Positions 1 to 64,000 of a stretch of DNA of 64,000 nt are shown here, in pieces (the first letter of the stretch is position 1; each line of letters begins with the position of its first letter). The DNA is from an uncultured Methylomirabilota bacterium (lineage in GTDB: Bacteria; Methylomirabilota; Methylomirabilia; Methylomirabilales; 2-02-FULL-66-22). The notes under the pieces are model-generated. The model was not told the DNA's origin. It did not search any database and was given only the letters and a program-made list of their open reading frames with translations. The translations under genes and the position numbers were made by a program. The stretch lies in NCBI GenBank assembly GCA_963705305.1, contig OY970067.1, positions 4,384,001 through 4,448,000 of the forward strand. Direction: 5' to 3'.

Positions 1-401
1 CGAGCCCGCAGCCGGCTGAAGGCCTGCCTCAAGAAGCCATCGCGATCAAACAGGATCCGCGCATCCTCGAGCATATCCAGGTACAGCAAGCTCCCCCGCT
101 CTACCTCGGCGGGCGTCTTGAACACGGGGCTTACCGTTGTGGCCACACCGGCCACGCGGGCCTCCGCCAGCGCGGAGCCGAGGGCTTTCTCCACCATGGC
201 AAACTCGGCCACGCGCGCCATCCTTCCGGCCGGCAGCCGTGCGGCCACGATCAGCACGTCCAGGTCCGAGTCCGGCCGCGGCGTCCCCCGCCCGACCGAT
301 CCGAAGACCGCAAGGGCCACCAGGCGGTCGCCGTAGTGCTGCCGGCAGGCGGCAAGGAGGTCGCAGCAAAGCCGGTCAAATTGAGAGGCCAGCGAGATCA
401 T
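1..401 (-). CDS. Minimal nucleotidyltransferase (MNT) antitoxin-like protein, runs off window start
   Basis: Manual translation MISLASQFDRL...LAVFGSVGRGTPRPDSDLDVLIV has the GSx10DxD motif; ATG at 401 with GAGG upstream; not in the ORF track. Confidence 0.85.
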   Translation of the reverse strand, partial: MISLASQFDRLCCDLLAACRQHYGDRLVALAVFGSVGRGTPRPDSDLDVLIVAARLPAGRMARVAEFAMVEKALGSALAEARVAGVATTVSPVFKTPAEVERGSLLYLDMLEDARILFDRDGFLRQAFSRLRA

Positions 402-426
402 CACGCGTCCTCACCATCTGTGCTGA

Positions 427-455
427 GGGGACGTTGTAACCTTAATTACCTTATT
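427..455. repeat. Array site copy 1 (GGGGACGTTGTAACCTTAATTACCTTATT)
   Basis: Near-identical to 6766-6795 and 7812-7840. Confidence 0.9.
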
Positions 456-465
456 GCCAAGGGAT

Positions 466-494
466 GGGGGACGTTGCGACATTATTGACTTTAT
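466..494. repeat. Array site copy 2 (GGGGGACGTTGCGACATTATTGACTTTAT)
   Basis: Near-identical to 8688-8716 and to the IS110-split copy. Confidence 0.9.
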
Positions 495-548
495 CGAGCA
501 TTTCGAAGTTCGAAGTTCAGAATTGCCCCCCCCAGCCTTCCATCATGC

Positions 549-971
549 CTACGGCCGCTCCAGCGCGCGCAGCACTTCCCTTTTGAACGCTTCGACCTCC
601 GGCCACTTGCGCGTGGCCACCATGAAGACGATTTGATTGTCCACCACCCCGTACTCGTGCACGAGGATGTTGCGAAACCTTCTCATCGCGCGAATCGTGC
701 CCGCGACCTCCGGTGAGATGATGTGCGCATCTTCCAATCTGGCGAACAGGTCCTCCTCCTCGCCGGGCAGGCCCAGGCGCAACCCGGCAACGAGCAGGTT
801 GCATATATCCAGGACACACTCAACGGAGATCTGGAGGAGGCGCTCGACCGCGCGCCGCGTTGCAGGGTTCCCCATGTACCCAGAATAGTCTGCGGGGAGG
901 ACCGCCTTGAGCTCGGCCTCGTAGCCGTGCAGCTCGTCCAGCTTTGCCAGGACGCGGTCACGATCCAGCAT
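549..971 (-). CDS. hepT: HEPN/DUF86 toxin (HepT-like RNase)
   Basis: MLDRDRVLAKL...AVERLLQISVECVLD...RNILVHEY: RxxxxH motif plus following Tyr; overlaps upstream MNT. Confidence 0.9.
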   Translation of the reverse strand: MLDRDRVLAKLDELHGYEAELKAVLPADYSGYMGNPATRRAVERLLQISVECVLDICNLLVAGLRLGLPGEEEDLFARLEDAHIISPEVAGTIRAMRRFRNILVHEYGVVDNQIVFMVATRKWPEVEAFKREVLRALERP

Positions 972-1365
972 GCGCCACCTGCTCGAGGTAGTAGCGATAC
1001 CTATGGCGGAAATCCTCAAACGCCTTCGCCGTCCGGTACGCCAACTCGTACAGGGCCTCCTCGTCCCGGCTGTACAGTACCCGGCCCTCCCGGAGAACGC
1101 GACGGCGAATGTAGAGCGGAAGCTGCTGGAAGACGCGAATGTCGAATCCTTCGGGTGTGGTCGCCAAGTACTCCAAACGCACCTCGGCTGCCGCAGCCCC
1201 CGTCCCACTGGTCCGGCATGGGTCGAGGACCAGGCAGACGTCCACATCCGAGCGGGGCCCCTGCTCTCCCCGGACACGGCTTCCGAAGAGCACCACCGCC
1301 AACAGGCGCGTGTCCGCTGCCGCTTTTTTGAGAAGGTTGTCGATCGAGGCGCTGTCAGACGTCAT
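958..1365 (-). CDS. mntA: MNT antitoxin (MntA-like)
   Basis: LFGSRVRGEQGPRSDVDV motif; coupled to HEPN gene. Confidence 0.9.
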   Translation of the reverse strand: MTSDSASIDNLLKKAAADTRLLAVVLFGSRVRGEQGPRSDVDVCLVLDPCRTSGTGAAAAEVRLEYLATTPEGFDIRVFQQLPLYIRRRVLREGRVLYSRDEEALYELAYRTAKAFEDFRHRYRYYLEQVAHAGS

Positions 1366-1489
1366 CTGGACCAGATAGGGGACCCGGCCGTTTCTGCGCT
1401 GTCAAGGCACATTCCTCCTCGCGATGCCGAGTCCTGAACGCATCTCACACCTGCTGCCTGCCGTCGTTCCCCCGGGACCGCTCCCGGAT

Positions 1490-1680
1490 GGTCTCTCACG
1501 CCCCACCGTAGTGGTCGCATCCGGCCTGCTCGCTGCCACCCGAGCGGCCTACCCGGCCTCGTCCGGGCTGCTGAGAGCGGGAGCGGCGCGCCAGGGTCCC
1601 CCGGCGGTCCCACCGGGCCGCCACGTTGCATGAATCGCGCTGCCAGCTCCCCGGGGAAGACAGACGCTGTCCCGCCGGCC
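1490..1680 (-). ncRNA. Predicted IS110 bridge/seek RNA with target- and donor-binding loops
   Basis: Two stem/internal-loop/stem domains; guides GCAACGT and GGGGGAC match the target site; GGCCGGGT and ACTAC match the element end junction. Confidence 0.8.
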
Positions 1681-1683
1681 GGC

Positions 1684-2889
1684 TCAGCGGACCTGCCGCT
1701 GGAGCCCGCCCGTCCGGCGTGGGTCGTACGGGGTCCCGCTCCGCCACACGCCCCAGACGACCCGGAGCACTTTCGCCGCCAGTTCGACGATCGCCTTGAA
1801 GCCAGCGAAGCGGTCCCCCTGGCGCTTCGCTTTCAAGGCGGCGAGCCGGGCCCGCCCCGCGGCGGTCCGCGCCAGTCCCAGCGCCGCGTGGTACAGCGCC
1901 CAACGCAGAAGGCTGCGCCCGCACTTGGAGATTCGCGCCTGCCCCGCGAACTGCCCGGATTGCACCCGCACGATGTCCAGCCCCGCGAGCTTCCGGAGCT
2001 GGGAGAACTTCGTGAACCAGGCGATGTCCCCGATCTCGGCCAGGAGGATCGCGGCCACGGTCGGCCCGACCCCCGGGATCGTCCGGAGGAGCGCGTAGGC
2101 CGGGAGCCGCTCGGCGAGGGGCGTCAGGGCCTGCTCGACCGCGGCGGTGCGGGCCTGAACAGCATCGACCTGGGCCCCGAGGTCCGCACAGGCCGTGGCG
2201 AGCCCGACCGGCAGCCGTCCCTTCGCCACCGCTGGGCGCCCGGGGGCCGCCGGCTCCCAGGCCTGGAGCACCGCCGGCAGCTCCGCCCGCAGGCGGTTGG
2301 GCAGGGGCTCCCCCATCGGCCCGAGGGCCGGGCGGAGGGTCGTGCGCCAGCGCGCCTTGCAGGCCGCCAGCTCGCTCCGGGCCCGGCGGAGGCACTTGAC
2401 CAAGTGCCGCAACTCGACGCGGGGGCCATCGGGCCGGCTGTAGAACAGCACCTTCCCCTGTTCGAGGAGGTCGGCGCAGTTGGCGGCGTCCTTCCGGTCG
2501 CCCTTGTCCCAGGTCCCGTCCTGGGTCCGGCGGTTCCAGTAGGCCACGCTGCTGGAGAACAGGACGACGTCGGCGCCCTGCGTCTCCAGGAACACCGCGA
2601 GGGCCTGGTGGTAGGTCCCCGTGGGCTCGAGGCCACAGACCACCTCGCGGCACCCGGTGCTCCGCTGGGCCTGCTGGATCCGCGCCCAGAGCTGGGCGAA
2701 GCCCCGGGTGGTGTTCGGGATCGTGAGGGTGGGCACGACCACCCGGGTGTGGGCCTGCCGGAGGTGCACCACGTGTTCGACTTGGGCGACGTCGATCCCG
2801 ACCAGGAGGCGCTGGCGGTTGATGCGTAAGGTGGCCTTCAGCTCCCGGAACCGCTTGACACGCGTGGCATTGTCTCGCATCGTAGCCAT
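1684..2889 (-). CDS. IS110-family transposase (bridge recombinase)
   Basis: RuvC-like DEDD residues (GIDVA, LEPTG, KGDRKDA), IPGVGP, C-terminal VQSGQ...ISKCG..LRWAL. Confidence 0.95.
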   Translation of the reverse strand: MATMRDNATRVKRFRELKATLRINRQRLLVGIDVAQVEHVVHLRQAHTRVVVPTLTIPNTTRGFAQLWARIQQAQRSTGCREVVCGLEPTGTYHQALAVFLETQGADVVLFSSSVAYWNRRTQDGTWDKGDRKDAANCADLLEQGKVLFYSRPDGPRVELRHLVKCLRRARSELAACKARWRTTLRPALGPMGEPLPNRLRAELPAVLQAWEPAAPGRPAVAKGRLPVGLATACADLGAQVDAVQARTAAVEQALTPLAERLPAYALLRTIPGVGPTVAAILLAEIGDIAWFTKFSQLRKLAGLDIVRVQSGQFAGQARISKCGRSLLRWALYHAALGLARTAAGRARLAALKAKRQGDRFAGFKAIVELAAKVLRVVWGVWRSGTPYDPRRTGGLQRQVR

Positions 2890-3275
2890 GGGGTTCTTCC
2901 TCCTCTGTACGGGGTGAGTGGATGGCTCTCTGCACACCCCTACCAATAGCGAGGAAGAACCCCTTTTGGAACCTGCCATTTTCACCAGAAGGGGCCCAGA
3001 CTGTGGGAGTCTAGTCGCTGGTACCTGGTTCATGCGGGTAATACTACGCTGCGACATTATTGACCGTATTCTGGAGCATAGGGCGCAGGGCATGGCGAGG
3101 GCCTACGGCCCGAGAGAGGCGCGAGGCGGCCGGAGCGATCGCAAGCGCACCATTTCGAAGATCGAAATTGAAAGAGCTTGTCGTGGCGATCTTTGCGTGA
3201 GGCATCGGGCCCGTTCCTCATGCCACTTGGCACGAGAACCACGGAGGCGGCTGCGACGCCCAGGGCCCGACGCAT

Positions 3276-3533
3276 TCAGGCTGTCCTACGGGTAAGTGGG
3301 TATGCGTGGCGGACACCGATAAGCCGATCGATCGAAAGATCCTCATCGAGTGCCGGCCAGTGGATACCATACCCGACCGCTGAAATCTCGTAGTTCGCCC
3401 GTTGCTCTGGTGTCGCGTTGGCAAGCTGTGGAGAGTGCCGCGCGATGTCCACCTCGTAATCCTTCCCATCAACGCGGAGCCGCAGAATTGTCCCCTGCAA
3501 GCTGGCCACACTCACTTCGTGGGCCTTATCCAT
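3276..3533 (-). CDS. DUF2442-like protein (putative TA component)
   Basis: SPQLANATPEQRANYEIS..GYGIHWPALDEDLSID signature. Confidence 0.85.
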   Translation of the reverse strand: MDKAHEVSVASLQGTILRLRVDGKDYEVDIARHSPQLANATPEQRANYEISAVGYGIHWPALDEDLSIDRLIGVRHAYPLTRRTA

Positions 3534-3783
3534 TTCGCTGCTCCTGAAATCGCTGCCATTCAGCGACAATGTATTCGAAGTGCGCAAAGATTATTCGCCT
3601 AACAGTTCGTTTATCGGCTGAACTCAAGTTGTACGCGTGCGCCTCGATCGCCTCATACCCGTCTGCGTCCAACCAATATTTCGCCTCAGCATTTCCTTTG
3701 CGGCAATGGACGTGCATCGGCTCATCCCGCTCATTCGCGTAAAAGAAAAACCGCCAGCCGAGGATGAGCAGGATTGTCGGCAC
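3526..3783 (-). CDS. DUF4160-like protein (putative TA component)
   Basis: PTIL..GWRFFFYANE..EPMHVH...AEAKYWL signature; overlaps the DUF2442-like gene. Confidence 0.85.
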   Translation of the reverse strand: MPTILLILGWRFFFYANERDEPMHVHCRKGNAEAKYWLDADGYEAIEAHAYNLSSADKRTVRRIIFAHFEYIVAEWQRFQEQRNG

Positions 3784-3810
3784 CTTACTCGCACGCAATT
3801 CGGTGATGGT

Positions 3811-3945
3811 TTACCACTTTATTGGCCACGGGGAAAGAAAAGGCCGCAGGAGCCCCTCTCGAATCAGCACCTCTGCCGCCCGGCGGGCTTCGTCTCCCCG
3901 CGCGAGTTCCCGCTGGATGGCGCCCCATCGGTCCCCGGGACTCAC
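3811..3945 (-). pseudogene. Truncated HEPN-domain gene remnant
   Basis: After the MNT stop reads AIQRELARGDEARRAAEVLIREGLL (HEPN-like N-terminal helix) then degenerates; out of frame with the GTGA overlap start. Confidence 0.55.
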
Positions 3946-4277
3946 ACGGCCACCCCGTCACGCTCGATCTCGCGCGCCAGTCTGCGCCCACTCTGCCTGG
4001 GGGCCGCGAAGCCTTGCCGCGAAAGCACGAGAGGCGAGATGAGCACGTCGGTCTGCAGGAACACCTCGTAGGCCAGGTCGAAGATCCGCCGGCGAACCGG
4101 GAGGTCATCCGAGGCCACCACGACCAGCACATCCACATCCGAATCCGGTCCCCCCTCGCCGCGTGCCCGGGAGCCGAACACGGTGCCGGCCGCCTCCTGG
4201 TCGGATAGCTCACGGCGAACCCGCCCCACGAAACCCTGTACGGCCGCCCACTCTTCCCCGGTCAGCGACTGGCCCAT
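3942..4277 (-). CDS. MNT-domain protein
   Basis: VFGSRARGEGGPDSDVDVLVV...EIERDGVAV. Confidence 0.9.
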   Translation of the reverse strand: MGQSLTGEEWAAVQGFVGRVRRELSDQEAAGTVFGSRARGEGGPDSDVDVLVVVASDDLPVRRRIFDLAYEVFLQTDVLISPLVLSRQGFAAPRQSGRRLAREIERDGVAV

Positions 4278-4381
4278 AGCCTGTAGCCCCTCTTGCGCTC
4301 AAACGACCGGTGGCCCCTCGCTATTATAGCCATAATCCGGGGTGGGCGAAAGATCGGGAAGTAGGAAGCGAATTTTGGTCG

Positions 4382-5455
4382 CTAACATGCCACACGCTCA
4401 ACGGCGGCCGCATCCGCGTCGACCATCATCCACACCAGTTCTTCGAACCCAACTCGCGGGGCCCACCCAAGGACTCGTTTGGCCTTCGAGGCATCGCCCA
4501 AAAGAAAATCTACTTCTGTCGGGCGGAAGTAGCGCGGGTTGATTTCGATCAGGGTACGGCCGTCGGGGCCAACGGCCTTCTCCTCCACGCCCACCCCTTC
4601 CCACCGCAGCGGGATGCCGGCGCGGGCAAAGGCAAGCTCGCAGAACCCCCGCACGGAGTGCGCCTCGCCTGTGGCGATGACGTAGTCGTCCGGCTCGGGC
4701 GCCTGGAGCATCCTCCACATGGCCTCGACGTAGTCGCCCGCGAACCCCCAATCCCGCTTGGCGTCCAGGTTCCCGAGAGCCAGCCGGTCCTGGAGCCCCG
4801 CCTTGATCCGCGCCACCGAGCGGGTGATCTTCCGGGTGACGAATGCCTCGCCCCGCCGGGGGCTCTCGTGGTTGAAGAGGATCCCGTTGACCGCGAACAT
4901 CCCGTACGCCTCCCGATAGTTCCGGGTGATATAAAAGGCGTAGGCCTTGGCGGCGGCGTAGGGGCTGCGGGGGTAGAACGGCGTCGTCTCGCGCTGGGGC
5001 GTCTCCACCACCTTCCCGTACAGCTCTGACGAGGAGGCCTGGTAGAAGCGGGCGTTCAGATCCAGCTCGCGCATCGCCTCCAGCAGCCAGATCGTACTGA
5101 CCCCCGTCACCTCCGCGGTGTACTCGGGCACCTCGAAGGAGACCTTGACGTGGGACTGGGCCCCCAGATTGTAGATCTCGTCCGGCCGGACCAGCTTCAG
5201 CAGCCGGTTCAGCGACGAGGCGTCGTTCAGATCCCCGTACGCAAGATGCAACCGGACCTCGCGGATGGCGGGATCCTGGTACAGGTGGTCGATCCGCTCC
5301 CGGTTGAAGGACGAGGAGCGGCGCACCACCCCCCACACCTCGTACCCCTTGGCAAGCAGCAGCTCCGCCAGGTACGACCCGTCCTGCCCGGTGATGCCGG
5401 TGATCAACGCTCTCCTACCGCTCATTGGAAGATGCCCGCTCACTGGTTTATCCAT
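4382..5455 (-). CDS. gmd: GDP-mannose 4,6-dehydratase
   Basis: [43 protein letters not shown]. Confidence 0.97.
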
Positions 5456-5488
5456 CCTGCGTTACTCATTACACCGTGAAGGGGTCAG

Positions 5489-5552
5489 CCTCCGGCCCGG
5501 GTTCCACCCCGTAGGGGCTCCACCCCGGAGGGAGGGCCTACGGCCCGGAGGG
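5489..5552. repeat. Palindromic CCTCCGG...CCGGAGG element (family G); other copies 14686-14717, 16334-16396, 20789-20851, 22941-23019, 31736-31802, 32932-32995
   Basis: Seven near-identical copies with CCTCCGG/CCGGAGG ends and internal CGTAGG/CCTACG. Confidence 0.9.
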
Positions 5553-5756
5553 TGGTCAGTGGTCCTGCAATCCACCTTCCTATTCGACTTTCCATTGCGC
5601 CCCTTGCGTGAGAAAAGCCCGACTCCGGTCTCACGCCAAGATCGCAAAGCTCGCCAAGAAGGGCCCTCGTAAATCTCGAACACAACTGTGAACGTTGTTG
5701 ACTGTGTTGACTCGCGATTTGGAGGCAACGCCGTCGCCGTCCAACGACTGCACGAG

Positions 5757-6173
5757 TCAAAGGAGGCTGGCCACGGTGCCGGCGAAGGCCCGCAGGTCCT
5801 CCAGGCTCCGGTGCAGGACATCGTACACCTGCCCATAGTCGATCTTCCAGTACACGTGCACCAGGAGGTTGCGGAACCGCGCCATCTGCTGGAGGCGTCC
5901 GGCCAAGTCCGCCGGCAGGAGACCAGCGTCCTTCAGGATGGCGAAGCACTCCGCGTATTCCTCGGGGACCTTCTGCAGGCGTCGCGCGGAGACGTGGTAG
6001 CAGAGCGCCAGCGCGGCCTCGATCGCCACCAGAAGCCGATAGCATGCCAGATCCAGCGTGTCCTGGTCCGCCAGGAACCGCTCGCGCGGCAGACCGCGAA
6101 GTCGCTCCAGGCGCTGCACCGACTCCACGATCTCGGCGCAGCGCGCCCGCACGAGATCCGGACTGAGGTTCAT
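5757..6173 (-). CDS. hepT: HEPN/DUF86 toxin
   Basis: YRLLVAIEAA...RFRNLLVHVY. Confidence 0.9.
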   Translation of the reverse strand: MNLSPDLVRARCAEIVESVQRLERLRGLPRERFLADQDTLDLACYRLLVAIEAALALCYHVSARRLQKVPEEYAECFAILKDAGLLPADLAGRLQQMARFRNLLVHVYWKIDYGQVYDVLHRSLEDLRAFAGTVASLL

Positions 6174-6592
6174 GCGGCAAAGGACTCCACGGTTGCCTGC
6201 CGCAGCAGCGGCGCGATGTCCAGATAGCGCGAGGCGGTGCGTTCGACCACCTCTGCCAGAACGGCCTCGTCCCGGCACAGCACGAGCCTGCCCCGCAGGA
6301 CATGGTACAGGAACGACAGCGGGGCCGCGTTCACGACGCGGACATCCAGCAGAACCCGCAGGAGACGCTGCAGCCGCGCGCCCAGGTCCAGCTCGTAGTC
6401 CATCGGGCTCCTGCCGGCCAGCAGCTCTGGCCTCACCCACACCGCCACATCAACGTCGCGGAACGGGAGGGGCTCCACAAACGAGCCGTACAGGTAGGCG
6501 AAGGACACGCCAGGATCGTCCTCCAGCGCAGAAGCCAAGCGCTCTCGGATCTCTCTTCGCCGGTCCTCGTCCATGTGATGCAGCCGGGTCAT
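6170..6592 (-). CDS. mntA: MNT antitoxin
   Basis: YLYGSFVEPLPFRDVDVAV; ATGA overlap with HEPN gene. Confidence 0.88.
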   Translation of the reverse strand: MTRLHHMDEDRRREIRERLASALEDDPGVSFAYLYGSFVEPLPFRDVDVAVWVRPELLAGRSPMDYELDLGARLQRLLRVLLDVRVVNAAPLSFLYHVLRGRLVLCRDEAVLAEVVERTASRYLDIAPLLRQATVESFAA

Positions 6593-6765
6593 CTCAACTC
6601 CATACGTCGAGCGTCGATCGAATCCCCCGTTTGCACATTCTGCAGCTTGCGCCTTCCATGGCCATCCTCTATGCGTCCAGGTCCCGGTAACATCCGATTC
6701 ACTTGACCCTCACGCGTTGGCGCTCCATCTCACCCGCTCCCCGTTTCCCCGGCTCGCCTCAATCT

Positions 6766-6795
6766 GGGGGACGTTGTAACCTTAATTACCTTTTT
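6766..6795. repeat. Array site copy 4
   Basis: GGGGGACGTTGTAACCTTAATTACCTTTTT. Confidence 0.9.
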
Positions 6796-6934
6796 GCGAA
6801 GCGCACGGGGCAAAGCGCAGAGGGCATGGCGCAAAAACCGGTGGTCAGAGGTCGGAACGTCGGTGGTCAGGAGTCAGCTTGCGTCTGAAGGCTGACACCT
6901 GATTCCTGGAACTGGCGATCTCTGGATAGAAACA

Positions 6935-7360
6935 TCAAATGAGAGACCTGATGGCTTGACAAAGCTTCCTGAAGGAGGGCTCAGACTCACGGAGGAATCG
7001 GTCGATGGATCGCCAGCGGACATCCTGATATTGATGCGCCAGGATGTTTCTCAGGCCCGCCCAGCGCGAAATATCCTCCCCGAATTCCGGCTCGAAATAT
7101 GGGAGCGAGCCGAGCTCCCTCAGTGCTTCCCTATAGGTGGATGGTATGGTCCGCCCGTCGCATACCAAAAGGACCTTGGCGATGTCGATGGCACAGTTCA
7201 CCAGATTTTCGATCCACCGCTCCAGATTCCTCCGCAGATCCCGATCCGACTGGTAGGCTTTCCAATCCATGCCCGCGAACCGAGGAAAATCTGCCAGCTC
7301 CGCTTCCAGAAAGTCCACGTACCGGATCAGGCGCTCCCGATCCTCAGGCAGCAGCGGCAT
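6935..7360 (-). CDS. hepT: HEPN/DUF86 toxin
   Basis: LERWIENLVNCAIDIA...LRNILAHQY. Confidence 0.9.
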   Translation of the reverse strand: MPLLPEDRERLIRYVDFLEAELADFPRFAGMDWKAYQSDRDLRRNLERWIENLVNCAIDIAKVLLVCDGRTIPSTYREALRELGSLPYFEPEFGEDISRWAGLRNILAHQYQDVRWRSIDRFLRESEPSFRKLCQAIRSLI

Positions 7361-7787
7361 GCTTCCGCAGCTCCTTGAGCCTCCAGAAGCTCTCGGACCA
7401 CTCGCGGAAATCCGCGGCTTCGGAGCTGGTGCGCACCAGGAAGTCAAGATACAGTCCGCGATCCTTGATTACGAGCGAAACGCCCCGCAGAGCCGCCTCG
7501 GCCACCCTCGCGGGCGCCCGATTGAGGACGATCAGGTCCACCTCTCGTCCAACGATCTCCTCGATGCCGGCGCAGAGTGCCTCTTCTCTTTCCGGATCCT
7601 CAAAAAGCCCCTCCTCTCTCTCAGCGGAGGGAGATCGGAGGTACACGGCGACATCGAGATCCGACTCCACGCCCTCGCGATCCTTCACCCAAGAGCCAAA
7701 CAGGAACGCCATGGCTACGTCTTCCTGCCGTTCGAGCAGGCGACTAAGCTCTGAAATGGCCCGGGACTTTTCGTTCGAGGAAATCAT
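7344..7787 (-). CDS. mntA: MNT antitoxin
   Basis: FLFGSWVKDREGVESDLDVAVY...VDLIVLNRAP. Confidence 0.9.
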   Translation of the reverse strand: MISSNEKSRAISELSRLLERQEDVAMAFLFGSWVKDREGVESDLDVAVYLRSPSAEREEGLFEDPEREEALCAGIEEIVGREVDLIVLNRAPARVAEAALRGVSLVIKDRGLYLDFLVRTSSEAADFREWSESFWRLKELRKHAAAA

Positions 7788-7811
7788 GATTTGGGGGACC
7801 CGTGGAACCTA

Positions 7812-7840
7812 GGGGACGTTGTAACATTAATTACTTTATG
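7812..7840. repeat. Array site copy 5 (plus partial GGGGGAC at 7793-7799)
   Basis: GGGGACGTTGTAACATTAATTACTTTATG. Confidence 0.9.
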
Positions 7841-7896
7841 CCGAACGGCACAGAGCAGAGAGCAGAAGGAGATTCGAAATTCGAAATTGAATACCT

Positions 7897-8346
7897 TCAC
7901 GGTTCGTCACTCGAGAGGATTCCCATCTCATCGCGTGCCTGGAAGAACTCCCGAACGGCGCTGACGATCCGGCCCGCCGCCGCCAGCGCCCGCTCCGCTG
8001 TTTGCCGGTCATAGAATTGGTGAGGGTACCCCGCGGGCAGCCCGTTCGGATAGCGGGATGGAATGTAATGCAGGTCCAGCTCACGTGCGAAATCCAGCAG
8101 GCCTGTCACCACATCCGCCATCTTGGCCGCCTCCTGAACCATTTCCACCAGCGAATGGCTCAAGAGCGCCTCCCTTCTCGCCCCTTGATAGTACAGGAAG
8201 GACTTCAAGGCCTTTTCCCCGGCCTGCTGCGCAAGGAAACAGGCCGTATCGTGGAAGCCTCCCTCGATATTCCAGGCCACCGCCTTCAGGTCGAAGGTCG
8301 CCTGGTGAAACCAGCGCCGGGCCTCGGCCTGTGCCTTACCGGCCAT
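7897..8346 (-). CDS. HEPN-domain protein
   Basis: WFHQA..DL...ACFLAQQAGEKALK...HSL...YIPSRYP. Confidence 0.9.
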   Translation of the reverse strand: MAGKAQAEARRWFHQATFDLKAVAWNIEGGFHDTACFLAQQAGEKALKSFLYYQGARREALLSHSLVEMVQEAAKMADVVTGLLDFARELDLHYIPSRYPNGLPAGYPHQFYDRQTAERALAAAGRIVSAVREFFQARDEMGILSSDEP

Positions 8347-8671
8347 GGACCAGGACCCCCTCTTCCTGGATCATCTCCACAAACGCGTTCCCTTCCTCGC
8401 GCATCCGCCCGAACTCCTCCGGGGTGTACACGAGAATGTCCACGCCTCCCACCCCCGCCGGCAGGAGGCCTGCGACCTTCCGCAATCGCTCGAAGAAGGA
8501 ATCCAACGTCCGCTTGACAATCACGAGATCGAGGTCGCTCAGGATATCCGCCTCTCCCCGCGCGTAGGATCCGAACACGTAGATCCGATCGGCACCATAC
8601 GGCGTGAGGGCCTCGAGGAGACGGGCGACCTTCGGAGTATTGCGGATGTCGTTCACGCTCTCAGGACACAT
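8336..8671 (-). CDS. MNT-domain protein
   Basis: VFGSYARGEADILSDLDLVIV...VDILVYTPEEF. Confidence 0.9.
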   Translation of the reverse strand: MCPESVNDIRNTPKVARLLEALTPYGADRIYVFGSYARGEADILSDLDLVIVKRTLDSFFERLRKVAGLLPAGVGGVDILVYTPEEFGRMREEGNAFVEMIQEEGVLVHGR

Positions 8672-8687
8672 CGTTCATCATGGCTTT

Positions 8688-8716
8688 GGGGGACGTAGCG
8701 ACATTATTGACTTTAT
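8688..8716. repeat. Array site copy 6
   Basis: GGGGGACGTAGCGACATTATTGACTTTAT. Confidence 0.9.
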
Positions 8717-8882
8717 TGTGGGGCACAGGGCAGAGGGCACAGAGCATAGCGCGAAGGGCGAAGGGAAAGTCGGAATTGGAATTTCGAAGTTCGAAATGAA
8801 GAACTCTTGCCTCGCGCCAAGATCGCCAAGACAAGCATCCCAGAGGTTCGGGCCCCTGATCCGATATGTGGGACATGGAGGC

Positions 8883-9266
8883 TCACCGCTCGCGCGACTC
8901 CAGTCGCGTGACCCGCTCGTTCAAGGAGGCGTAGTTGCCTTCCAGCTCCTGGAGCCGTTGTTCGAGCTGAGCGTAGGAGAAGCGGATGGCCGCACGCGTC
9001 TCGGCGAACCCCTCCTCCACCTTCCGCTCCAGCCGGTCGAGTCGTTGATTCGTCTCGGCGAGGCCCTCAGCGAGCTGGCGCACGTCATCACGCACTGCCT
9101 CGACGAGGACCCCCATGTGCCGGCGGGTTTCCTCCTGCTGCGCCCGGACCTCTTCCTTTGCGGCCACCTGTTCGAACCGGCGATCCACCTGTTCGAACCG
9201 GCTGTCCACTTCGTCGAACTTCCGCCCGATGAACTCGGTCAGCCGGCTGTACTCATCATTCGTCAT
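8883..9266 (-). CDS. Coiled-coil hypothetical protein
   Basis: Heptad repeats (RKFDEVD SRFEQVD RRFEQVA); GGAG RBS. Confidence 0.75.
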   Translation of the reverse strand: MTNDEYSRLTEFIGRKFDEVDSRFEQVDRRFEQVAAKEEVRAQQEETRRHMGVLVEAVRDDVRQLAEGLAETNQRLDRLERKVEEGFAETRAAIRFSYAQLEQRLQELEGNYASLNERVTRLESRER

Positions 9267-9387
9267 CGGCTACTCCCGATCGCACAGGGCATGGGGCAGA
9301 GGGCAAAGGGCATAGCGCGAAGGGCAGAGAGCGCGGACCACGGGACCACTGACCACCGACTCCCGGCACTTAGGGGATTACCCCGCA

Positions 9388-9801
9388 CTAGATCCATCCC
9401 ATCACGGCCGTCTTGAACCGGGTGAAATCACCGAGGTGCTCCCGGAGGGTGCCCAGGACCATGCCGGGGTCTATCCGGGCATACTCGTGAACGATCAGGT
9501 TGCGGAATCCGCTCATCCGAATCATGGCATCCCGTTGGGTTGAGTCCAGGAGGCCAGCCTCCGCCAGGACGGTGAAGGATTCGGCATGGGTCGCAGGCAC
9601 CCGCAGTCTTCGGTCCGCAATGACGTGGTTGGCGATGTCAAGGCAGACCTCGATGGCCAACTGGAGGGTCCGCTCTACAATGCGCTGGGTCCTCCAATCC
9701 TTGCGGTACTCCTCGACCGTGACATTCCGGTACTCCGATGCCTGATCCACGTACTGATCCAGGTCCGCCAGCTTCCGGAGGATCAGGTCCCGGTCAACCA
9801 C
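9388..9801 (-). CDS. hepT: HEPN/DUF86 toxin
   Basis: VERTLQLAIEVCLDIANH...GFRNLIVHEY. Confidence 0.92.
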   Translation of the reverse strand: MVDRDLILRKLADLDQYVDQASEYRNVTVEEYRKDWRTQRIVERTLQLAIEVCLDIANHVIADRRLRVPATHAESFTVLAEAGLLDSTQRDAMIRMSGFRNLIVHEYARIDPGMVLGTLREHLGDFTRFKTAVMGWI

Positions 9802-10216
9802 CGGCGAACCTCCGGGCCAGGAGCCGGTGCTCAAACGCGCGGAAGTCGAAAAACTCGCGCAGTGCCAGGGACTCGAACCGGTGGCGGCAGAATGGATTGC
9901 GGTCGCAGATGACCTCGCGGTTCAGGAGGATCCGTCCTACCAGCGCCGATGGCGCCGTGTTCAGGACGACCAAGTCCACCTCGTCCGTCCCCAGATGCGC
10001 GGTGATCGCCCCGACGATCTCGAACCGCTGCTCCGCTGCGTCCACTGCCGGATCAAGGTACACCGCCACGTCGACATCGCTGAGCGGGCCGACCCGGCCG
10101 CGGGCCGCGCCCCCAAAGAGGTACCCGAACACGACACCGGGGCACGTCTCCAGCACCCGGCCGAGGGTGCTCAGCCGCTCGCGGATGTTTGCAGGCAGAG
10201 GCTTCTCTCGGATCAT
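9794..10216 (-). CDS. mntA: MNT antitoxin
   Basis: YLFGGAARGRVGPLSDVDVAVY...VDLVVLNTAP. Confidence 0.88.
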   Translation of the reverse strand: MIREKPLPANIRERLSTLGRVLETCPGVVFGYLFGGAARGRVGPLSDVDVAVYLDPAVDAAEQRFEIVGAITAHLGTDEVDLVVLNTAPSALVGRILLNREVICDRNPFCRHRFESLALREFFDFRAFEHRLLARRFAGG

Positions 10217-10450
10217 GATACCCTTGCGGCGCAGGGCAGAGGGCAAAGAGCAAAGACCAGGGATCAGGGGTCAGGAATCAGTGGTCAGAGGTCAGGATGT
10301 CAGGCGTCAGCCTCCAGACAGGGTTGCTCTACTTTGCGTGCTTTGCGTGAGGAGAGCTCGGACCTAGTCTCACGCTCAGATCGCTAAGCTCGCCAAGAAG
10401 GCCCCTTTTCACTTTCGAAGTTCGAATTTCGCATTTCGAATTTGCTCTCG

Positions 10451-11194
10451 CTACTTGTTATGTTCCTCCTCACCCCGCCCCTGATTCTGCGGGTGCTGCG
10501 CTTCGTGGCCCTGCGGCCTCTGCTCGTGCTGCTGCCCGCGGACGCTCTCCTGCGGCTGTCTCGGCGGCTGACCCTGAGGCGGCCTCTGCTGCTCTCGCTG
10601 CTGGACCTGGGGCGGCCGCTGGTGCTGCTGCGGCTCGGGCCGCACCTGAGGCTGCCGGACCTCGGGCTGCGGCTGGTACTGGCGCTGCCGCTGCTGTTGC
10701 ACGGCCTTCCGCTCTTGCGGCGATGGAGGACGATAGCCCTGGACGCCCCATGTCCCCTGCTTTTCCCAATGCTGCGTCGTATGCCAGTTCTTCCAGTTCT
10801 GCTGAAGCTGCCCGTACGGAATCCGCTCGTAATTCCAGCGGTGTCCCTCCCAGGCATGGTCCCTGTAGAAGGCCCGCCAATTGGGGTCGACGCCATAATA
10901 GAAGCTGGGGACACGCTTGTAGTAATGCCAGCCCCGGTCGTAGTAGTGCGAGCGGTACCACCGGCCATCCCACATACGCCACCACCACCCGTTCCAGAAG
11001 AACACGTCCGCGGCGATCTCGGGGACAACGTACACATCGTTCGCCCCGGGAAGCACGATGACGCTCGGGGGCGCCGCAAACGTGATGGCCGGCGGCAGGG
11101 GGATATTCACGGTGACCGACACCTGCGCACCGGCGGACAGCGGAACAGTAACTGCCACCGCCAAGAGCAATGCTCCAAACACAACCTTGTTCAT
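10451..11194 (-). CDS. Secreted W/Y-rich, Q/P-tailed hypothetical protein
   Basis: Signal-peptide-like N-terminus, IPLPPAI, FFWNGWWWR..GRWYRS, low-complexity Gln-rich tail. Confidence 0.75.
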   Translation of the reverse strand: MNKVVFGALLLAVAVTVPLSAGAQVSVTVNIPLPPAITFAAPPSVIVLPGANDVYVVPEIAADVFFWNGWWWRMWDGRWYRSHYYDRGWHYYKRVPSFYYGVDPNWRAFYRDHAWEGHRWNYERIPYGQLQQNWKNWHTTQHWEKQGTWGVQGYRPPSPQERKAVQQQRQRQYQPQPEVRQPQVRPEPQQHQRPPQVQQREQQRPPQGQPPRQPQESVRGQQHEQRPQGHEAQHPQNQGRGEEEHNK

Positions 11195-11579
11195 GCTGGT
11201 GACTCCCTTGTCATTGGCAACCTAGGAACATAGGCGAGGAACACTGCCTCACGCCAAGATCGCCAAGCACGCCAAGAAGAACCTTCCTACTATTCGAATT
11301 CCCGGACCGAATCTGGTCTCACGCAAAGATCGCCAAGATCGCAAAGGAGAACCCTTCAGTTTCGAAATTCGAACTTCGAAATTCGAATTTTCCCCGGCAA
11401 CCTTTGCGGCTTTGCGTGAAAAATTCGGGCCGTGTCCCACGCCGGCCTCGCCGCACCGCGTCGATGGGGGTCAGGCCTTGATAATTTGCTTTCTCGATTG
11501 CGTTCCGCGAGCGGGTGAGAGCCAGCCAATACGGCTCAAGAGATCGGGTAGGCCACGGAACACAGAGGGAAATCCGCAT

Positions 11580-11978
11580 CTAGGAAGAACCGAGCCGTCC
11601 CTGGATCGATGCGAGCAGACGATCCATCACCGTCCGATACTCGGACAGTTTTCGATGAATGGACGCGGCGACGGCCTCGATGTACGTGTGGGCAGTCAGG
11701 TTCCGGTCGTCCGTCATCTCCAGACACAACTCCGCATCATCGACCGTCAGGAGACCGGTCTTTAAGGCTTCCCGAAAGCACTGCTTGGGGGAATTGCAGA
11801 CGACGCCTTCCCGCACTTCGAGGTACGCCTTGAGCGCCTACCAGACGCTCTCGAACGTGTATTCGAAGCGCTGGATCGAGGCGTCGCGAACAATCACGCT
11901 GAACGGCAATCCCAGCGCCTCGGCCAGCGAGGCCAGCGCCTTCTGGGCGGCAGTCAGCCTGACCGCTAATTGCTCCAC
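11580..11978 (-). pseudogene. HI0074-type nucleotidyltransferase substrate-binding (HEPN) gene with in-frame TAG
   Basis: RDASIQRFEYTFESVW*ALKAYL...SPKQCFREA...DRNLTAHTY; TAG at 11838-11840. Confidence 0.85.
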
Positions 11979-12268
11979 AGAAGGTTCCCCTGCTCTGTCG
12001 CTCGCCGACGGAGGTCGTCCGAGGCCGTACGCAGCTCTACCAGGTCGACCGTGAGCGGAATATTCGACTCTTCGAGCATTTCGCGGGCAAGACCGAGCCG
12101 CCGGGCGATGTCCGCCGGCGCATCCACGGCGAGGTCAAAATCCGAGGCGGCATGCGGCCGGCCGCCGGCCCTGGATCCGAACAGGTACACGCGGCACTTC
12201 GTGTCCCCCAGACTCCCCCGGAGGATCCGAAGGATCTCTGCGAGGTACCGATCCTGGCGGGAACTCAT
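11966..12268 (-). CDS. MNT-domain protein
   Basis: VYLFGSRAGGRPHAASDFDLAV...LEESNIPLTVDLV. Confidence 0.9.
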   Translation of the reverse strand: MSSRQDRYLAEILRILRGSLGDTKCRVYLFGSRAGGRPHAASDFDLAVDAPADIARRLGLAREMLEESNIPLTVDLVELRTASDDLRRRATEQGNLLWSN

Positions 12269-12480
12269 TTGGGGCACAGGGAGCATAGCGCACGGAGAAT
12301 GGCGCATAGAGTAAAGCCAGGGGGAGAGCTTGGCTCCCTGCTCTGTGCGCTGGGCCCTGTGCGCACCTCTCAGCCCCCGGGCAGGCTTGCGCCCTCTCAG
12401 TTACATAAAGGACATGTAAAGAGGGGGAATCCAGCTAGATTCGAAATTTGAAATCCGAATTTCGAAATCCGAATTTCGAA

Positions 12481-13077
12481 TTAAGATGTAGCTTTCAAAG
12501 TTACGATCTGCTCGCGTGAAGCGCCGCGCGCCACCAGCTCCTGGATCTTGGCCTGCCACCCTTCCTCGGGCTCGAAGGTCGCCACGACGATCCGGTCGAA
12601 CTCCCCCGGGATCAGCTCTTCCAGTCCTCGCACCCGGCGGCCCAGGAACTCCCCGCCCGCCTCGGTCTCAAAAACCTCTCCCAGTTCCAGCCCGCTTTCC
12701 TTGAGGCAGAGATAGGCAACTTCGGCCGCCTCTCCCGTCCCGTAGAAGGCTACTCGCCGGCTCCCGTCATCCCCCAGGGGGGCTAGGGCCCGGCGAAGCT
12801 GCTGGCGAGCCTCCCGATAGCGCTCGAAAGTCCGTGTCATGTAGATATACGTGAGGCGGGACTTTTCCGCCATTCCCTTGGGAGTGAGCAAGTAGTTGAG
12901 GCGATTCGGCCGGACACGCATGATTCGGATAAAGCCTTTCATCGCCAGGCGCCGTAGGTACAGGTTGGCCAGGCTTACCGCCATGCCCAAGTCACCGGCA
13001 AGGTCCCGCTGGGTCAGCCGATTATTCTCGGCGACGGCCTGCAAGATCTCGAGATCCCGGCTGCTCTGCTCCCGCAT
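12481..13077 (-). CDS. MarR/winged-helix regulator of EPS-cluster type
   Basis: TQRDLA...ANLYLRRL..KG...YLLTPKGMAEKSRLT plus C-terminal Rossmann-like YGTGEAAE. Confidence 0.85.
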   Translation of the reverse strand: MREQSSRDLEILQAVAENNRLTQRDLAGDLGMAVSLANLYLRRLAMKGFIRIMRVRPNRLNYLLTPKGMAEKSRLTYIYMTRTFERYREARQQLRRALAPLGDDGSRRVAFYGTGEAAEVAYLCLKESGLELGEVFETEAGGEFLGRRVRGLEELIPGEFDRIVVATFEPEEGWQAKIQELVARGASREQIVTLKATS

Positions 13078-13373
13078 TCCGGCACCCTGAGAAAAAAGAA
13101 CCGGTGAATCGGAGAGACGGTGTAACGGTGAGGCGGCAAATCCCCCTGAGAAACGTGATGGTCGTTACCTCATGACTTTCTCCCCCTCCCCTGAGATCCG
13201 TGTGGGGGCTGAGGGGCCGAAATCAAAGCGATAGAACAGCGACTCAGAGAAGCGGTGAAATCGAGAAGGGACCTCCCAATGTGCGGCCTAGTCGGGCCTG
13301 TTCAAGTCTTGAACGCGAGAGGCAAAACCGCCTGTCGTCACAGCGAGAGGATCAAGAGGCGTTCGGAAAGCGA

Positions 13374-13403
13374 ACGATACATCAACCCCCAAAATCGTGT
13401 CAA
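13374..13403 (-). promoter_or_regulatory. Sigma70-like promoter for MarR/EPS region
   Basis: TTGACA-18 bp-TATCGT. Confidence 0.45.
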
Positions 13404-13574
13404 GAAAAAATGCCGCAGAGGCGCACCGTTGCGCTCGGGCGAGGGGGTGAGGGGGTGGCAAGGCGAGGACGCGAACCGGAGAACCGGAGGGACGGGGGAA
13501 CGGGGAGAGAGCGCAGAGGCGTGGAGGCGCAGGGGGCGAAGAGGCGAAAAGGCAAGGAGGCGCTAAGGGATGAA

Positions 13575-13730
13575 GTGCTGAGAAGTTCATCGGTTGGCAG
13601 GCTTACGCCCTCTCACTTACAGGGAGCATTTCAGGGCTGCCCCCGCAAGGCAGGGAGGCCGTTCACAGGCTGGTGCATTCGCACACAGAAAGGGAGGGAG
13701 ACGCGTAGCTTGCATCTTCCTTCCCGGCGC
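13575..13730. ncRNA. Candidate long-hairpin structured RNA
   Basis: End-to-end imperfect pairing (GTGCTGAGAAG/CTTCCCGGCGC; GCAGGCTTACGC..TCTC/GAGACGCGTAGCTTGC). Confidence 0.35.
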
Positions 13731-14091
13731 GGGGTTGTATACCATAATAAGGAGCAGGGGGCAATTTCGACTTTCGCTAATCGAAATTCCCGCCCCAGGC
13801 CTTCCTCACGCAAAGGTCGCCAAGGGGAGAGGCGGAGTATCGGGGAAACGGAGCCACGGAGAGAAAGCACGGGCAGCGGTTCTCCGGTTCACCGACACCC
13901 CGGTGCTCCGGTTCCCCGTCTCCCGGTGCGGCGATCTTGGCGATCTTAGCGCGAGGACAGGATCGGAGCTTTCCTCACGCAAAGCACGCAAAGGTCGCAA
14001 AGTAGAACAGGGGAAGGTTCGGATCCGGATTCCGAAACAAGAGAAGGCATTTCTTGGCGTGCTTTGCGATCTTAGCGTGAGAACGAAACCA

Positions 14092-14620
14092 CTAGGAGAG
14101 GGCGCGGAAGGCGAGGATGCCGATCAGCTCGGACACCTCCTCGTCAATGGTCTTGCCGGCGTCGGTGCGATAGATGATGTCGGCACACCCGCGGTACAAA
14201 TGTCCCGAGGCGGACCAGATTCTCCGCAGATCCTCTTCCAGGTTCCAGGGAGACGCTCGGATTGACGCGCGGCCGGTCGGCCTGGCGAACCCGGTCGGCC
14301 AGAACCCCAAGCTCTGCATCCAGCAGGACCATAATGCCGGTCCCCCGCAGGGCGTCGGTATTCCAGGCGTACCGGACGGTGCCCCCTCCCAACGCTGCCA
14401 CCACCCGCTCCATCTCGGCAAAGCGCTTGACGATCGAGTATTCCAGCTCGCGGAACGCCAGCCAGCCCTGCTCCCGCACCAGCTCGTGGAAGCTGCGACC
14501 CAGCGCGGAGTCCATCTCGCGGTCGAGATCGTAGAACGGCCGGCCGAGCCGCTGAGCCAGCCGCTTGCCCACGGCAGTCTTGCCGGAACCGATCATCCCG
14601 CTGAAGTAGATGTTGCGCAT
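14092..14620 (-). pseudogene. aroK: Shikimate kinase, frameshifted by a 7-bp duplication
   Basis: GMIGSGKT, DLD, FRELE, LGGG, RP; TTCCAGG x2 at 14236-14249; C-terminus continues in another frame. Confidence 0.85.
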
Positions 14621-14808
14621 GGCGGGAGAAGAGCTCTAAATCTGCCCACACGCAAAGATCGCCTGCGCCAGTATGCAGTAGGCAGCCTCCGGCCTGTAGG
14701 GCCTACGGCCCGGAGGGTGGTCCGTGGTCCTGTATTCCACCTTCCCCCCAGCTCCCGAGCGCAGCGGTGCGGCTCCGCGCCTTTTCGCCTCAGCGCCTCT
14801 GCGCCCCC

Positions 14809-15732
14809 TCACTCCCGTGCCGCGTCTCTTGCCGCCTCGATCTGAGGCGGGAACGTGTAGGTTGCCACGGAACAGCCCGGCGCCAGGATGAACCGGCCGG
14901 GGCCGGCCTGGGACAGCGCGGCCCGCACCTGGTCGCGGATCGCGTTGGCCGAAATGTATTGGAACTTGACGTGGTCGAGGCCGCCCATCAGGGTCAGGGG
15001 GGTGCGCTTGCGCATCTCGGCGATGGTCGGCCCGCCGTTCAGGTCGGCCCAGGAGAGAACCTGGACAGGGTAGTCGAGGAGCTGGTCGAGGTAGAGTTTC
15101 CCGCCGTGGGCATGGAGTACATGGAACTCACCCTTACCCTTGATCGCCTCGAGGAGGTGGAGATCGAACGGACGCATGAACCGGGCGTACTGCTCGCGCG
15201 TGACGCTCTCCTCCGTGGCCGGCACCGACAGGAAGATGCCGGCAGTCCCCCGCTCCAAACTGGCCAGCGCATACTTGATCAGGTTCCCGTTCACAATGTG
15301 CAGGGCCGCCTCCAGCTCTCGCGGGTGGTCCCGCATCAAAGGCTCCATGGTCTCCTTCACGATATTCCGCCGCAGCGTGTTCCACGCGTTGAACACCGTG
15401 TCGAGGAACAGGGCCTTGCCCCTGAGCGCCTTGGCGATCAGCTCGATGGCCTGGAGCTGCTTCCCCATGGGCGCCTTCGTCACGTCGAAGGGCTCCAGCC
15501 GCTTCAGGTCCTCCGGTGTGGCGATGACGTCCGCCCCGGCCGGCATGGGGTAGTCGTAGTCGTTCATCACCTTCAAGAAGTCCAGGTCGTAGTGCTCGAA
15601 AAACTCCAGGTGAACCTCCGCCGTCCGCTGCGGCGAGGCGTGCTGGTTGCCGAAGTGGTACCAGATGGTGAAGGGGGCGCGGTCGACCGGCCGGCCGGCG
15701 AGGGTGGCGCGAACTCTCTCAACCTTATTCAT
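14809..15732 (-). CDS. Uroporphyrinogen decarboxylase (URO-D/MtaA) family protein
   Basis: ERV...G.PVDRAP..WYHF, LHAHG, LMGGLD, FILAPGCS. Confidence 0.85.
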   Translation of the reverse strand: MNKVERVRATLAGRPVDRAPFTIWYHFGNQHASPQRTAEVHLEFFEHYDLDFLKVMNDYDYPMPAGADVIATPEDLKRLEPFDVTKAPMGKQLQAIELIAKALRGKALFLDTVFNAWNTLRRNIVKETMEPLMRDHPRELEAALHIVNGNLIKYALASLERGTAGIFLSVPATEESVTREQYARFMRPFDLHLLEAIKGKGEFHVLHAHGGKLYLDQLLDYPVQVLSWADLNGGPTIAEMRKRTPLTLMGGLDHVKFQYISANAIRDQVRAALSQAGPGRFILAPGCSVATYTFPPQIEAARDAARE

Positions 15733-15901
15733 AGGGATCTCCCTTCGGGAAACGCCGAGGCGAAAAGGCGCAGAGGCGCAGAGGCAGGGGTGCGGGTGTG
15801 AGGGGGAGAGGGGGCGACACGGAGACCGCGTGGGGCCAACGGAACAAGGCGCTCCTGAGCCGAAGCAAACGAGGAAGCCTTGTGGCAGTGAGCGTTCATA
15901 C

Positions 15902-16294
15902 CTATCTCGAACGGATGATCCAATCCTCTGGGTGCGCGATCATTACGACGAGCTTTCCGATTATCTGATCATACTCTTTCATGAGGGCATCAGCGTCGGC
16001 AGGTAACAAGTAACCACACGCTTTGGCGAAACTTATCCAGGTTTGGGTCTCCGCGCCCTCAGCCTCAGAATCGCAGAGTTTACTGACAAAGGCGGCTTGA
16101 TAGCGTCGCTTTCTCCACCCCTCAGCAATGTTCGAACAGACGGAGCGAGACGCTCGCCTGATCTGATCGGTCAGAGAGAACATTTCCTCTCTTGGGAATT
16201 TCTTCGAAAGCTCAAAAATCCGCATTGCGGCCTTGAATGCCTGCTGATAAACGACCAAGTCTTCATGACTTTCGATCCTTCGGCGAACCACCAT
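15902..16294 (-). CDS. Four-helix bundle protein (23S-IVS/Avd-like)
   Basis: DLVVYQQA...FPREEMFSLTDQIRRASRSVCSNIAEGWRKR. Confidence 0.92.
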   Translation of the reverse strand: MVVRRRIESHEDLVVYQQAFKAAMRIFELSKKFPREEMFSLTDQIRRASRSVCSNIAEGWRKRRYQAAFVSKLCDSEAEGAETQTWISFAKACGYLLPADADALMKEYDQIIGKLVVMIAHPEDWIIRSR

Positions 16295-16429
16295 CCCCCC
16301 CTCTCCCCCTCGCCTTGCCGCCCCCGCACCCCCCCTCCGGGCCGTAGGCCCTCCCTCCGGGGTGGAGCCCCTACGGGGTGGAACCCGGGCCGGAGGCAGC
16401 TCCCCTGCCCCCCTTCGCCGCTTGCAACG

Positions 16430-17632
16430 TCAGGCGGAGGCGGTCTCCTGCCGGCGGACGCGGTCGAGATACTCGAGGAAGAAGGCGAGGAAGATCATCA
16501 GGAACACGCTCAGGGATCCGGCGATGGCCATGCTCAACACCGTCTTCGGCTTGGACTTTCTCTCGGCGGGAACCGCCTTGTCCAAAAGCTGCACCGTCGG
16601 CATGTCCCGCGCCTCGGCGATCTTGGCCTGCTCGTACTGGGCGGTGAGAAGGTTATCGAGCGTCTCCTGCGTCTTTAGATCGCGCGTCAGGCGGATCAGC
16701 TCCATCCCCAGCGCGGGAACCTTGGTGAAGGGAACGTGAAACTCCCGCTCATCCTGCCCGGGGTTCGATCCACCGGCCGGCAGCTCCAGGCCCTTGCCGT
16801 ATTCCATCTGGTCGAGCTGCCGCTTCATCTCCTGGATCTGGCGGGTCAATTGCTGGACCTGCGGGTTGCTCTCGGTGGCGTAGGTCCGGAGAGTATGCAG
16901 CTGGACCTCGGCCGCGGCTATCCCTGCCCTGGCCTGCGCGGCAGCCTCGATGGCCGTCCTGGCCTGCTCTTGAAGGACGATGGCCTTGTTCTTTTCCTGG
17001 AATCGCCGGAGATTCTCCTCGGCCTGGCGAAGGGCTTTCTCCGTTCCGTCCAGGCGCTCTGCGACGAACGCCCGCTGGCGGCTGGCATCGGTCGTTCCCA
17101 GCTTGGCGAACATGCGATCGAGGTTCGTGACATACGAATTGGCGATATCGGCCGCCAGCTTGGGATCCTTGTCCTCGACCTTGACGTTGATCACGCCCTC
17201 CTTGGTGACAGAAATATCCGTGGCATCCTGGAGTCCCTTGATCGCCTGTTCGGTGTACTTGGCCTTGTAATAGTCCTTGAGGTTGAACTTGTCGACTAGA
17301 TCGGCGGCCATCGTGCGGCTCTTGAGGATCGCGACGAAGGTGTCGCGGTTGGAGCCGCCACCAGGCAAGAGGCCCCCAAGAACTTGCCCCGCGCCAGAAG
17401 CCATCAGGGCCGCAGCGATGTTGGAGCCCCCGCCGCCGGACTCCTTGGGCGCCAGGATTCCCGCCTGGGACTCGTAAATCTTGGTGGCAATGAAATAGTT
17501 GTAGAATCCCGTGACGAACACGGCGACGAAGGTCACGCCTAAGATCATCCACTGATGCTTCCTGAGGACCCGCCAGTAATCCAGCAGATTGATCTCGTCG
17601 TCTTCCCATTGCTCTTGAGTCTCTGGAGCCAT
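16430..17632 (-). CDS. Polysaccharide chain-length determinant (Wzz/GNVR)
   Basis: DEINLLDYW, two TM segments, coiled coil, LDKAVPAERKSKP. Confidence 0.9.
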   Translation of the reverse strand: MAPETQEQWEDDEINLLDYWRVLRKHQWMILGVTFVAVFVTGFYNYFIATKIYESQAGILAPKESGGGGSNIAAALMASGAGQVLGGLLPGGGSNRDTFVAILKSRTMAADLVDKFNLKDYYKAKYTEQAIKGLQDATDISVTKEGVINVKVEDKDPKLAADIANSYVTNLDRMFAKLGTTDASRQRAFVAERLDGTEKALRQAEENLRRFQEKNKAIVLQEQARTAIEAAAQARAGIAAAEVQLHTLRTYATESNPQVQQLTRQIQEMKRQLDQMEYGKGLELPAGGSNPGQDEREFHVPFTKVPALGMELIRLTRDLKTQETLDNLLTAQYEQAKIAEARDMPTVQLLDKAVPAERKSKPKTVLSMAIAGSLSVFLMIFLAFFLEYLDRVRRQETASA

Positions 17633-17880
17633 GGCCTCGCCTCTCTCGAAACCGCCTGCACCGTGTGGGGCCGTCGAAGAATCAGGGACACCGAAGGGTC
17701 AACCGAATTGTGGCTGGAGAGCATATCAGAGAAAGTCCGGGGGCCGCAATGAGAGAATGAGGGGGTGAGGAGGAGCAGGGGTGCAGGGGTGCAGGGGAGA
17801 AACGGGGAGTCGGGGAGAAGAGCGCAGGGGCGCACCGCTGCGCTCGGGCGCTGGGGTGAGGGGGGGCTGGGGGCGCGAGA

Positions 17881-18315
17881 TCAGGGCCGAAGGTGCTGCT
17901 TGATCGTCGCGATGACCTCGTTGTAGCCCTCTTCGCTGAGGTAGGTTCCCGGGGACGGATGGACGGCGAACGGATCGCCCCAATTGTGGCCGCCCTTCTG
18001 CTTCGGGACCACGTGCCAGTGGAGATGGGAAACCAGGTCGCCGTAAATCGCGTAGTTGATCTTGGCGGCCCCGAACCCTCGCTGGATCGCCGCGGCGGCC
18101 TTTGCGACATCTCGCGAAAAGGCGCATAGGGTCTCGCGATCCAGCCGGAACAGTTCGGTTTCATGCGCGTTCAGGGCGACGATGCATCTCCCCCGGTAGG
18201 TCTGCTCCCGAAACAGGTACAGCGTCGAGGTCTCCAGCCGGCCGATCTCGATCATGAGGCGGTGCAGGCGCTCGTCTTTGGCGCAGTAGAAGCAGTCTTC
18301 CCCGCTCGGACTCAT
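17881..18315 (-). CDS. HIT family protein
   Basis: CFYC, HLHWHVVP. Confidence 0.9.
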   Translation of the reverse strand: MSPSGEDCFYCAKDERLHRLMIEIGRLETSTLYLFREQTYRGRCIVALNAHETELFRLDRETLCAFSRDVAKAAAAIQRGFGAAKINYAIYGDLVSHLHWHVVPKQKGGHNWGDPFAVHPSPGTYLSEEGYNEVIATIKQHLRP

Positions 18316-18397
18316 TGCTTGCCACCTCCTCTCCGGGCAGACGCCCGGGCATAGGGCAAAGGGCTGACGGCTGACTGCTGATCGCTGACTGCTGTTT

Positions 18398-18910
18398 TCA
18401 CAGCCGGATGACCAACTCGTCGATGCCGAGGTCTTTCAGTTCCGCGAAATCCTGCCGCTTGAAGTCCTTCCCCTTCTTAACCAGCACGAGCTTCACCTGG
18501 TCGCCCAGCGGAATGGGGGGCCAGTGCCAATTCCCCTTGGGCAGCGCGACCCCGAGCTTGCCGTTCAAGTAAAAGGCCTTGATGCGGGACACATCGGGTT
18601 TATCGCCGGAAAGATCGATCGGGGCCATGACGAAAATGCATTCGCCTTCAACCGGCACGAAGATCTCCGAAGTCTCCGGGTGCCTCTCGAAGTACCTGAT
18701 GGCCCGCGCATTCTTGTTGCAGACGAGCAGCCCGCAATCGACCTGCTGATCCTCTTCGGGCCCGAGGTCCGCAGTCTTGGTCCAGTATTTCAGCACTTCC
18801 CTGGACACCTTTGGATCCCCCTTCTCCCTGCCCAGGATCTGCCCATAGGGGGCAAACTCTTCGTCGCTGACTTCGTCCAACGGGACGATCTTGATCTCGA
18901 GTCGGTTCAT
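18398..18910 (-). CDS. Ureidoglycolate lyase-like cupin
   Basis: FAPYGQI, ERHPETSEIF, GNWH. Confidence 0.75.
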   Translation of the reverse strand: MNRLEIKIVPLDEVSDEEFAPYGQILGREKGDPKVSREVLKYWTKTADLGPEEDQQVDCGLLVCNKNARAIRYFERHPETSEIFVPVEGECIFVMAPIDLSGDKPDVSRIKAFYLNGKLGVALPKGNWHWPPIPLGDQVKLVLVKKGKDFKRQDFAELKDLGIDELVIRL

Positions 18911-19273
18911 TTGTCCTCCCCGTGCGCCTCCATTCCAGCGCCGTGTTCCGATCTGGAAACTTAGAGCTTGACGGCTCCTTGACGGCGGTTATATCTTCGC
19001 CCCATCACAAACGTCAAGCCAATTCATCCGAAATGTTTCACCGCCACGGCCGCAAGGATCGCAAAGCATCGCCACGCTTCTTGGACGGCGGGGACGCCGG
19101 CCCTGCCAGAATCGCCCTCCCCGGCCAGAAATTTCAGGGCGATACGGAGGCCATCGGAAGCCGGACTGACCGAGCGCAGGACGCCATGCGCGACACGGAG
19201 GCGGCACGGAGTGACCTGGCACGTTTCAGGTCTTTTTCACCGGTTGCACGGGACCTCAGAAAGGGGGGCGGCT

Positions 19274-20530
19274 ATGCGAAGAGCTCTTTGGGTGGCGCTG
19301 GGCTGTCTGGTCGCGCTGTCGGTTTTGGTCGGGCCGGCAGGCAATGCCAATGCCCAGGAGAAGAAGATCGTTTACTGGACCAACTGGGACCAGAATCCCC
19401 AGTTCAACGAGTGGTACGCGACGATCGGAAAGGAATTCGCCAAGAAGTCCGGCTACGAGGTCCAGCTGGTGACGATCCCGTACGAGGGGTACCAGGCCAA
19501 GTACCTGGCCGCCTTCATGGGGGGGGCCGGCGCGCCCGACTTCTTCATGGGGACGGTCGCCCAGTGGTGCGGGCAATACGACTTCTGCGATAAGATGCCG
19601 GCCGACCTGGCGAAGACCTGGGATGAGAATCTCCCCGCCTACATGGTGGACTGGGGGAAGTGGAAGGGCGTGAGCTACGGTATCCCGCTCGAGCACGGGA
19701 ACTTCCAGCAGATGTACATCAACGTCGACATGTTCAAGAAGGCCGGCCTGAATCCCGACAAGCCGCCCAAGACGTTCGACGAATGGCTGGACGCGATGAA
19801 GAAGATCACCCACGGCGACGAGCAGGTCGGCTTTGCCCTGCGGTCCAAGGGCGCCCCCGTGGGCATCACGGACAAGTTTCTGCCCTTTGCCCATGCATGG
19901 GGCGCCCGCATGCTGAGCCCGAACCTGGACAAGGCCACCGGGTACGCCAACAGCCCGGAGATGGTGGCCGCCCTCCAGTTCTACGGGGACCTCATCAACA
20001 AGTACAAGGTGGCCAGCCTGGCGCTGGGCAGCCCCGAGGAGGCCTTTGGCCAGCAGCGGGCCGCCGTGATCTTCCGAGAGTCCTGGCTCTTCGGCTGGGT
20101 GAAGAAGAACTACCCGGCCGTCAACTTCAAGATCTACCCGCTGCCGTGCGAGAAGACCTGTCCGGGCGCAGGGAACCTGTTCCCCTGGGTGAACATGGTG
20201 TACAAGAACAGCCCGAACAAGAAGGTGGTCTGGGACTACCTGCGGTTCATCAGCAATGCCAAAGACGACCTGGCCCAGCACCAGCTGCAGGGGATCCTGC
20301 CGGTCTGGAAGGTGAACCAGAATACCGACTACGTGAAGTCGCGGCCCGATTACATCTCGACCAAGGAGATGCTCGCCCAGCCGGTGCCCCCGAACTACTA
20401 CTGCCCGAAGCTGAACGAGCTGGCCACGGCCTTCGGCGAGGCGATCCAGGGCGTGCTCTTCGGCAAGGGACAGCCGAAGCAGATGCTGGACCAGGCCGCG
20501 GCAAAGATGGATCAGATCCTCAAAGATTAG
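19274..20530 (+). CDS. Carbohydrate ABC substrate-binding protein
   Basis: Signal peptide, YGIP, YINVDMFKKAGL..PPKTFDE. Confidence 0.9.
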   Translation: MRRALWVALGCLVALSVLVGPAGNANAQEKKIVYWTNWDQNPQFNEWYATIGKEFAKKSGYEVQLVTIPYEGYQAKYLAAFMGGAGAPDFFMGTVAQWCGQYDFCDKMPADLAKTWDENLPAYMVDWGKWKGVSYGIPLEHGNFQQMYINVDMFKKAGLNPDKPPKTFDEWLDAMKKITHGDEQVGFALRSKGAPVGITDKFLPFAHAWGARMLSPNLDKATGYANSPEMVAALQFYGDLINKYKVASLALGSPEEAFGQQRAAVIFRESWLFGWVKKNYPAVNFKIYPLPCEKTCPGAGNLFPWVNMVYKNSPNKKVVWDYLRFISNAKDDLAQHQLQGILPVWKVNQNTDYVKSRPDYISTKEMLAQPVPPNYYCPKLNELATAFGEAIQGVLFGKGQPKQMLDQAAAKMDQILKD

Positions 20531-20633
20531 CCTGGATTCAGAGGGGGAGATAGGGGGAGGGGGCGAGAGGGAGACTTCGAACCCGCCTCCAACCCCCATC
20601 CCCCAACCCCATTAATTGGGGCAAAACCAGGAT

Positions 20634-20900
20634 ATCTCACGCAAAGCACGCAAAGGGCGCCATCGGTGAGGGGGAGCTGGGGTGAGGGGGGGAGGGGGAC
20701 GACAGAGAGCACAGAGCATGGGGCATAGCGCGAAGGGTGAAAGGTGCCGCGGAGAAGGTGGAATGCGGGACCCCTGACTACTGACCACCCTCCGGGCCGT
20801 AGGCCCTCCCTCCGGGGTGGAGCCCCTCCGGGGTGGAACCCGGGCCGGAGGCTGCCTACTGCATACTGGAAATGGCGAGCCTGGCGATCTTTGCGTGAGA
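20634..20900. repeat. Composite nested repeat element bounded by TCTCACGCAAAG/CTTTGCGTGAGA; related copies 31543-31820 and (inverted) 32891-33178
   Basis: More than 100 bp near-identical core shared by three loci. Confidence 0.85.
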
Positions 20901-21018
20901 CCGGGTTCGAATTTCTCTCGAAGAGGTACAGGAGGGCCGGGGGGCTGGGGAGCGAAGAAGGGGAAGTGACGCGAGGAGACGAGGAAGCGGCGCTCCGAGC
21001 GGGAAAGATGCCGGAGCT

Positions 21019-21927
21019 GTGAACATGTGGCGGCGGATGATCTTCCCGAGAAACTACACGGACCGCCAGCGGCGGGCGGGGTTCCTGTTCGTCCTGCCTG
21101 CCGTGCTGTTTTTCAGCTTTGTGTACCTCCTGCCCCTCGTGCAATCCGTGATCGGCTCGTTCTACCGGACACTCCCGGGCGGGGCCAGCCGCTACGTCGG
21201 CGCCCAGCAATACCAGAAAGTCCTGACCGACGACGCCTTTTGGTCGGCCGTTCGCAACACCCTGAGCCTCCTCGTGATGTCCGTCCCCATCACCGTGGTC
21301 CTGGCCCTCCTGGTGGCGTTGGGACTGAACCGGATCGGAAGACTCCGCTGGCGGAGCGCGTGGGCGTTGATGTACTTCCTGCCCTTCGCCTCTTCCCTTG
21401 TCGCCGCATCGCTGGTCTGGCAGTGGATATACGACCCGGCCTACGGCGTCCTCAATTACTTCCTGTCCTTCGCCGGCATCCCGCCGCAGAAGTTTCTCCA
21501 GAGCATCAGCCAGGTGCGTCCGTCCATCGCGGCGATCAACATCTGGCTTCGCCTCGGGTTTGACACCATGATCTTCCTGGCGGGGCTGCAATCCATCCCC
21601 GGCGAGTTCTACGAGGCGGCGGCGATCGACGGCGCCAGTGGCATGCAGCGGCTGCGCCGAATCACTATCCCCCTGCTCAACCCACAGATCCTCATGGTCT
21701 GCATTCTGGAGCTGATCTTCAACTTTCAGATCTTCGATCAGGCGTATGCCACGACGCAAGGCGGGCCGGCCGGGAGCAGCGAGACCATCATCATGCTGCT
21801 GTACGACACCGCCTTCAAGTTCTTCCGGCTGGGCGAGGCGTCGGTCATCGCCGTGTTCGTGTTCGTCACCCTGCTTGTCGTGACACTGCTGCAATGGCGA
21901 CTCTTTCGCAAACCGGTCGAGTACTAG
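21019..21927 (+). CDS. Carbohydrate ABC permease
   Basis: EAAAIDGA motif, TQGGP. Confidence 0.92.
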   Translation: MNMWRRMIFPRNYTDRQRRAGFLFVLPAVLFFSFVYLLPLVQSVIGSFYRTLPGGASRYVGAQQYQKVLTDDAFWSAVRNTLSLLVMSVPITVVLALLVALGLNRIGRLRWRSAWALMYFLPFASSLVAASLVWQWIYDPAYGVLNYFLSFAGIPPQKFLQSISQVRPSIAAINIWLRLGFDTMIFLAGLQSIPGEFYEAAAIDGASGMQRLRRITIPLLNPQILMVCILELIFNFQIFDQAYATTQGGPAGSSETIIMLLYDTAFKFFRLGEASVIAVFVFVTLLVVTLLQWRLFRKPVEY

Positions 21928-22796
21928 GGACCCGCGCCGGCGGCGGCCCGGCGGGGAAGCCTGCCCTGCTGGCGCACGCGCTGCGCCTGCGGTGGATTGG
22001 CGCGCTCCTCGTCGCGTGCGGCGCCCTCACGGTGTTCTTCCCCTTTTTCTGGATGGCCGTCACCTCGCTCAAGACCGCGCCGGAGATCCAGCGCCTGCCG
22101 CTCAAGATCTTCCCCGATCACTGGACCTACCTGAAGAACTACTGGGAGGTCTTTCAGCGCGAGCCCTTCGGGCGCTACCTCCTCAACAGCGCCCTGGTGG
22201 CCTCCATCTCCGCCGTGAGCAGCCTGGTGGTCTCATCCCTGGCCGGATACGGCTTTGCCAAGTTCCGATTCCCCGGCCGCGAGCTCTTTTCCCTCGGCAT
22301 CGTCAGCATCCTGATGGTCCCGTTCCAGTCCGTGGTGGTGCCCCTCTACATGTGGATGAACCGCTTGGGGCTGCTGGATACCTACCTGGGCATCGTCGCC
22401 CCCGACCTGGTCAGCGTCTTCGGCGTCTTCCTCATGCGCCAGGCCATCGAGGTCATCCCCAATGACTACATCGACGCCGCGCGGATCGACGGCTGCGGCG
22501 AGCTGCGCATCTTCCTCAGGGTCATCCTGCCCTCGGTGAAGCCGGCCCTGGCCACCCTGCTGATCATCAAGTTCATGTGGAGCTGGAACGGCTTTTTCTG
22601 GCCCTTGATCGTCATCAATTCCCCCTCGATGAAGGTGGTCACCATGGGGCTGATGAGCTTCACCAACATCTACTTCATCGAGAACAACCTGGTCACTGCC
22701 GCAGCCGTGCTCAGCATCCTGCCCATCCTGGTGATCTTCCTGGTACTGCAGAAATGGGTAGTCCAGGCGGTGGTGATGAGCGGACTGAAGGGGTGA
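21894..22796 (+). CDS. Carbohydrate ABC permease
   Basis: DAARIDGC motif, C-terminal SGLKG; start uncertain. Confidence 0.9.
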   Translation: MATLSQTGRVLGTRAGGGPAGKPALLAHALRLRWIGALLVACGALTVFFPFFWMAVTSLKTAPEIQRLPLKIFPDHWTYLKNYWEVFQREPFGRYLLNSALVASISAVSSLVVSSLAGYGFAKFRFPGRELFSLGIVSILMVPFQSVVVPLYMWMNRLGLLDTYLGIVAPDLVSVFGVFLMRQAIEVIPNDYIDAARIDGCGELRIFLRVILPSVKPALATLLIIKFMWSWNGFFWPLIVINSPSMKVVTMGLMSFTNIYFIENNLVTAAAVLSILPILVIFLVLQKWVVQAVVMSGLKG

Positions 22797-23107
22797 GGGG
22801 GCGAGGGGGAGAGCGGGAGAACGGGGAACCGGAGAATCGGGGAGCTGGAGAAAGAGCGCTGACGCGCACGAGCGCAGAGGCGAAGAGGCGCGGGGGCGCT
22901 AGGGCGAACGTGAAATACAGGACCACTGACCGCTGACTTCCCTCCGGGCCGTAGGCCCTCCCTCCGGGGTGGAGCCCCTCCGGGGTGGAACCCCTACGGG
23001 GTGGAACCCGGGCCGGAGGCTGACTCCTGGCCCCTGCCTACTGCTTACTGCCTACTGGCAATGGCGATCTTTGCGATGCAAGGTACAAACTTAAACCGGA
23101 AAGGTGA

Positions 23108-24793
23108 ATGATGAATTCGCGTGAGACATCGGTGGCTGCGTTCGGTCAGCCGGGTATGGCCCGCTCTCGGGCCCTCATCAAGGCCATGGGGTTCGACGAC
23201 GAGGACATCCGGCGTCCCCGGATCGGCGTGGCCAACACCTGGAGCGAGACCAGCCCCGGCCACTCGCACCTCAAGGGCGTGGCGGAGGCGGTCAAAGCCG
23301 GCATCTGGCAGGCGGGCGGGACGCCGTACGAGTTCGGCGGATTCGGCCAGTGCCCCATGGACGTGGGCCGCTCGGGGGTCCGCTTCGACACGCCGACGCG
23401 GGACATCATCGCCGCCGACGTCGAGACCTGCGCCCAGATCCACTGCTTTGACGGTCTGGTCCTGATCAGCAGCTGCGACAAGAACGTGCCAGGCCACCTG
23501 CTGGCCGCCGCTCGTCTGGATCTTCCCGCCATCATCCTGACGGGCGGACCCATGCTCGCCGGCCGCTATCGGGGGAAAGACACCATCATCACCGACCTGG
23601 ACACCGAGGCCTGGGCCTGCGGCGTCGGCCGGCCCCGCCTCGGGCCCGAGGACCTGGCAGAGATCGAGAATGCCGCCTGCCCCACCGCCGGCTCTTGCGC
23701 ACTGCTGGGCACCGCCAACACGATGCAGTGCCTTTCGGAGGCGGTCGGCCTGGCCCTTCCGGGATCGGCAACCGCGCCGGCGGTCTCGGCCGAGCGTCTC
23801 TGGTTTGCCAGGCAGGCCGGCCGGCAGATCATGGCGCTGGTGCAGGAAGACCTCCGCCCAAGCCGGATCCTCACCCAGCAGGCCCTGGAGAACATGATCC
23901 GCGTCCTGCACGCCATCGGCGGCTCCACCAACGCTGTGGTCCACATCCTGGCCTTGGCCCAGGAGCTCGACCTGGGGGACGTGATCACGCTGGAGACGGT
24001 GGAGGCGCTCTCGAAACAGGTGGACTGCTTCGTGGCCGTCCGGCCCAGCGGTCCCTACACGATGCAGGACTTCGATGAGGCGGGAGGCATTCCGGCCGTC
24101 ATGAAATCGCTGGGGAGCCGGCTGCACCTCGATTGCCGTACCGTCAGCGGGCGAACGGTGGAGGCGAATCTCCAGGCCGCCCGCGTCCAGCGGCCCGAGG
24201 TGATCCGCCCGCTGGACCAGCCGGTCTTCCGGGGAGGCCTGGCCATCCTGCGGGGAAGCCTGGCCGCGTCGGCGGTTGTCCGGCCCACCGTCGTCCCCGA
24301 GCAGATGATGAAGCACACCGGCCCGGCCCGCACATTCGACTCGCTGGAATCCTGCCTCGAAGGTTTGCGCTCGGGGCAAGTCAAGCCGGGCGACGTCATC
24401 ATCCTGCGCTACGAGGGGCCTCGCGGCGGCCCCGGCCTGACCGAGGTGTTCAAGGTCCTGGGGTTCATGGGGGCCCTGGGCCTCGACAAGTCCTGCGCCT
24501 TCGTGACGGACGGGAAGATCTCGGGATTCGCCAAGGGGCCGTTCATCTGCCAGGTCTCCCCCGAGGCCGCCCTGGGCGGGCCGATCGCGCTGGTCCGGGA
24601 CGGAGACCGGATCGAGGTGGACATCCCCGGCCGCCGGTTGGACCTGCTGGTGCCGCCCGCCGAGTTGGAAAGGCGGCGCGCCGCCTGGACCTGCCCTCCG
24701 CCGCGCGTCTCTCGGGGCTTCCTCAGCCTGTACGCCCGCCTGGCCGAGCCGACGGAGCGCGGCGCCGGCCTGCCGGTCCGTAACGCCGGCTAG
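23108..24793 (+). CDS. IlvD/Edd-family dehydratase
   Basis: CDKNVPG, GTANTM, GGSTNA, YEGPRGGPG, TDG.ISG. Confidence 0.92.
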   Translation: MMNSRETSVAAFGQPGMARSRALIKAMGFDDEDIRRPRIGVANTWSETSPGHSHLKGVAEAVKAGIWQAGGTPYEFGGFGQCPMDVGRSGVRFDTPTRDIIAADVETCAQIHCFDGLVLISSCDKNVPGHLLAAARLDLPAIILTGGPMLAGRYRGKDTIITDLDTEAWACGVGRPRLGPEDLAEIENAACPTAGSCALLGTANTMQCLSEAVGLALPGSATAPAVSAERLWFARQAGRQIMALVQEDLRPSRILTQQALENMIRVLHAIGGSTNAVVHILALAQELDLGDVITLETVEALSKQVDCFVAVRPSGPYTMQDFDEAGGIPAVMKSLGSRLHLDCRTVSGRTVEANLQAARVQRPEVIRPLDQPVFRGGLAILRGSLAASAVVRPTVVPEQMMKHTGPARTFDSLESCLEGLRSGQVKPGDVIILRYEGPRGGPGLTEVFKVLGFMGALGLDKSCAFVTDGKISGFAKGPFICQVSPEAALGGPIALVRDGDRIEVDIPGRRLDLLVPPAELERRRAAWTCPPPRVSRGFLSLYARLAEPTERGAGLPVRNAG

Positions 24794-24836
24794 CGCAGAC
24801 CGCGCCACCGACGGTAAAGGGAGCAAGCGGGGACGG

Positions 24837-26108
24837 TCAGGGCGAGAGGAACGGGTCGGACCAGATGCCCTCGCCGGGCGTGAACGATTCCAGCGAGCGG
24901 CGCAGCCGCTGGAGGAAGCGGCCGGCGACGGCCCCGTCCACGGCGCGGTGGTCGTAGGAAAGGCAGAGATAGCCCATCCAGCGGATGGCGATGACATCTT
25001 CGCCGGCCTGGGACAGGACGACCGGCCGCTTGGCGATCGTGCCCACCCCCAAGATTCCCACCTCGGGCTGATTGAGCACCGGCGTGCCGATCAGGTTTCC
25101 GTCCGCCCCGAAATTGTTCACCGTGAAGGTGCCGCCGGTCAGCTCGTCCGGAAGAAGCCTTCCCGCCTGGGCCCTCCTCGTCATCTGCGCGATGGTCACC
25201 GCGATATCGGTGAGGCTGCGGGACCGCGGGCTGCGCAGGACGGGCACCACCAGGCCGTCTTCCAGGGCAATGGCAATCCCCAGGTGGACGGCCTTGCGCA
25301 CGTAGATCCCCTCCTCGCTCCAGCGGGCGTTCAAGGTGGGAAATTCCGGCAAGAGGTGGGCCGCCGCCTTGACGATGAACGGCAGGAAGGTCAAAGGGAC
25401 GCCCCTGGCCTCCCGAAAGGCGGCCTTCTTGGCGTCCCGGAACCGCGCCACCGCCGTGAAATCCGCTTCCGAGACGGACGTGACGTGCGGGGCCCCGCGG
25501 AGGCTGCGCACCATGTGTTCCGCGATGCTCTGCCGCATCTTCGTCATGGGAAGAAGCTCTTCCCCCTCCACCTCCACTACCGGCGCTGCGGCGTCGCTGC
25601 CGACGGCAATGCCGGGTCCGGCAAAGGTCAACTTTCGATCACGGGCCTGCGCATACGCTTCGACGTCCCTCCGGGTGACGCGGCCTCCCTGCCCCGTCCC
25701 CGTGACGTCGTCCAGGTTAACCCCCAGGTCGGCGGCCAGCCGGCGGACCGCCGGCGAATGGAACGGGCCCTCGCGCTGCTCGGGAGCAGCCGCGACCGGC
25801 CCAGGCGCCGGCGGCTCTGCAACGGTGACAGGCGGCTCCGACCCCAGGTCCACACCGGTTCCCGAGGCAAACCCCTCCACGATCACGGCCAGTGTAAAGC
25901 CCACCGGAGCCACCTCGCCGGCCTTCACGCGCACCTGGGAGAGCACCCCGCCGGCCGGCGCCGGGATCTCGGCCTCCACCTTTTCGGTGGAGATGGCCAG
26001 AATGGGCTCATCCTTCTCGACGCGATCGCCCTCTTGCTTCAGCCACTCAATGACGGTTCCCTCGGCCACGCTTTCGCCGAGCTGCGGCATGATGATGGGG
26101 ACGGCCAT
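24837..26108 (-). CDS. 2-oxoacid dehydrogenase E2 (dihydrolipoamide acyltransferase)
   Basis: PQLGESV, lipoyl STEKV, SPAVRRLA, YDHRAVDG. Confidence 0.95.
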   Translation of the reverse strand: MAVPIIMPQLGESVAEGTVIEWLKQEGDRVEKDEPILAISTEKVEAEIPAPAGGVLSQVRVKAGEVAPVGFTLAVIVEGFASGTGVDLGSEPPVTVAEPPAPGPVAAAPEQREGPFHSPAVRRLAADLGVNLDDVTGTGQGGRVTRRDVEAYAQARDRKLTFAGPGIAVGSDAAAPVVEVEGEELLPMTKMRQSIAEHMVRSLRGAPHVTSVSEADFTAVARFRDAKKAAFREARGVPLTFLPFIVKAAAHLLPEFPTLNARWSEEGIYVRKAVHLGIAIALEDGLVVPVLRSPRSRSLTDIAVTIAQMTRRAQAGRLLPDELTGGTFTVNNFGADGNLIGTPVLNQPEVGILGVGTIAKRPVVLSQAGEDVIAIRWMGYLCLSYDHRAVDGAVAGRFLQRLRRSLESFTPGEGIWSDPFLSP

Positions 26109-26126
26109 GGGGGCGCTCCGTAAGTC

Positions 26127-26270
26127 GCGGTTCTAGGTTCGAAGTTCGAGGTTCTAGGTTTGAAAACCGCCAACATAGAACTGCAGCACCTAGAACTGTT
26201 CTTTACCGCAGCACTTAGAACCGTTCGCTACCGCCGAACCGCGAACCTCCGCACCTAGAACCGTTTCCAA
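26127..26270. repeat. TTCTAGG/TTCGAGG heptamer hairpin repeats (family F); also 27262-27508 and 62942-63320
   Basis: Shared GGTTCTAGGTT...ACCGCC...CTGCAGCACCTAGAAC blocks. Confidence 0.85.
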
Positions 26271-26272
26271 CC

Positions 26273-27247
26273 TCAGAACGCGGCCAGCTCTTCCGCCGCG
26301 GCCGCGATACGATCGGCGTCGGGGAAAAAGGCCTCCTCCAGCGGCGCCGAAAACGGCACCGGGGTGTCGGGGGCCGTGACCCGCGTGATCGGCCCATCCA
26401 GCCGGTCGAATGCCGATTCGGCGACGATCGCGGCGACCTCGCCGCCGATGCCACCCGTACGCGTGGCCTCGTGGACGATCAGAACCTTGCCGGTCCTTCG
26501 AGCCGAGGCAACGATGGCCTCGCGATCCAGCGGCAGGAGCGTCCGGAGATCCAGGATCTCCACGGAGATGCCTTTCCGGGCCAGGCGCGTGGCCGCGTCG
26601 AAGGACTGGTGGACCATGGCCCCGTACGTGATGATGCTGAGGTCGGCCCCCTCGCGCTTCACCTCGGCCTTGCCGATGGGCACCAGGAAGTCGTCGTCGA
26701 GCACGCGCCCCTTGATGCGCCGGTACAGGTATTTGTGCTCGAAGAATATGACCGGATCCGGATCACGGATGGCAGCCTTCAGCAGTCCCTTGGCATCCGC
26801 GGGGGTAGAGGGCGCCAGGACCTTCAGGCCCGGCACATGCACGAACCAAGCCTCCGGGCTCTGCGAGTGAAAGGGTCCGGCGTGCACCCGGCCCCCGGAA
26901 GGCCCGCGGATGACCAGGGGGACGCTGGAGCCGGTCCGGTAATGGAACTTGGCGGCCATGTTGACGATCTGGTCAAAAGCGCAGGCGATGAAATCGATGA
27001 ACTGCATCTCCACCACGGGACGCAGCCCCATGAGCGCGGCGCCCGTAGCGGCGCCCACGATGGCCGACTCCGCGATGGGCGTATCGATCACCCGGTCTTC
27101 CCCGAATTTCTCCAGAAAGCCTTGGGTGATCTTGAATGCGCCCCCGTACGCACCGATATCCTCGCCGATCAAAAACACCCGCTCGTCCCGCTCCATCTCT
27201 TCCCAGAGCGCCTGCCGGATCGCTTCGATGTAAGTGATTTCAGCCAT
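26273..27247 (-). CDS. 2-oxoacid dehydrogenase E1 beta
   Basis: GEDIG, DTPIAE, EMQFIDF, HSQSPE. Confidence 0.95.
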   Translation of the reverse strand: MAEITYIEAIRQALWEEMERDERVFLIGEDIGAYGGAFKITQGFLEKFGEDRVIDTPIAESAIVGAATGAALMGLRPVVEMQFIDFIACAFDQIVNMAAKFHYRTGSSVPLVIRGPSGGRVHAGPFHSQSPEAWFVHVPGLKVLAPSTPADAKGLLKAAIRDPDPVIFFEHKYLYRRIKGRVLDDDFLVPIGKAEVKREGADLSIITYGAMVHQSFDAATRLARKGISVEILDLRTLLPLDREAIVASARRTGKVLIVHEATRTGGIGGEVAAIVAESAFDRLDGPITRVTAPDTPVPFSAPLEEAFFPDADRIAAAAEELAAF

Positions 27248-27508
27248 AGGAAATGAATAGCCGTTCGAGGTTCTAGGCTCGAGGTTCGTGCGTAGCGGTT
27301 CTAGGTTCGAGGTTCTAGGTTAAAACCGCCGCACCGTCAACTGCAGCACCTAGAACCGTTCTTAACCGCAGCATGTCGAGCCGTCACTAACAACGGTCCA
27401 CTAGTTCGAGGTTCGAGGTTCTAGGTTTGAGAACTGACAACCTCGAACCGCCGCACCTAGAACTGTTCTCTACCGCAGCACCTCGAACCGCAGCACTTCC
27501 AACCGTTC

Positions 27509-28480
27509 CTAGGTTGAATAGACCCCTTCCTCCACATCCTTCCCGTCGGGAAAGGGGCTGGCCTCGGCCCAGGTCACGGCAGCCTCCAGCTCGGAGGCAA
27601 TGCGGCGGGCCATCTCGCCTTCCCGCACCGCATCCAGCACCCCCCACTCCATCAGGCGCGACTTGAACTGCTGGACGGGGTCCCTGGCGCCCCAGGCCTC
27701 GAGGAGGTCACGGGGCACATATGATGCGTCGTCGTGCTCCGAGTGGCCGCGCATCCGCATGGTCTTGCACTCGATCAGGCTGGGCCCCTCGCCGCAGCGA
27801 GCCCGCGCCACCGCCTCGCTCGCCGCCTTATACACGGCCAGGACGTCGTTTCCATCCACGATGGATCCCGGAATGCCGTAGCCGGGAGCCCGGGCTGCGA
27901 TGTCGGCGACGCGGGCCTGCTTGGCGAGCGGCGTCGAGTAGGCGTACTGGTTGTTGTTGCAGACGAACACCACTGGAACCTGAAGGACCGCGGCCAGGTT
28001 CACCCCTTCGTGAAAGTCGCCCCGGCTGGCGGCCCCCTCGCCGAACCAGGTCATCGCCACCCGCCCCTTGCCCTCGCGTTTGAGCGCCAGCGCGACGCCG
28101 GCCGCCACCGGGATGCCGTTGGCCATCGGGCTGATGAAGGCGATATCGTTCCGGCGCATGTCCCCGTAGTGGACGTTGCCGTCCCGCCCGCGGGTCGGAC
28201 CGCCCAGCCGTCCCAAATATTGGGCCACCACCTCGCGCGGCTGGATGCCGCGCAGCAGGTGCGCGCCCAGATCGCGGTGGGAAGGGACGATGACGTCGCC
28301 CTCCCCCAGCGCGAAGGCGGCCCCGATGGAGACGGCCTCCTGTCCCGTGCACAGGTACACCCCGCCGAAGATCTTTCCCTGACGGTACAGGATGGCAAGG
28401 CGCTCTTCGAGGAATCGCGTGAGGCGAAGATGGTAATAGATGTCGAGAAGCTGATCGCTGGTCAGCCCAGACTCGTCCAC
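27509..28480 (-). CDS. 2-oxoacid dehydrogenase E1 alpha
   Basis: GQEA, TPP motif GEGA...NNQYAYST, RGHSEHD. Confidence 0.95.
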   Translation of the reverse strand: MDESGLTSDQLLDIYYHLRLTRFLEERLAILYRQGKIFGGVYLCTGQEAVSIGAAFALGEGDVIVPSHRDLGAHLLRGIQPREVVAQYLGRLGGPTRGRDGNVHYGDMRRNDIAFISPMANGIPVAAGVALALKREGKGRVAMTWFGEGAASRGDFHEGVNLAAVLQVPVVFVCNNNQYAYSTPLAKQARVADIAARAPGYGIPGSIVDGNDVLAVYKAASEAVARARCGEGPSLIECKTMRMRGHSEHDDASYVPRDLLEAWGARDPVQQFKSRLMEWGVLDAVREGEMARRIASELEAAVTWAEASPFPDGKDVEEGVYST

Positions 28481-28632
28481 GAGCGCCCCCCTCCCGGGCC
28501 CCTAGTTTTCCTGTTTCAGTCCGCACAAATTGTGCAATAAGTTGGCCGCCCCCGGCGGCGGCCACCTATATTGCGAACCACTGGAGCGGCAACCAGGCGC
28601 CCGCGGACCCCCCGTAGTCCGCCGCCGGCTTC

Positions 28633-29625
28633 TTACCCGCCGATGGCGGACATGGATCGTTCCGGCTTGATGAAATCAGGCTGGTTGATCTTGTGCCCCG
28701 CTTCCTTCTTCCAGACGGCGGCGATGATGAAGTCCGCCAACTCCTCGTCGGTCGCCCCGGAGCGCAGGAGCCCCTTGAGGTCGTGCTCGTGAAGGGAGAA
28801 CAGACAGGTGCGCAATTGGCCGTCGGCGGTGATGCGGACGCGGTTGCAGTGGTCGCAGAACGGCTGGCTGACCGAAGCGATGATTCCCACGGATCCGCGC
28901 CCGTCGGCAAAGCGGTAGACGGAGGCCGGCTCGCTTCCGTTGTCGTTCTTGGGCAGGACGGGGAAGGCCTCGTGGACGCGGGCCAGGATCTCGGCCCCCG
29001 TCACCACGCTCCCCATGTTCCACTCGCCCTGAGCATCCAGGGGCATGAACTCGATGAAGCGCACCTGGTAGTCCTGCTCGCGGCCCAGGCGGACGAATTC
29101 CACGATCTCGTCGTCGTTGTAGCCGCGCATGATCACGCAGTTCAGCTTGATGGGCGAAAGCCCCGCCCGGCGGGCCTCGCGCAGGCCGTCCAGGATCTTG
29201 AAGACCAGCTGGCCGTCCCGGCGGACCATGCGCTCGAACCGCTCGGGGCTCAGCGAATCCAGGCTGACGTTGATGCGCTTCAGTCCCGCCCCCGCCAGAC
29301 GGCCGACCCGCTCTAGGAGGAAGAAGCCGTTCGTGGTCATGGAGAGATCCAGCTCGGGCTTCAGACGGATCAGCCCCTCGATCAGGCGGTCGATGTCCTT
29401 CCGCATCAGCGGCTCGCCGCCGGTCAGCCGGACGGTCTGAATTCCCAGGTCGATGAAGATGCGCGCCAGGCGGAGGATCTCCTCATAGGTCAGGACCTCG
29501 CGCTTGGGCAGCCAGGGCAGCCCCTCGGCGGGCATGCAGTAGACACAGCGGAAGTTGCAGCGGTCGGTGAGGGAGATCCGCAGGTCATCGATGCTTCGGC
29601 CAAAGGTGTCCTTCAGACGCGACAC
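28633..29625 (-). CDS. moaA: GTP 3',8-cyclase
   Basis: CNFRCVYC, FCDHCNRVR...CL, C-terminal SAIGG. Confidence 0.96.
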   Translation of the reverse strand: MSRLKDTFGRSIDDLRISLTDRCNFRCVYCMPAEGLPWLPKREVLTYEEILRLARIFIDLGIQTVRLTGGEPLMRKDIDRLIEGLIRLKPELDLSMTTNGFFLLERVGRLAGAGLKRINVSLDSLSPERFERMVRRDGQLVFKILDGLREARRAGLSPIKLNCVIMRGYNDDEIVEFVRLGREQDYQVRFIEFMPLDAQGEWNMGSVVTGAEILARVHEAFPVLPKNDNGSEPASVYRFADGRGSVGIIASVSQPFCDHCNRVRITADGQLRTCLFSLHEHDLKGLLRSGATDEELADFIIAAVWKKEAGHKINQPDFIKPERSMSAIGG

Positions 29626-29628
29626 GAC

Positions 29629-30156
29629 TCAGCTTCCCGCTGGAGTCGCCCCTGCGGCGGCAACGGCCGGCGCTTCCACCGGCGGCGCCTCCACCAGGGC
29701 GGGGGTCATGGGGCTGGGATAGAACTTCTCCGCATGCAGGGAGGTCTGGTCGAAGACCAACCCCGTCCGATTGAAGGCGCCGATCTCGAAATTGCCCGTC
29801 CACATGGTGATGGCGTCGAAGGGGCACACCTCCACGCACAGGTTACAGTACATGCAGAGGTTGTGGTCGATGACGAACTCGATCGGATGCCGCTCTTTCC
29901 CCTTCCCCGCCCCCACGATCGCAATGCAGCGCGTCGGGCAAATCTTGGCGCAGGCGTCACAGGCCGTGCACTTCAGCTTGCCCGAGCCCAAATCCACCGT
30001 GAGCACGTGGCGGTTCAGGGAGCGGAGCGGAAGCGTCCGCCTCACCGTCGGGTACTGCACCGTCAAGGCCGGCGTGAACAGGTGGCGCGCCGTCACCTTC
30101 ATGGCGGCCAGCACCGTCAGGAACCCACGCCACACCGCTCGCAGATACGCAAACAT
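29629..30156 (-). CDS. nuoI: NuoI-like 2x[4Fe-4S] subunit
   Basis: TVQYP, CTACDACAKICP, CMYCNLCVEVCP. Confidence 0.85.
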   Translation of the reverse strand: MFAYLRAVWRGFLTVLAAMKVTARHLFTPALTVQYPTVRRTLPLRSLNRHVLTVDLGSGKLKCTACDACAKICPTRCIAIVGAGKGKERHPIEFVIDHNLCMYCNLCVEVCPFDAITMWTGNFEIGAFNRTGLVFDQTSLHAEKFYPSPMTPALVEAPPVEAPAVAAAGATPAGS

Positions 30157-30192
30157 GATCCCCCCACCACAAAGGATTTGCGTCTCGCCCGA

Positions 30193-30732
30193 TCAGGCCC
30201 CGCTTCCCGCCGGCAGCATCTCGGGAACCGTCACGGCCGGAAGCTTCCTCTTGGCAATGGTCTCCTGGGCGATCTTCTCCTGCAACTTCAGGACGCCGAA
30301 CAGCAGGGCCTCGGGACGCGGCGGACAGCCCGGAACATAGACGTCCACCGGGACGATGCGGTCCACCCCCTTGACCACGTGGTAGGCATCCCAGTAAAAG
30401 GGCCCCCCCGAGATGGCACAGGCCCCCATGGCGATGACCCACTTGGGATCCGCCATCTGCTCGTAGAGCGTTTTGATCCGGGGCGCCATCTTTTCCGTCA
30501 CGGTGCCGGCCACGATCATCAGATCAGACTGGCGCGGGGACGGCCGGAACACCCCGGCCCCGAACCGATCCATGTCGAATCTGGCGGCCCCCGTGCACAT
30601 CATCTCGATGGCGCAGCACGCCAGTCCGAAGGTCATCGGCCAGGGGGAATTTCGCCGGGCCCAGTTGAAGATCCAGTCCACCGACGTGGTCAGGACCCCC
30701 GGCTCGAATTTACCGTCCAGCACACCCATCAA
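30193..30732 (-). CDS. nuoB: NADH-quinone oxidoreductase subunit B
   Basis: [28 protein letters not shown]. Confidence 0.93.
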
Positions 30733-30946
30733 TCCACCCCTTTCCCGTGTCCCCTCGCGGCCCAGCCCCGCTCGCCTCCCGGCCGGCGGCCATCCTCAGG
30801 CCAATCGGCGGCGGATCATATCGCAATCCGGCCGCATCGGCAACCCCTTGCCGGCTTATTTTTCCTCACCCGTACGCCCGGACTTCGGTCCCGAAGTCCA
30901 GCAGAGATCTCGGCTAGCGGTGCCGGGGCCGGATCGGATGACCGCG

Positions 30947-31441
30947 CTATGGCCCCAGGGTACCCCGCACATACGCCGGCACAGAGTCTCGGCCGGACAG
31001 GTTCCCGCACGCCATGCATGCCGCCCTGGACGGCGCCTCGCGGCAATCCAGACAGGACTCCAGAATCCCCAGCGCCTCCTCCATCTCGCGCTGCAATCCC
31101 AGGTAACGCTGGACGCGAGCATCGATCTCGACCATTTCTTGATTCAGGGTCGCCACGATGCTCTGCGCGGCCTCCGCCCCCGTGGACGCGCGGCAGCGTT
31201 CGTCTATGATGCCGCGAATAGTCGAGAGCGGCACGGCCAGGCTGCGAAGGTCTCGGATGAATCGAATCCGGTCGCAGACTTCCTCGCCGTACAGATGCAC
31301 GCCGCCCGCCGTCCGATGGCTGGCCTGAATCAAGCCAAGGCTCTGGTAATACCGGACGGTCCGCAGGGTCACCCCCACCCGCTTGGCGACCTCGCCGACC
31401 TTCAGCAGGCAGGCCTTCCCCTCTTTTGAAAGCGCATTCAT
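30947..31441 (-). CDS. MerR-family regulator with Cys-rich C-terminus
   Basis: KVGEVAKRVGVTLRTVRYY..GLI; CLDC...CMAC. Confidence 0.88.
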   Translation of the reverse strand: MNALSKEGKACLLKVGEVAKRVGVTLRTVRYYQSLGLIQASHRTAGGVHLYGEEVCDRIRFIRDLRSLAVPLSTIRGIIDERCRASTGAEAAQSIVATLNQEMVEIDARVQRYLGLQREMEEALGILESCLDCREAPSRAACMACGNLSGRDSVPAYVRGTLGP

Positions 31442-31449
31442 CAATTCAG

Positions 31450-31478
31450 AAGCTAGCAAAACATGACGTTACTGTCAA
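31450..31478 (-). promoter_or_regulatory. Promoter with MerR-type dyad
   Basis: TTGACA-17-TAGCTT; TGAC-N6-GTCA dyad (31464-31477) overlapping the -35. Confidence 0.6.
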
Positions 31479-31856
31479 GGTTATAACTCGAACAGCAATT
31501 TCAATGGGTTACCCATCCACCCTTGGATCAAAAAAGACCACTATCTCACGCAAAGCACGCAAAGGTCGCGAGATGGAACGAAGAGGCGCACAGGCGCTGG
31601 GGAGCACCGCTGCGCTCGGGCGAGGGGGGGAGGGGGGGAGCAGGGGCGACAGAGAGCACAGAGCATGGGGCATAGCGCGAAGGGTGAAAGGTGCCGCGGA
31701 GAAGGTGGAATGCGGGACCCCTGACTACTGACCACCCTCCGGGCCGTAGGCCCTCCCTCCGGGCCGTAGGCCCTCCCTCCGGGGTGGAACCCGGGCCGGA
31801 GGCTGCCTACTGCCTACTGGAAATCGCCGGCTCACCGATCCCCCGGCGCCTCCGAA

Positions 31857-32870
31857 TCACGCGGCCAGCCTGGCCCGCGCGAAGGTTGTCATCGCCTCCG
31901 AAAGAAGCTCGCCGGGGAAGTCCCGGTACTTAGGTGAAAAATGAAAGACGGCCAGGTGGCGGGCCTGGGCGGCGGCGGCCAGCCGCCCCGCTTGCGCGGC
32001 GGTGAGGTGATACCGGCCGGCAGCGCGCTCTTGCTCCCTCTCCGGATAGGCGGCCTCGCAGTAGAACAGATCCGCCTTCCAGCCCAGGTCGATGATCTTG
32101 CGGGCGTTTTCCGGGGAGTCCAGCACGTCGGTCACGTAGGCCAGCTTCTGGCCGGGACTCACCCGGAGCACCTCTCGCCGGAGGCTCCCCAGGGGCAGGA
32201 GGCGCTCGCGACGCCGTCCGTCCTCGGACCAGGCGATGCGAATTGGATGGTCGTCGGAAGCCCCGGCACGAACCGAGCGTTTGAGATCCATGAGCCACGG
32301 GCCGATCGGCAGACCCAACGCCTCCAGGCGCGCCTTGTCCACGTTCATGTGGATTCCTTCCTCGAGGGCAAAGCCGAGGCAGGGAATCCGGTGGTCCAGC
32401 GCTACGGCCCGGACGCGGAACTGGGGCTCTTCCAGGATCGTCCCATCCAAGGGGGCCGGGTCCGGGATATCCCGGCGGATGAATCCCTCCGAACAGACAA
32501 ACCGCGCATGGAGCAGGCGGTCCGGATGCACCTCGGAGACCTCGATGGCCAGGGTGTATCCCTCCACCAGGTTCCAAACATACCCCCGAAGCTTCCCCTC
32601 CACATGGTCGATGAACCCGGGCGGTCCGTACAGGCGCAGGGCCTTCGGCCGCCCCAGGATGACGCGGAGCAGGTGGTCAAAGCCGACGAAATGATCCAGG
32701 TGGGCGTGCGAGACGAACACGTCGGTGATCTTCAGGAGGCGCCCGGCGGACAGACGGCTGACATCTCCGAGGTCGAACAGCAGGGCGCGCCGCTCCCAGG
32801 GAAGCGCAACATAGAGCGCCGGATCCCCGAACACATCATTGACGAGGAAGCTGTGGAAGCTGCTCGCCAT
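31857..32870 (-). CDS. RNase Z-like metallo-beta-lactamase fold protein
   Basis: SHAHLDHF, LDHRIPCLGF, YVTD, CEA, HLT, FHFSPKY. Confidence 0.88.
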   Translation of the reverse strand: MASSFHSFLVNDVFGDPALYVALPWERRALLFDLGDVSRLSAGRLLKITDVFVSHAHLDHFVGFDHLLRVILGRPKALRLYGPPGFIDHVEGKLRGYVWNLVEGYTLAIEVSEVHPDRLLHARFVCSEGFIRRDIPDPAPLDGTILEEPQFRVRAVALDHRIPCLGFALEEGIHMNVDKARLEALGLPIGPWLMDLKRSVRAGASDDHPIRIAWSEDGRRRERLLPLGSLRREVLRVSPGQKLAYVTDVLDSPENARKIIDLGWKADLFYCEAAYPEREQERAAGRYHLTAAQAGRLAAAAQARHLAVFHFSPKYRDFPGELLSEAMTTFARARLAA

Positions 32871-33292
32871 CGCAAACTACCCCGGGCCTGATCTCACACA
32901 AAGATCGCCATTGCCAGTATGCAGTAGGCAGCCTCCGGCCCGGGTTCCACCCCGGAGGGGCTCCACCCTGGAGGGAGGGCCTACGGCCCGGAGGGTGGTC
33001 AGTAGTCAGGGGTCCCGCATTCCACCTTCTCCGCGGCACCTTTCACCCTTCGCGCTATGCCCCATGCTCTGTGCTCTCTGTCGCCCCTGCGCCCCTGCTC
33101 CCCTGCGCCTTGTCGCCCCCTCCCCCCCTCACCCCAGCTCCCCCTCACCGATGGCGCCCTTTGCGTGCTTTGCGTGAAAACATTCCGAGTCTCCCGCAAA
33201 GCTCGCCGAGCCCGCCAAGGAGGACCATTCCCAAACGAAAACGGCGCCGCGCAGGCGCCGCTTTTATCCAGAGGCCATACCTATCCGGACGC

Positions 33293-33628
33293 CTACCGCT
33301 CGACGGGGTAGCCGCGGGACTGCCAGTCAACGATCCCGCCCTCCAGGTTATAGATCTTGGCGACCCCCACGGCCGCCGCCACCTCACAGGCAACCGCACT
33401 CCGGATTCCCTGCGCGCAGTAAAACACCACCGCGTCGCCATTGAGGTGCTGCCGCGGAGACACGAGCAGGTTGTTCAGCGGGACCAGGGTCGCACCCGGG
33501 ATCCGCGCCTGATGCCATTCGGAAGGCTCCCGCACATCGATCCACACCGTACCACCACTATCGTAAAGGTCCTTCGCCTGCGCGGCGTCGATGCGCTCGA
33601 AGGGTTCGGCCATCTCCTGTTGTGCCAC
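33293..33628 (-). CDS. Rhodanese-like protein
   Basis: IDVREPSEW..RIPGA, YCAQGIRS, NLEGGI. Confidence 0.9.
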   Translation of the reverse strand: MAQQEMAEPFERIDAAQAKDLYDSGGTVWIDVREPSEWHQARIPGATLVPLNNLLVSPRQHLNGDAVVFYCAQGIRSAVACEVAAAVGVAKIYNLEGGIVDWQSRGYPVER

Positions 33629-33651
33629 GTTCTCCCCTCCCCAACCCCTAT

Positions 33652-33803
33652 CAGGCTGCTGAAAAAGGCCATCTGCTGCGTTGGCGCGCTCGCGCGGCGC
33701 TGCGACGTACGCACGGAGTACGCCTCGCGCCTCGCATCCCGCACCGCCTTGCATCTGAACCTTTTTGAGCAGCCTGACCGAAAACGAGTTTTTCAGCAGC
33801 CTG
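33652..33803. mobile_element. MITE-like element (family H) with 15-bp IR CAGGCTGCTGAAAAA; copies 52845-52995 and 63326-63472
   Basis: Three homologous ~150-bp copies with terminal inverted repeats. Confidence 0.8.
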
Positions 33804-33886
33804 CTATACGTTCTATCCACTGAAAAGCTGACAGACCTCAATCCCCTCATTCTTGGTCGGAATAGTAACGGAACACCGGCAAGGGG

Positions 33887-34591
33887 TCAAGATACGGCGC
33901 TCTGCCGGGACCCTCGGCCCATCGCGGCGGCGTAATCCCACCCTCGCTGGAAGGCCCGGAGGTTCTGCTCCGCCACCTGAGGCATCCTGAACCGCTGCCG
34001 GATGGCGGCATGCCAGCTCTCGCGCGGCAGGGGCAAGAGCGCTGCCGAGGCCCCCATGACGATCGTCCCCGCCAGGCGCGGACTTCCTTCCTCGACGGCC
34101 ATGGCGGAAGCCTCGATGGACACCAGCATCTCGCCCAAGTCCCGCAGCCCGGCCAGGGGCTCTTCCGGGTAGGTATAGAGCCCCAGGTTCACGACGGGGG
34201 GCTTGACGCGCAGGCAATTGGCGACCACCATGCCTCCGGGCCGGACTTCCCGCCGCCAGCGCAGGGCCTCGGCCTCTTCGAAGGCCACCAGGAGATCCGC
34301 CTCGCCGGGCGAGATCACCGGCGAGTACACCTTTCGCCCGAAGCGCACGTGGCTGGTCACAACGCCCCCGCGCTGCGCCATTCCGTGCACTTCGCTCTTC
34401 TTGACGTCGAAGCCCGCCTGGAGAGCCGCCACGCTCAGCAACTGTCCGGCCGTGAGGATTCCCTGCCCGCCGATGCCGGCAAGCAGCACGTTCACGGTCC
34501 GATCGGGAAATCGCGGCTGGGCTCTCGGGCTCATCCCCGCCTCCGCTCCTGCACGCCCGCCGTTTCCCCCGTGCGTCATCGCATCGTCCAT
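33887..34591 (-). CDS. iorB: Indolepyruvate ferredoxin oxidoreductase beta
   Basis: GIGGQG, SEVHGMAQRGG. Confidence 0.93.
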   Translation of the reverse strand: MDDAMTHGGNGGRAGAEAGMSPRAQPRFPDRTVNVLLAGIGGQGILTAGQLLSVAALQAGFDVKKSEVHGMAQRGGVVTSHVRFGRKVYSPVISPGEADLLVAFEEAEALRWRREVRPGGMVVANCLRVKPPVVNLGLYTYPEEPLAGLRDLGEMLVSIEASAMAVEEGSPRLAGTIVMGASAALLPLPRESWHAAIRQRFRMPQVAEQNLRAFQRGWDYAAAMGRGSRQSAVS

Positions 34592-34601
34592 GCCTGCCCC
34601 C

Positions 34602-36479
34602 TCACGCCTGCTGCGGCTGCGGCGTCGCGGCGGACACCGACGACTTCACCGGGACGATGGCCCCGGGCCCGCACAATTGGGTGCACAGATTGCAGCCGTT
34701 GCACGCCGCCGGATCGATCGCCACGTACCGGAGGTGCCGCTCTCGTCCGTTGGGGAGCCGGATCTGCTCGCTGCGAACAACCTGGATGGCCGGACAGCCG
34801 GTCTTCAGGCATGCCCCGCAGCCCGTGCACAGCTCGTCCCGGACCTCCAAAGGTTCCGGCCGGTGGAACTCCTCGATCAGGACGCAGGGACGGTTGGTGA
34901 TGACCACCGAAGGGCCTTCGAAGGCCAGCGCCTCCCGCAGCGCCTCACGCACCTCGGAGAGCTGGTACGGATCCACCGCCCTCACGTGCCGGACGCCCAG
35001 GGCCTTGCAGAGCGCCACGAAATCCACGGGGGTGCTCTCACCCGATTGCAGCCTGGCCCCGGTCCCCGGGTGGTCCTGCCCCCCGGTCATACCCGTCGTT
35101 CCGTTGTTCAGGATCAGGACCGTGACGTTCCCCCCGTTGTAGACGATGTCCAAGAGGCCGGTCATCCCCGAATGGAGGAAGGTGGAGTCGCCGATCACCG
35201 CCACGACCCTTTGGCCCTGCTGTGCCATCCGGTACGCTTTTTCGATGCCCAGGGCGTTCCCCAGGCTGGCCCCCATGCAGACGCAGGTGTCCATGGCGTT
35301 CCACGGGGGCCCCACCCCCAGGGTGTAGCAGCCGATGTCCCCGGTGATGACGAGGTCTTTCATCCTGCCCAGGACCGAATAGACGCCTGAGTGGGGGCAG
35401 CCGGCGCACAGGGTCGGCGGCCGCGGAAACGGCGTCGCCTCGGGCTCGGGCGACTCGGGCAACGCGGACTCGGCGCGATTGCCCGCGCCCAGCGCCACCT
35501 GCAGGCGGCGCGGATCCAGCTCGCCGATCCGCGGCACCCGCCCGGCACTGTCCACCCGGATCCCCCAAGCCAGGATCTCCGACTCCACCAGCCCTTCCAG
35601 CTCTTCGATCACCCACAAGCGCTCCACCCCCGAGGCGAACGCCCGAATCGTGCCTTCCGGCAAGGGGAACGAGAACCCAAGTTTGAGGAAGGAGGCGTCC
35701 GGGAAAGCTTCCCGGGCGTACATGTAGGCAGGGCCTGACGCGATGATCCCGATCCGCCGGTCCTGCCACTCAATCCGGTTCATCCCGCTCGATTCGGCGC
35801 GGCGCGTCAAATCCTCCAGGCGCGTCAGGATCTTGGGCCGCTTGCGACGGGCGAAGGCCGGGAGGACCACCAGCTTGCTGGGCTCCTTGGAGAACCCCAG
35901 AAATGGCGGGGTCGTCCGCGGGCCCAGCTCCACCACCCCCTGAACATGGCAGATCCGCGTGGTGAGGCGCATGATCACGGGCGTGTCCATCTCTTCGCTG
36001 AGCGAGAGGGCCTCTCCCACCAAGTCCTTGGCCTCCTGGCTGTCGCACGGCTCCAGCAATGGGATCTTGGCGAAGCGGGCGAAGTACCGGGTGTCCTGCG
36101 CGTTCTGCGAGCTGGCCATGCCGACGTCATCCGCCACCACGATCACGAAGCCCCCCCGCACTCCGACGTAGGCGCCCGTCATCAGGGGGTCGGCCGCCAC
36201 GTTCAGACCGACGTGCTTCATGGCGACGAGCGAGCGCGCCCCCGCCAAGGCCGCCCCCATGGCCACCTCGAAGGCCACCTTTTCGTTGGGAGCCCACTCC
36301 GCGTACAGATCCGGGTACCGGCCCAAGGCCTCCAGGACTTCGGTGGCCGGCGTCCCGGGATAGCTCGAGGCAACCGTCACGCCCGCCTCCCAGGCCCCCC
36401 GCGCAACCGCCTCGTTGCCGGAGATCAGGACCCGTCCGGTCGTGCTGGGCTGTAATGTTTCTCCGCCGTGTCGGGCCAT
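34602..36479 (-). CDS. iorA: Indolepyruvate ferredoxin oxidoreductase alpha
   Basis: GNEAVARG, YPGTP, MKHVGLNVAAD, CAGCPH, GDSTF, C-terminal ferredoxin motifs. Confidence 0.95.
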   Translation of the reverse strand: MARHGGETLQPSTTGRVLISGNEAVARGAWEAGVTVASSYPGTPATEVLEALGRYPDLYAEWAPNEKVAFEVAMGAALAGARSLVAMKHVGLNVAADPLMTGAYVGVRGGFVIVVADDVGMASSQNAQDTRYFARFAKIPLLEPCDSQEAKDLVGEALSLSEEMDTPVIMRLTTRICHVQGVVELGPRTTPPFLGFSKEPSKLVVLPAFARRKRPKILTRLEDLTRRAESSGMNRIEWQDRRIGIIASGPAYMYAREAFPDASFLKLGFSFPLPEGTIRAFASGVERLWVIEELEGLVESEILAWGIRVDSAGRVPRIGELDPRRLQVALGAGNRAESALPESPEPEATPFPRPPTLCAGCPHSGVYSVLGRMKDLVITGDIGCYTLGVGPPWNAMDTCVCMGASLGNALGIEKAYRMAQQGQRVVAVIGDSTFLHSGMTGLLDIVYNGGNVTVLILNNGTTGMTGGQDHPGTGARLQSGESTPVDFVALCKALGVRHVRAVDPYQLSEVREALREALAFEGPSVVITNRPCVLIEEFHRPEPLEVRDELCTGCGACLKTGCPAIQVVRSEQIRLPNGRERHLRYVAIDPAACNGCNLCTQLCGPGAIVPVKSSVSAATPQPQQA

Positions 36480-36677
36480 TCCGCGCCCTCTCTCTCTTTC
36501 TCTCGCCTCACTGCCACCGCCGCTCCGGGTCCCCATCCCGATGGATGGGCGAGGCCGCCTCACGCTCGGCCGGCAGCCGAGCGTGAGTGTTGAAGCCTAC
36601 CACGCTTACCCGCGATGTGGAAGATCAACAAGCAGATCGAGATCGCCGCGGAGGATTGAGACGCCCGCGACCGCGGA

Positions 36678-37550
36678 TCAGCGCGGGAGGCGCAGCGCCT
36701 CCAGAATCTGGCGCGGCGCCTCGGCCCTGTTGAGGACGTAGAAGTGCAGACCGGGGACGCCCGCGTCCACCAGCTCCTGACACTGCCGAACGGCGTAGTC
36801 GATCCCCACCTTCATCTGCCTGTCGGGGTCATCCCAATACCGCTCCAGGGCCGACTCGAACGCCGCGGGGATCTTGGCGCTGCAGAGGGAGGCGATCCGC
36901 TGAATCTGGGCCAGATTGATTACGGGCAAGATTCCGGGGATCAGCGGGGCCCGGAGCCCGGCCGCCTGGTAGCGCCGCCGAAAATTGAAGAAGTCGGCAT
37001 TGTCGTAGAAGAGCTGCGTGATCACGGCGTCGGCGCCCGCCTCCACCTTGCGCTTGAGGTTGGCCAGGTCGGCCTCGGGACTGGGTGCCTCCCGGTGGGT
37101 CTCCGGATAGCCCGCCACGGCGATCCCGAAGTGCGGGAACTCCTTTCGGATGAGGCTCACTAGCTCGTTGGCATGCGCCAGGCCGTTCGGCCAGGGCGTG
37201 AAGACGCGAACGCCTCGGGGCGGATCGCCGCGCAGGGCCATGACGTTCTCCACGCCGAGGTCCGTGGCATGCCGCAGCCAGGCGCGGATGTCGTCGACCG
37301 AAGATTCCACGCAGGTGTGATGGGCGACGATGGTCACCCGGAAGGCGTCGCGGATCCGGCAGATCAATTCGAGGGTTTGATTCCGGGTGGACCCTCCCGC
37401 CCCGTAGGTGCACGACACGAACGCAGGGTGAAACGCCGCAAGGGTCTCCAGGGCCTTCATGAGCTGGACCTCGCCGGCATCCGATTTGGGGGGATAGACC
37501 TCGAACGACACTCCGAACTTCCCCCGCCCGTACAGGTCCCCCACCTTCAT
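36678..37550 (-). CDS. metF: Methylenetetrahydrofolate reductase
   Basis: SFEVYPPK, TYGAGGS, LRGDPP, GYPE.H, TQLFYD, HFYVLN. Confidence 0.95.
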   Translation of the reverse strand: MKVGDLYGRGKFGVSFEVYPPKSDAGEVQLMKALETLAAFHPAFVSCTYGAGGSTRNQTLELICRIRDAFRVTIVAHHTCVESSVDDIRAWLRHATDLGVENVMALRGDPPRGVRVFTPWPNGLAHANELVSLIRKEFPHFGIAVAGYPETHREAPSPEADLANLKRKVEAGADAVITQLFYDNADFFNFRRRYQAAGLRAPLIPGILPVINLAQIQRIASLCSAKIPAAFESALERYWDDPDRQMKVGIDYAVRQCQELVDAGVPGLHFYVLNRAEAPRQILEALRLPR

Positions 37551-37630
37551 CGGACCGCAGTCTCCATCCCGCTCCTCCTCATGCCGGCCGATCCACAGAC
37601 GATCGCCCTGCACCGGCGCCGCTTCATCGC

Positions 37631-38461
37631 TCAGCGAAACCCGGCCTGCCGCAGCACCGCCAGGCTGGCCGCCCGCGCCTGCCGCGCCACCTGGAGCGCC
37701 GGCCGCCGCCAGTACTGCGGGCGGAAGATCTCCACCGAGAATCCCCCGGCGTAGCCCGACGCCTTCAGGGCCCGCAGGATCGGCAGCAGCGGCAGGACGC
37801 CCTTGCCCGGGAACAGGCGCAGCGCGTCATGCAATTTCCGGCGCGGCGCCCGCTCCACGTCGTTGACGTGGACCATGAAGATCTTGCGCGGGTCCGCCTC
37901 CCGGATGGAGGACACGCGCGACCCGCCGGCGAAGAAGTGGAAGGTATCCAGGACCAGGCCCACATTGGGCCGCGCCGTCTTCTCCACGATGGCCGCGCAC
38001 TGGGCCAGCGAGTTCACCGTACAGTCCGCAAAGCCGAGGAATTCGTATGCCAGACGGACGCCGTGGGGCTTGGCGATGCGGGACAGCTCGCGCAGGACGC
38101 GCACCGACTCGCGCTCGATGGCGGCCGCGGAGATCCCGGCCGGCCGCGGGCTGGGCACCACCAGGATCGTCTCGCAGCCGATGGCCTCCGCCACCCGGCA
38201 GAGGCGCTGGAAATCCTCGAGCATACGGATGTGGCCCGAGGGATCGTTGAAGGTGATCCGCTCCACCGAGTTCAGGGTGGCGGGGCGGACGCCCGCCCGC
38301 TTGAGGTCCCGCCGGAGGGCAGGAAGCCCTCCGCGGTCCAGGTACCCGATCAGCTTGGCGGCCCAGATCTCGATGAAGTCGAATCCCGCCCGGCCGGCCA
38401 CCGTGATGTCGGTGGCCAGGTCCGCTTTCAGCGTCGTGGCCCCGTTCAGTCCCAGCTCCAT
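37631..38461 (-). CDS. Sugar phosphate isomerase/epimerase (TIM barrel, IolI-like)
   Basis: YEFLGF, LDTFHF, VHVND, SVEIF. Confidence 0.85.
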   Translation of the reverse strand: MELGLNGATTLKADLATDITVAGRAGFDFIEIWAAKLIGYLDRGGLPALRRDLKRAGVRPATLNSVERITFNDPSGHIRMLEDFQRLCRVAEAIGCETILVVPSPRPAGISAAAIERESVRVLRELSRIAKPHGVRLAYEFLGFADCTVNSLAQCAAIVEKTARPNVGLVLDTFHFFAGGSRVSSIREADPRKIFMVHVNDVERAPRRKLHDALRLFPGKGVLPLLPILRALKASGYAGGFSVEIFRPQYWRRPALQVARQARAASLAVLRQAGFR

Positions 38462-38645
38462 CGTCTCGCCTCGCTCCCCCTCCCGAATTCCGGCCCAGTC
38501 ATCAAAAAAGCGATCCACACTCTAGAGGTGCATGGCTCCCCGCGTCAAGGGTCTTTCCCCTGCGGTGTCTTTCCCCTGCGAGCGTTCCGTTCCCCGACGG
38601 GCGCGGAGATCGCAAACAGCCGGAGGCCGCCGTCCGGGGGGCACG

Positions 38646-39077
38646 TCAGCCCCGGAGGACGAGATGGTAGAGCATCCAGTATACCAGGACACCCGTGATC
38701 GACACGTAGGTCCAGATGGGGAACGTCCAGCGAGCGATGCGGACGTGCCGATCGAATCGGGCCAGGAGGGCCAATGACAAGGTCACCAGTACCAGGGGGA
38801 CCACGACGACCGCCAGGATGGTGTGCGAGATCAGGATCGTGAAATACAGCGGCCGGATCCATCCCTGTCCCGGAAAGCGGGTCAACCCGGCGTAGAAGTG
38901 ACGCGTGAGGTACCCCGCGAGAAACAGGGCGGAGACCCCCACCGCCGAGAGCATGCAGAGCTTGTGGGCCAGGATCTGGCGGCGGCGGATGCAGAGGTAA
39001 CCCCCCACCAGCAAGACGGCGCTGGCGGCGTTCAGCGCCGCGTCGATCGAGGGAAGAGCAGCAATGAAGGGGGGCAT
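38646..39077 (-). CDS. DUF420-like membrane protein
   Basis: AALNA, HK..M, ILISH, H.RIARWT.PIW.YVS.TG. Confidence 0.85.
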   Translation of the reverse strand: MPPFIAALPSIDAALNAASAVLLVGGYLCIRRRQILAHKLCMLSAVGVSALFLAGYLTRHFYAGLTRFPGQGWIRPLYFTILISHTILAVVVVPLVLVTLSLALLARFDRHVRIARWTFPIWTYVSITGVLVYWMLYHLVLRG

Positions 39078-39301
39078 GCGCGCTCCGTGCCAACCGGGGA
39101 GCCGGGAAATCCGATCCGGCCTCGCTCCCGAGGAGGCAGGAGCAGTCTAAACCGAACCGGGTGGAATGGGCAAGGGCGGAAGGGCCGGCCGCGTGTCGTC
39201 GGCGTCATGCCCGCGCTTGATTGCTCGCTTGCGCAGGCCATTCCAGGCCGGAGAGCCGGGTAACGGCATGGGACTGCGCCGCATTTCAGCGAACTTTGCG
39301 A

Positions 39302-39331
39302 TTGACTCGATGAGGACCGCAAGCGTAGGAT
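39302..39331 (+). promoter_or_regulatory. Sigma70-like promoter
   Basis: TTGACT-18-TAGGAT. Confidence 0.45.
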
Positions 39332-39461
39332 TCTCGCCGAATGTCCCGCGCCCAAAGAGGGCACGATACGTCGGTCACCCCGAGGGACGCCCCCGAGGCT
39401 CTGACGTTTGACGAAACATTGGGAGAGGACCTCCCCCTGCCGAAAACCCTATTGGAGGTGC

Positions 39462-40709
39462 ATGATGGCGAATCAGAAGGGCAACGGGAATTCCACCCCC
39501 TGGCACACCGACCGATGGTTCGTAAGCCCGTGGAACTTCCACGAGGAGACGACCAAGGGCTTCGCGTTTCCAAAGAGCATCAAGTTCCATGACGTATGTC
39601 TTCGCGACGGCGAACAGCAGGCTGGAGTCGAGTTTACCCCGAAGGAGAAGGTCAAGCTGGCGACCATGCTGGCCGAGGCGGGCGTTCACCGGATCGAGGC
39701 CGGGATGCCGGCGGTCTCCAAGTACGACGCCCAGGCGGTCAAGGAGATCGTCAAGCTGAAGCTGCCGGCGGAGATCTTCGCCTTCTCACGCTGCATGGTG
39801 GAGGACGTGAAGCGGGCCGTGGACACGGGGGTCAAGGGGATCGTGATGGAGGTCCCCGCCAGCGAGCACATCATCAAGTATGCCTACCAGTGGTCCCCGG
39901 AGAAGGCCTTGGACCTCTCCATTCAGGCCACCCGCTACGCGAAGTCGCAGGGACTGTACGTGGTCTTCTTTCCCATCGATGCCTCCCGCGCCGAGATGGG
40001 GTGGTATCTGAACACCATCGAGCGGGTGGCCACCGAAGGCCACATGGACGCGCTGGGCCTGGTGGATACCTTCGGGGTGCTGTCGCCCCACGCCGTGAGC
40101 TACTTCGTCCACGAGACGCAGAAACGCATCAAGAAGCCCCTGGAGACCCATTTCCACATGGATTTCGGCATGGGGGTCGCCAATACGATCATCGCCCTGG
40201 CGGCCGGCGCCGAGGTGGTCCACTCCACCATCAGCGGCATCGGCGAGCGGGCCGGCAACGTGCCGACCGAGGATACGCTCATCTCTCTCCTCACCATGTA
40301 CGGGGTGGACACCGGGATCAAGACGGAGCGACTCACGAAGCTCTCCCAGTATGTGCGGAAGATCGCCAAGATTGACATGCCCTCCAACCGCCAGATTGTG
40401 GGGGACACGGTATACGACATCGAATCCGGGATCATTGCCTCCTGGTTCAAGAACGCGGGCGCGGAGCACCTGCTGGAGGTGTTCCCGATCCACTGGGACC
40501 TGGTGGGCCAGCGGCCGGCCAAGTTGGTGCTGGGCAAGAACAGCGGTCTCGACTCGATCAAGATGCAGCTCCATCGCCTCCGGATGAAGGCCACCGACGA
40601 TCAGGTCAACGAGATCCTCCTGCGGGTGAAGACCGCCTCCCTTCGCAAGAAAGGACTCGTGGCCGATCAGGAGTTCCGGAAGATTGTCGGCGCCGTGGTG
40701 AAGCGGTAG
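39462..40709 (+). CDS. DRE-TIM enzyme (homocitrate/isopropylmalate synthase-like)
   Basis: DVCLRDGEQ, HFHMDFG, GIGERAGN; GGAGG RBS. Confidence 0.88.
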   Translation: MMANQKGNGNSTPWHTDRWFVSPWNFHEETTKGFAFPKSIKFHDVCLRDGEQQAGVEFTPKEKVKLATMLAEAGVHRIEAGMPAVSKYDAQAVKEIVKLKLPAEIFAFSRCMVEDVKRAVDTGVKGIVMEVPASEHIIKYAYQWSPEKALDLSIQATRYAKSQGLYVVFFPIDASRAEMGWYLNTIERVATEGHMDALGLVDTFGVLSPHAVSYFVHETQKRIKKPLETHFHMDFGMGVANTIIALAAGAEVVHSTISGIGERAGNVPTEDTLISLLTMYGVDTGIKTERLTKLSQYVRKIAKIDMPSNRQIVGDTVYDIESGIIASWFKNAGAEHLLEVFPIHWDLVGQRPAKLVLGKNSGLDSIKMQLHRLRMKATDDQVNEILLRVKTASLRKKGLVADQEFRKIVGAVVKR

Positions 40710-40842
40710 CCGCGGGCCCCGAGGCCATTCGGTTCGGCCCTCGGGACGTAAGATAATGCGTCGGCGGCGGGAAGGGGTGCGGCGGCGAATTGCACGGCAC
40801 ACCTTCCCGCTGGCACATGATCCTGCCCCAGGCCCAGGAGGG

Positions 40843-42051
40843 TTACGGCTTCTTTTGCAAGACGGCCCGCAGTCGGGCAGCGACAATCTGCCCTTCCCCT
40901 TCCTGGAGTCCCGCCGGATTAATTGTCAAGATTCCCCCGGCGGCATGGCGTTCGTTCAGGTGAACGGCCGGCTCGCCACGCTGGAGCTCCATGCTGACAG
41001 CTGAGGCCGTCTGTCCGAGGGCGGCTTCTTCAAGGAGCAGTTCCAGCAGAGGGAACCGCCCCGTTTCGGATGCGGGCAAGAGTCGTACTCGGATGTGCGG
41101 GAGATCGGAGAGGGATTCCGCGATAGCGACGAGTTGGGCCTCTTTCGCCGCAAGCTCCAACCCGGAGTCCATCCGCACAAATCGTTCTAACGCGACGAGC
41201 AGGCCGACGATCTCCTCCTTCCCGACCTTGAACCCCCGCCCCACCCCGTGGTGCGGGATTCCCTGCAACGCTTGGCGCGGAATGAGGAGTTCTGGAGGAT
41301 TCCACGTCTCTGTTGTTACGTCCATGTCCAGCTGTTGAAGGACGGCGGCCGCTATGAGAGAGCGGCGACCGCACAGAATACCAGTACTTTGTGGGCCTCG
41401 GATGGCCTTGCCGCCGCTGAAGGCCACAAGGTCGGCCCCTTCGGTGACAAACCGCCGTAGGTTCTCGACCGGCGGAAGCTGCGCCGCCGCGTCTACAATG
41501 ACCGGCAGCATGTGCTTCTTAGCGACTCCCACGACCAGAGGGAGGGGCGGATCGTTAAAGTTAGATGCCGTGTAGGCGATAGCCGCTGTCCGCGCCGTGA
41601 TGGCCACCTCAAGTTCCCACGCCTCCCCGCCTCGCACGCCTGCACCAAAAGAACGATCGTTAAACCCAACCTCTCGGATTCGGGCGCCGGCGGCCCGGAT
41701 TGCGTGGTCGTACGTCGTCCGGTGCGTACGGAACATGAGCACCTCATTGGGCATTCCCTCTGTGTCAGGCAGGCGCTCCATTCGGGTCACATCCAGCCCT
41801 GTGAGACACGCTGCCGTGCCGAGCGTCAAGGCTGCTGCCGCTCCAGAGGTCACAAGCCCTCCTTCTGCGCCGGTGTATTGCGCGATCGCTGCACTGGCCC
41901 TGGCCTGGAGTTCGGCAATATCCACAAAGCTCTGAGCTGCCTCCTCCATCGCCTCAAGCACCTCGCGGGGCATCAAGCTGCCTCCCAGTCGGGTCAACAG
42001 ACCAGCCGCATTGATCCGTTTCCGAATTCCTAACCGGTCGTAAATGTCCAT
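40843..42051 (-). CDS. SelA-like PLP enzyme (DgaE-type ammonia-lyase family)
   Basis: INAAG..TRLGGS, DAAA, FSGGKAIRGPQ, GRGFKVGKEEI. Confidence 0.82.
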   Translation of the reverse strand: MDIYDRLGIRKRINAAGLLTRLGGSLMPREVLEAMEEAAQSFVDIAELQARASAAIAQYTGAEGGLVTSGAAAALTLGTAACLTGLDVTRMERLPDTEGMPNEVLMFRTHRTTYDHAIRAAGARIREVGFNDRSFGAGVRGGEAWELEVAITARTAAIAYTASNFNDPPLPLVVGVAKKHMLPVIVDAAAQLPPVENLRRFVTEGADLVAFSGGKAIRGPQSTGILCGRRSLIAAAVLQQLDMDVTTETWNPPELLIPRQALQGIPHHGVGRGFKVGKEEIVGLLVALERFVRMDSGLELAAKEAQLVAIAESLSDLPHIRVRLLPASETGRFPLLELLLEEAALGQTASAVSMELQRGEPAVHLNERHAAGGILTINPAGLQEGEGQIVAARLRAVLQKKP

Positions 42052-42219
42052 TCCGTCAGTCCTCCTCTCCTCCGCTGCCCCCTGCCACTCGAATGCCTGA
42101 GGGTTCTCGGGTAGAACCCGGCCTAGGGAAGGGCCTCATCTCGACCTACTTGAATAGCCTTCGGGGGCGGTAGGGGATCTCGCGCCTGCAGGAATAAGCG
42201 TATCGAGGGCTCGTGGGGA

Positions 42220-43297
42220 TGTCAAGGCGGCCTGCTGCTGTGGCGGATCAGCAAAACTTGCCCTCTGCTGACAGCTTAGCGATTCTGTCCCCTTTCGTAG
42301 AGAGCAGGTCAGATGGCCCTGACCCCGCAGGAAGCCCGACACGTGAATGTTCCCACCTTCCTGTGGGGCAAGCGGATCACTCCCGCGAGGGCTGCCCAGG
42401 CGTTGGGACTCATCGCCCGGCAAGTCCGGCACCTCCAGGGCTGGCTCATGCCGGCGGGGCCTGGAGGGCTGGTCCGCGGCGTAGGAGCCGCCCCGCGCCG
42501 AACGGCCTCCCGCCGGCCCGCGCCGGGCTCCTCTGCCAGCTGGATGGGAGCCGCTTCGCTTGGTGCGGCCCGACGCAGCCGTTATGTACCATCGTGGCTG
42601 CCATCAGTGACGCGACGGAGGCGGTGCCCGCTGGGACCTTCCGGGCCTAGGAGGATACCGCCGAGCGTCTTCGGCCGCTCCAAACCCCGGGTCGGCCGGT
42701 GGGGCCGCCTGTTGCTGTCTACACGGAAAGCCATGGGATCTTCGTGCGACACGATGCCCACCTGACGTTCGCTGAGGAGCCCCAGGGCTCCCAGGACCCC
42801 ACGCAGCTCGGGCGGGCCTCCAAGGTCTCGTCGTGCACCATATCGTGGCTGAGAGGTTCCAGGCGAAAGGCCGGATCGAATGGCTGCGGAACGCCTTCCA
42901 GGGCCGGCTCGTGACGAACTCGCTTTGGCGGGGACCACGACTTTGAAGGAGAGGGCGCCTTCTTGGCGACTACCTTCCTCCCGGCCTGCACGCCCCAGTT
43001 TGCCGTGCCGGCTGCCGTGGCCATCAGTGAGTACCGACCAGTCCCACGGGGCCCTGACCTCGACCGCATCTGCGCCCTCCACTACGCCCCCCAAGTGCCC
43101 CTTGATAGTATCGTCCGCGCTGCAGGCTTCGTCATCCAACTCGCCCCCGGACCGGCCTGGGACCTACGCCCGGATCCGGGCCGAGGTCGTTCAGTGCTGT
43201 GCCAGCCTGCCGGTTGCTTCAGGATCCCCGGTAGCGCTTCCGTCATCTGCAGTGCACCTCCCGGGAGATCCTCGGGCGCCGGCAGGCGGGCGTGACA
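42220..43297 (+). pseudogene. Degraded ISNCY/IS1202-like transposase remnant
   Basis: Fragments in several frames: AAQALGLIARQVR (HTH), QLDGSRFAW, SDAT, PVAVYTE, TQLGRA, AKGRIE; stops and frameshifts; TGTCAA...TGACA ends. Confidence 0.7.
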
Positions 43298-43443
43298 TTC
43301 AGGATATGCTCGTTTTCCTGAAACCAAACGTAGCGTTGGCGGATCCGCTGATCGGGGGCGAGAAAGACCTTGATCATGGGTGACCTCCTTGCGGGGCGGG
43401 CAACCCTCTTCTCCCCGAGGGCCCTAGAAGTGCCGCCCACGTC

Positions 43444-43460
43444 TGTTTACTACATAAACA
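43444..43460. promoter_or_regulatory. Candidate operator palindrome
   Basis: TGTTTA-N5-TAAACA in an AT-rich patch upstream of the catabolic cluster. Confidence 0.35.
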
Positions 43461-43935
43461 AATTGAATAAACACCTTGCATTCTTTTCAAGACGGAGCTA
43501 TTAGTTTCCAGAAAAGAGAGGAAGGTGGCCAAGACTCGATCCGTCTCGCCGATGGACGACTTCGAGCCGGTCGAAGCTGCAAAGCAGTCTATGCGATGGC
43601 TCTGTGTGGAGCCAACCGACAAGGGAGTGTGGTGAGCTGCAGGACCCAATGTTGTCTCCGTAAGCTCCCGCCGGCCCCGCGGACATCGAGAACAAAACGA
43701 TCCCACCGGTAGCCTAGCTCTCTCAGCTGGCGCCTCCCTTTCCCCGGCATCCCAGAGGGGGGATTTCTAGGGGCGGTCTTCGGGCGGAAGGGTGGACTGC
43801 TTGCCAGTTTGCCAGCCTCGTAATGTCCGCCGACGAGCCGCCTTACCAGGGCGATTCTTCGCTGGGCGTTCGAGTGCTTCTTCGAGCGAGAACAAATATG
43901 GTCTGCCATCCAATACAATGGCAAGAGGCGGGGCT

Positions 43936-45114
43936 GTGAGTCCCGGCGGCGGAACTCCCGCCGAGCGGATGGGTTTAGTGCCCTTCTCGGGAATCCGGAA
44001 GATTTTCGAGCGTGCGAAAGCCCTCGATCGCGCGGGCTGTCCGGTCATCTTTCTTGAGACGGGCCGCCCGGATTTTGATACGCCCGTGCACATCAAGCAG
44101 GCAGCCAAGCGGGCGCTGGACGCTGGGGAGGTGCACTACACGTCGAATTACGGGATCCCCGCCCTTCGCGCCGCGATCGCTGACAAGCTATCGCGGGATA
44201 ACGGCCTCACTTACGACCCGGCGACAGAAGTGCTGGTGACGGTCGGAGCCGCCGAGGCCATTCTGTGCGCCGTCCTGGCCTTCGCCGGACCGGGCGATGA
44301 AGTGCTCTACGCCGAGCCAAGTTGGCTGAACTACGCTGCTGTGGCCCGACTAGCCGGCGCCGTCCCCGTCCCCATCCCGCTTCGCGAGTCCGCCAGCTAC
44401 CAGATCGACCCGGACGACGTGCGGCGGCACCTGACCTCTCGAACTCGCGTCCTGGTCATTGCCTCGCCGCACAACCCGACCGGCAGCGTCCAGTGCGAGG
44501 CCGTGCTCCGGCAGATCGCCGACCTCGCCATCCGGCACGACCTCTTGGTAATCTCGGACGAGATCTACGAGAAGATCATCTACGACAGCCTTGCGCACGT
44601 GAGCGTCGGGTCCTTTCCCGGCATGCGTGAGCGAACCATCACGGTGAACGGCTTCTCTAAGGCCTACTCCATGACGGGGTGGCGTCTCGGCTACGCAGCC
44701 GCACCGCAGCCGATCATCCAGACGATGAACCGGGTGCACCAGTACACAGTGGCTTGTGCCTGTTCGTTCGCGCAGGCGGGAGCTGTGGCCGCACTCACTG
44801 GGCCCCAGGACTGTGTCTTTGCGATGGTCGCCGAGTTTCGGAAACGGCGAGACCTCATGGTCCACGGCATCAGCGGGGTACGGGGGCTCTCGTGCATCCG
44901 CCCGGGCGGCGCCTTTTACGCCTGGGTGAAGACAGGTGACACAGGGATACCGTCCGAGGAGTTTACGCTCAAGCTGCTGGAGACGGAGTTCGTGTCATCT
45001 GTTCCGGGCGCAGTATTCGGCGCGTCAGGGGAAGGCTATGTCCGGTTCTCTTTCGCTAACTCTTCCGAGAATCTCGCCGAGGCCGTGCGGCGGCTGGCAC
45101 ATTTCCTGCGCTAA
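43936..45114 (+). CDS. Class I/II PLP aminotransferase
   Basis: GRPDF, PHNPTG, DEIY, SKAYSMTGWRLG. Confidence 0.93.
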   Translation: MSPGGGTPAERMGLVPFSGIRKIFERAKALDRAGCPVIFLETGRPDFDTPVHIKQAAKRALDAGEVHYTSNYGIPALRAAIADKLSRDNGLTYDPATEVLVTVGAAEAILCAVLAFAGPGDEVLYAEPSWLNYAAVARLAGAVPVPIPLRESASYQIDPDDVRRHLTSRTRVLVIASPHNPTGSVQCEAVLRQIADLAIRHDLLVISDEIYEKIIYDSLAHVSVGSFPGMRERTITVNGFSKAYSMTGWRLGYAAAPQPIIQTMNRVHQYTVACACSFAQAGAVAALTGPQDCVFAMVAEFRKRRDLMVHGISGVRGLSCIRPGGAFYAWVKTGDTGIPSEEFTLKLLETEFVSSVPGAVFGASGEGYVRFSFANSSENLAEAVRRLAHFLR

Positions 45115-45156
45115 GCGAGCCTCCGCTCGTGAGGTGGAAAAGTCGGAGTAGGCTTC

Positions 45157-45933
45157 ATGGCCAAGGCGAAATCGAAAAAGCTCCGGGAACGAGTGAGCAA
45201 CGTCACCCAGCTGTTCCTGTTTGCACTGAGCGTGCTGGTCCTCTGGGAACTCGCCATCCGAGCTCTGCAGATTCCCCGGTACTTGCTGCCCAGTCCCGTG
45301 TCCGTCCTCCTGTTCATCTTTGAACATCCGGCCTACCTAGTCTACCACTCGTGGATAACCCTCCTGGAGACGATCCTCGGGTTCCTAGGGGGTGCGGTGC
45401 TGGGTATCGCAGGCGGGACCGGCATTTTCTACTCGGCCTGGCTTCGCAAGACGCTCTACCCGGTCCTCATCGCGTTCAACACCATCCCCAAGGTCGCGCT
45501 CGCTCCGCTCTTTCTGGTCTGGTTCGGGTACGGCCTGTTGCCCAAGGTACTCATCGCGTTGCTCATTGCCTTCTTTCCGATCGTCGTGAACACCGTGGAC
45601 GGCCTGAACTCGGTTCCGCTTGAGATGATCGAGCTCGCCACCATCTTCCGTGCCAGCGAATGGCACAAGTTCTGGAAGGTTGCTTTTATCCATGCGCTGC
45701 CCAACATCTTTACCGGGTTCAAGGTCTCCATGGCCACGGCCGTAGGCGGGGCGGTGGTCGCCGAATTCATCGGCTCCAGCAACGGCTTGGGGTACATCAT
45801 CGTCATGGCGAATACGTCGGTAAACCTCGCCTCGATGTTCTCCGCCTTCGTTCTGCTCTCAGTCCTTGCGCTGGGCCTGTTCGCTCTCGTGGAGCAGGTT
45901 CAGAAGCTGGTCATCCCCTGGTCCGGGATGTGA
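45157..45933 (+). CDS. NitT/TauT-type ABC permease
   Basis: PKVALAPL, FFPIVVNT, VVAEF. Confidence 0.9.
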   Translation: MAKAKSKKLRERVSNVTQLFLFALSVLVLWELAIRALQIPRYLLPSPVSVLLFIFEHPAYLVYHSWITLLETILGFLGGAVLGIAGGTGIFYSAWLRKTLYPVLIAFNTIPKVALAPLFLVWFGYGLLPKVLIALLIAFFPIVVNTVDGLNSVPLEMIELATIFRASEWHKFWKVAFIHALPNIFTGFKVSMATAVGGAVVAEFIGSSNGLGYIIVMANTSVNLASMFSAFVLLSVLALGLFALVEQVQKLVIPWSGM

Positions 45934-46083
45934 TAATGGCCACAGGTGTATGATCGACGCAAACGGGAAGCAGCGGCAGGATACGCTCATGAATTACATG
46001 CCCTTCACGCAGAAGGCGGCGCCGATCGCCCTCTGCCCGAACGAATTCCTCCCGGGCAACGTGTAGGCAAGGCGCGACAGGTC

Positions 46084-46902
46084 ATGGTCCAAGAATTCGC
46101 CCTCGAGGTTCGCGACATCAGCAAGGTCTTCGAGACGGCCGAGGGGGAAACCCGCGCCGTCGAGAACTGCTCGCTGGCTACACACACCGGGGAGTTCGTT
46201 TGCATCCTCGGCCCAAGTGGCTGTGGAAAGACTACGCTGCTTCGCATCGTCGCCGGGCTGATTCCTCCCACCTCGGGCGAAGTCTTCTTCGAGGGCCAGC
46301 GCATCACCGGTCCGCCTCCCGACATTGGGATGGTATTCCAGCGCCCTGTTTTGCTGCCTTGGCGCAGCTCGCTGGAGAACGTCCTGCTTCCCCTCGAGTT
46401 CCTGAGGAAGGACACCCGGGGGCTGCGAGACCGCGCCCGGGAGCTGTTGCAGCTCGTGGGCCTGGAGGGCTTCGAGCGGCGCTTCCCGTACGAGCTGTCT
46501 GGCGGCATGCAGCAGCGGGTAGCCATCAGCCGTGCGCTCATCCACGATCCAAAGGTGCTCCTCATGGACGAGCCCTTCGGAGCTCTTGACGCCATGACGC
46601 GAGATGTGATGAACCTCGAGTTACAGCGGATCTGGCTGGAACGGCAAAAGACCGTGCTCTTCGTGACGCACAGCATCGACGAGGCCGTGTTCCTCGCCGA
46701 CCGGGTCATCGTCATGAGCAGGCGGCCGGGGCGCATCATCGAGGAGATCCCGGTCCGGCTCCCACGCCCGCGGAAGCTCGAAGACCGGTTCTCCACGCAG
46801 TTCGGCGAGGCGGCCATGCGGGCCAGGGAATGTGTGTACGGCGGACGGAGCGCTGAGCTGGGACACAGAACGAAAGACGCTGGAAAGGAGGCCACCCCAT
46901 GA
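46084..46902 (+). CDS. ABC ATP-binding protein (NitT/TauT)
   Basis: GPSGCGKT, LSGGMQQR, LLMDEPFGALD. Confidence 0.95.
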   Translation: MVQEFALEVRDISKVFETAEGETRAVENCSLATHTGEFVCILGPSGCGKTTLLRIVAGLIPPTSGEVFFEGQRITGPPPDIGMVFQRPVLLPWRSSLENVLLPLEFLRKDTRGLRDRARELLQLVGLEGFERRFPYELSGGMQQRVAISRALIHDPKVLLMDEPFGALDAMTRDVMNLELQRIWLERQKTVLFVTHSIDEAVFLADRVIVMSRRPGRIIEEIPVRLPRPRKLEDRFSTQFGEAAMRARECVYGGRSAELGHRTKDAGKEATP

Positions 46903-47891
46903 CTCGACGATTCACCTGGACCCTCGGGATGCTGCTCGTCCTCACCCCGCTGCTGGCCAGCGGGGCACTGGCTGGCGAATTGCAAAAAGTAAGCTTCCGG
47001 CTGGACACCTCGTATCTCCCCAAGCACGGGATTTTCTTCGTCGCTCTGGACAAAGGCTATTACAAGGATGCCGGCCTCGATGTGACCATCCTCCCCGGCA
47101 GCGGTTCGATGGTGGCAGTGCAGACTGTGGCGGCGGGGCGCGACACCTTTGGCTTCGCCGACGCGGGCACGATGATCCTGGGGCGGGCGCAAGGTGCCAT
47201 GGTCAAAGACGTCGGTATGATCCACGCCAAGAGCCCCTTCGCGGTGATTACCCTGAAGAAGTACAATATCAAGACCCCGAAGGATTTCGAGGGCAAGTCC
47301 ATCGCCAGTGAGCCGGGCGGCGCCTCTTTCATCATGCTGCCCGTCTTCTTCAAGCTGACCGGCATCGACGGCAGCAAGGTGAAGGTCATTCCGACCGACC
47401 CGACGTCCAAGGTGCCGGGCCTCTTGGCCGGCCGCTTCGAGGGCGTGGGCTCGTACCTGGTCTCCGACCCGCCCGTGATCGTAGCCAGCGGCGGGGATCC
47501 GGTGGTGTTCCCATATACGGACTACGGGTTCAAGATGTACTCGAACGGGCTGATCGCGTCGGACAAGTTGATCCAGGAGAATCCCGACTTGGTCCGCCGG
47601 TTCGTGCAGGCCACCCTGAAGGGGGTCAAGTACGCGAATGACCATCCCGACGAGGCGGCGCAGATCCTCGTGAAGCACGTGCCGGAGATCAGCCCCAAGG
47701 CCGCGAAGATGGGCATCGACCTCGCCTGCGGGATCTTGTGGACGGACGAGGCCAAGGCCAACGGCATCGGCTCCATGACCAAGGAGATGTGGGAGTTGAC
47801 CCAGAAGAACATGGTGGACTACATGGGACTGAAGCAGACATTCCCCGTGGAGGAGTTGTTCACGAACCAGTTCCTCCCCGGCAAGATGTAG
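46899..47891 (+). CDS. NMT1/THI5-like ABC substrate-binding protein
   Basis: Signal peptide, ALDKGYY..AGLDV, PKDFEGK. Confidence 0.88.
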   Translation: MTRRFTWTLGMLLVLTPLLASGALAGELQKVSFRLDTSYLPKHGIFFVALDKGYYKDAGLDVTILPGSGSMVAVQTVAAGRDTFGFADAGTMILGRAQGAMVKDVGMIHAKSPFAVITLKKYNIKTPKDFEGKSIASEPGGASFIMLPVFFKLTGIDGSKVKVIPTDPTSKVPGLLAGRFEGVGSYLVSDPPVIVASGGDPVVFPYTDYGFKMYSNGLIASDKLIQENPDLVRRFVQATLKGVKYANDHPDEAAQILVKHVPEISPKAAKMGIDLACGILWTDEAKANGIGSMTKEMWELTQKNMVDYMGLKQTFPVEELFTNQFLPGKM

Positions 47892-47904
47892 GAGGAGGGC
47901 AAGC

Positions 47905-48621
47905 GTGTACGGTGAGCGCGGGAGGATCGGCCTGATCGTGCCGTCGAACAATACCGTTGTGGAGCAAGAGTTTCACCGCATGTTGCCAGAGGGCATCACG
48001 AGCTACGCCACCCGCATGCGTAATACCGTGGTCGATGAGACGGATCTGGCCGTCATGGTCTCCCACGCCGAACGCGGGGCGGACGAATTGGCGACTGCCG
48101 AGATGCAGGTTATCGCGTTTGCCTGCACGGCGGGGAGCCTGCTCCGCGGTACCGTGTGGGAGCAGGACCTGCGGGCCCGTCTGGAGACCGCGACACGGGG
48201 CATCCCTTGTATTACCACTTCGCAGGCCGTTCTCGAGGCGTTCGGCCTACTCGGCCTCCATCGCGTCGTCGTGGCCACGCCCTACATCGATGAGCTGAAC
48301 CGGGCCGAGCAGCAGTTCTTCACCGCCAACGGCGTGGATGTTCCGGCCATTCGGGGCCTCGGCATCCGCCGCGCGGTGGACATCGGCAAGTGCCCTCCCA
48401 AGGAGGCACTGGCACTGGCACTGGCCCTGCCGTACCCGGATGCGGATGGGATCTTCATCAGCTGTACCAACTTTAGGACCATCGAGATCCTCGCCGAGCT
48501 GGAGCAGCGAACAGGGAAGCCGGCTTTCTCGAGCAATGTGGCCACCCTCTGGGCAGCCCTCCGGCGGCTCCCGCACAGGTTTGAGCCGGTCAGCGGTTTC
48601 GGTCGTCTTTTGGAGAATTAG
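47905..48621 (+). CDS. Maleate isomerase/arylmalonate decarboxylase (Asp/Glu racemase) family
   Basis: RIGLIVPSNN, ACTAGS, TPY, SCTNF. Confidence 0.9.
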   Translation: MYGERGRIGLIVPSNNTVVEQEFHRMLPEGITSYATRMRNTVVDETDLAVMVSHAERGADELATAEMQVIAFACTAGSLLRGTVWEQDLRARLETATRGIPCITTSQAVLEAFGLLGLHRVVVATPYIDELNRAEQQFFTANGVDVPAIRGLGIRRAVDIGKCPPKEALALALALPYPDADGIFISCTNFRTIEILAELEQRTGKPAFSSNVATLWAALRRLPHRFEPVSGFGRLLEN

Positions 48622-48762
48622 GAATTCACCGCGACAAGGTGGCGGGCGCCCATCAAGGCGCCCACCACTCGGCCCGTTTCGTCTGAGTCGGAGTGAGGTT
48701 CGAACTCTCGTCCAGCCTGTTCCTCGGAGGTTTCAACGCTTCCCGCTTGAGGAGGCCAGGGT

Positions 48763-50454
48763 ATGGCATACCTTCACACTGATCCCGGGGTTGTTGAGCG
48801 CATGACCGGCATGACCCTGAAGGGCAGCATGACCATGCCCACGCAGGACCATGATCGGCGCTACTTCCTTCCCTCGGTTCTCTCGGTCGCCGGGCGGGAC
48901 CACTTCCTCGTCCGCGAGATTGACACGGCCAATGTCGCGGCCTGCGGATTCACCCGCATGCCCGTCGTGCCCTTCTCGCCCTACTGGAGGCCCAAGCCGA
49001 CAGCGGGAATACCCCGCACTGCTGCGGATGCGGTGCTGTCGCTCCTGGGTGCCGAGCAACTCACGGTGGATGCCGCCACGCCGGCGCTCGTCTACGAGCA
49101 GCTCCGCGCCAAGATCCCGGTAGAGGTCGAGCCTCCTGCCCCCCAACCGGTGCGTGCCTTTCGCCTGCGCCGCGCCGATGTCCTGGGGCGCTTTAACCAC
49201 CACCGAAAAGAAATCGCCGAGGTGGCCGGGAAGTTGACCGCGGGGCACCCGCATATCGATCGCCTTGCCCCCTGGCTGGAGGACCGTCCGAATCCCGGCT
49301 TTGACCTTTTGGATCAGATGGCAGCCGACCGAGGTCTCTCGGCTCTCCTCGCAACTTGGGTGATTAATTTCCAGGAGCTGTCCGGTTTCCGGGGCACCCT
49401 CGCTGAGCACGAGGGGTGTGCGTCGCTCTTCGCGGTGGGCTCCGACGAGGTCTGGGTTCTAGCGCCCACCAGCCTCGACCTTGGTTTGGCTGGACCGGGA
49501 CGGGAGTACCCCGGACTCGCCGACGCCGTCCGCGACATCGCTGGACGCGGTCCGGTCGGCTTTGAGATGGACACTCTTGAGGTGGCGCGGCTCCTCGATC
49601 TGCGCAACCGCGGCGTGCAACTTGAGGACGCCGGCCTCTTGCTCCGCGATTGGCGGGAGGAAAAAGCGTGGTATGACATTCCCTACTTCATCGTGGGCGC
49701 TCTCGCATCCCGCCACGCCATCGAGGGGGCGGCCCACTTCGCCGGACAAGCGATTCGCGCCGGGGTCGAGGTCACAGAGCGTGACGTGGACCGAGTATAC
49801 CGAAGTCTCCTGCAGGAGTTCGCGACTGAGCATCGGCTGCCCGTCTCCCTGGAGATCTACTTCACCAATAACCACGCGGGATCCCGGACCATCCTGCCCT
49901 CCCGGCCCACCCGGTACCCCCTGTCAACAGGCTCCACCACGCTCAAGATCGACTGCGGGATCTTCGTGGTGGACGACGGCCTCTTCCACGCCTGCACCGA
50001 CATTGCGCGCACCGTCACGACGACCCGCGCAGCCACCGAGGTCTTCGAGGCCATGGAGCAGGCAGTGGTGGAAGGGATCATTCCTGGCATCCGGGCCGGC
50101 ATGACCGGTGAGGACATCCATGCGCTGGGGGTGGAGCGCATGGCCGAGCGCGAGGTCGTCTTCCGCCGACACGGGTATATGCCCGACGATTTTTCGTGGC
50201 GGACCGGATACACCCGGGACGTCGGCCACGTGATCGAGCGGCAAGAGTCCTACACGTTCTACTTCCGACCGGGCACGGCTCGTCCGCTCCGACCCGGCAT
50301 GGTGTCCTGCGTAGAAATTCACTGCGTCGACGACGGGCATAACCTCACCATTGAAGACACCTTCGTCGCCGATGAAACGGGGACGATCGTGATCAGCCGG
50401 ATCCCCGAGGAGTTCGGTCCAGACGGGAGGGTGACCCGGCGCCCGCAGCGGTAA
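48763..50454 (+). CDS. M24-family peptidase-like protein, divergent N-terminus
   Basis: Candidate ligands IDCG, TDIART, GH, CVE, IEDT. Confidence 0.7.
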   Translation: MAYLHTDPGVVERMTGMTLKGSMTMPTQDHDRRYFLPSVLSVAGRDHFLVREIDTANVAACGFTRMPVVPFSPYWRPKPTAGIPRTAADAVLSLLGAEQLTVDAATPALVYEQLRAKIPVEVEPPAPQPVRAFRLRRADVLGRFNHHRKEIAEVAGKLTAGHPHIDRLAPWLEDRPNPGFDLLDQMAADRGLSALLATWVINFQELSGFRGTLAEHEGCASLFAVGSDEVWVLAPTSLDLGLAGPGREYPGLADAVRDIAGRGPVGFEMDTLEVARLLDLRNRGVQLEDAGLLLRDWREEKAWYDIPYFIVGALASRHAIEGAAHFAGQAIRAGVEVTERDVDRVYRSLLQEFATEHRLPVSLEIYFTNNHAGSRTILPSRPTRYPLSTGSTTLKIDCGIFVVDDGLFHACTDIARTVTTTRAATEVFEAMEQAVVEGIIPGIRAGMTGEDIHALGVERMAEREVVFRRHGYMPDDFSWRTGYTRDVGHVIERQESYTFYFRPGTARPLRPGMVSCVEIHCVDDGHNLTIEDTFVADETGTIVISRIPEEFGPDGRVTRRPQR

Positions 50455-50477
50455 CCGAAGGACAGAAAGGGGCCAGG

Positions 50478-51581
50478 ATGATCATCGATTGCCATGCGCA
50501 CGCCTTCCAGACCTGGCACAGTCTCTGCGGCCATGCCTCGCAGGAGGTGCACTGGAAGTACATCCAAAAGAATGTTACCCGGCCGTCGGCCGAAGTGCGG
50601 CGCGCCCGTGATGGCGCCCCGGCAAACACCCAGGGTCTGTTCCGGCCGGGCGACAACAGCTGGGCGGGACTCCGGGATGACGTTCGATTCCGTGTGGGAT
50701 GCTATGGGCGGCTGGAGTACACGCTGGACGGCGAGGATTACTGGATCCAGTACATGCCGGTCGGCATGGCGAACATCGAAGCGCCCCCGGAGTTGATGCT
50801 GGCCCAGATGTCCTACGTTGGCGTGGACCACTGCGTCTTGCAGGCCGGGATGAGCTATGGCGTGATGAACGCCTACAATGCCTTCTGCCAGACTCAGTAT
50901 CCTGACAAGTTCACAGGGCTGTTCCACGTGGACGAGCCGATAGCCGACACGCCGCGCTGGATGGAGGAAATAGAGCGGGCCAGGCACCGGCTGGGCCTCC
51001 GTGGGATCTACTACCAGCTCGACGGGTTCAGCCGGTACGGGTTCCAATGGGCCTTCGACGATCCCCGCTTCGACCGTTTCTGGGAGGCCATCGCCGCGAT
51101 GCGGATCCCCGTCTTCTTTGAGGCCTCCAATGTGCCAGACTACGACGAGAAGAGCTACATCGCCAACATGCAACGTTTGGACCGGCTGCTCACGCGCTTC
51201 CCTGCCACGCGCTGGCTCTTGGTGATGGGACCGCCCGTCCAGTTTTTCGCCAAGCAGGGCCGGTGGCAGTTCCCTGCGGAAGTCGCCAACGCCTACGGCC
51301 GGGAGAACCTCCAGATCGAGATCATGTTCCCCATCACCTGGGGTGGGCGCTGGGACTACCCGTACCCCGAGGCGCAGGCGCTCATCAAGGACCTGCGCGA
51401 TCGGTATGGCGCGCACAAGCTGCTGTGGGGGTCGGACATGCCCAACGTCGAACGGTTCTGCACGTACCGGCAGTGCCTGGACTATGTCCGGCGGTACTGC
51501 GACTTCCTCACCCCCAAGGAAAAGGAGATGGTTCTGGGCGGAAATGCGGCCGAACTCTGCGGAATCGGAGGACGGGCCTGA
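50478..51581 (+). CDS. Amidohydrolase family protein
   Basis: IIDCHAH, LLWGSDMP, VLGGNA. Confidence 0.88.
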   Translation: MIIDCHAHAFQTWHSLCGHASQEVHWKYIQKNVTRPSAEVRRARDGAPANTQGLFRPGDNSWAGLRDDVRFRVGCYGRLEYTLDGEDYWIQYMPVGMANIEAPPELMLAQMSYVGVDHCVLQAGMSYGVMNAYNAFCQTQYPDKFTGLFHVDEPIADTPRWMEEIERARHRLGLRGIYYQLDGFSRYGFQWAFDDPRFDRFWEAIAAMRIPVFFEASNVPDYDEKSYIANMQRLDRLLTRFPATRWLLVMGPPVQFFAKQGRWQFPAEVANAYGRENLQIEIMFPITWGGRWDYPYPEAQALIKDLRDRYGAHKLLWGSDMPNVERFCTYRQCLDYVRRYCDFLTPKEKEMVLGGNAAELCGIGGRA

Positions 51582-51719
51582 TTGCGGAGGAAGGATCGGC
51601 GGGTCCATGATCCATCGCTGCAGGGTCATGATCGAGCTGTCCCGTTGCCCAGTCGCACGCAACCTCATTGAGTGCAGTCGAGCCATCGACTGCGAATCTT
51701 CCACGAAAGGGGATCGCGT

Positions 51720-52844
51720 ATGAGCACCCGCCCGCCCGCCGAGATCGGCGTGCCGCTGGAGGCCGTGGACACGCCGGCGCTGCTCGTGGATCTTGACGCC
51801 TTCGAGCGGAATGTCGACCGGATGGCCCGCGCCGTGGCCGGCTCGCCGGCCCGGCTCCGCCCCCATGCCAAGAGCCACAAGTGCCCCGTCATCGCCCTCC
51901 GCCAGATGAAGAGCGGCGCTGTGGGGGTCTGCTGCCAGAAGGTGAGCGAGGCCGAGGCCATGGTCCACGGCGGCGTTTCCAACGTGCTGGTGAGCAACGA
52001 GGTCGTCGGTTCCTCTAAGATCGCCCGGCTGGCGGCGCTGGCCAAGGAGGCCTGGGTGGCCGTCTGCGCGGACGATGCCGGCAACGTCGACGCGCTGAAT
52101 GAGGCGGCGGTCGTCTTCGGCGTCCGCCTGCCGGTCCTGGTCGAGATCAACGTGGGCGCCGACCGCTGCGGGGTGGAGCCCGGAGAGCCGGCGCTGGCCC
52201 TAGCCCGGCAGATCGCCGCGTCGCGCGGGCTCGAATTCGCCGGACTGCAGGCGTACCATGGTGCGGCCCAGCATGTGCGGGAATTCGCACGGCGCAAGGA
52301 GGCCATCGACGCCGCCGTCGAGAAGACGCGCCGCACGGTGGAGCTGCTCCAGCGTCATGGCCTGACCTGCCGGCTGGTGTCGGGCGCGGGGACCGGGTCC
52401 TATGCATTCGAGGCAGCCAGCGGCGTGTTCAATGAGCTCCAGGCCGGCTCGTACATCTTCATGGACGCCGACTACGCCAGGAACCTCACGGCGGCCGGAA
52501 CCCCCGGAGGGGAGTTCGAGCACAGCCTGTTTGTGTATGCCACGGTGATGAGCCGACCGACGCCGGAGCGGGCGGTCCTCGACGCGGGCCTCAAGGCCCT
52601 GAGCGTGGACTCGGGTCTCCCCTGGGTGGCCGATCTGCCTGACGTGGAATATGTCCGGGCGGCCGACGAGCACGGCAAGCTGGCGCTGAAGGATCCCGCC
52701 CGGACCCTGCGGGTGGGCGACAAGCTTCGTCTGATCCCCGGCCACTGCGACCCGACGGTGAATCTGTACGACTGGTATGTCGGCATCCGCAACGGCCGGG
52801 TGGAGGCGCTGTGGCCCATCACGGCCCGCGGCGCCGTCCTCTAG
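51720..52844 (+). CDS. DSD1/D-threonine aldolase family PLP enzyme
   Basis: TPAL, RPHAKSHK, RCG, GSYIFMD, DEHG, PGHCDPTVN. Confidence 0.92.
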   Translation: MSTRPPAEIGVPLEAVDTPALLVDLDAFERNVDRMARAVAGSPARLRPHAKSHKCPVIALRQMKSGAVGVCCQKVSEAEAMVHGGVSNVLVSNEVVGSSKIARLAALAKEAWVAVCADDAGNVDALNEAAVVFGVRLPVLVEINVGADRCGVEPGEPALALARQIAASRGLEFAGLQAYHGAAQHVREFARRKEAIDAAVEKTRRTVELLQRHGLTCRLVSGAGTGSYAFEAASGVFNELQAGSYIFMDADYARNLTAAGTPGGEFEHSLFVYATVMSRPTPERAVLDAGLKALSVDSGLPWVADLPDVEYVRAADEHGKLALKDPARTLRVGDKLRLIPGHCDPTVNLYDWYVGIRNGRVEALWPITARGAVL

Positions 52845-52998
52845 CAGGCTGCTGAAAAAGGCCCATCTGCTGCGTTGGCCCGCTCCCGCGACGCTGCGGC
52901 GTACCGGAAGTACGCCTCGCGCCGCGGATCGCGTGCCGCCTTGCATCTGGGCCTTTTTGAGCAGCCTGACAGAAAATGACTTTTTCAGCACCCTGCGA

Positions 52999-53209
52999 GT
53001 GTAGTGCGTCGGAAACCTCTTGACGTTTCGTCACCCCGGCCCCGGCGTTCGACAGGGTCCGGGACCGGGGATCTAGTGGATTCCGGCTTCCGCCGGAATG
53101 ACGGCCGGGGGCCAGTCCGTGAAATGGATCCCGGTGTGATACCCTGGATGCCGGCTTTCGCCGGCATGACGGCCCCGTGAGAGTAAAGAAGCGTTTGGCG
53201 CCTTACACT
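52999..53209. mobile_element. IS630-like MITE (family I) carrying CGTC-type palindromes; second copy 63099-63249
   Basis: GTGTAGTGCGTC...TTACAC ends; internal CGTCACCCCGGC...GCCGGCATGACG. Confidence 0.7.
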
Positions 53210-54680
53210 CATCGCCGCTAAGTTAATTATGTTTCATCTACAACTACGCGGATTTGCTATACTGAGAGCCCATAGACCTTCACATGGAAGGAGGGACTAT
53301 GGGCAGACCGCGCTCGGCCCCGGTGTCGGTCGATATCGTCCGTGTCCTGGAGCTCCTGCGCACCCACATCACCGCCGCTCTCTGCCAGACCGTCTTCGCC
53401 ACCGTCCGCATCCGGGAACGCCAGCGCCGCTGGACGCTGCAAGCGCTCGTGGAGTTCTGGCTCGCCGTGATCCTGCGGGCGCCCCGGGCGTTGAGCCAGG
53501 CCCTGTACGAGACCCTGGAGGGCTCCGAACCGCTCTTCCCGCTGGTCGCAGCCACGCCCGAGGCGTTCTTCCAGCGGTGTCAGACGCTCCGGGTGGCCTT
53601 CTTCGCCGAGGTCTTCACGCGGTTCACGGCCCAACTCCTCGCCGCCGTCCCGCCCCGCTTCTCGGCAGAGGACGCCCCGCTCGCGGCGCGGTTCGCCGCG
53701 GTGTGCGTGGTGGATGGCTCGCGGCTCGCCGCGATTGCCCACCGGTTGAAACTCCTCTGGGCCGAGCGGGCGGTGGTCCTGCCCGGCTGTCTCCTCGCCA
53801 TCTACGACGTGACCCACGGGCTCTGTCGCATGCTCGCCTTCGAGCCGGACGTCGCGGCCCCCGAGCATCCCCGGGGGCTGGCCGCCCTGGCGGCCCTCCC
53901 GCCGGATACGCTGGCCCTGGGCGACCGCCTGTACTGCACGGCCCAGTGGTTCGCCACCCTCACGGCGCAGGGCTGCTGGGGCCTCGCCCGCCGCAATCGG
54001 CGCCTCACGGTGCAGAAGCGCCAGTGCCTCGCGCGGCGGCCCCATGCGGGGGGCTGGCTGGAGGACTGGCTGGTCCGCGCCGGCAAGGCCCCGGGCGTCC
54101 CGGTCCAGCCCCTCCGGTACATTCGCTGGCACCGGGGGGCTACGGTGCGCGTCCTGTGCACCAACGTCCTGGACCCGACCCGGCTGGCCGCCGCCGAGGC
54201 GCTCGCCCTCTACCCCCGCCGGTGGAGCGTGGAACGCCTCTTCTTCGACCTCAAAGAAGTCCTGAACCTGAACCGGGTCTATGCCGCGAACCCGAACGCG
54301 ATCGCAATGCAGGTCTACGCGGCGGGCTGCGTGTACAACGCGCTCCGGGTGGCCCAGGGCGAGGTGGCTGTCGCCGCGGGGCTCGCCCCCGAGGCGATCT
54401 CCCCGGCGAAATTCTTCCCGAAGCTGGCGGCGGCGTGCCACTGCTACGCCCTCTGCGAACTGTGGTTTGCCGAAGCGAAGCGCGCGAACCGCGGGCGGCG
54501 CCTGTGCAAGCCGTCCCTGGAAACCCGCCGCTTTGCCCACGTCGCGCTAGACGCGATCCTCGTCGAGTCGCGGAAGGGTCCGCGGAAGAAACGCCGCTTC
54601 TGCAAGGCCCGCCGGAAGTGGAAGTCGCTGGCACATGTGCCCGGCGGTCGTAAACTGCTCAAATTAACTTAGCGGCGATG
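53210..54680 (+). mobile_element. IS4-family insertion sequence
   Basis: 19-bp perfect IR CATCGCCGCTAAGTTAATT; 11-bp duplication CGCCTTACACT at 53199-53209 and 54681-54691. Confidence 0.95.
53284..54672 (+). CDS. IS4-family DDE transposase
   Basis: VDGS, GDRLY, YPRRWSVERLFFDLK (YREK motif). Confidence 0.93.
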   Translation: MEGGTMGRPRSAPVSVDIVRVLELLRTHITAALCQTVFATVRIRERQRRWTLQALVEFWLAVILRAPRALSQALYETLEGSEPLFPLVAATPEAFFQRCQTLRVAFFAEVFTRFTAQLLAAVPPRFSAEDAPLAARFAAVCVVDGSRLAAIAHRLKLLWAERAVVLPGCLLAIYDVTHGLCRMLAFEPDVAAPEHPRGLAALAALPPDTLALGDRLYCTAQWFATLTAQGCWGLARRNRRLTVQKRQCLARRPHAGGWLEDWLVRAGKAPGVPVQPLRYIRWHRGATVRVLCTNVLDPTRLAAAEALALYPRRWSVERLFFDLKEVLNLNRVYAANPNAIAMQVYAAGCVYNALRVAQGEVAVAAGLAPEAISPAKFFPKLAAACHCYALCELWFAEAKRANRGRRLCKPSLETRRFAHVALDAILVESRKGPRKKRRFCKARRKWKSLAHVPGGRKLLKLT

Positions 54681-54748
54681 CGCCTTACACTGGCAACCTG
54701 CTGAGGCTGACGTTCCGGCCCGCTTCCGGATACCAGGAGGAACATCCG

Positions 54749-55660
54749 ATGCGACTGTTGACCTTTACCCGACCCAGCGATCCCGTCCGCCGTCTGGGCC
54801 TGCTCGTGCAGGAGGACCAGGTGCTGGACCTACGGGCGTACGCGCAATCCGCCCGCCCGCTGCCGTTCGATCCGGGCGACATGATCTCGCTGATCGAGTC
54901 CGGCCCGGCGGGATTGGAGGCCCTGCGCCAGGCCGCCCAGGCTTCGGCCCCGCTCGTTCCGCTGGTGGGGCTTCGCATCCTGGCCCCCATCCCCCGCCCG
55001 CGCAAGAACGTGTTCTGCGTCGGCTGGAACTACCTGGAGCACTTTGCCGAGGGGGCCAAGTCCCGCCAGAGCAACCAGGAGTTCCCCGCCCATCCGGTCT
55101 TTTTCACCAAGGCGCCCACCAGCGTCACGGGTCCCTACGACCCCATCCCCTTCGATCCCGCGGTGTCGGAGAAGATCGATTGGGAAGTGGAGCTGGGGGT
55201 GGTGGTCGGCGCACCGGGGAAGAACCTCACCGAGGCGGCCGCCCCCCGGCATGTCTTCGGCTACACGGTCCTGAACGACGTGTCGGCCCGCGACCTCCAG
55301 CGCCGTCACGGCGGGCAGTGGTTCAAGGGGAAGAGCCTTGACGGGTTCTGCCCCATGGGTCCGTGGATCGTTACGGCGGACGAGGTGAACCCGGATGCTC
55401 TGCAGGTGATCACCCGGGTCAACGGCGTGGTGAAGCAGGACTCCAATACGAAGCTCTTCTACTTCAAGATTCCCTGCATGCTGGCCGAGCTGTCGCTGGG
55501 CATCACCCTCGAGCCGGGCGACATCCTCTCCACGGGGACACCGTCAGGGGCGGGGTTTGCCCGGAACCCGCCGGAGTACCTGAAGCCGGGGGACATCATG
55601 GAGACCGAGATCGTGGGGATCGGCACGCTGCGCAATCGGGTGGAGCAGGCGAGGAAATAA
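54749..55660 (+). CDS. Fumarylacetoacetate hydrolase family protein
   Basis: CVGWNY..H, DWEVEL, NDVSARD, GKSLD, TGTPSG. Confidence 0.93.
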   Translation: MRLLTFTRPSDPVRRLGLLVQEDQVLDLRAYAQSARPLPFDPGDMISLIESGPAGLEALRQAAQASAPLVPLVGLRILAPIPRPRKNVFCVGWNYLEHFAEGAKSRQSNQEFPAHPVFFTKAPTSVTGPYDPIPFDPAVSEKIDWEVELGVVVGAPGKNLTEAAAPRHVFGYTVLNDVSARDLQRRHGGQWFKGKSLDGFCPMGPWIVTADEVNPDALQVITRVNGVVKQDSNTKLFYFKIPCMLAELSLGITLEPGDILSTGTPSGAGFARNPPEYLKPGDIMETEIVGIGTLRNRVEQARK

Positions 55661-56024
55661 GACAATTATTGAACCTTGCCTAAGTAATGGGCCATTTGGA
55701 ATCTCAATAATGGAGCCGGGCCGAGGTGCCCTCTCGACGCCTGGCGCCTGCACCCACCCTGCGGGCGGGTACCCGATGCCGGCTCGCCCTTGCTCCGGGT
55801 CGTCGCGCGGGACGCGCTCCTCCACGCCGCCGGTTTGTCGCTGGCAAACCGCGGCGACCGGACCCGGGCTCGCCCGCGGGCGCGGCGCTCCCGGGCACCC
55901 CGGCCCGACTCCAACCGGATCGTCGGATTCCCTTTACAAGGTTCAATGATCTCGCAACGGCCCCTTAGAAAGCGAAGAGAAGCAGTCAGGCTGCTTCCCT
56001 TCGTGTTTTGCGGGCTGGCGCGGG

Positions 56025-57218
56025 TCAGCCGCGGGCGGCCGGCGGGTGCTTCTGGTAGACCTCGTTGGCCGCCGCGATCCCCGATCCGCAGCGGAAGCCT
56101 TCGGCCGGCAGGATCCGCTCCAGGGCCGAGAGGAGGAGCAGGACGTTCCCGGCCCGGGAGTTCATGCCCATCAGGCCGATCCGCCAGATCTTGCCCTTGA
56201 GGGCGCCCAGGCCCCCGCCGATCTCAACCCCGAAGTCCTGGAGCAGCCGCCCGCGGACCTTGGCGTCGTCCACTCCCTCCGGGATGCGGACCGCATTCAG
56301 CGTCCAGAGCCGGCAGGCCGGCTCCACCAGCATGTGGAGCCCCATGGCCTCCAGGCCCGCCACCAGGGCCAGGTGGTTCACCCGGTGCCGCTCGAAGCGG
56401 GCCGCCAGCCCCTCCTCCTCCACCATGCGGAGGGCCTCCAGCAGGGCGTAGTAGAACGACAGGGGGGGCGTATGGTGGTAGAACTGGCCGGCTGTCCAGT
56501 ACTGCCCGAACAGGGCTGCGTCCAGATAGTAGCTCTGCACCTTGCGCGTCCGGCCGCGCGCCGCCTCCATTGCCCGCGGCGAGAAGGTCACCGGCGAGAG
56601 TCCCGGGGGGGCGCTGAGGGCCTTCTGCGTCCCCGAGTAGCAGGCGTCGATCCCGTGCCGGTCCACCTCGATGGGGTGGCCGGCCAGGCTGGTCACCGCG
56701 TCCACCAGCAGCAGGACCCCGTACCGTTCGGCGAGCGGGCGCAGGCCGTCCAGGGGCTGGAGCACCCCGGTCGAGGTCTCGGCGTGGACCACCGCCAGGA
56801 CCTTGGTGCCGGGCGTCTTCCGGAGCGCCTCCTCCAGCCGCTCGAACGGGATCGGCCGCCCCCAATCCGCCGGAACCGTGACGGCCGTCCCGCCGCACCG
56901 CTCCACGATCTGGAGCATGCGGTCGCTGAAGAAGCCGTTGTACCCGATCACCACCCGGTCTCCGGGCTCGACGAGATTGACCAGCGCCGCCTCCATGCCG
57001 GCGCTCCCCGTGCCGGAGATGGGAAAGGTGGCCTCGTGGTCCGCTCCGAAGGCCAGATTCAGCAGGCGGCGGATTTCGCCGGTCAGCTCGCGCAGGCACG
57101 GATCGAAGTAGCCGACCATCTGGGCCCCCATCGCCAGCAGGACCCGCTCCTCGACGTTGCTCGGCCCGGGCCCCAAAAGCAGCCGAGCCGGTGGATGAAA
57201 GGTCTTGGAGATCGTCAT
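56025..57218 (-). CDS. Alanine-glyoxylate aminotransferase family (class V)
   Basis: [32 protein letters not shown]. Confidence 0.93.
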
Positions 57219-57310
57219 GGGTATCTCCCCTTTCCAGAGCAGTACAGCGGTTTGAGTAAGAGAGCTTCGGCCATTGCCCCCGCGCGCCTCCGGCGGCCTC
57301 GCGGCCGCCG

Positions 57311-60300
57311 TTACGCGATGTTGAAGTACTTCGCCTCCGGGTGGTGCACGACGATGGCGGAGGTGGACTGCTCGGGATCCAGCTGGAACTCCTCCGAGAG
57401 CTCGACCCCGATGCGCTCCGGCTCCAGCAGGGCGCACAGCTTCTGCTGATCCTGCAAGTCGGGGCACGCCGGGTAGCCGAAGCTGTAGCGGGCCCCGCGG
57501 TAGCCCTGATGGAAGATGCGCAAGAGATCCGGCGAATCCTCGCCCGCGATTCCCAGCTCGCGCCGCATGCGGGCGTGCCAGTACTCGGCCAGGGCCTCGG
57601 CGCATTCCACCGACAGGCCGTGCAGGTAGAGGTAGTCGGTGTAGTTGTGCGCCTCGAACAGCTCCCGCGTCACCTCGGAGGCGCGCCGCCCCACCGTGAC
57701 CAGCAGGCATCCCAGCACATCCATCCGCCCCGAATCCACGCCTGCAAAGAAATCGGCGATGCACAGCCGCCGCCCGGCCGGCTGCCGGGGAAACGTGAAG
57801 CGCAGGCGGGGCGTGCGGCCGTCCTCATGGTAGACGATGAGGTCCTCTCCCTCCGACTGGCAGGGGAAGTACCCATAGACCACCCGCGGCGTCAGAATCT
57901 TCTCCTCCTCGACGCGCGCCTTCCACCGTTCGTAGATGGGGCGGACGTGGCCGCGGATCAGCTCGTCGAACCGGTCCCGGGGACCCTTGCCCCGGTGGAA
58001 CTGCCACTGCGTCCGGAACAGGGCCACCTCGTTGACGAAGGCGAAAATCTCCGGCAGGGGAATGTCGGTCACCACCCGGGTGCCGGAGAACGGCGGCGCG
58101 GGAATCGGCGCATCCATCCGGACATCGCTCCGCACTCGCGGGCCGGCCGGCGGCGTCCCGCCCGGAGCCGGCCGGGCCACCGGCGCCCGCCGGACGCCCA
58201 GCGCGCGGGGAACCGCCGCCTCCGCCGGGTCCCGGGACACGATCTCTTCCATCAGCCGCAGGCCGTCGAAGGCGTCGCCCGCGTACCGGACCTCGCCCTT
58301 GTAGACACCCTGCAGATCCTCTTCCACATACCGCTGCGTGAGGGCGGCCCCCCCGAGGATCACCGGGAACCGCCACAGGTCCCGCGCGTTCAGCTCCTCC
58401 AGATTCTCCCGCATCACCAGCGTGGATTTCACCAGGAGGCCGCTCATGCCGATGGCGTCCGCTTTGCGCGTGAGGGCCGCCTCGACGATGTTGTGGATGG
58501 GCTGCTTGATCCCCAGATTGACGACGGTGTAGCCGTTGTTGCTGAGAATGATATCCACCAGGTTCTTGCCGATGTCGTGGACATCCCCCTTCACCGTGGC
58601 CAGGACGATGGTCCCCTTACTCTGCCCTCCCGTCCTGGCCATGAACCGCTCCAGATACCCGACCGCCGCCTTCATCACCTCCGCCGACTGGAGCACAAAG
58701 GGGAGCTGCATCTGGCCGCTGCCGAACAGGTCCCCCACGGTCTTCATCCCGTCGAGCAGGATCTCGTTGATGATGGTCAAGGCATCGTGCGTCCGGAGGG
58801 CCTCGTCCAGAAGCGGTTCCAGCCCCGGCCGCTCGCCGTCCACGATGCGGGCCTTCAGCCGGTCCTCCAGGCTGGCGGACGCCCCCGGCGCCGCCGCCAC
58901 CCGGGCCGCGCCGTCCGCGGGGAACAATCCCATGAACTCCGTCAGGGGATCGGAGCCGTCCCGGCGATCATCGAAGATGAGCCGGCGCGCCACCTCGAGC
59001 TGCCGGGGATCGATGCGGTTGAGGGGCAGAATCCGCGAGACGTTCACGATAGCCGCGTCCAGGCCGGCCTGGATGGCCAGGTGCAGGAAGACACTGTTCA
59101 GGACCTGCCGGGCCGCCGGCTTGAGGCCGAAGGAGACGTTGCTCACCCCCAGGATGGTGAACACCCCCGGCAGCTCGGCCTTGATGCGCCGGATGGCCTC
59201 CAGGGTGGCCATGGCATCCTTGCGGAGATCCTCCTGGCCCGACCCCAGGGGGAACGTCAGGGCGTCGAAGATGAGAATCCGAGGGCTCCAACCCGTAGGT
59301 GCCGACGGCGAGATCATGCAGCCGGTGGGCTACCCGGAGCTTCCAGTCCACCGTGCGCGCCTGCCCCTCCTCGTCGATCAGGAGGCAGACCGCCGCCGCC
59401 CCGTACCGCCGGGCCATGGGAAAGAGGCGCGCCGGCCGGCCGCCTTCGCCGTCCTCAAGATTCACCGAGTTGATCACCGCCCGGCCGCCGATCCACTTCA
59501 GGGCCGCCTCGATCACCGGCGCCTCGGTGGAGTCGATGACCAAGGGCAGGGTGCACTGCGTCACGAAGCGGCGCACGACCTCCCGCACGTCGGCCGTCCC
59601 GTCCCGCCCCACGTAGTCCACGCACACATCCAAGACGTGCGCCCCCTCCCTGGCCTGCTCGCGCGCCATGGCCACCATCCCGTCGTGGTCCCCCGCCAGC
59701 AGGTGGTCGCGAAACTGCTTGGACCCGTTGGCGTTGGTTCGTTCTCCCACGATCAGGAAGCTCTGGTCCTGCCGGAATGGCGCGCTCACATACAGGCTGG
59801 AGGCCCCCGGGATGTACTCCGGTTTGCGGGGCGCCGGGGGACGGCTTCCGATCGCCTCCACCACCCGTTTGAGGTGGGCGGGCGTGGTCCCGCAGCAGCC
59901 CCCCACGATGTTCACCCCCATCTCCTCCACGAAGAGCCGGTGGTGGGCGGCCAGCTCGTCGGGCGTCAGGCGGTAGGTGGCGCGCCCGCCTTCCATGATG
60001 GGCAGCCCGGCGTTGGGGAGACAGGAGATGGCCTTCCGGCTGTACCGACCCAGGTAGCGGATGTGCTCCACCATCTCCTGGGGTCCCGTGGCGCAGTTCA
60101 GGCCGATCGCCTCCAGGGGATAGGCCTCCAGGGCGGTGAGCGCGGCCCCGATCTCGGTACCCAGGAGCATGGTCCCCGTGGCCTCCAGCGTCACCTGGAC
60201 CATCAGAGGCAGCCGGCTGCCGGCCGCCCGCATGGCGTCCATGCAGCCGGCCACGGCCGCTTTGGCCTGCAGCAGGTCCTGGCAGGTCTCGATCAGCAGG

Positions 60301-60761
60301 ACATCCGCCCCGCCGTCCAGCAGGCCGCGGGCCTGCTCTGCATACATGCCGACCAGCTCGTCGAAGGCAATCTGCCCCAGCGAGGGCAGCCGCGTTCCCG
60401 GTCCGATGGATCCCACCACGAAGCGCGGCCGTTCGGGCGTGGAGAAGTCGTCCGTCACCTCCCGGGCCAGGCGGGCTGCCGCCCGGTTGATCTCGTACGC
60501 CCGGTCGGCCAGGTCGTACTCCCCCAGGACCAGCCGGCTGGCCCCGAAGGTGTCCGTCTCCACCGCGTCGCAGCCAACGTCCAGGAACCCCGCATGGATC
60601 TCCCGGATGATGCGGGGGCGCGTGAGGACCAGGATCTCGTTGCACCCGTCCTTCCCCCCGAAGTCGTCGGGGCTGAGGCCCCGGTCCTGGATGGAGGTCC
60701 CCATCGCTCCGTCGAAGATCAGGACCCGCTCGCGCAGCGCGGCTCGAAAATCTCGCGTCAT
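57311..60761 (-). pseudogene. metH: B12-dependent methionine synthase with single +1 frameshift near 59277
   Basis: [34 protein letters not shown]; ..LEPSD|LIFDAL.. split by one extra base. Confidence 0.9.
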
Positions 60762-61756
60762 CGTCCGTCGCACTCCGGGCGCGCGCAGGACATCGCCTCG
60801 ATCCCGCGGATAATCCGATAGAGCAGCCGCACCACCGGCAGCGCCACCCCGTGCTCGTCGGCCAGCCGCACGACATGGCCGAGGACCTGATCGGCCTCGG
60901 TGCGCTTCCCGCGCTCCAGGTCCTGCAGCATGGAGATCCGCACTCCGGTCATCCCCTGCTCCCGCATGGCCCGTCCCCGCGCCTGGACGGAATCCACCGC
61001 CTCCTCGAGCGGAAGGGTGCAGAGCGTCTTCACGGGGAGGCCCGGAAGGTCCACCAAGGGGATGTTCAACCGCTGGGCAATCTGGGCCACCTCACGGCTG
61101 ATCTCGACGAAGAGCCCGGCCAGCTCGCGATCCAGGTAGATCTCGTGGATGCACAGGCGGGTCACGCACGAGAGGGCCGCCGCCGGCACCATCTGGTTCA
61201 GCTTGCACCAGATGGTGCTCTGGATGTCGCTCCGGATCTCGATGGGGAGGCCGGCCCGCCGCCAAAGATCCTGCAGGGCCTCCACCCGGGCCGTCCGCCG
61301 GCCGTCGAACTCCCCGACCCAGGTCCCGCCCCGGTTGGTGTGGACCACCCGGCCCGGCTCGGGCATGCTGCCGCCCACCAGCGTCGCCGCCCCCACCACC
61401 GCATCCCCTCCGAACGTGGCCGTCAGCTCCCCGTCCTTTCCCCAGCCGTTCTGGACCGAGATGGCCATCCCCACTCTGCCCCGCAGATGCAAAACGGAAC
61501 GCAGCGCTTCGTCGGTATGGAAGCTCTTCACCGCCAGAATCAGGAGATCGGCGGACGGCACCTCGGACGGATCGTCGGTCGCCTGGAGGCCCCGCACCAC
61601 CCGGCGCCCCGACAGGCCCTCGATGGTCAGGCCAGCCGCCCGGATCGCCTCGACATGGGGCCGGCGGGCCACCAGCGTGACCTCGCTCCCGGCCTCGGCC
61701 AGATACCCGCCCAGGATGCTTCCCAGCGCCCCCGCCCCCAGAATCACCGTCTTCAC
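60758..61756 (-). CDS. Ketopantoate reductase family protein
   Basis: GAGALG, VKS, QNG, KL, SMLQD...TE. Confidence 0.88.
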   Translation of the reverse strand: MKTVILGAGALGSILGGYLAEAGSEVTLVARRPHVEAIRAAGLTIEGLSGRRVVRGLQATDDPSEVPSADLLILAVKSFHTDEALRSVLHLRGRVGMAISVQNGWGKDGELTATFGGDAVVGAATLVGGSMPEPGRVVHTNRGGTWVGEFDGRRTARVEALQDLWRRAGLPIEIRSDIQSTIWCKLNQMVPAAALSCVTRLCIHEIYLDRELAGLFVEISREVAQIAQRLNIPLVDLPGLPVKTLCTLPLEEAVDSVQARGRAMREQGMTGVRISMLQDLERGKRTEADQVLGHVVRLADEHGVALPVVRLLYRIIRGIEAMSCARPECDGR

Positions 61757-61899
61757 GCTCTGTCACTCCCTTCCGTCCTGTCCGCCCCCGCCGCGGCGGA
61801 CGGCGGCCCCTCGCCGATCCCGAACCCCGTGAACACTCTAAGCGGCCGGCGGGGTCCCCTCCGCCGGCCGCCTACGGGTGCGCCCATTTCCGGACCCGG

Positions 61900-61928
61900 A
61901 CACTAGCACGTGTACCCGGAGGGGTCAA
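61900..61928 (-). promoter_or_regulatory. Sigma70-like promoter for ketopantoate reductase-metH operon
   Basis: TTGACC-17-TAGTGT. Confidence 0.45.
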
Positions 61929-62227
61929 TTCGCCCTAAACCGATTGTCTCACGCCAAGATCGCAAAGATCGCCATTGCCAGTATGCAGTAGGCAGAGGTC
62001 AGAAGTCAGGGGTCAGAAGTCAGCCTCCAGCCAAAACTGTTCTACTTTGCGACCTTTGCGGCTTGGCGTGAGGTGCCTGCTCTTGCCTTCTCGTGCGCTC
62101 GTACGCTCTTGTTCTTTCGCCCCTGCTCCCCCTCTCCCCCTCTCCCCGGCTCCCTTCCGCCTACCCGCCCCTGGCCAGCCGGTCCGCCTCGCCCGAGACC
62201 AGCGGCGGGCGGCACCCGCATCGCCTG

Positions 62228-62812
62228 TCAGCGGCGGAGTAGCGGGGCCACCAGGGGGCCCAACACCCATCCCAGCAGCGTGAAAAGCATGACGCCGCAC
62301 ACGACCACCGCCGCCGCGTACATGGCCGCCCGCTCCTGGGGAGCCGTCATGAGGACGGGCAAGCCCAGGAAGAGGAGACAAATCCCGTAGAGCATGGCCA
62401 GAAGCTGGAGCAGCGCCGTGGCCGGGACGAGCAAAAAGATCCCCGCCAGCCAGCCCGGGGTTCCCGCGTAGACCGTCACCTTGAGGGCCGAGATGGCGTC
62501 TTTCCTGCCGGCAAAGACCGGCGCCAGGGCATCGACGATGAGGCTCAGGAGGTACACGGACAGGAGGCTGATCGCGTAGTTGGCGACGGCGTCCCGCAGC
62601 GCCGCTCCCGGAGGCATCCGGTAGGTTCCCCCCAGGGAGGTGCGGACCCCGATGACGGACAGCCCGAAGATCGACGCCGCCGGCCCGATGGCGGCCAGGG
62701 GGAGCACGTACTCCCGAAACAGCGCGGCGGCGGACGTCTTCTCGGCGCCGATGACCCCCCATTCCTCCCGGGGCTGAACCAGGATCCTTCGGGCGCGCTC
62801 GACGATGTTCAT
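62228..62812 (-). CDS. Yip1-family membrane protein
   Basis: NIVERARRIL.QP..EW..I, LAAIGP, TPGWLAG. Confidence 0.85.
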   Translation of the reverse strand: MNIVERARRILVQPREEWGVIGAEKTSAAALFREYVLPLAAIGPAASIFGLSVIGVRTSLGGTYRMPPGAALRDAVANYAISLLSVYLLSLIVDALAPVFAGRKDAISALKVTVYAGTPGWLAGIFLLVPATALLQLLAMLYGICLLFLGLPVLMTAPQERAAMYAAAVVVCGVMLFTLLGWVLGPLVAPLLRR

Positions 62813-63098
62813 TTCGACCTCATTCGGTGAGGAGAGACGAACAGAGCTTCGATCGGACAATCCTGTTTCGGCCCGGCACGAAGGGGCCTCGCATCATGAA
62901 GCTGCCCCCGTTGACGTCCGGACGCGCGGCGGTTCACGCACCGCGGTTCTAGGTTTAGGGTTCTAGGTTCGTACGATCACGGGTCGCAGCTCTAGGTTAT
63001 CAGTTCTAGGTTCGAGGTTCGAAAACCGCCAAACATAGAACTGCAGCACCTAGAACCGTCGTCAAAGACGGTTCACCGGTTCTACGTTCGAAGTTCTA

Positions 63099-63249
63099 GT
63101 GTAGTGCGTCGGAAATCTCTTGACGTTTCGTCACCCCGGCGAAAGCCGGGGTCCAGACCGTGAAATGAATCAGAAGGTGGCACCCTGGATGCCGGCTTTC
63201 GCCGGCATGACGGCCTCGCAAGAGTAAAAAAGCGTTTGACGCATTACAC
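63099..63249. mobile_element. IS630-like MITE with TA duplication
   Basis: TA|GTGTAGTGCGTC...GACGCATTACAC|TA inserted in a TTCTAGG repeat. Confidence 0.8.
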
Positions 63250-63461
63250 TAGGTTTGAGAACCGACAACCTCGAACCGCCGCACTTCGAACCGCCGCACC
63301 TAGAACCGTCTTCTACCGCTTGGCCCAGGCTGCTCAAAAAGGTCCAGATGCAAGGCGCCGCGCGATCCGAGGCGCGAGGCGTACTTAGCGCGTACGTCGC
63401 AGCGCCGCGGGAGCGCGGGGGGCACCTGTCCGCAGGACGGGTCCCCGCAGATGGGCCTTTT

Positions 63462-64000
63462 TCAGCAGCCTGCCAAAGACTCCACCTGCCGCCGGAGGCC
63501 TTCCTCCAGAGGCACACGGGGCGCGAAGCCCAACGCCTGGCGGGCGCGTGTCGTGTCGGCCCACGTGTGACCGACGTCGCCGGGCAGCGGCTCCCGATAC
63601 TCGCGGTGGATGGATCGGCCCACGATCTCCTCCAGCACGGCCACCACCCGGTTCACGCTGACGCGCGAGCCGCCCCCGATGTTGAAGACGCGGCCCTCCC
63701 CCGCCGGGGCCAGGGCCAACCAGTTCGCCTCCACGGCGTCTCCGACGAAGGTGAAGTCCCGTGTCTGCTCGCCGTCGCCATAGATCAGGATGGGAGAATC
63801 GGACAGCGCCGCCCGGATGAACTTGTGAAAGGCCATGTCGGGCCGCTGCCGGGGCCCGTACACAGTGAAGTAGCGCAAGGCCGTAACGGGCAGGCCGTAG
63901 TTGGCGTGATACAGGAGGCAGAGGTGCTCCGCCGCCAGCTTGGTCACCCCGTAGGGGGAGTACGGTCGCGGCAGCGACTCCTCCTTCAGGGGGAGATCGC
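63462..64000 (-). CDS. NAD-dependent epimerase/dehydratase, 5' part outside window
   Basis: PYGVTK, YFTVYGPRQRPDMA, GDGEQTRDFT. Confidence 0.92.
   Translation of the reverse strand, partial: DLPLKEESLPRPYSPYGVTKLAAEHLCLLYHANYGLPVTALRYFTVYGPRQRPDMAFHKFIRAALSDSPILIYGDGEQTRDFTFVGDAVEANWLALAPAGEGRVFNIGGGSRVSVNRVVAVLEEIVGRSIHREYREPLPGDVGHTWADTTRARQALGFAPRVPLEEGLRRQVESLAGC

Follow-up and report, generated by a model that had tools for sequence, protein, structure and literature searches.

Solitary TIRtron ends punctuate a toxin-antitoxin array in a Methylomirabilota bacterium and may serve as joining sites

How did an array of unrelated toxin-antitoxin (TA) genes come to be punctuated by a single short site, always in the same orientation? 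The question is raised by a stretch of 64,000 nucleotides from an uncultured Methylomirabilota bacterium (hereafter the window). Pfam matches place on its minus strand, one after the other, an MNT gene whose HEPN partner lies just outside the window start (3..404), an MNT-HepT pair (549..1365), a DUF4160-DUF2442 pair (3276..3798), a solo MNT gene (3942..4277), an intact gmd gene within the array (4382..5455), two MNT-HepT pairs (5757..6592 and 6935..7787), an MNT-HEPN pair (7897..8671), a further MNT-HepT pair (9388..10246) and an MNT gene with an NTase_sub_bind partner of HEPN fold (11580..12307).

The site, about 29 bases long, is found by scanning the window in five intact copies, at 427..455, 467..495 (in tandem with the first), 6767..6795, 7812..7840 and 8689..8717, against none expected from 100 shuffles. 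A sixth copy is split by an IS110-family element into its terminus (1378..1383) and a right remnant (3046..3070). All six are on the plus strand, as an earlier note on this DNA had reported; the 466 that it gave for the second copy counted in a fifth G, and the site itself starts at 467. Its consensus fits too, and the sub-repeats that it saw resolve into a 9-nt tandem unit, with a mean identity over the 125 genome copies of 5.4/9 at offset 9 versus 1.8–2.6 per 9 at the control offsets 7, 8, 10 and 11. Three further positions had been proposed as related G-run ends. That at 11466..11490 (+) is indeed an end, but of another type, GGGGTCAG, which has four copies in the genome; its cognate transposase was not found. 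The copy at 7793..7799 (+), 5 nt off the MNT start at 7787, resembles the terminus but is a short stuttered copy rather than a full end. Such stuttered termini, though frequent by eye, are not strong evidence because the controls come close (13 versus 7 and 6 in control windows, in side-by-side counts of 124 of the 125 ends, one near a contig end being omitted). The third, at 12271, is no end and belongs to a run of 7-nt tandem repeats. A run of this kind lies on the inner side of the 8689 end (8721..8810, +) and similar ones at about 499–528, 3075–3175, 6801–6900, 7847–7899, 9273–9370 and 10227–10300; literature searches turned up nothing relevant on 7-nt repeats next to four-helix-bundle or TA genes.

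The GTCCCC end of the site lies 6–26 nt from the MNT starts at 401, 1365, 7787 and 8671, and 175 nt from the one at 6592, much as first described. Since some of the four close starts have no evident ribosome-binding site, and weak -10-like hexamers might be read on the minus strand, the site could be taken mainly for a shared outward promoter or operator of the TA operons, the alternative kept in reserve by the earlier note. We regard this as very improbable: there is no consensus promoter at any end, the MNT proteins are just ~28–38% alike over near-full alignments, and genome-wide the motif is turned towards the stops and the starts of genes equally often and brackets transposases in inverted pairs. 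A promoter is therefore unsupported as its primary identity, although the ends may have a secondary role of that kind. In five of the nine TA units within 1–12.3 kb the nearest end is more than 30 nt from the start, namely in the DUF4160 pair, the solo MNT gene at 4277 and the units starting at 6592, 10246 and 12307.

The site is the terminal inverted repeat (TIR) of HUH/Y1 transposase elements, the TIRtrons. The earlier note had rightly pointed to a resemblance with TIRYT-like elements and had suggested looking for Y1 genes ending in the motif. Of the 13 full-length Y1 genes in this genome, 11 lie between inverted pairs of it and two have one clear and one worn end each, and across the genomes examined 22 of 26 distinct full-length Y1 genes lie between terminal inverted repeats. 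The transposases match PF01797; HUH is found by pattern search in all 13 and RYxHLNP in 12, and the catalytic tyrosine can be provisionally assigned. They score 48–70 bits with the RAYT model NF047646, below its cut-off of 80. Their C-terminal tail, alignable in all Y1 proteins compared, gave helix-turn-helix (HTH) matches to PF08299 (E 3e-6 and 6e-4, both under the curated cut-off) in the two proteins scanned. The variable part of the ends is 83% alike between left and right of one element and 41% between elements; over 21 elements, with kinship ignored, it covaries with the C-terminal 100 columns (rho 0.34, permutation p 0.004), whereas no such link is seen for the catalytic half (rho 0.05, p 0.37). 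All ends in the window are solo, and Pfam finds no Y1 transposase or integrase among its 57 proteins, in line with the first reading. They belong to two subtypes, each with a cognate element outside the window: 'GTAAC' (427, 6767 and 7812) recurs in a metagenome locus (L118), where it forms the downstream TIR of a full Y1 element, and 'GCGAC' (467, 8689 and the remnant at 3046) corresponds to the TIR found upstream in the Y1 element at G000:C1:1466802-1467877.

As regards the site, then, the system is a recognised one, TIRtrons having been described in 2013. The elements resemble published TIRtrons/TIRYT (Di Nocera et al. 2013, PMC3733652), as far as the text available to us describes them, in the Y1/HUH gene, the C-terminal DnaA-like HTH (in TIRYTs of the Bac_DnaA_C, HTH_23 or HTH_28 kind) and TIRs that begin with GGGG; published TIRYTs correspond to TnpA-Y1 subclass 2.1 in Quentin et al. 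(2018, PMC6006769). The elements described here differ in the terminus: main-family ends read GGGGACGT, with a core GGGGACGTWG plus two 9-nt repeats, and do not fit the published GGGGWSAS, which the 11466 type does fit (Figure 9 and the supplements of the 2013 paper may include ends like ours). GGGGWSAS is present in most but not all published TIRs, and TIRtron membership of the main family is still compatible with its absence because the other TIRs are called unrelated (PMC3733652). Published TIRs, too, form dispersed repeat families, some as dimers or clusters (PMC3733652, PMC6006769). The accessible portions of the TIRtron literature report no solo co-oriented ends between genes, no gain or loss of cargo and no link to TA genes (those of PMC3733652 give no match for toxin or antitoxin), and our literature search found no paper on arrays punctuated by TIRtron ends. 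TnpA-REP (RAYT) proteins with their REP/BIME sequences belong to the same enzyme superfamily; they cleave and rejoin single-stranded DNA (strand exchange) in vitro, are associated with tandem amplification and have been proposed to sequester flanking genes, according to the sections of Ton-Hoang et al. (PMC3333891) at hand. The ends described here differ in being linear repeats with no GTAG hairpin. The 64 single loose-pattern matches in viral contigs were taken as chance (none with a Y1 or TA hit; identity of the 9-nt unit 3.4/9).

Is the site, then, dedicated to TA cassettes? The motif scan called for by the earlier note yielded ~125 copies in the genome, but the site is not TA-specific: 34 of the 125 are near a TA gene, and around the other 91 Pfam finds none within 900 nt. 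(Genes were called with an in-house rough caller; 231 of the 248 called near ends were run against Pfam, and the remainder, Y1/IS genes or duplicates, were named by similarity.) An end lies within 900 nt of 6 of 10 MNT genes and 5 of 15 PIN genes, leaving 10 PIN genes with none, versus 116 of 1394 small genes; the loci are clustered, which would exaggerate any p-value. Queries drawn from genes beside ends make a search for TA loci circular; none of the seven loci found only by similarity has an end within 900 nt. Non-TA genes lie between ends as well, for instance an AsmA gene and an adenosine deaminase gene. For the latter, synteny is weak evidence because neighbours differ among relatives: adjacency to alaX was seen in none of the seven relatives listed with both genes.

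These distributions bear on a reading in which the ends are passive relics: the TA pairs would have come by other routes, perhaps linked to the 7-nt runs, TIRtron ends or MITEs would have hopped into the spacers, and host recombination between direct repeats would produce gain and loss. Homologous TA pairs beside gmd or an EPS regulator in three other genomes (G010, G015 and G020) have 7-nt runs and no ends; for homologs of the first MNT gene of the window, 28 of 30 loci have no terminus within 30 nt of the start, the exceptions being this genome and G016; and among 114 heptamer patches only 16 are accompanied by an end at a distance of up to 400 nt. What does not suit it is the strong local co-orientation of neighbouring ends (37 of 48 pairs), for which replication-strand bias was tried as a source and rejected (20 versus 20 clusters, no replichore bias). 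In view also of the junctions considered below, we hold this account to be improbable, though the most serious competitor. Against a dedicated capture system weigh the 91 ends without TA genes, the 28 end-less TA loci, the truncated genes and a crossover that falls within a repeat.

The ends do truncate genes. At 15 of 42 ends, homology of the outer flank to other copies in the genome breaks off between -15 and +3 nt from the terminus; among 159 intergenic points chosen at random, 13 show such a break (p 3e-5). A 3′ fragment of gmd (G000:C1:4382792-4383140), 87% alike to the gmd of the window, is cut 25 nt from an end, and an end has removed the start codon of an MNT gene at another locus (L122). 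In G001 relative to G012, ~575 nt of an ORF6N gene are missing exactly up to an end. Terminus junctions with only 0–4 nt of homology (the ORF6N deletion, a capD stub and an AF2212 boundary) and a hybrid end at 4326703, whose outer flank comes from one subtype and whose inner part comes from another, the two having ~10 nt in common, do not fit passive relics. In a second alternative, the ends capture nothing and deletions on their outer side run until the loss is selected against, for example at an antitoxin start, thereby compacting scattered TA pairs into an array. In its favour are the G001 deletion and the lost MNT start codon, and also that a gene lies within 40 nt on the outer side of 42 of 113 ends and on the inner side of 8 of 94, that outer homology resumed within 6 kb in none of 15 comparisons at 13 ends, and that ends sit where homologs carry their own -10-like hexamer. 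We nevertheless judge such a deletion ratchet unlikely, since it fails for genes that lie between ends in one sister genome and are absent, with joined flanks, from two others, and for three different cassettes that are each headed by one and the same end-repeat, with the next end on the stop-codon side.

Both cases come from comparing related genomes, as the earlier note had advised, and the boundaries of gain and loss fell at or beside ends in sisters and between arrays of this genome. The comparisons cover loci other than the window array. Genes or TA pairs were gained or lost between co-oriented ends in three of seven hand-picked sister comparisons, the queries having been picked because they had paired ends or an end close to TA genes; two of the seven gave no information. 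Queries L167, because of contig ends, and L188, where synteny breaks at an end and the contig stops before any resumption, were kept out of the tally. Firstly, the prmA-WYL interval holds three TA cassettes in G003 and one in G012, each headed by an end plus ~135 nt; the crossover maps within the 135-nt repeat and away from the terminus, and the loss is thus explicable by RecA-type recombination, which suits passive relics. Secondly, an AsmA gene lies between two co-oriented ends in G012 and is missing at that site from G001 and G003, where it is found elsewhere without ends; the empty site is marked by an 11466-type end, so that the block entered beside an older end, a point against passive relics. 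Thirdly, an antitoxin-PIN pair with an end, between 152-nt repeats, is present in G001 and missing from G012. Across these three sisters the order of MNT and PIN genes is kept with or without an intervening end, again as passive relics would have it. Within the genome itself, the arrays at 4.32 and 4.335 Mb are 99.4–99.9% alike and differ in one MNT-HepT unit, which is enclosed by direct ends, and in an AF2212-like gene, which has a boundary 4 nt away from a terminus, but also, away from ends, in a 254-nt insertion, a 47-nt duplication and a replaced stretch near vanZ. One sequencing run containing the strain (short contigs, ~4x) showed only repeat-type joints. The cassette accretion first proposed is therefore supported in part: gain and loss occur at or beside ends, but the junctions lack precision and the site is not TA-specific.

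The reading that we favour, with a little better than even confidence, is that lone TIRtron ends are acted upon in trans as one-sided joining sites and that the TA units are retained cargo. It draws on the breaks of homology at termini, the hybrid end, the gain and loss of units, the shared orientation of neighbouring ends, the proximity of MNT and PIN genes to ends and the activity of the related TnpA-REP. The HTH tail of the Y1 enzyme encoded by these small elements would probably bind the two 9-nt repeats, and the nuclease would make a single-strand nick, either at the conserved GGGGAC terminus or a few nt outside it. The terminus of a lone end would then be joined to DNA with a free end, often beside an older end, and units made of an end, 100–300 nt of inner spacer and the adjacent gene, whose junctions are seen, would be copied, inserted or trimmed. 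Once flanked by co-oriented ends, a gene could be gained or lost by exchange between them, through the enzyme or host recombination. The polysaccharide locus was presumably already collecting TA pairs, and these would persist because losing TA units is costly, being retained rather than recognised. One-sided junctions and end-headed units are reminiscent of IS91/ISCR, although deletion or host recombination yield similar products. IS91/ISCR elements use an HUH enzyme as well; in them one end sets the junction, adjacent genes travel with it and ends build up in direct orientation. Their transposase family and the structure of their ends differ from those of TIRtrons, and the captured blocks here lack a transposase gene. 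One-ended gene capture by IS91/ISCR is named in the parts of PMC3333891 and PMC7923331 available to us. The catalytic steps rest on analogy because the accessible TIRtron/TIRYT literature gives no TIRYT activity or role, even though TIRYTs were the second largest Y1 class, in 14.9% of strains, in the portion of the 2018 survey at hand (PMC6006769). The locus provides defined substrates in the form of a conserved terminus, 9-nt repeats specific to each subtype and cognate enzymes, and sister genomes supply natural before and after states, so that the function of TIRYTs can be tested directly. Should the enzyme drive cassette insertion, gene arrays could be built without tyrosine recombinases; should it not, the locus is still a clear example of a TA island reshaped by solo transposon ends that are themselves hunted by an RNA-guided IS.

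There are hints that the ends help to build integron-like gene arrays. Integron attC sites follow the pattern of an RYYYAAC..GTTRRRY hairpin. No such pattern occurs in positions 1–12500 of the window, no Rfam family was found in the window, and the motif does not fold into a stable hairpin (-1.8 to -3.9 kcal/mol), which agrees with the initial description as integron-like in layout but not attC. This layout, and a frameshifted IntI-type gene at 853–854 kb, could suggest att sites of an integron or another tyrosine recombinase acting in trans; that gene, the sole over-cut-off match to TIGR02249, has its own attC-like sites and is 3.5 Mb distant, with no IntI adjacent to the array, and the motif being the TIR of Y1 genes makes this the least credible of the alternatives. 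As far as PMC7923331 could be consulted, integron arrays and CALINs share with our locus co-oriented sites between unrelated small TA-rich cassettes, gain and loss of units, and IS110-family parasites; they differ in their attC sites and adjacent IntI, and here boundaries are imprecise and cargo lies in either orientation. More tentatively, and with less confidence than in one-sided joining, the ends might play, for an HUH enzyme, the part that att sites play in integrons: a Y1 enzyme acting in trans, its HTH recognising particular subtypes, would insert end-headed cassettes beside resident ends and in this way build arrays of TA and defence genes in Methylomirabilia-like bacteria. RNA-guided IS110s would exploit these sites much as IS1111-attC elements do integrons.

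The IS110-family element occupies 1384..3045 (-), as delimited by Pfam, NF033542, its junctions and guide-like matches. Its transposase (2889..1684, -) scores 210 bits with NF033542 (cut-off 140), and the non-coding region downstream (1683..1384, -) has guide-like matches to target and donor; a DEDD transposase followed by a region with ordered matches to both target halves and to the donor places it in the IS110/IS1111 group. Judged by these matches, an RNA-guided IS110 is apparently targeting a TIRtron end. IS1111-type elements likewise have a downstream non-coding guide region and target the repeat of another element (attC, REP or Tn21 inverted repeats, in the part of PMC11187229 seen), the difference here being that the target is a TIRtron terminus. 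Two sequence relationships link intact ends of the window to its surroundings: the 8689 end with its inner 7-nt repeats is 94% alike to G000:C1:4383161-4383241, and the 7812 end has a 10-nt outer tail in common with the end at G000:C1:4383320.

The ~29-nt site that punctuates the toxin-antitoxin (TA) array of the window is almost certainly the terminal inverted repeat of a TIRtron, i.e. of an element in which a Y1/HUH transposase gene with a DnaA-like HTH tail lies between such repeats. Five intact copies, all in the same orientation (427, 467, 6767, 7812 and 8689), and a sixth interrupted by an IS110 confirm the repeated motif described in the earlier note, none being found in 100 shuffled sequences; the G-run end that it placed at 12271 proved to be a 7-nt repeat run. 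A search matrix built from the five intact copies gave 47 genomic matches above 25 bits (0 and 0 in shuffled controls) and, once iterated, 125 above 18 bits (2, 0 and 0 in shuffles), 122 of which are intergenic according to a rough gene caller. All genome copies share the core GGGGACGTWG, followed by two 9-nt repeats that vary with subtype. Inverted pairs of the motif, spaced by ~1.1 kb, flank Y1/HUH genes whose products have a DnaA-like tail, and both ends are present for 11 of the 13 full-length Y1 genes of this genome, as the link suspected in the earlier note would have it. The cognate of one window subtype is a Y1 element at 1.467 Mb, and metagenome locus L118 has a full element whose downstream end is of the other subtype. 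Because the variable part of the end tracks the C-terminal tail of the enzyme and not its catalytic half, sequence comparison suggests that the tail reads the 9-nt repeats. The motif family is restricted to the lineage: within the genus 17 of 20 genomes have it, vs 3 of 230 elsewhere in the phylum.

This kind of element is already known: in the portions of the papers available, the design is named TIRtron (PMC3733652) and placed in subclass 2.1 (PMC6006769). What we add is gain and loss among sister genomes at solo TIRtron ends; arrays built at such ends were not found in a full-text literature search or in the available parts of the TIRtron papers. A two-ended miniature element of ~210 nt has several copies in this genome (G000, contig C1: 3156913, 4911108, 4919454, 1132773 and 356566). 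Some full elements are preceded by short, stuttered repeats of the outer tail together with the terminus (G000:C1:770502-770660, 2525600 and 739500; loci L171, L172 and L215), a pattern that suggests repeated cut-and-join at one end. Both here (G000:C1:226527-227324) and in another genome, G013 (L178), a DSBA-like gene starts some 25-45 nt away from an end, the two ends being of different subtypes, and group II intron reverse transcriptases adjoin ends of one subtype (L022:164-1465, L036:4108-5409). In the window, a weak end-like sequence (55936-55964, minus strand; 18 bits with the five-copy matrix, lost after iteration) lies near an IS4-like DDE transposase (53284-54672).

The array sits in a polysaccharide locus (gmd, EPS-type MarR, a four-helix-bundle gene and wzz) and consists of unrelated MNT-HEPN/HepT pairs and one DUF4160-DUF2442 pair. 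Its MNTs are mutually only about 28-38% alike in near-full alignments, and are therefore not tandem duplicates. It also holds a small coiled-coil protein (8883-9266) and a 247-aa secreted Trp/Gln-rich protein (10451-11194), neither with a Pfam match over the cut-off.

Among sister genomes about 85-98% alike, seven queries of our own choosing gave three end-bounded gains or losses, one full-element replacement, one locus where the same TA genes occur with or without an end, and two uninformative results. The interval between prmA and a WYL gene has three TA cassettes in one sister and one in another; an AsmA gene between two ends in one sister is absent from two others, where the empty site carries an older end; and an end with an antitoxin-PIN pair, between 152-nt repeats, was gained or lost. 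In the replacement, a full element stands in place of ~46 nt at a site already bearing a terminus. Two arrays of this genome are 99.4-99.9% alike; an MNT-HepT unit flanked by direct ends distinguishes them, as does an AF2212-like gene whose boundary is 4 nt from a terminus, and three further differences lie away from ends. Outer-flank homology stops at the terminus for 15 of 42 ends vs 13 of 159 controls, with no resumption beyond the end in 15 of 15 comparisons, and ends stand where capD, gmd, aroC and IS genes have been cut.

The available part of PMC3333891 describes for TnpA-REP, a related enzyme, a 5'-phosphotyrosine link and strand exchange, and proposes sequestering of flanking genes. 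By analogy, we lean slightly towards an active role of the TIRtron transposase, which would link a single terminus to new DNA, with a preference for places close to an older end; co-oriented ends would then permit exchange of units, and selection would keep the TA pairs. The crossover in the prmA array lies inside a repeat, and passive relics acted on by host recombination are an unlikely alternative. One of the three gain/loss loci additionally has a ~575-nt deletion reaching an end, as a deletion ratchet would leave; we consider such a ratchet rather improbable. The prmA array and the window share the order end, inner spacer, cargo, next end, and the window geometry recurs in metagenome loci L117 and L122, an MNT start codon being lost at the junction in L122. 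TA genes run along the ends in the prmA array and opposite to them in the window. That the site is a promoter or operator is very improbable. That the site belongs to an integron, as the cassette layout might evoke, is scarcely credible. A separate true integron lies at G000:C1:851269-854377, with a frameshifted gene of integron-integrase type (TIGR02249; its larger piece scores 318 bits) and attC-like sites near 851269 and 851892. An adenosine deaminase gene adjoining a full TIRtron (G000:C1:1465626-1467877, L019) is flanked by two direct ends that share a subtype, in the geometry of the TA units; in the seven relatives listed with both genes it does not adjoin alaX.

TA genes are enriched near ends, a check that the earlier note proposed: ends lie near 6 of 10 MNT and 5 of 15 PIN genes vs 116 of 1394 small genes, although the matches are clustered. 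Of the 125 ends, 91 have no TA neighbour. Among 30 loci that carry a homolog of the first window MNT, only two (this genome and G016, another genome) have a terminus at the gene start. Similar TA pairs in relatives lack ends but have 7-nt repeat runs, which come after 10 of the 27 ends that have a window subtype vs 3 of 97 others and may reflect a second, separate process. Several kinds of these tandem runs flank TA cassettes at 499-14100 of the window, an arrangement for which no description was found in the literature; 33 of the 114 patches in the genome lie at 4.3-4.5 Mb.

Ends are themselves targets of IS110. This genome has three copies that are nearly identical and one 82% relative, each inserted into an end at one and the same dinucleotide; junctions in relatives match that insertion point, with one exception seen (L087). 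According to the part of PMC11187229 available, known IS1111-type elements target attC, REP or transposon repeats; the IS110 here is alike in targeting the repeated site of another element, the TIRtron end. Its downstream non-coding region has in-order matches to both terminus halves and to the donor, and the modelled circle junction would bring a -35 hexamer and a -10-like hexamer 17 nt apart.

Follow-up and report, generated by a model that had tools for sequence, protein, structure and literature searches.

The window, the whole 64,000-nucleotide stretch of Methylomirabilota DNA analysed here, carries on its minus strand an IS110-family insertion sequence of 1,665 bp, counted with one GT core (Table 1). 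The genome holds three copies with the same ends and 100% identity over query positions 1-1665, and a fourth, decayed copy of 82% identity. Since these copies fix the ends, the element extends from 1383 to 3047; of the extent 1384-3047 given in the preliminary description of this DNA, the coordinate 3047 is kept and the start is corrected to 1383 from the genome copies. In element orientation, the left junction reads GCAGC-GT-AGTATT... and the right junction ...ACGGCCGG-GT-CCCCTAT, with the GT core at both junctions in 4/4 genome copies, in agreement with its earlier designation as the shared core. Taking out the element together with one GT therefore leaves an array site behind, as had been claimed. 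Comparison of the flanks of the other genomic copies, proposed earlier as a check, gave the same GCAGC-GT ... GT-CCCCTAT at all three identical copies, this being the only part that they have in common. Between the right half of the interrupted target and the downstream MNT start codon at 1365, the distance is 16 nt. Inverted repeats were not found at the ends of 63 complete elements when the first and last 50 nt were compared, the longest exact inverted repeat having a mean length of 4.87 nt (maximum 6) versus 5.10 nt (maximum 9) in shuffled sequences, consistent with the absence of subterminal repeats noted from the single element. A search for the pre-insertion allele in 40 related genomes gave no orthologous locus, and 2 of the 40 had short matches only, of 35-66 nt.

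Table 1. Features of the element and of its target in the window
Feature	Position	Strand	Remarks
Unoccupied site	466..477	plus	Matches both target guides perfectly
Right half of interrupted target	1373..1380	plus	ATAGGGG, CCCCTAT in element orientation
GT core, right (3') junction	1381..1382	minus	GGCCGG-GT-CCCC
TTGACA	1399..1404	minus	Right-end tail; putative -35 box once ends are joined
Conserved structured RNA	1470..1655	minus	Bridge/seekRNA candidate; within right non-coding end 1383-1683, 301 nt
Donor-binding domain	1493..1577	minus	Covariation
Donor-domain stems	1572-1577/1493-1498; 1565-1568/1500-1503; 1542-1549/1523-1531		Outer stem; second stem; inner hairpin
Right donor guide	1508..1512	minus	ACUAC, complement of GT-AGT at left-end terminus
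Left donor guide	1551..1558	minus	GGCCGGGU, identical to right-end terminus and core
Target-binding domain	1579..1651	minus	Covariation
Target-domain stems	1646-1651/1579-1584; 1642-1644/1585-1587; 1637-1640/1588-1591; 1615-1621/1604-1611		Three closing stems; inner hairpin
Right target guide	1596..1602	minus	GGGGGAC, complement of GT-CCCCC
Left target guide	1623..1629	minus	GCAACGU, same sense as left target and core
Recombinase gene	1684..2889	minus	401 aa; DEDD_Tnp_IS110 and Transposase_20 domains
Left non-coding end and 5' leader	2890..3045	minus	156 nt (158 with core)
TAGTAT	3041..3046	minus	Core T and left-end start; putative -10 box, 17 nt from TTGACA if joined
GT core, left (5') junction	3046..3047	minus	GCAGC-GT-AGTATT
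Left half of interrupted target	3048..3075	plus	Inner part of terminal repeat (GCTGCGACATTATTGACCGT...)

The encoded protein matches the Pfam families DEDD_Tnp_IS110 (PF01548, E 3.4e-17) and Transposase_20 (PF02371, E 7.8e-22) as well as the NCBIfam model NF033542 'IS110 family RNA-guided transposase' (210 bits, cut-off 140). Its residues D33, E88, D131, D134 and S311-G312 are conserved and align with D11, E60, D102, D105 and S241 of IS621, catalytic residues as named in the cited part of PMC11208158, the N-terminal pairwise part of this alignment being weak when taken alone. The DEDD RuvC-like domain and the Tnp domain with its catalytic serine, by which the IS110 family is recognised, are both present. 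The frame is open over 401 aa with complete catalytic residues in all three identical copies. A tblastn search of plasmids with the recombinase returned unnamed 'IS110 family' matches only, of at most 31.7% identity. In the left end, GGGGTTCTTCCTC is complementary to GAGGAAGAACCCC directly before the ATG (partial check).

The long non-coding end downstream of the gene encodes a structured RNA in which two internal loops are formed, another feature by which the family is recognised. In an alignment of 65 distinct RNAs, 99.2% of the cells were paired over the 38 pairs tested and changes on both sides occurred in 15 pairs (142 cells); 0/500 shuffles reached these paired and compensatory values, and controls with slid registers gave at most 2 compensatory pairs. 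Covariation folding across homologues, which had been suggested as a test, consequently supports the two-domain fold in these relatives. It backs the previously described stems GGGAGC/GCTCCC and CTCTCA/TGAGAG and both inner hairpins, while for the GCGCG/CGCGC stem a register shifted by one base is preferable, GCGC at 1637-1640 pairing with GCGC at 1588-1591, in which 3/65 sequences show a C-G to U-A change. Thermodynamic folding of the element's sequence on its own was no better than that of shuffles (z = +0.71 and -0.87) and is uninformative in this G+C-rich DNA. At gathering score, no Rfam 15 family matched anywhere in the window, and at E <= 1 the sole match on the element was a chance miRNA (E 0.14).

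Such a structure could also be a stabilising or terminating element of the recombinase mRNA with no part in the choice of site, as it immediately follows the stop codon and no separate promoter was found for it in the linear, integrated element, which has no sigma-70-like promoter either. This explanation is barely credible, given that no terminator-like site was found for the structured RNA, that the unpaired loop letters are those matching target and donor, and that the loops co-vary with the flanks.

The four segments proposed as guides, GCAACGT, GGGGGAC, GGCCGGGT (1551-1558) and ACTAC, each occur once in the 301-nt end by script search, all at exactly the positions first given, and their order was obtained in 0/20,000 dinucleotide shuffles. 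Top-strand sense in the left guides and complementarity to that strand in the right guides agree with what the cited papers describe for IS621. CC at 1594-1595 follows the right target guide, in the position of the handshake dinucleotide in IS621, and GG at 1506-1507 directly follows the right donor guide. Fold, guides and polarity support the initial reading of an IS110-family recombinase with a probable 3'-encoded RNA in which the target loop precedes the donor loop. The donor guides are nearly invariant (ACTAC in 65/65 RNAs, GGCCGGGT in 60/65) and the donor ends hardly vary; therefore, the assignment of the donor loop rests on the sequence match and on analogy rather than on covariation.

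For the target loop, guides and flanks of relatives could be compared directly, leaving out locus L032, for which the left guide had been assigned to a wrong place. At left target positions -3 to -7, the guide matched the flank in 189/340 cells compared with 162.6 +/- 6.9 in shuffles (2/10,000 as high), and at right target positions 6-7 in 81/134 cells compared with 61.7 +/- 3.5 (0/10,000 as high), kinship being ignored in both counts. G is found at right position 6 in 12 flanks, with the matching guide letter in 11 of them. Covariation between guide and target, on which the preliminary description had staked its proposal, is present at the variable positions. In addition, an 82% identical relative (L111) is inserted at CAGCTTC-GT-GCCCG, and its guides AGCTTC-GT and GGGGC-AC are both rewritten and fit this different site of its own, so that the relative reads as a natural retargeting event.

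Alternatively, the recombinase protein itself would read ACGTCCC and the 3' RNA would be a mere scaffold or regulatory untranslated region, with guide-like matches persisting through the adjacency of the RNA gene to the element end and a single fixed family site. The near invariance of the target core agrees with protein recognition, distinct right flanks starting with GTCCC in 65/65 cases and left flanks ending with AAC or TAC in 57/66, as does conservation of the target beyond the guide, A being found at right position 8 in 51/67 flanks with a guide match in 2/67 only. A preprint on ISPpu10, in the part cited here, likewise reports a target-encoded determinant besides base pairing. Because the ACGTCCC core is almost invariant among relatives, most letters of the target guides are left unprobed by variation. 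On the other hand, guide letters that vary do so in step with the flank letters, both L111 guides were rewritten to fit an unrelated site, and the four segments have the same order and polarity as in the tested RNA of IS621. Recognition by the protein is considered very improbable, and this IS110-family insertion sequence very probably has its target selected by an RNA from its own right end.

The site itself had been regarded as uncharacterised and special to the toxin-antitoxin cassette array. It is instead the conserved outer tip ..RC[A/T]AC-GT-CCC[C/G].. of a terminal repeat dispersed genome-wide in about 130 copies, which corrects the idea of a toxin-antitoxin array with its own recombination site, and relatives in other genomes and metagenomes are inserted in the same tip motif. 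Single copies of the repeat precede the MNT-HEPN toxin-antitoxin operons of the array. Outward-facing inverted pairs of the motif at most 3 kb apart numbered 17, of which 11 are separated by more than 600 bp: one 2,235-bp pair nests the 1,059-bp unit, and the other ten are units of 1,037-1,217 bp, each encoding a Y1/RAYT-like transposase between inverted copies of the repeat. Among three unit proteins scanned with Pfam Y1_Tnp, two scored above the cut-off and the third 22.4 against 23; the best NCBIfam match of the unit proteins was a REP-associated tyrosine transposase model, at 59 below its cut-off of 80. Since ten Y1/RAYT-like units are bounded by its inverted copies, the repeat is interpreted as a terminal repeat of the TIRtron type. 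TIRtrons/TIRYT and REPtrons/RAYT, with the motif GGGGWSAS, are described by Di Nocera et al. 2013 (PMC3733652). Like TIRtrons in the cited part of that work, the units here have Y1 genes flanked by inverted repeats that also form a dispersed family, and the tip GGGGAC.. resembles the published motif. Unlike TIRtrons and REPtrons as described there, the tip GGGGACGT agrees with GGGGWSAS at only 6/8 positions, no palindromic REP hairpin was seen and subfamilies differ in the inner part of the repeat. With attC in mind, the aligned array copies showed no palindromic partner of the tip motif.

The unoccupied site in the window is GGGGGACGTTGC, the complement of GCAAC-GT-CCCCC, and fits both target guides fully, whereas the occupied site has one mismatch to the left guide and a terminal one to the right guide, as originally stated. 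Throughout the genome, unoccupied sites number 19 for the perfect 12-mer and 72 for the 11-mer (GCAACGTCCCC) versus just three intact copies, the genome and its genus commonly contain decayed copies and relics consisting of the right end only, and no circle junction, empty site or transcript was seen in the contigs from 4 runs, which give fragmented cover without joints. Among the sequencing runs listed as containing 1300-3150, none is recorded as RNA. From these observations, the element could be a dead relic, its RNA and protein once functional and its copies no longer moving. This is improbable in view of three copies 100% identical over 1,665 bp at unrelated loci, with open 401-aa frames and all catalytic residues, and because of this identity and these intact frames a recent movement of the element is favoured. 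The right-end-only matches in several related genomes were also considered as RNA-only modules, an interpretation that was rejected, and they are read as decayed copies. No recombinase gene was found upstream of two of them, L120 and L132; both L132 and L135 keep the last recombinase codons, and L135 has an internal deletion.

If joined, the ends would give TTGACA-17-TAGTAT in 59/63 complete elements. In the proposed mechanism, excision of the element as a putative circle would abut its ends and thereby form this promoter, from which the recombinase mRNA with its 3' extension would be transcribed, the latter presumably being processed into a structured RNA of ~190 nt. Of the two stem-closed internal loops of this RNA, the second would present GGCCGG-GU and ACU-AC to the joined element ends. 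The DEDD/Ser recombinase, probably RNA-bound, would then exchange strands at the shared GT, which would leave the inserted element with a GT at each junction and nothing else duplicated. The RNA would so address the terminal inverted repeat carried by RAYT/TIRYT-like Y1 transposons, at its outer tip.

The closest described systems are those in which bridge RNAs were reported, IS621 and other members of the IS110 group (Durrant et al. 2024, PMC11208160; Hiraizumi et al. 2024, PMC11208158) and the IS1111 group with 3' seekRNA/bridge RNA, e.g. ISEc11 (Siddiquee et al. 2024, PMC11187229). As far as the cited parts of these papers describe it, IS621 shares with the present element a RuvC-like DEDD domain, a Ser-Gly loop in the Tnp domain, and a 2-bp core at both junctions, while terminal repeats and any longer duplication are absent from both. 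In the RNA, the target loop comes before the donor loop, left guides being top-strand and right guides complementary, and end joining creates a promoter, here predicted from the joined sequence. Both also target a dispersed repeat associated with a Y1 transposase, which is REP in the case of IS621. In contrast to IS621 as described there, the RNA is encoded after the gene in the right end and not in the left end, and the core is GT instead of CT; furthermore, the 401-aa protein matches IS621 by sequence in the Tnp domain only (E 4e-13), and its RNA matches no Rfam 15 family. With its guide structure after the stop codon, the element lacks the left-end RNA upstream of the gene that characterises the IS110 group in the narrow sense. 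Resemblance to the IS1111 group, in the cited part of PMC11187229, lies in the longer non-coding region downstream of the gene (301 nt versus 158 nt here), in an RNA with short matches to both target strands and in a circle junction that forms a promoter (predicted here); unlike that group, the element does not have its defining subterminal inverted repeat of 7-17 bp. According to the same source, some elements outside IS1111 in which the subterminal repeat is short or absent also have a 3' non-coding region, and the element fits this minority.

Fixed targets that are part of another mobile element are also described, in the portions cited, for IS4321/IS5075, with sites in the 38-bp terminal repeats of Tn21-family transposons, and for ISEc21, whose site is a conserved stretch within the transposase genes of IS3. 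The host of the present IS110-family element differs in being a Y1/HUH (RAYT/TIRYT-like) element with many solo terminal repeats and not a DDE transposon. Right-end bridge/seekRNAs, members of this family having a 3' non-coding region without subterminal repeat and the targeting of REP, attC or transposon ends are already in print in these sources, and the novelty initially attributed to the system was overstated. Judged by its sequence, the element is a further member of the known bridge/seekRNA systems with a 3'-encoded candidate RNA and no subterminal repeats. It leaves the understanding of how bridge systems work unchanged, and offers a clean natural example of a compact one (401 aa and about 190 nt, GT core, 3'-encoded candidate RNA), for which the assignment of fold and guides has unusually strong support from 65 distinct natural variants and one natural retargeting. 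Orthologues of this kind provide starting material for the development of programmable recombinases. In terms of genome biology, the element is a case of one transposon family that makes use of the ends of a second one as its habitat.

All three intact copies are found at GCAGC while the guide reads GCAAC, which places A opposite C at target position -2. The G at this position (window 3049 C) is confirmed by an independently built assembly contig that spans 2993-3183 without differences. A 4-bp crossover as the source of GCAGC was rejected, as no left junction has GG at -2 and -1, and pairing of the handshake dinucleotide (compare the cited part of PMC13626964) does not account for it. It is doubtful, though conceivable, that the element represents a distinct branch of the family, with a right-end RNA, a GT core and no subterminal repeats, specialised on the tips of Y1 repeats in soil and sediment bacteria, in which the -2 mismatch may mark an unrecognised step. 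Insertion could be coupled to a base change, or there could be selection for junctions no longer open to excision by the RNA.

The insertion sequence (1,665 bp) encodes a 401-aa recombinase in which Pfam identifies DEDD_Tnp_IS110 and Transposase_20 domains and which was matched by the NCBI model 'IS110 family RNA-guided transposase' at 210 bits for a cut-off of 140. Its sequence match to the solved structures (IS621 and ISCro4) was significant in the Tnp domain only (E 4e-13), and D33, E88, D131, D134 and S311-G312 align with IS621 D11, E60, D102, D105 and S241-G242, the roles of which are described in sections of PMC11208158. The closest plasmid-borne relatives of the protein share only 31.7% identity with it. 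When the genome carrying the window (5.65 Mb in one contig, 66% G+C) was searched, three full-length copies were returned, 100% identical over query 1-1665, along with several fragments and a decayed copy of 82% identity. The flanks of these four copies are unrelated outside a few junction letters; therefore, the element ends are exact, with GT at both junctions of all four. The GT core of the preliminary description was retained, and its element boundary at 1384 was corrected to 1383. A fifth, decayed insertion is represented by a lone right-end tail of this element family, GGGGAC then CCGGCCGTTTCTGCGGTGTCAAGG, lacking any recognisable body. The IS110 model gave 16 matches in the genome, from several other lineages. 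In the window, 16 nt separate the right end from the downstream MNT start codon, and the MNT-HEPN operon is thereby set apart by 1.66 kb from the repeat and anything upstream.

Locations of the element, its copies and associated features (G000, the window's own genome; G020, a same-genus genome; junctions in element orientation)
Feature	Location	Strand	Junctions or remark
Insertion sequence, copy A	window 1383-3047	minus	GTCGCAGC-GT-AGTATT ... ACGGCCGG-GT-CCCCTATCTGG
Intact copies B and C	G000 2109485-2111149 and 5100680-5102344		AAACTTGCAGC-GT- ... -GT-CCCCTATT
Decayed copy D			GTCGCAAC-GT- ... -GT-CCCCTATTCATGG
Solo right-end tail	G000:C1:4098730-4098782		
Recombinase gene	window 2889-1684	minus	
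5' leader	window 2890-3000	minus	
MNT-HEPN operon next to right end	window 1365-549		
MNT start codon to element right end	window 1365-1382		
Relative L111	G020:C6:737381-739042	minus	
Single repeat copies	window 427, 467, interrupted one, 6767, 7812, 8689		just upstream of MNT-HEPN operons
Repeat-rich spacers	window 500-525, 3150-3175, 5540-5680, 6800-6880, 8720-8830, 9280-9345, 10220-10445, 11240-11390		

The non-coding ends measure 301 nt (right) and 158 nt (left). In the right end, all four guide segments were found exactly where they had been placed by the preliminary description, and their occurrence in this order was obtained in 0 of 20,000 dinucleotide shuffles. Single-sequence folding of this RNA was uninformative and no Rfam 15 family matched it. 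Relatives were gathered from 90 loci (10 on genome contigs and the best 80 of 158 on metagenome contigs), of which 63 yielded a complete RNA region unlike any other, whereas 13 duplicated another locus exactly, 9 were truncated at a contig end and 5 gave no match; addition of the copy in the window and the decayed one to the 63 brought the alignment to n=65. RNAalifold recovered the first-domain closing stems and both inner hairpins, and the second-domain outer stem was added to this prediction, so that the structure scored comprised 38 pairs distributed over 5 helices. Paired cells amounted to 99.2%, compared to 93.7% when shuffled, and changes on both sides concerned 142 cells, while slid controls gave at most 2 pairs with such changes and none of 500 shuffles reached any of the five fold measures. 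The best single pairs showed double changes in 32, 26, 26, 20 and 15 sequences. Covariation folding across homologues, the check proposed at the outset, consequently supports the two-domain fold, with compensatory changes at 15 pairs.

A correspondence between guides and targets was also observed, the letters adjoining the invariant guide part varying among relatives and following the flank letters. At left target positions -3 to -7, 189 of 340 cells match (68 distinct guide/left-flank pairs) against 162.6 +/- 6.9 with partners shuffled, a count equalled in 2 of 10,000 shuffles, and at right positions 6-7, 81 of 134 match (67 distinct pairs) against 61.7 +/- 3.5, with 0 of 10,000 as high, in permutation tests which ignore relatedness among sequences. 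L032, whose guide had been extracted incorrectly, was left out of these counts. At right position 6, the matching guide letter is present for 11 of the 12 flanks bearing G. The clearest single case is L111, a relative 82% identical overall and inserted outside the usual repeat at CAGCTTC-GT-GCCCG; its guides, AGCTTC-GU and GGGGC-AC, fit this site, so both target guides have been rewritten in what is, judging from sequence, a natural retargeting event. The strand polarity of the guides is that of IS621, in which the complement of the top strand is carried by the 3' side and the core is part of both sides (PMC11208160). The donor guides (ACUAC in 65/65 RNAs, GGCCGGGU in 60/65) and the element ends hardly vary; therefore, the assignment of the donor loop, which would pair with the joined element ends, is based on match and analogy. 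In 4 of the 65 RNAs the left donor guide reads GGCCGCGU (alignment A2, columns 115-122), and the ends of these elements, where extracted, read GGCCGG-GT, giving a mismatch at donor position -1.

Taken together, the original observation was correct, and the comparative evidence from fold, shuffled partners and L111 supports well the proposal that the element would be an RNA-guided recombinase system, a kind already known to which it adds another member. RNA position and end lengths resemble those of the IS1111 group, but the subterminal inverted repeat defining that group is absent. According to Siddiquee et al., a 3' non-coding region also occurs in some IS110-family elements whose subterminal repeat is short or missing, and by RNA position and ends the present element is best filed with the minority having a 3' RNA and no subterminal repeat. 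A literature search pairing Methylomirabil- with IS110 returned nothing.

The target, on the other hand, is not specific to the toxin-antitoxin array as had been supposed, but is a genome-wide repeat of about 130 copies that also forms the ends of Y1 units. GCAACGTCCCC occurs 72 times and GCAACGTCCCCC 19 times in the genome; a looser scan gave 154 [A/T]ACGTCCC sites with A+T-rich 20 nt upstream, a context found at only 11% of random positions, and about 130 of them were assigned by eye to one family, in which the constant tip, ..C[A/T]AC-GT-CCC[C/G], comes after an A+T-rich, variable inner part containing a repeated triplet. Relatives elsewhere lie in the same motif (57/66 distinct left flanks end in AAC or TAC, 65/65 right flanks start with GTCCC). 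Outward-facing inverted motif pairs within 3 kb number 17, with 11 more than 600 bp apart: one of 2,235 bp nests the 1,059-bp unit and the other ten bound units of 1,037-1,217 bp, each with a frame starting MPR..RLDAPG.LHHV... Among three unit proteins scanned, two exceeded the Pfam Y1_Tnp cut-off and the third, which also has a DnaA-C-like helix-turn-helix, scored 22.4 for 23; for the one scanned against NCBIfam, the top match was the REP-associated tyrosine transposase model, below cut-off. The same inverted ends also bound units of about 197 bp. Repeat and Y1 units match the TIRtron/TIRYT description in the relevant part of Di Nocera et al. 2013 (PMC3733652). Short repeats, both tandem and dispersed, in addition fill the inter-cassette spacers (GGGCAGA-like heptamers, TTCGAAnT units, CAGTGGTCAG units and CTCACGCCAAGATCGCCAAG).

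The insertion site is GCAGC-GT for each of the three intact copies, although their left guide carries GCAAC. In the window, plus-strand C at 3049 corresponds to the G at target position -2, a base confirmed by an independent contig. The decayed copy lies at GCAAC, as do most relatives, G at this position being present in only 2 of 64 distinct left flanks of the others, and the 72 GCAACGTCCCC sites are unoccupied. In the gtcaataatgtc subfamily, which includes the window's site, the unoccupied copies listed are GCAAC except for one ACAAC and one GCTAC; the subfamily to which copies B and C belong has two unoccupied relatives, one of them with GCAGC. No mechanism considered accounts for GCAGC at all three intact copies, and its presence there may possibly be due to chance.

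Neither a sigma-70-like promoter nor an intrinsic terminator was detected on either strand of the integrated element. Joining the ends with one core would give TTGACA, 17 nt and TAGTAT in 59 of 63 complete elements (TTGACA is missing in three and GAGTAT is present in one), and the joined ends, in a putative circle, would supply the promoter known as the junction promoter of the IS110 family. Each right guide is followed by two bases at the position of the IS621 handshake dinucleotides; in the window copy, pairing of these predicted handshake bases would improve with strand exchange, as reported for IS621 (PMC13626964). Directly before the ATG, GAGGAAGAACCCC covers the Shine-Dalgarno region and has a complementary stretch, GGGGTTCTTCCTC, in the 5' leader; the consensus fold did not recover this pairing, and the complementarity is kept in relatives with other letters.

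Right-end-only matches of 270-330 nt, which include the entire RNA region together with the right end, were also found in same-genus genomes (L120, L132, L135 and others). No recombinase gene lies upstream of L120 or L132, a peptidase M28 gene being upstream of L120. Their identification as RNA-only modules was rejected, since the final codons of the recombinase gene persist in L132 and L135, which makes them look like decayed copies. Finally, two independent relatives (L014/L128 and L118) have GG as left junction core (GCAAC-GG-AGTAT) and GT at the right junction, which would be the product expected of top-strand exchange 3' of the core, had the target core been GG.
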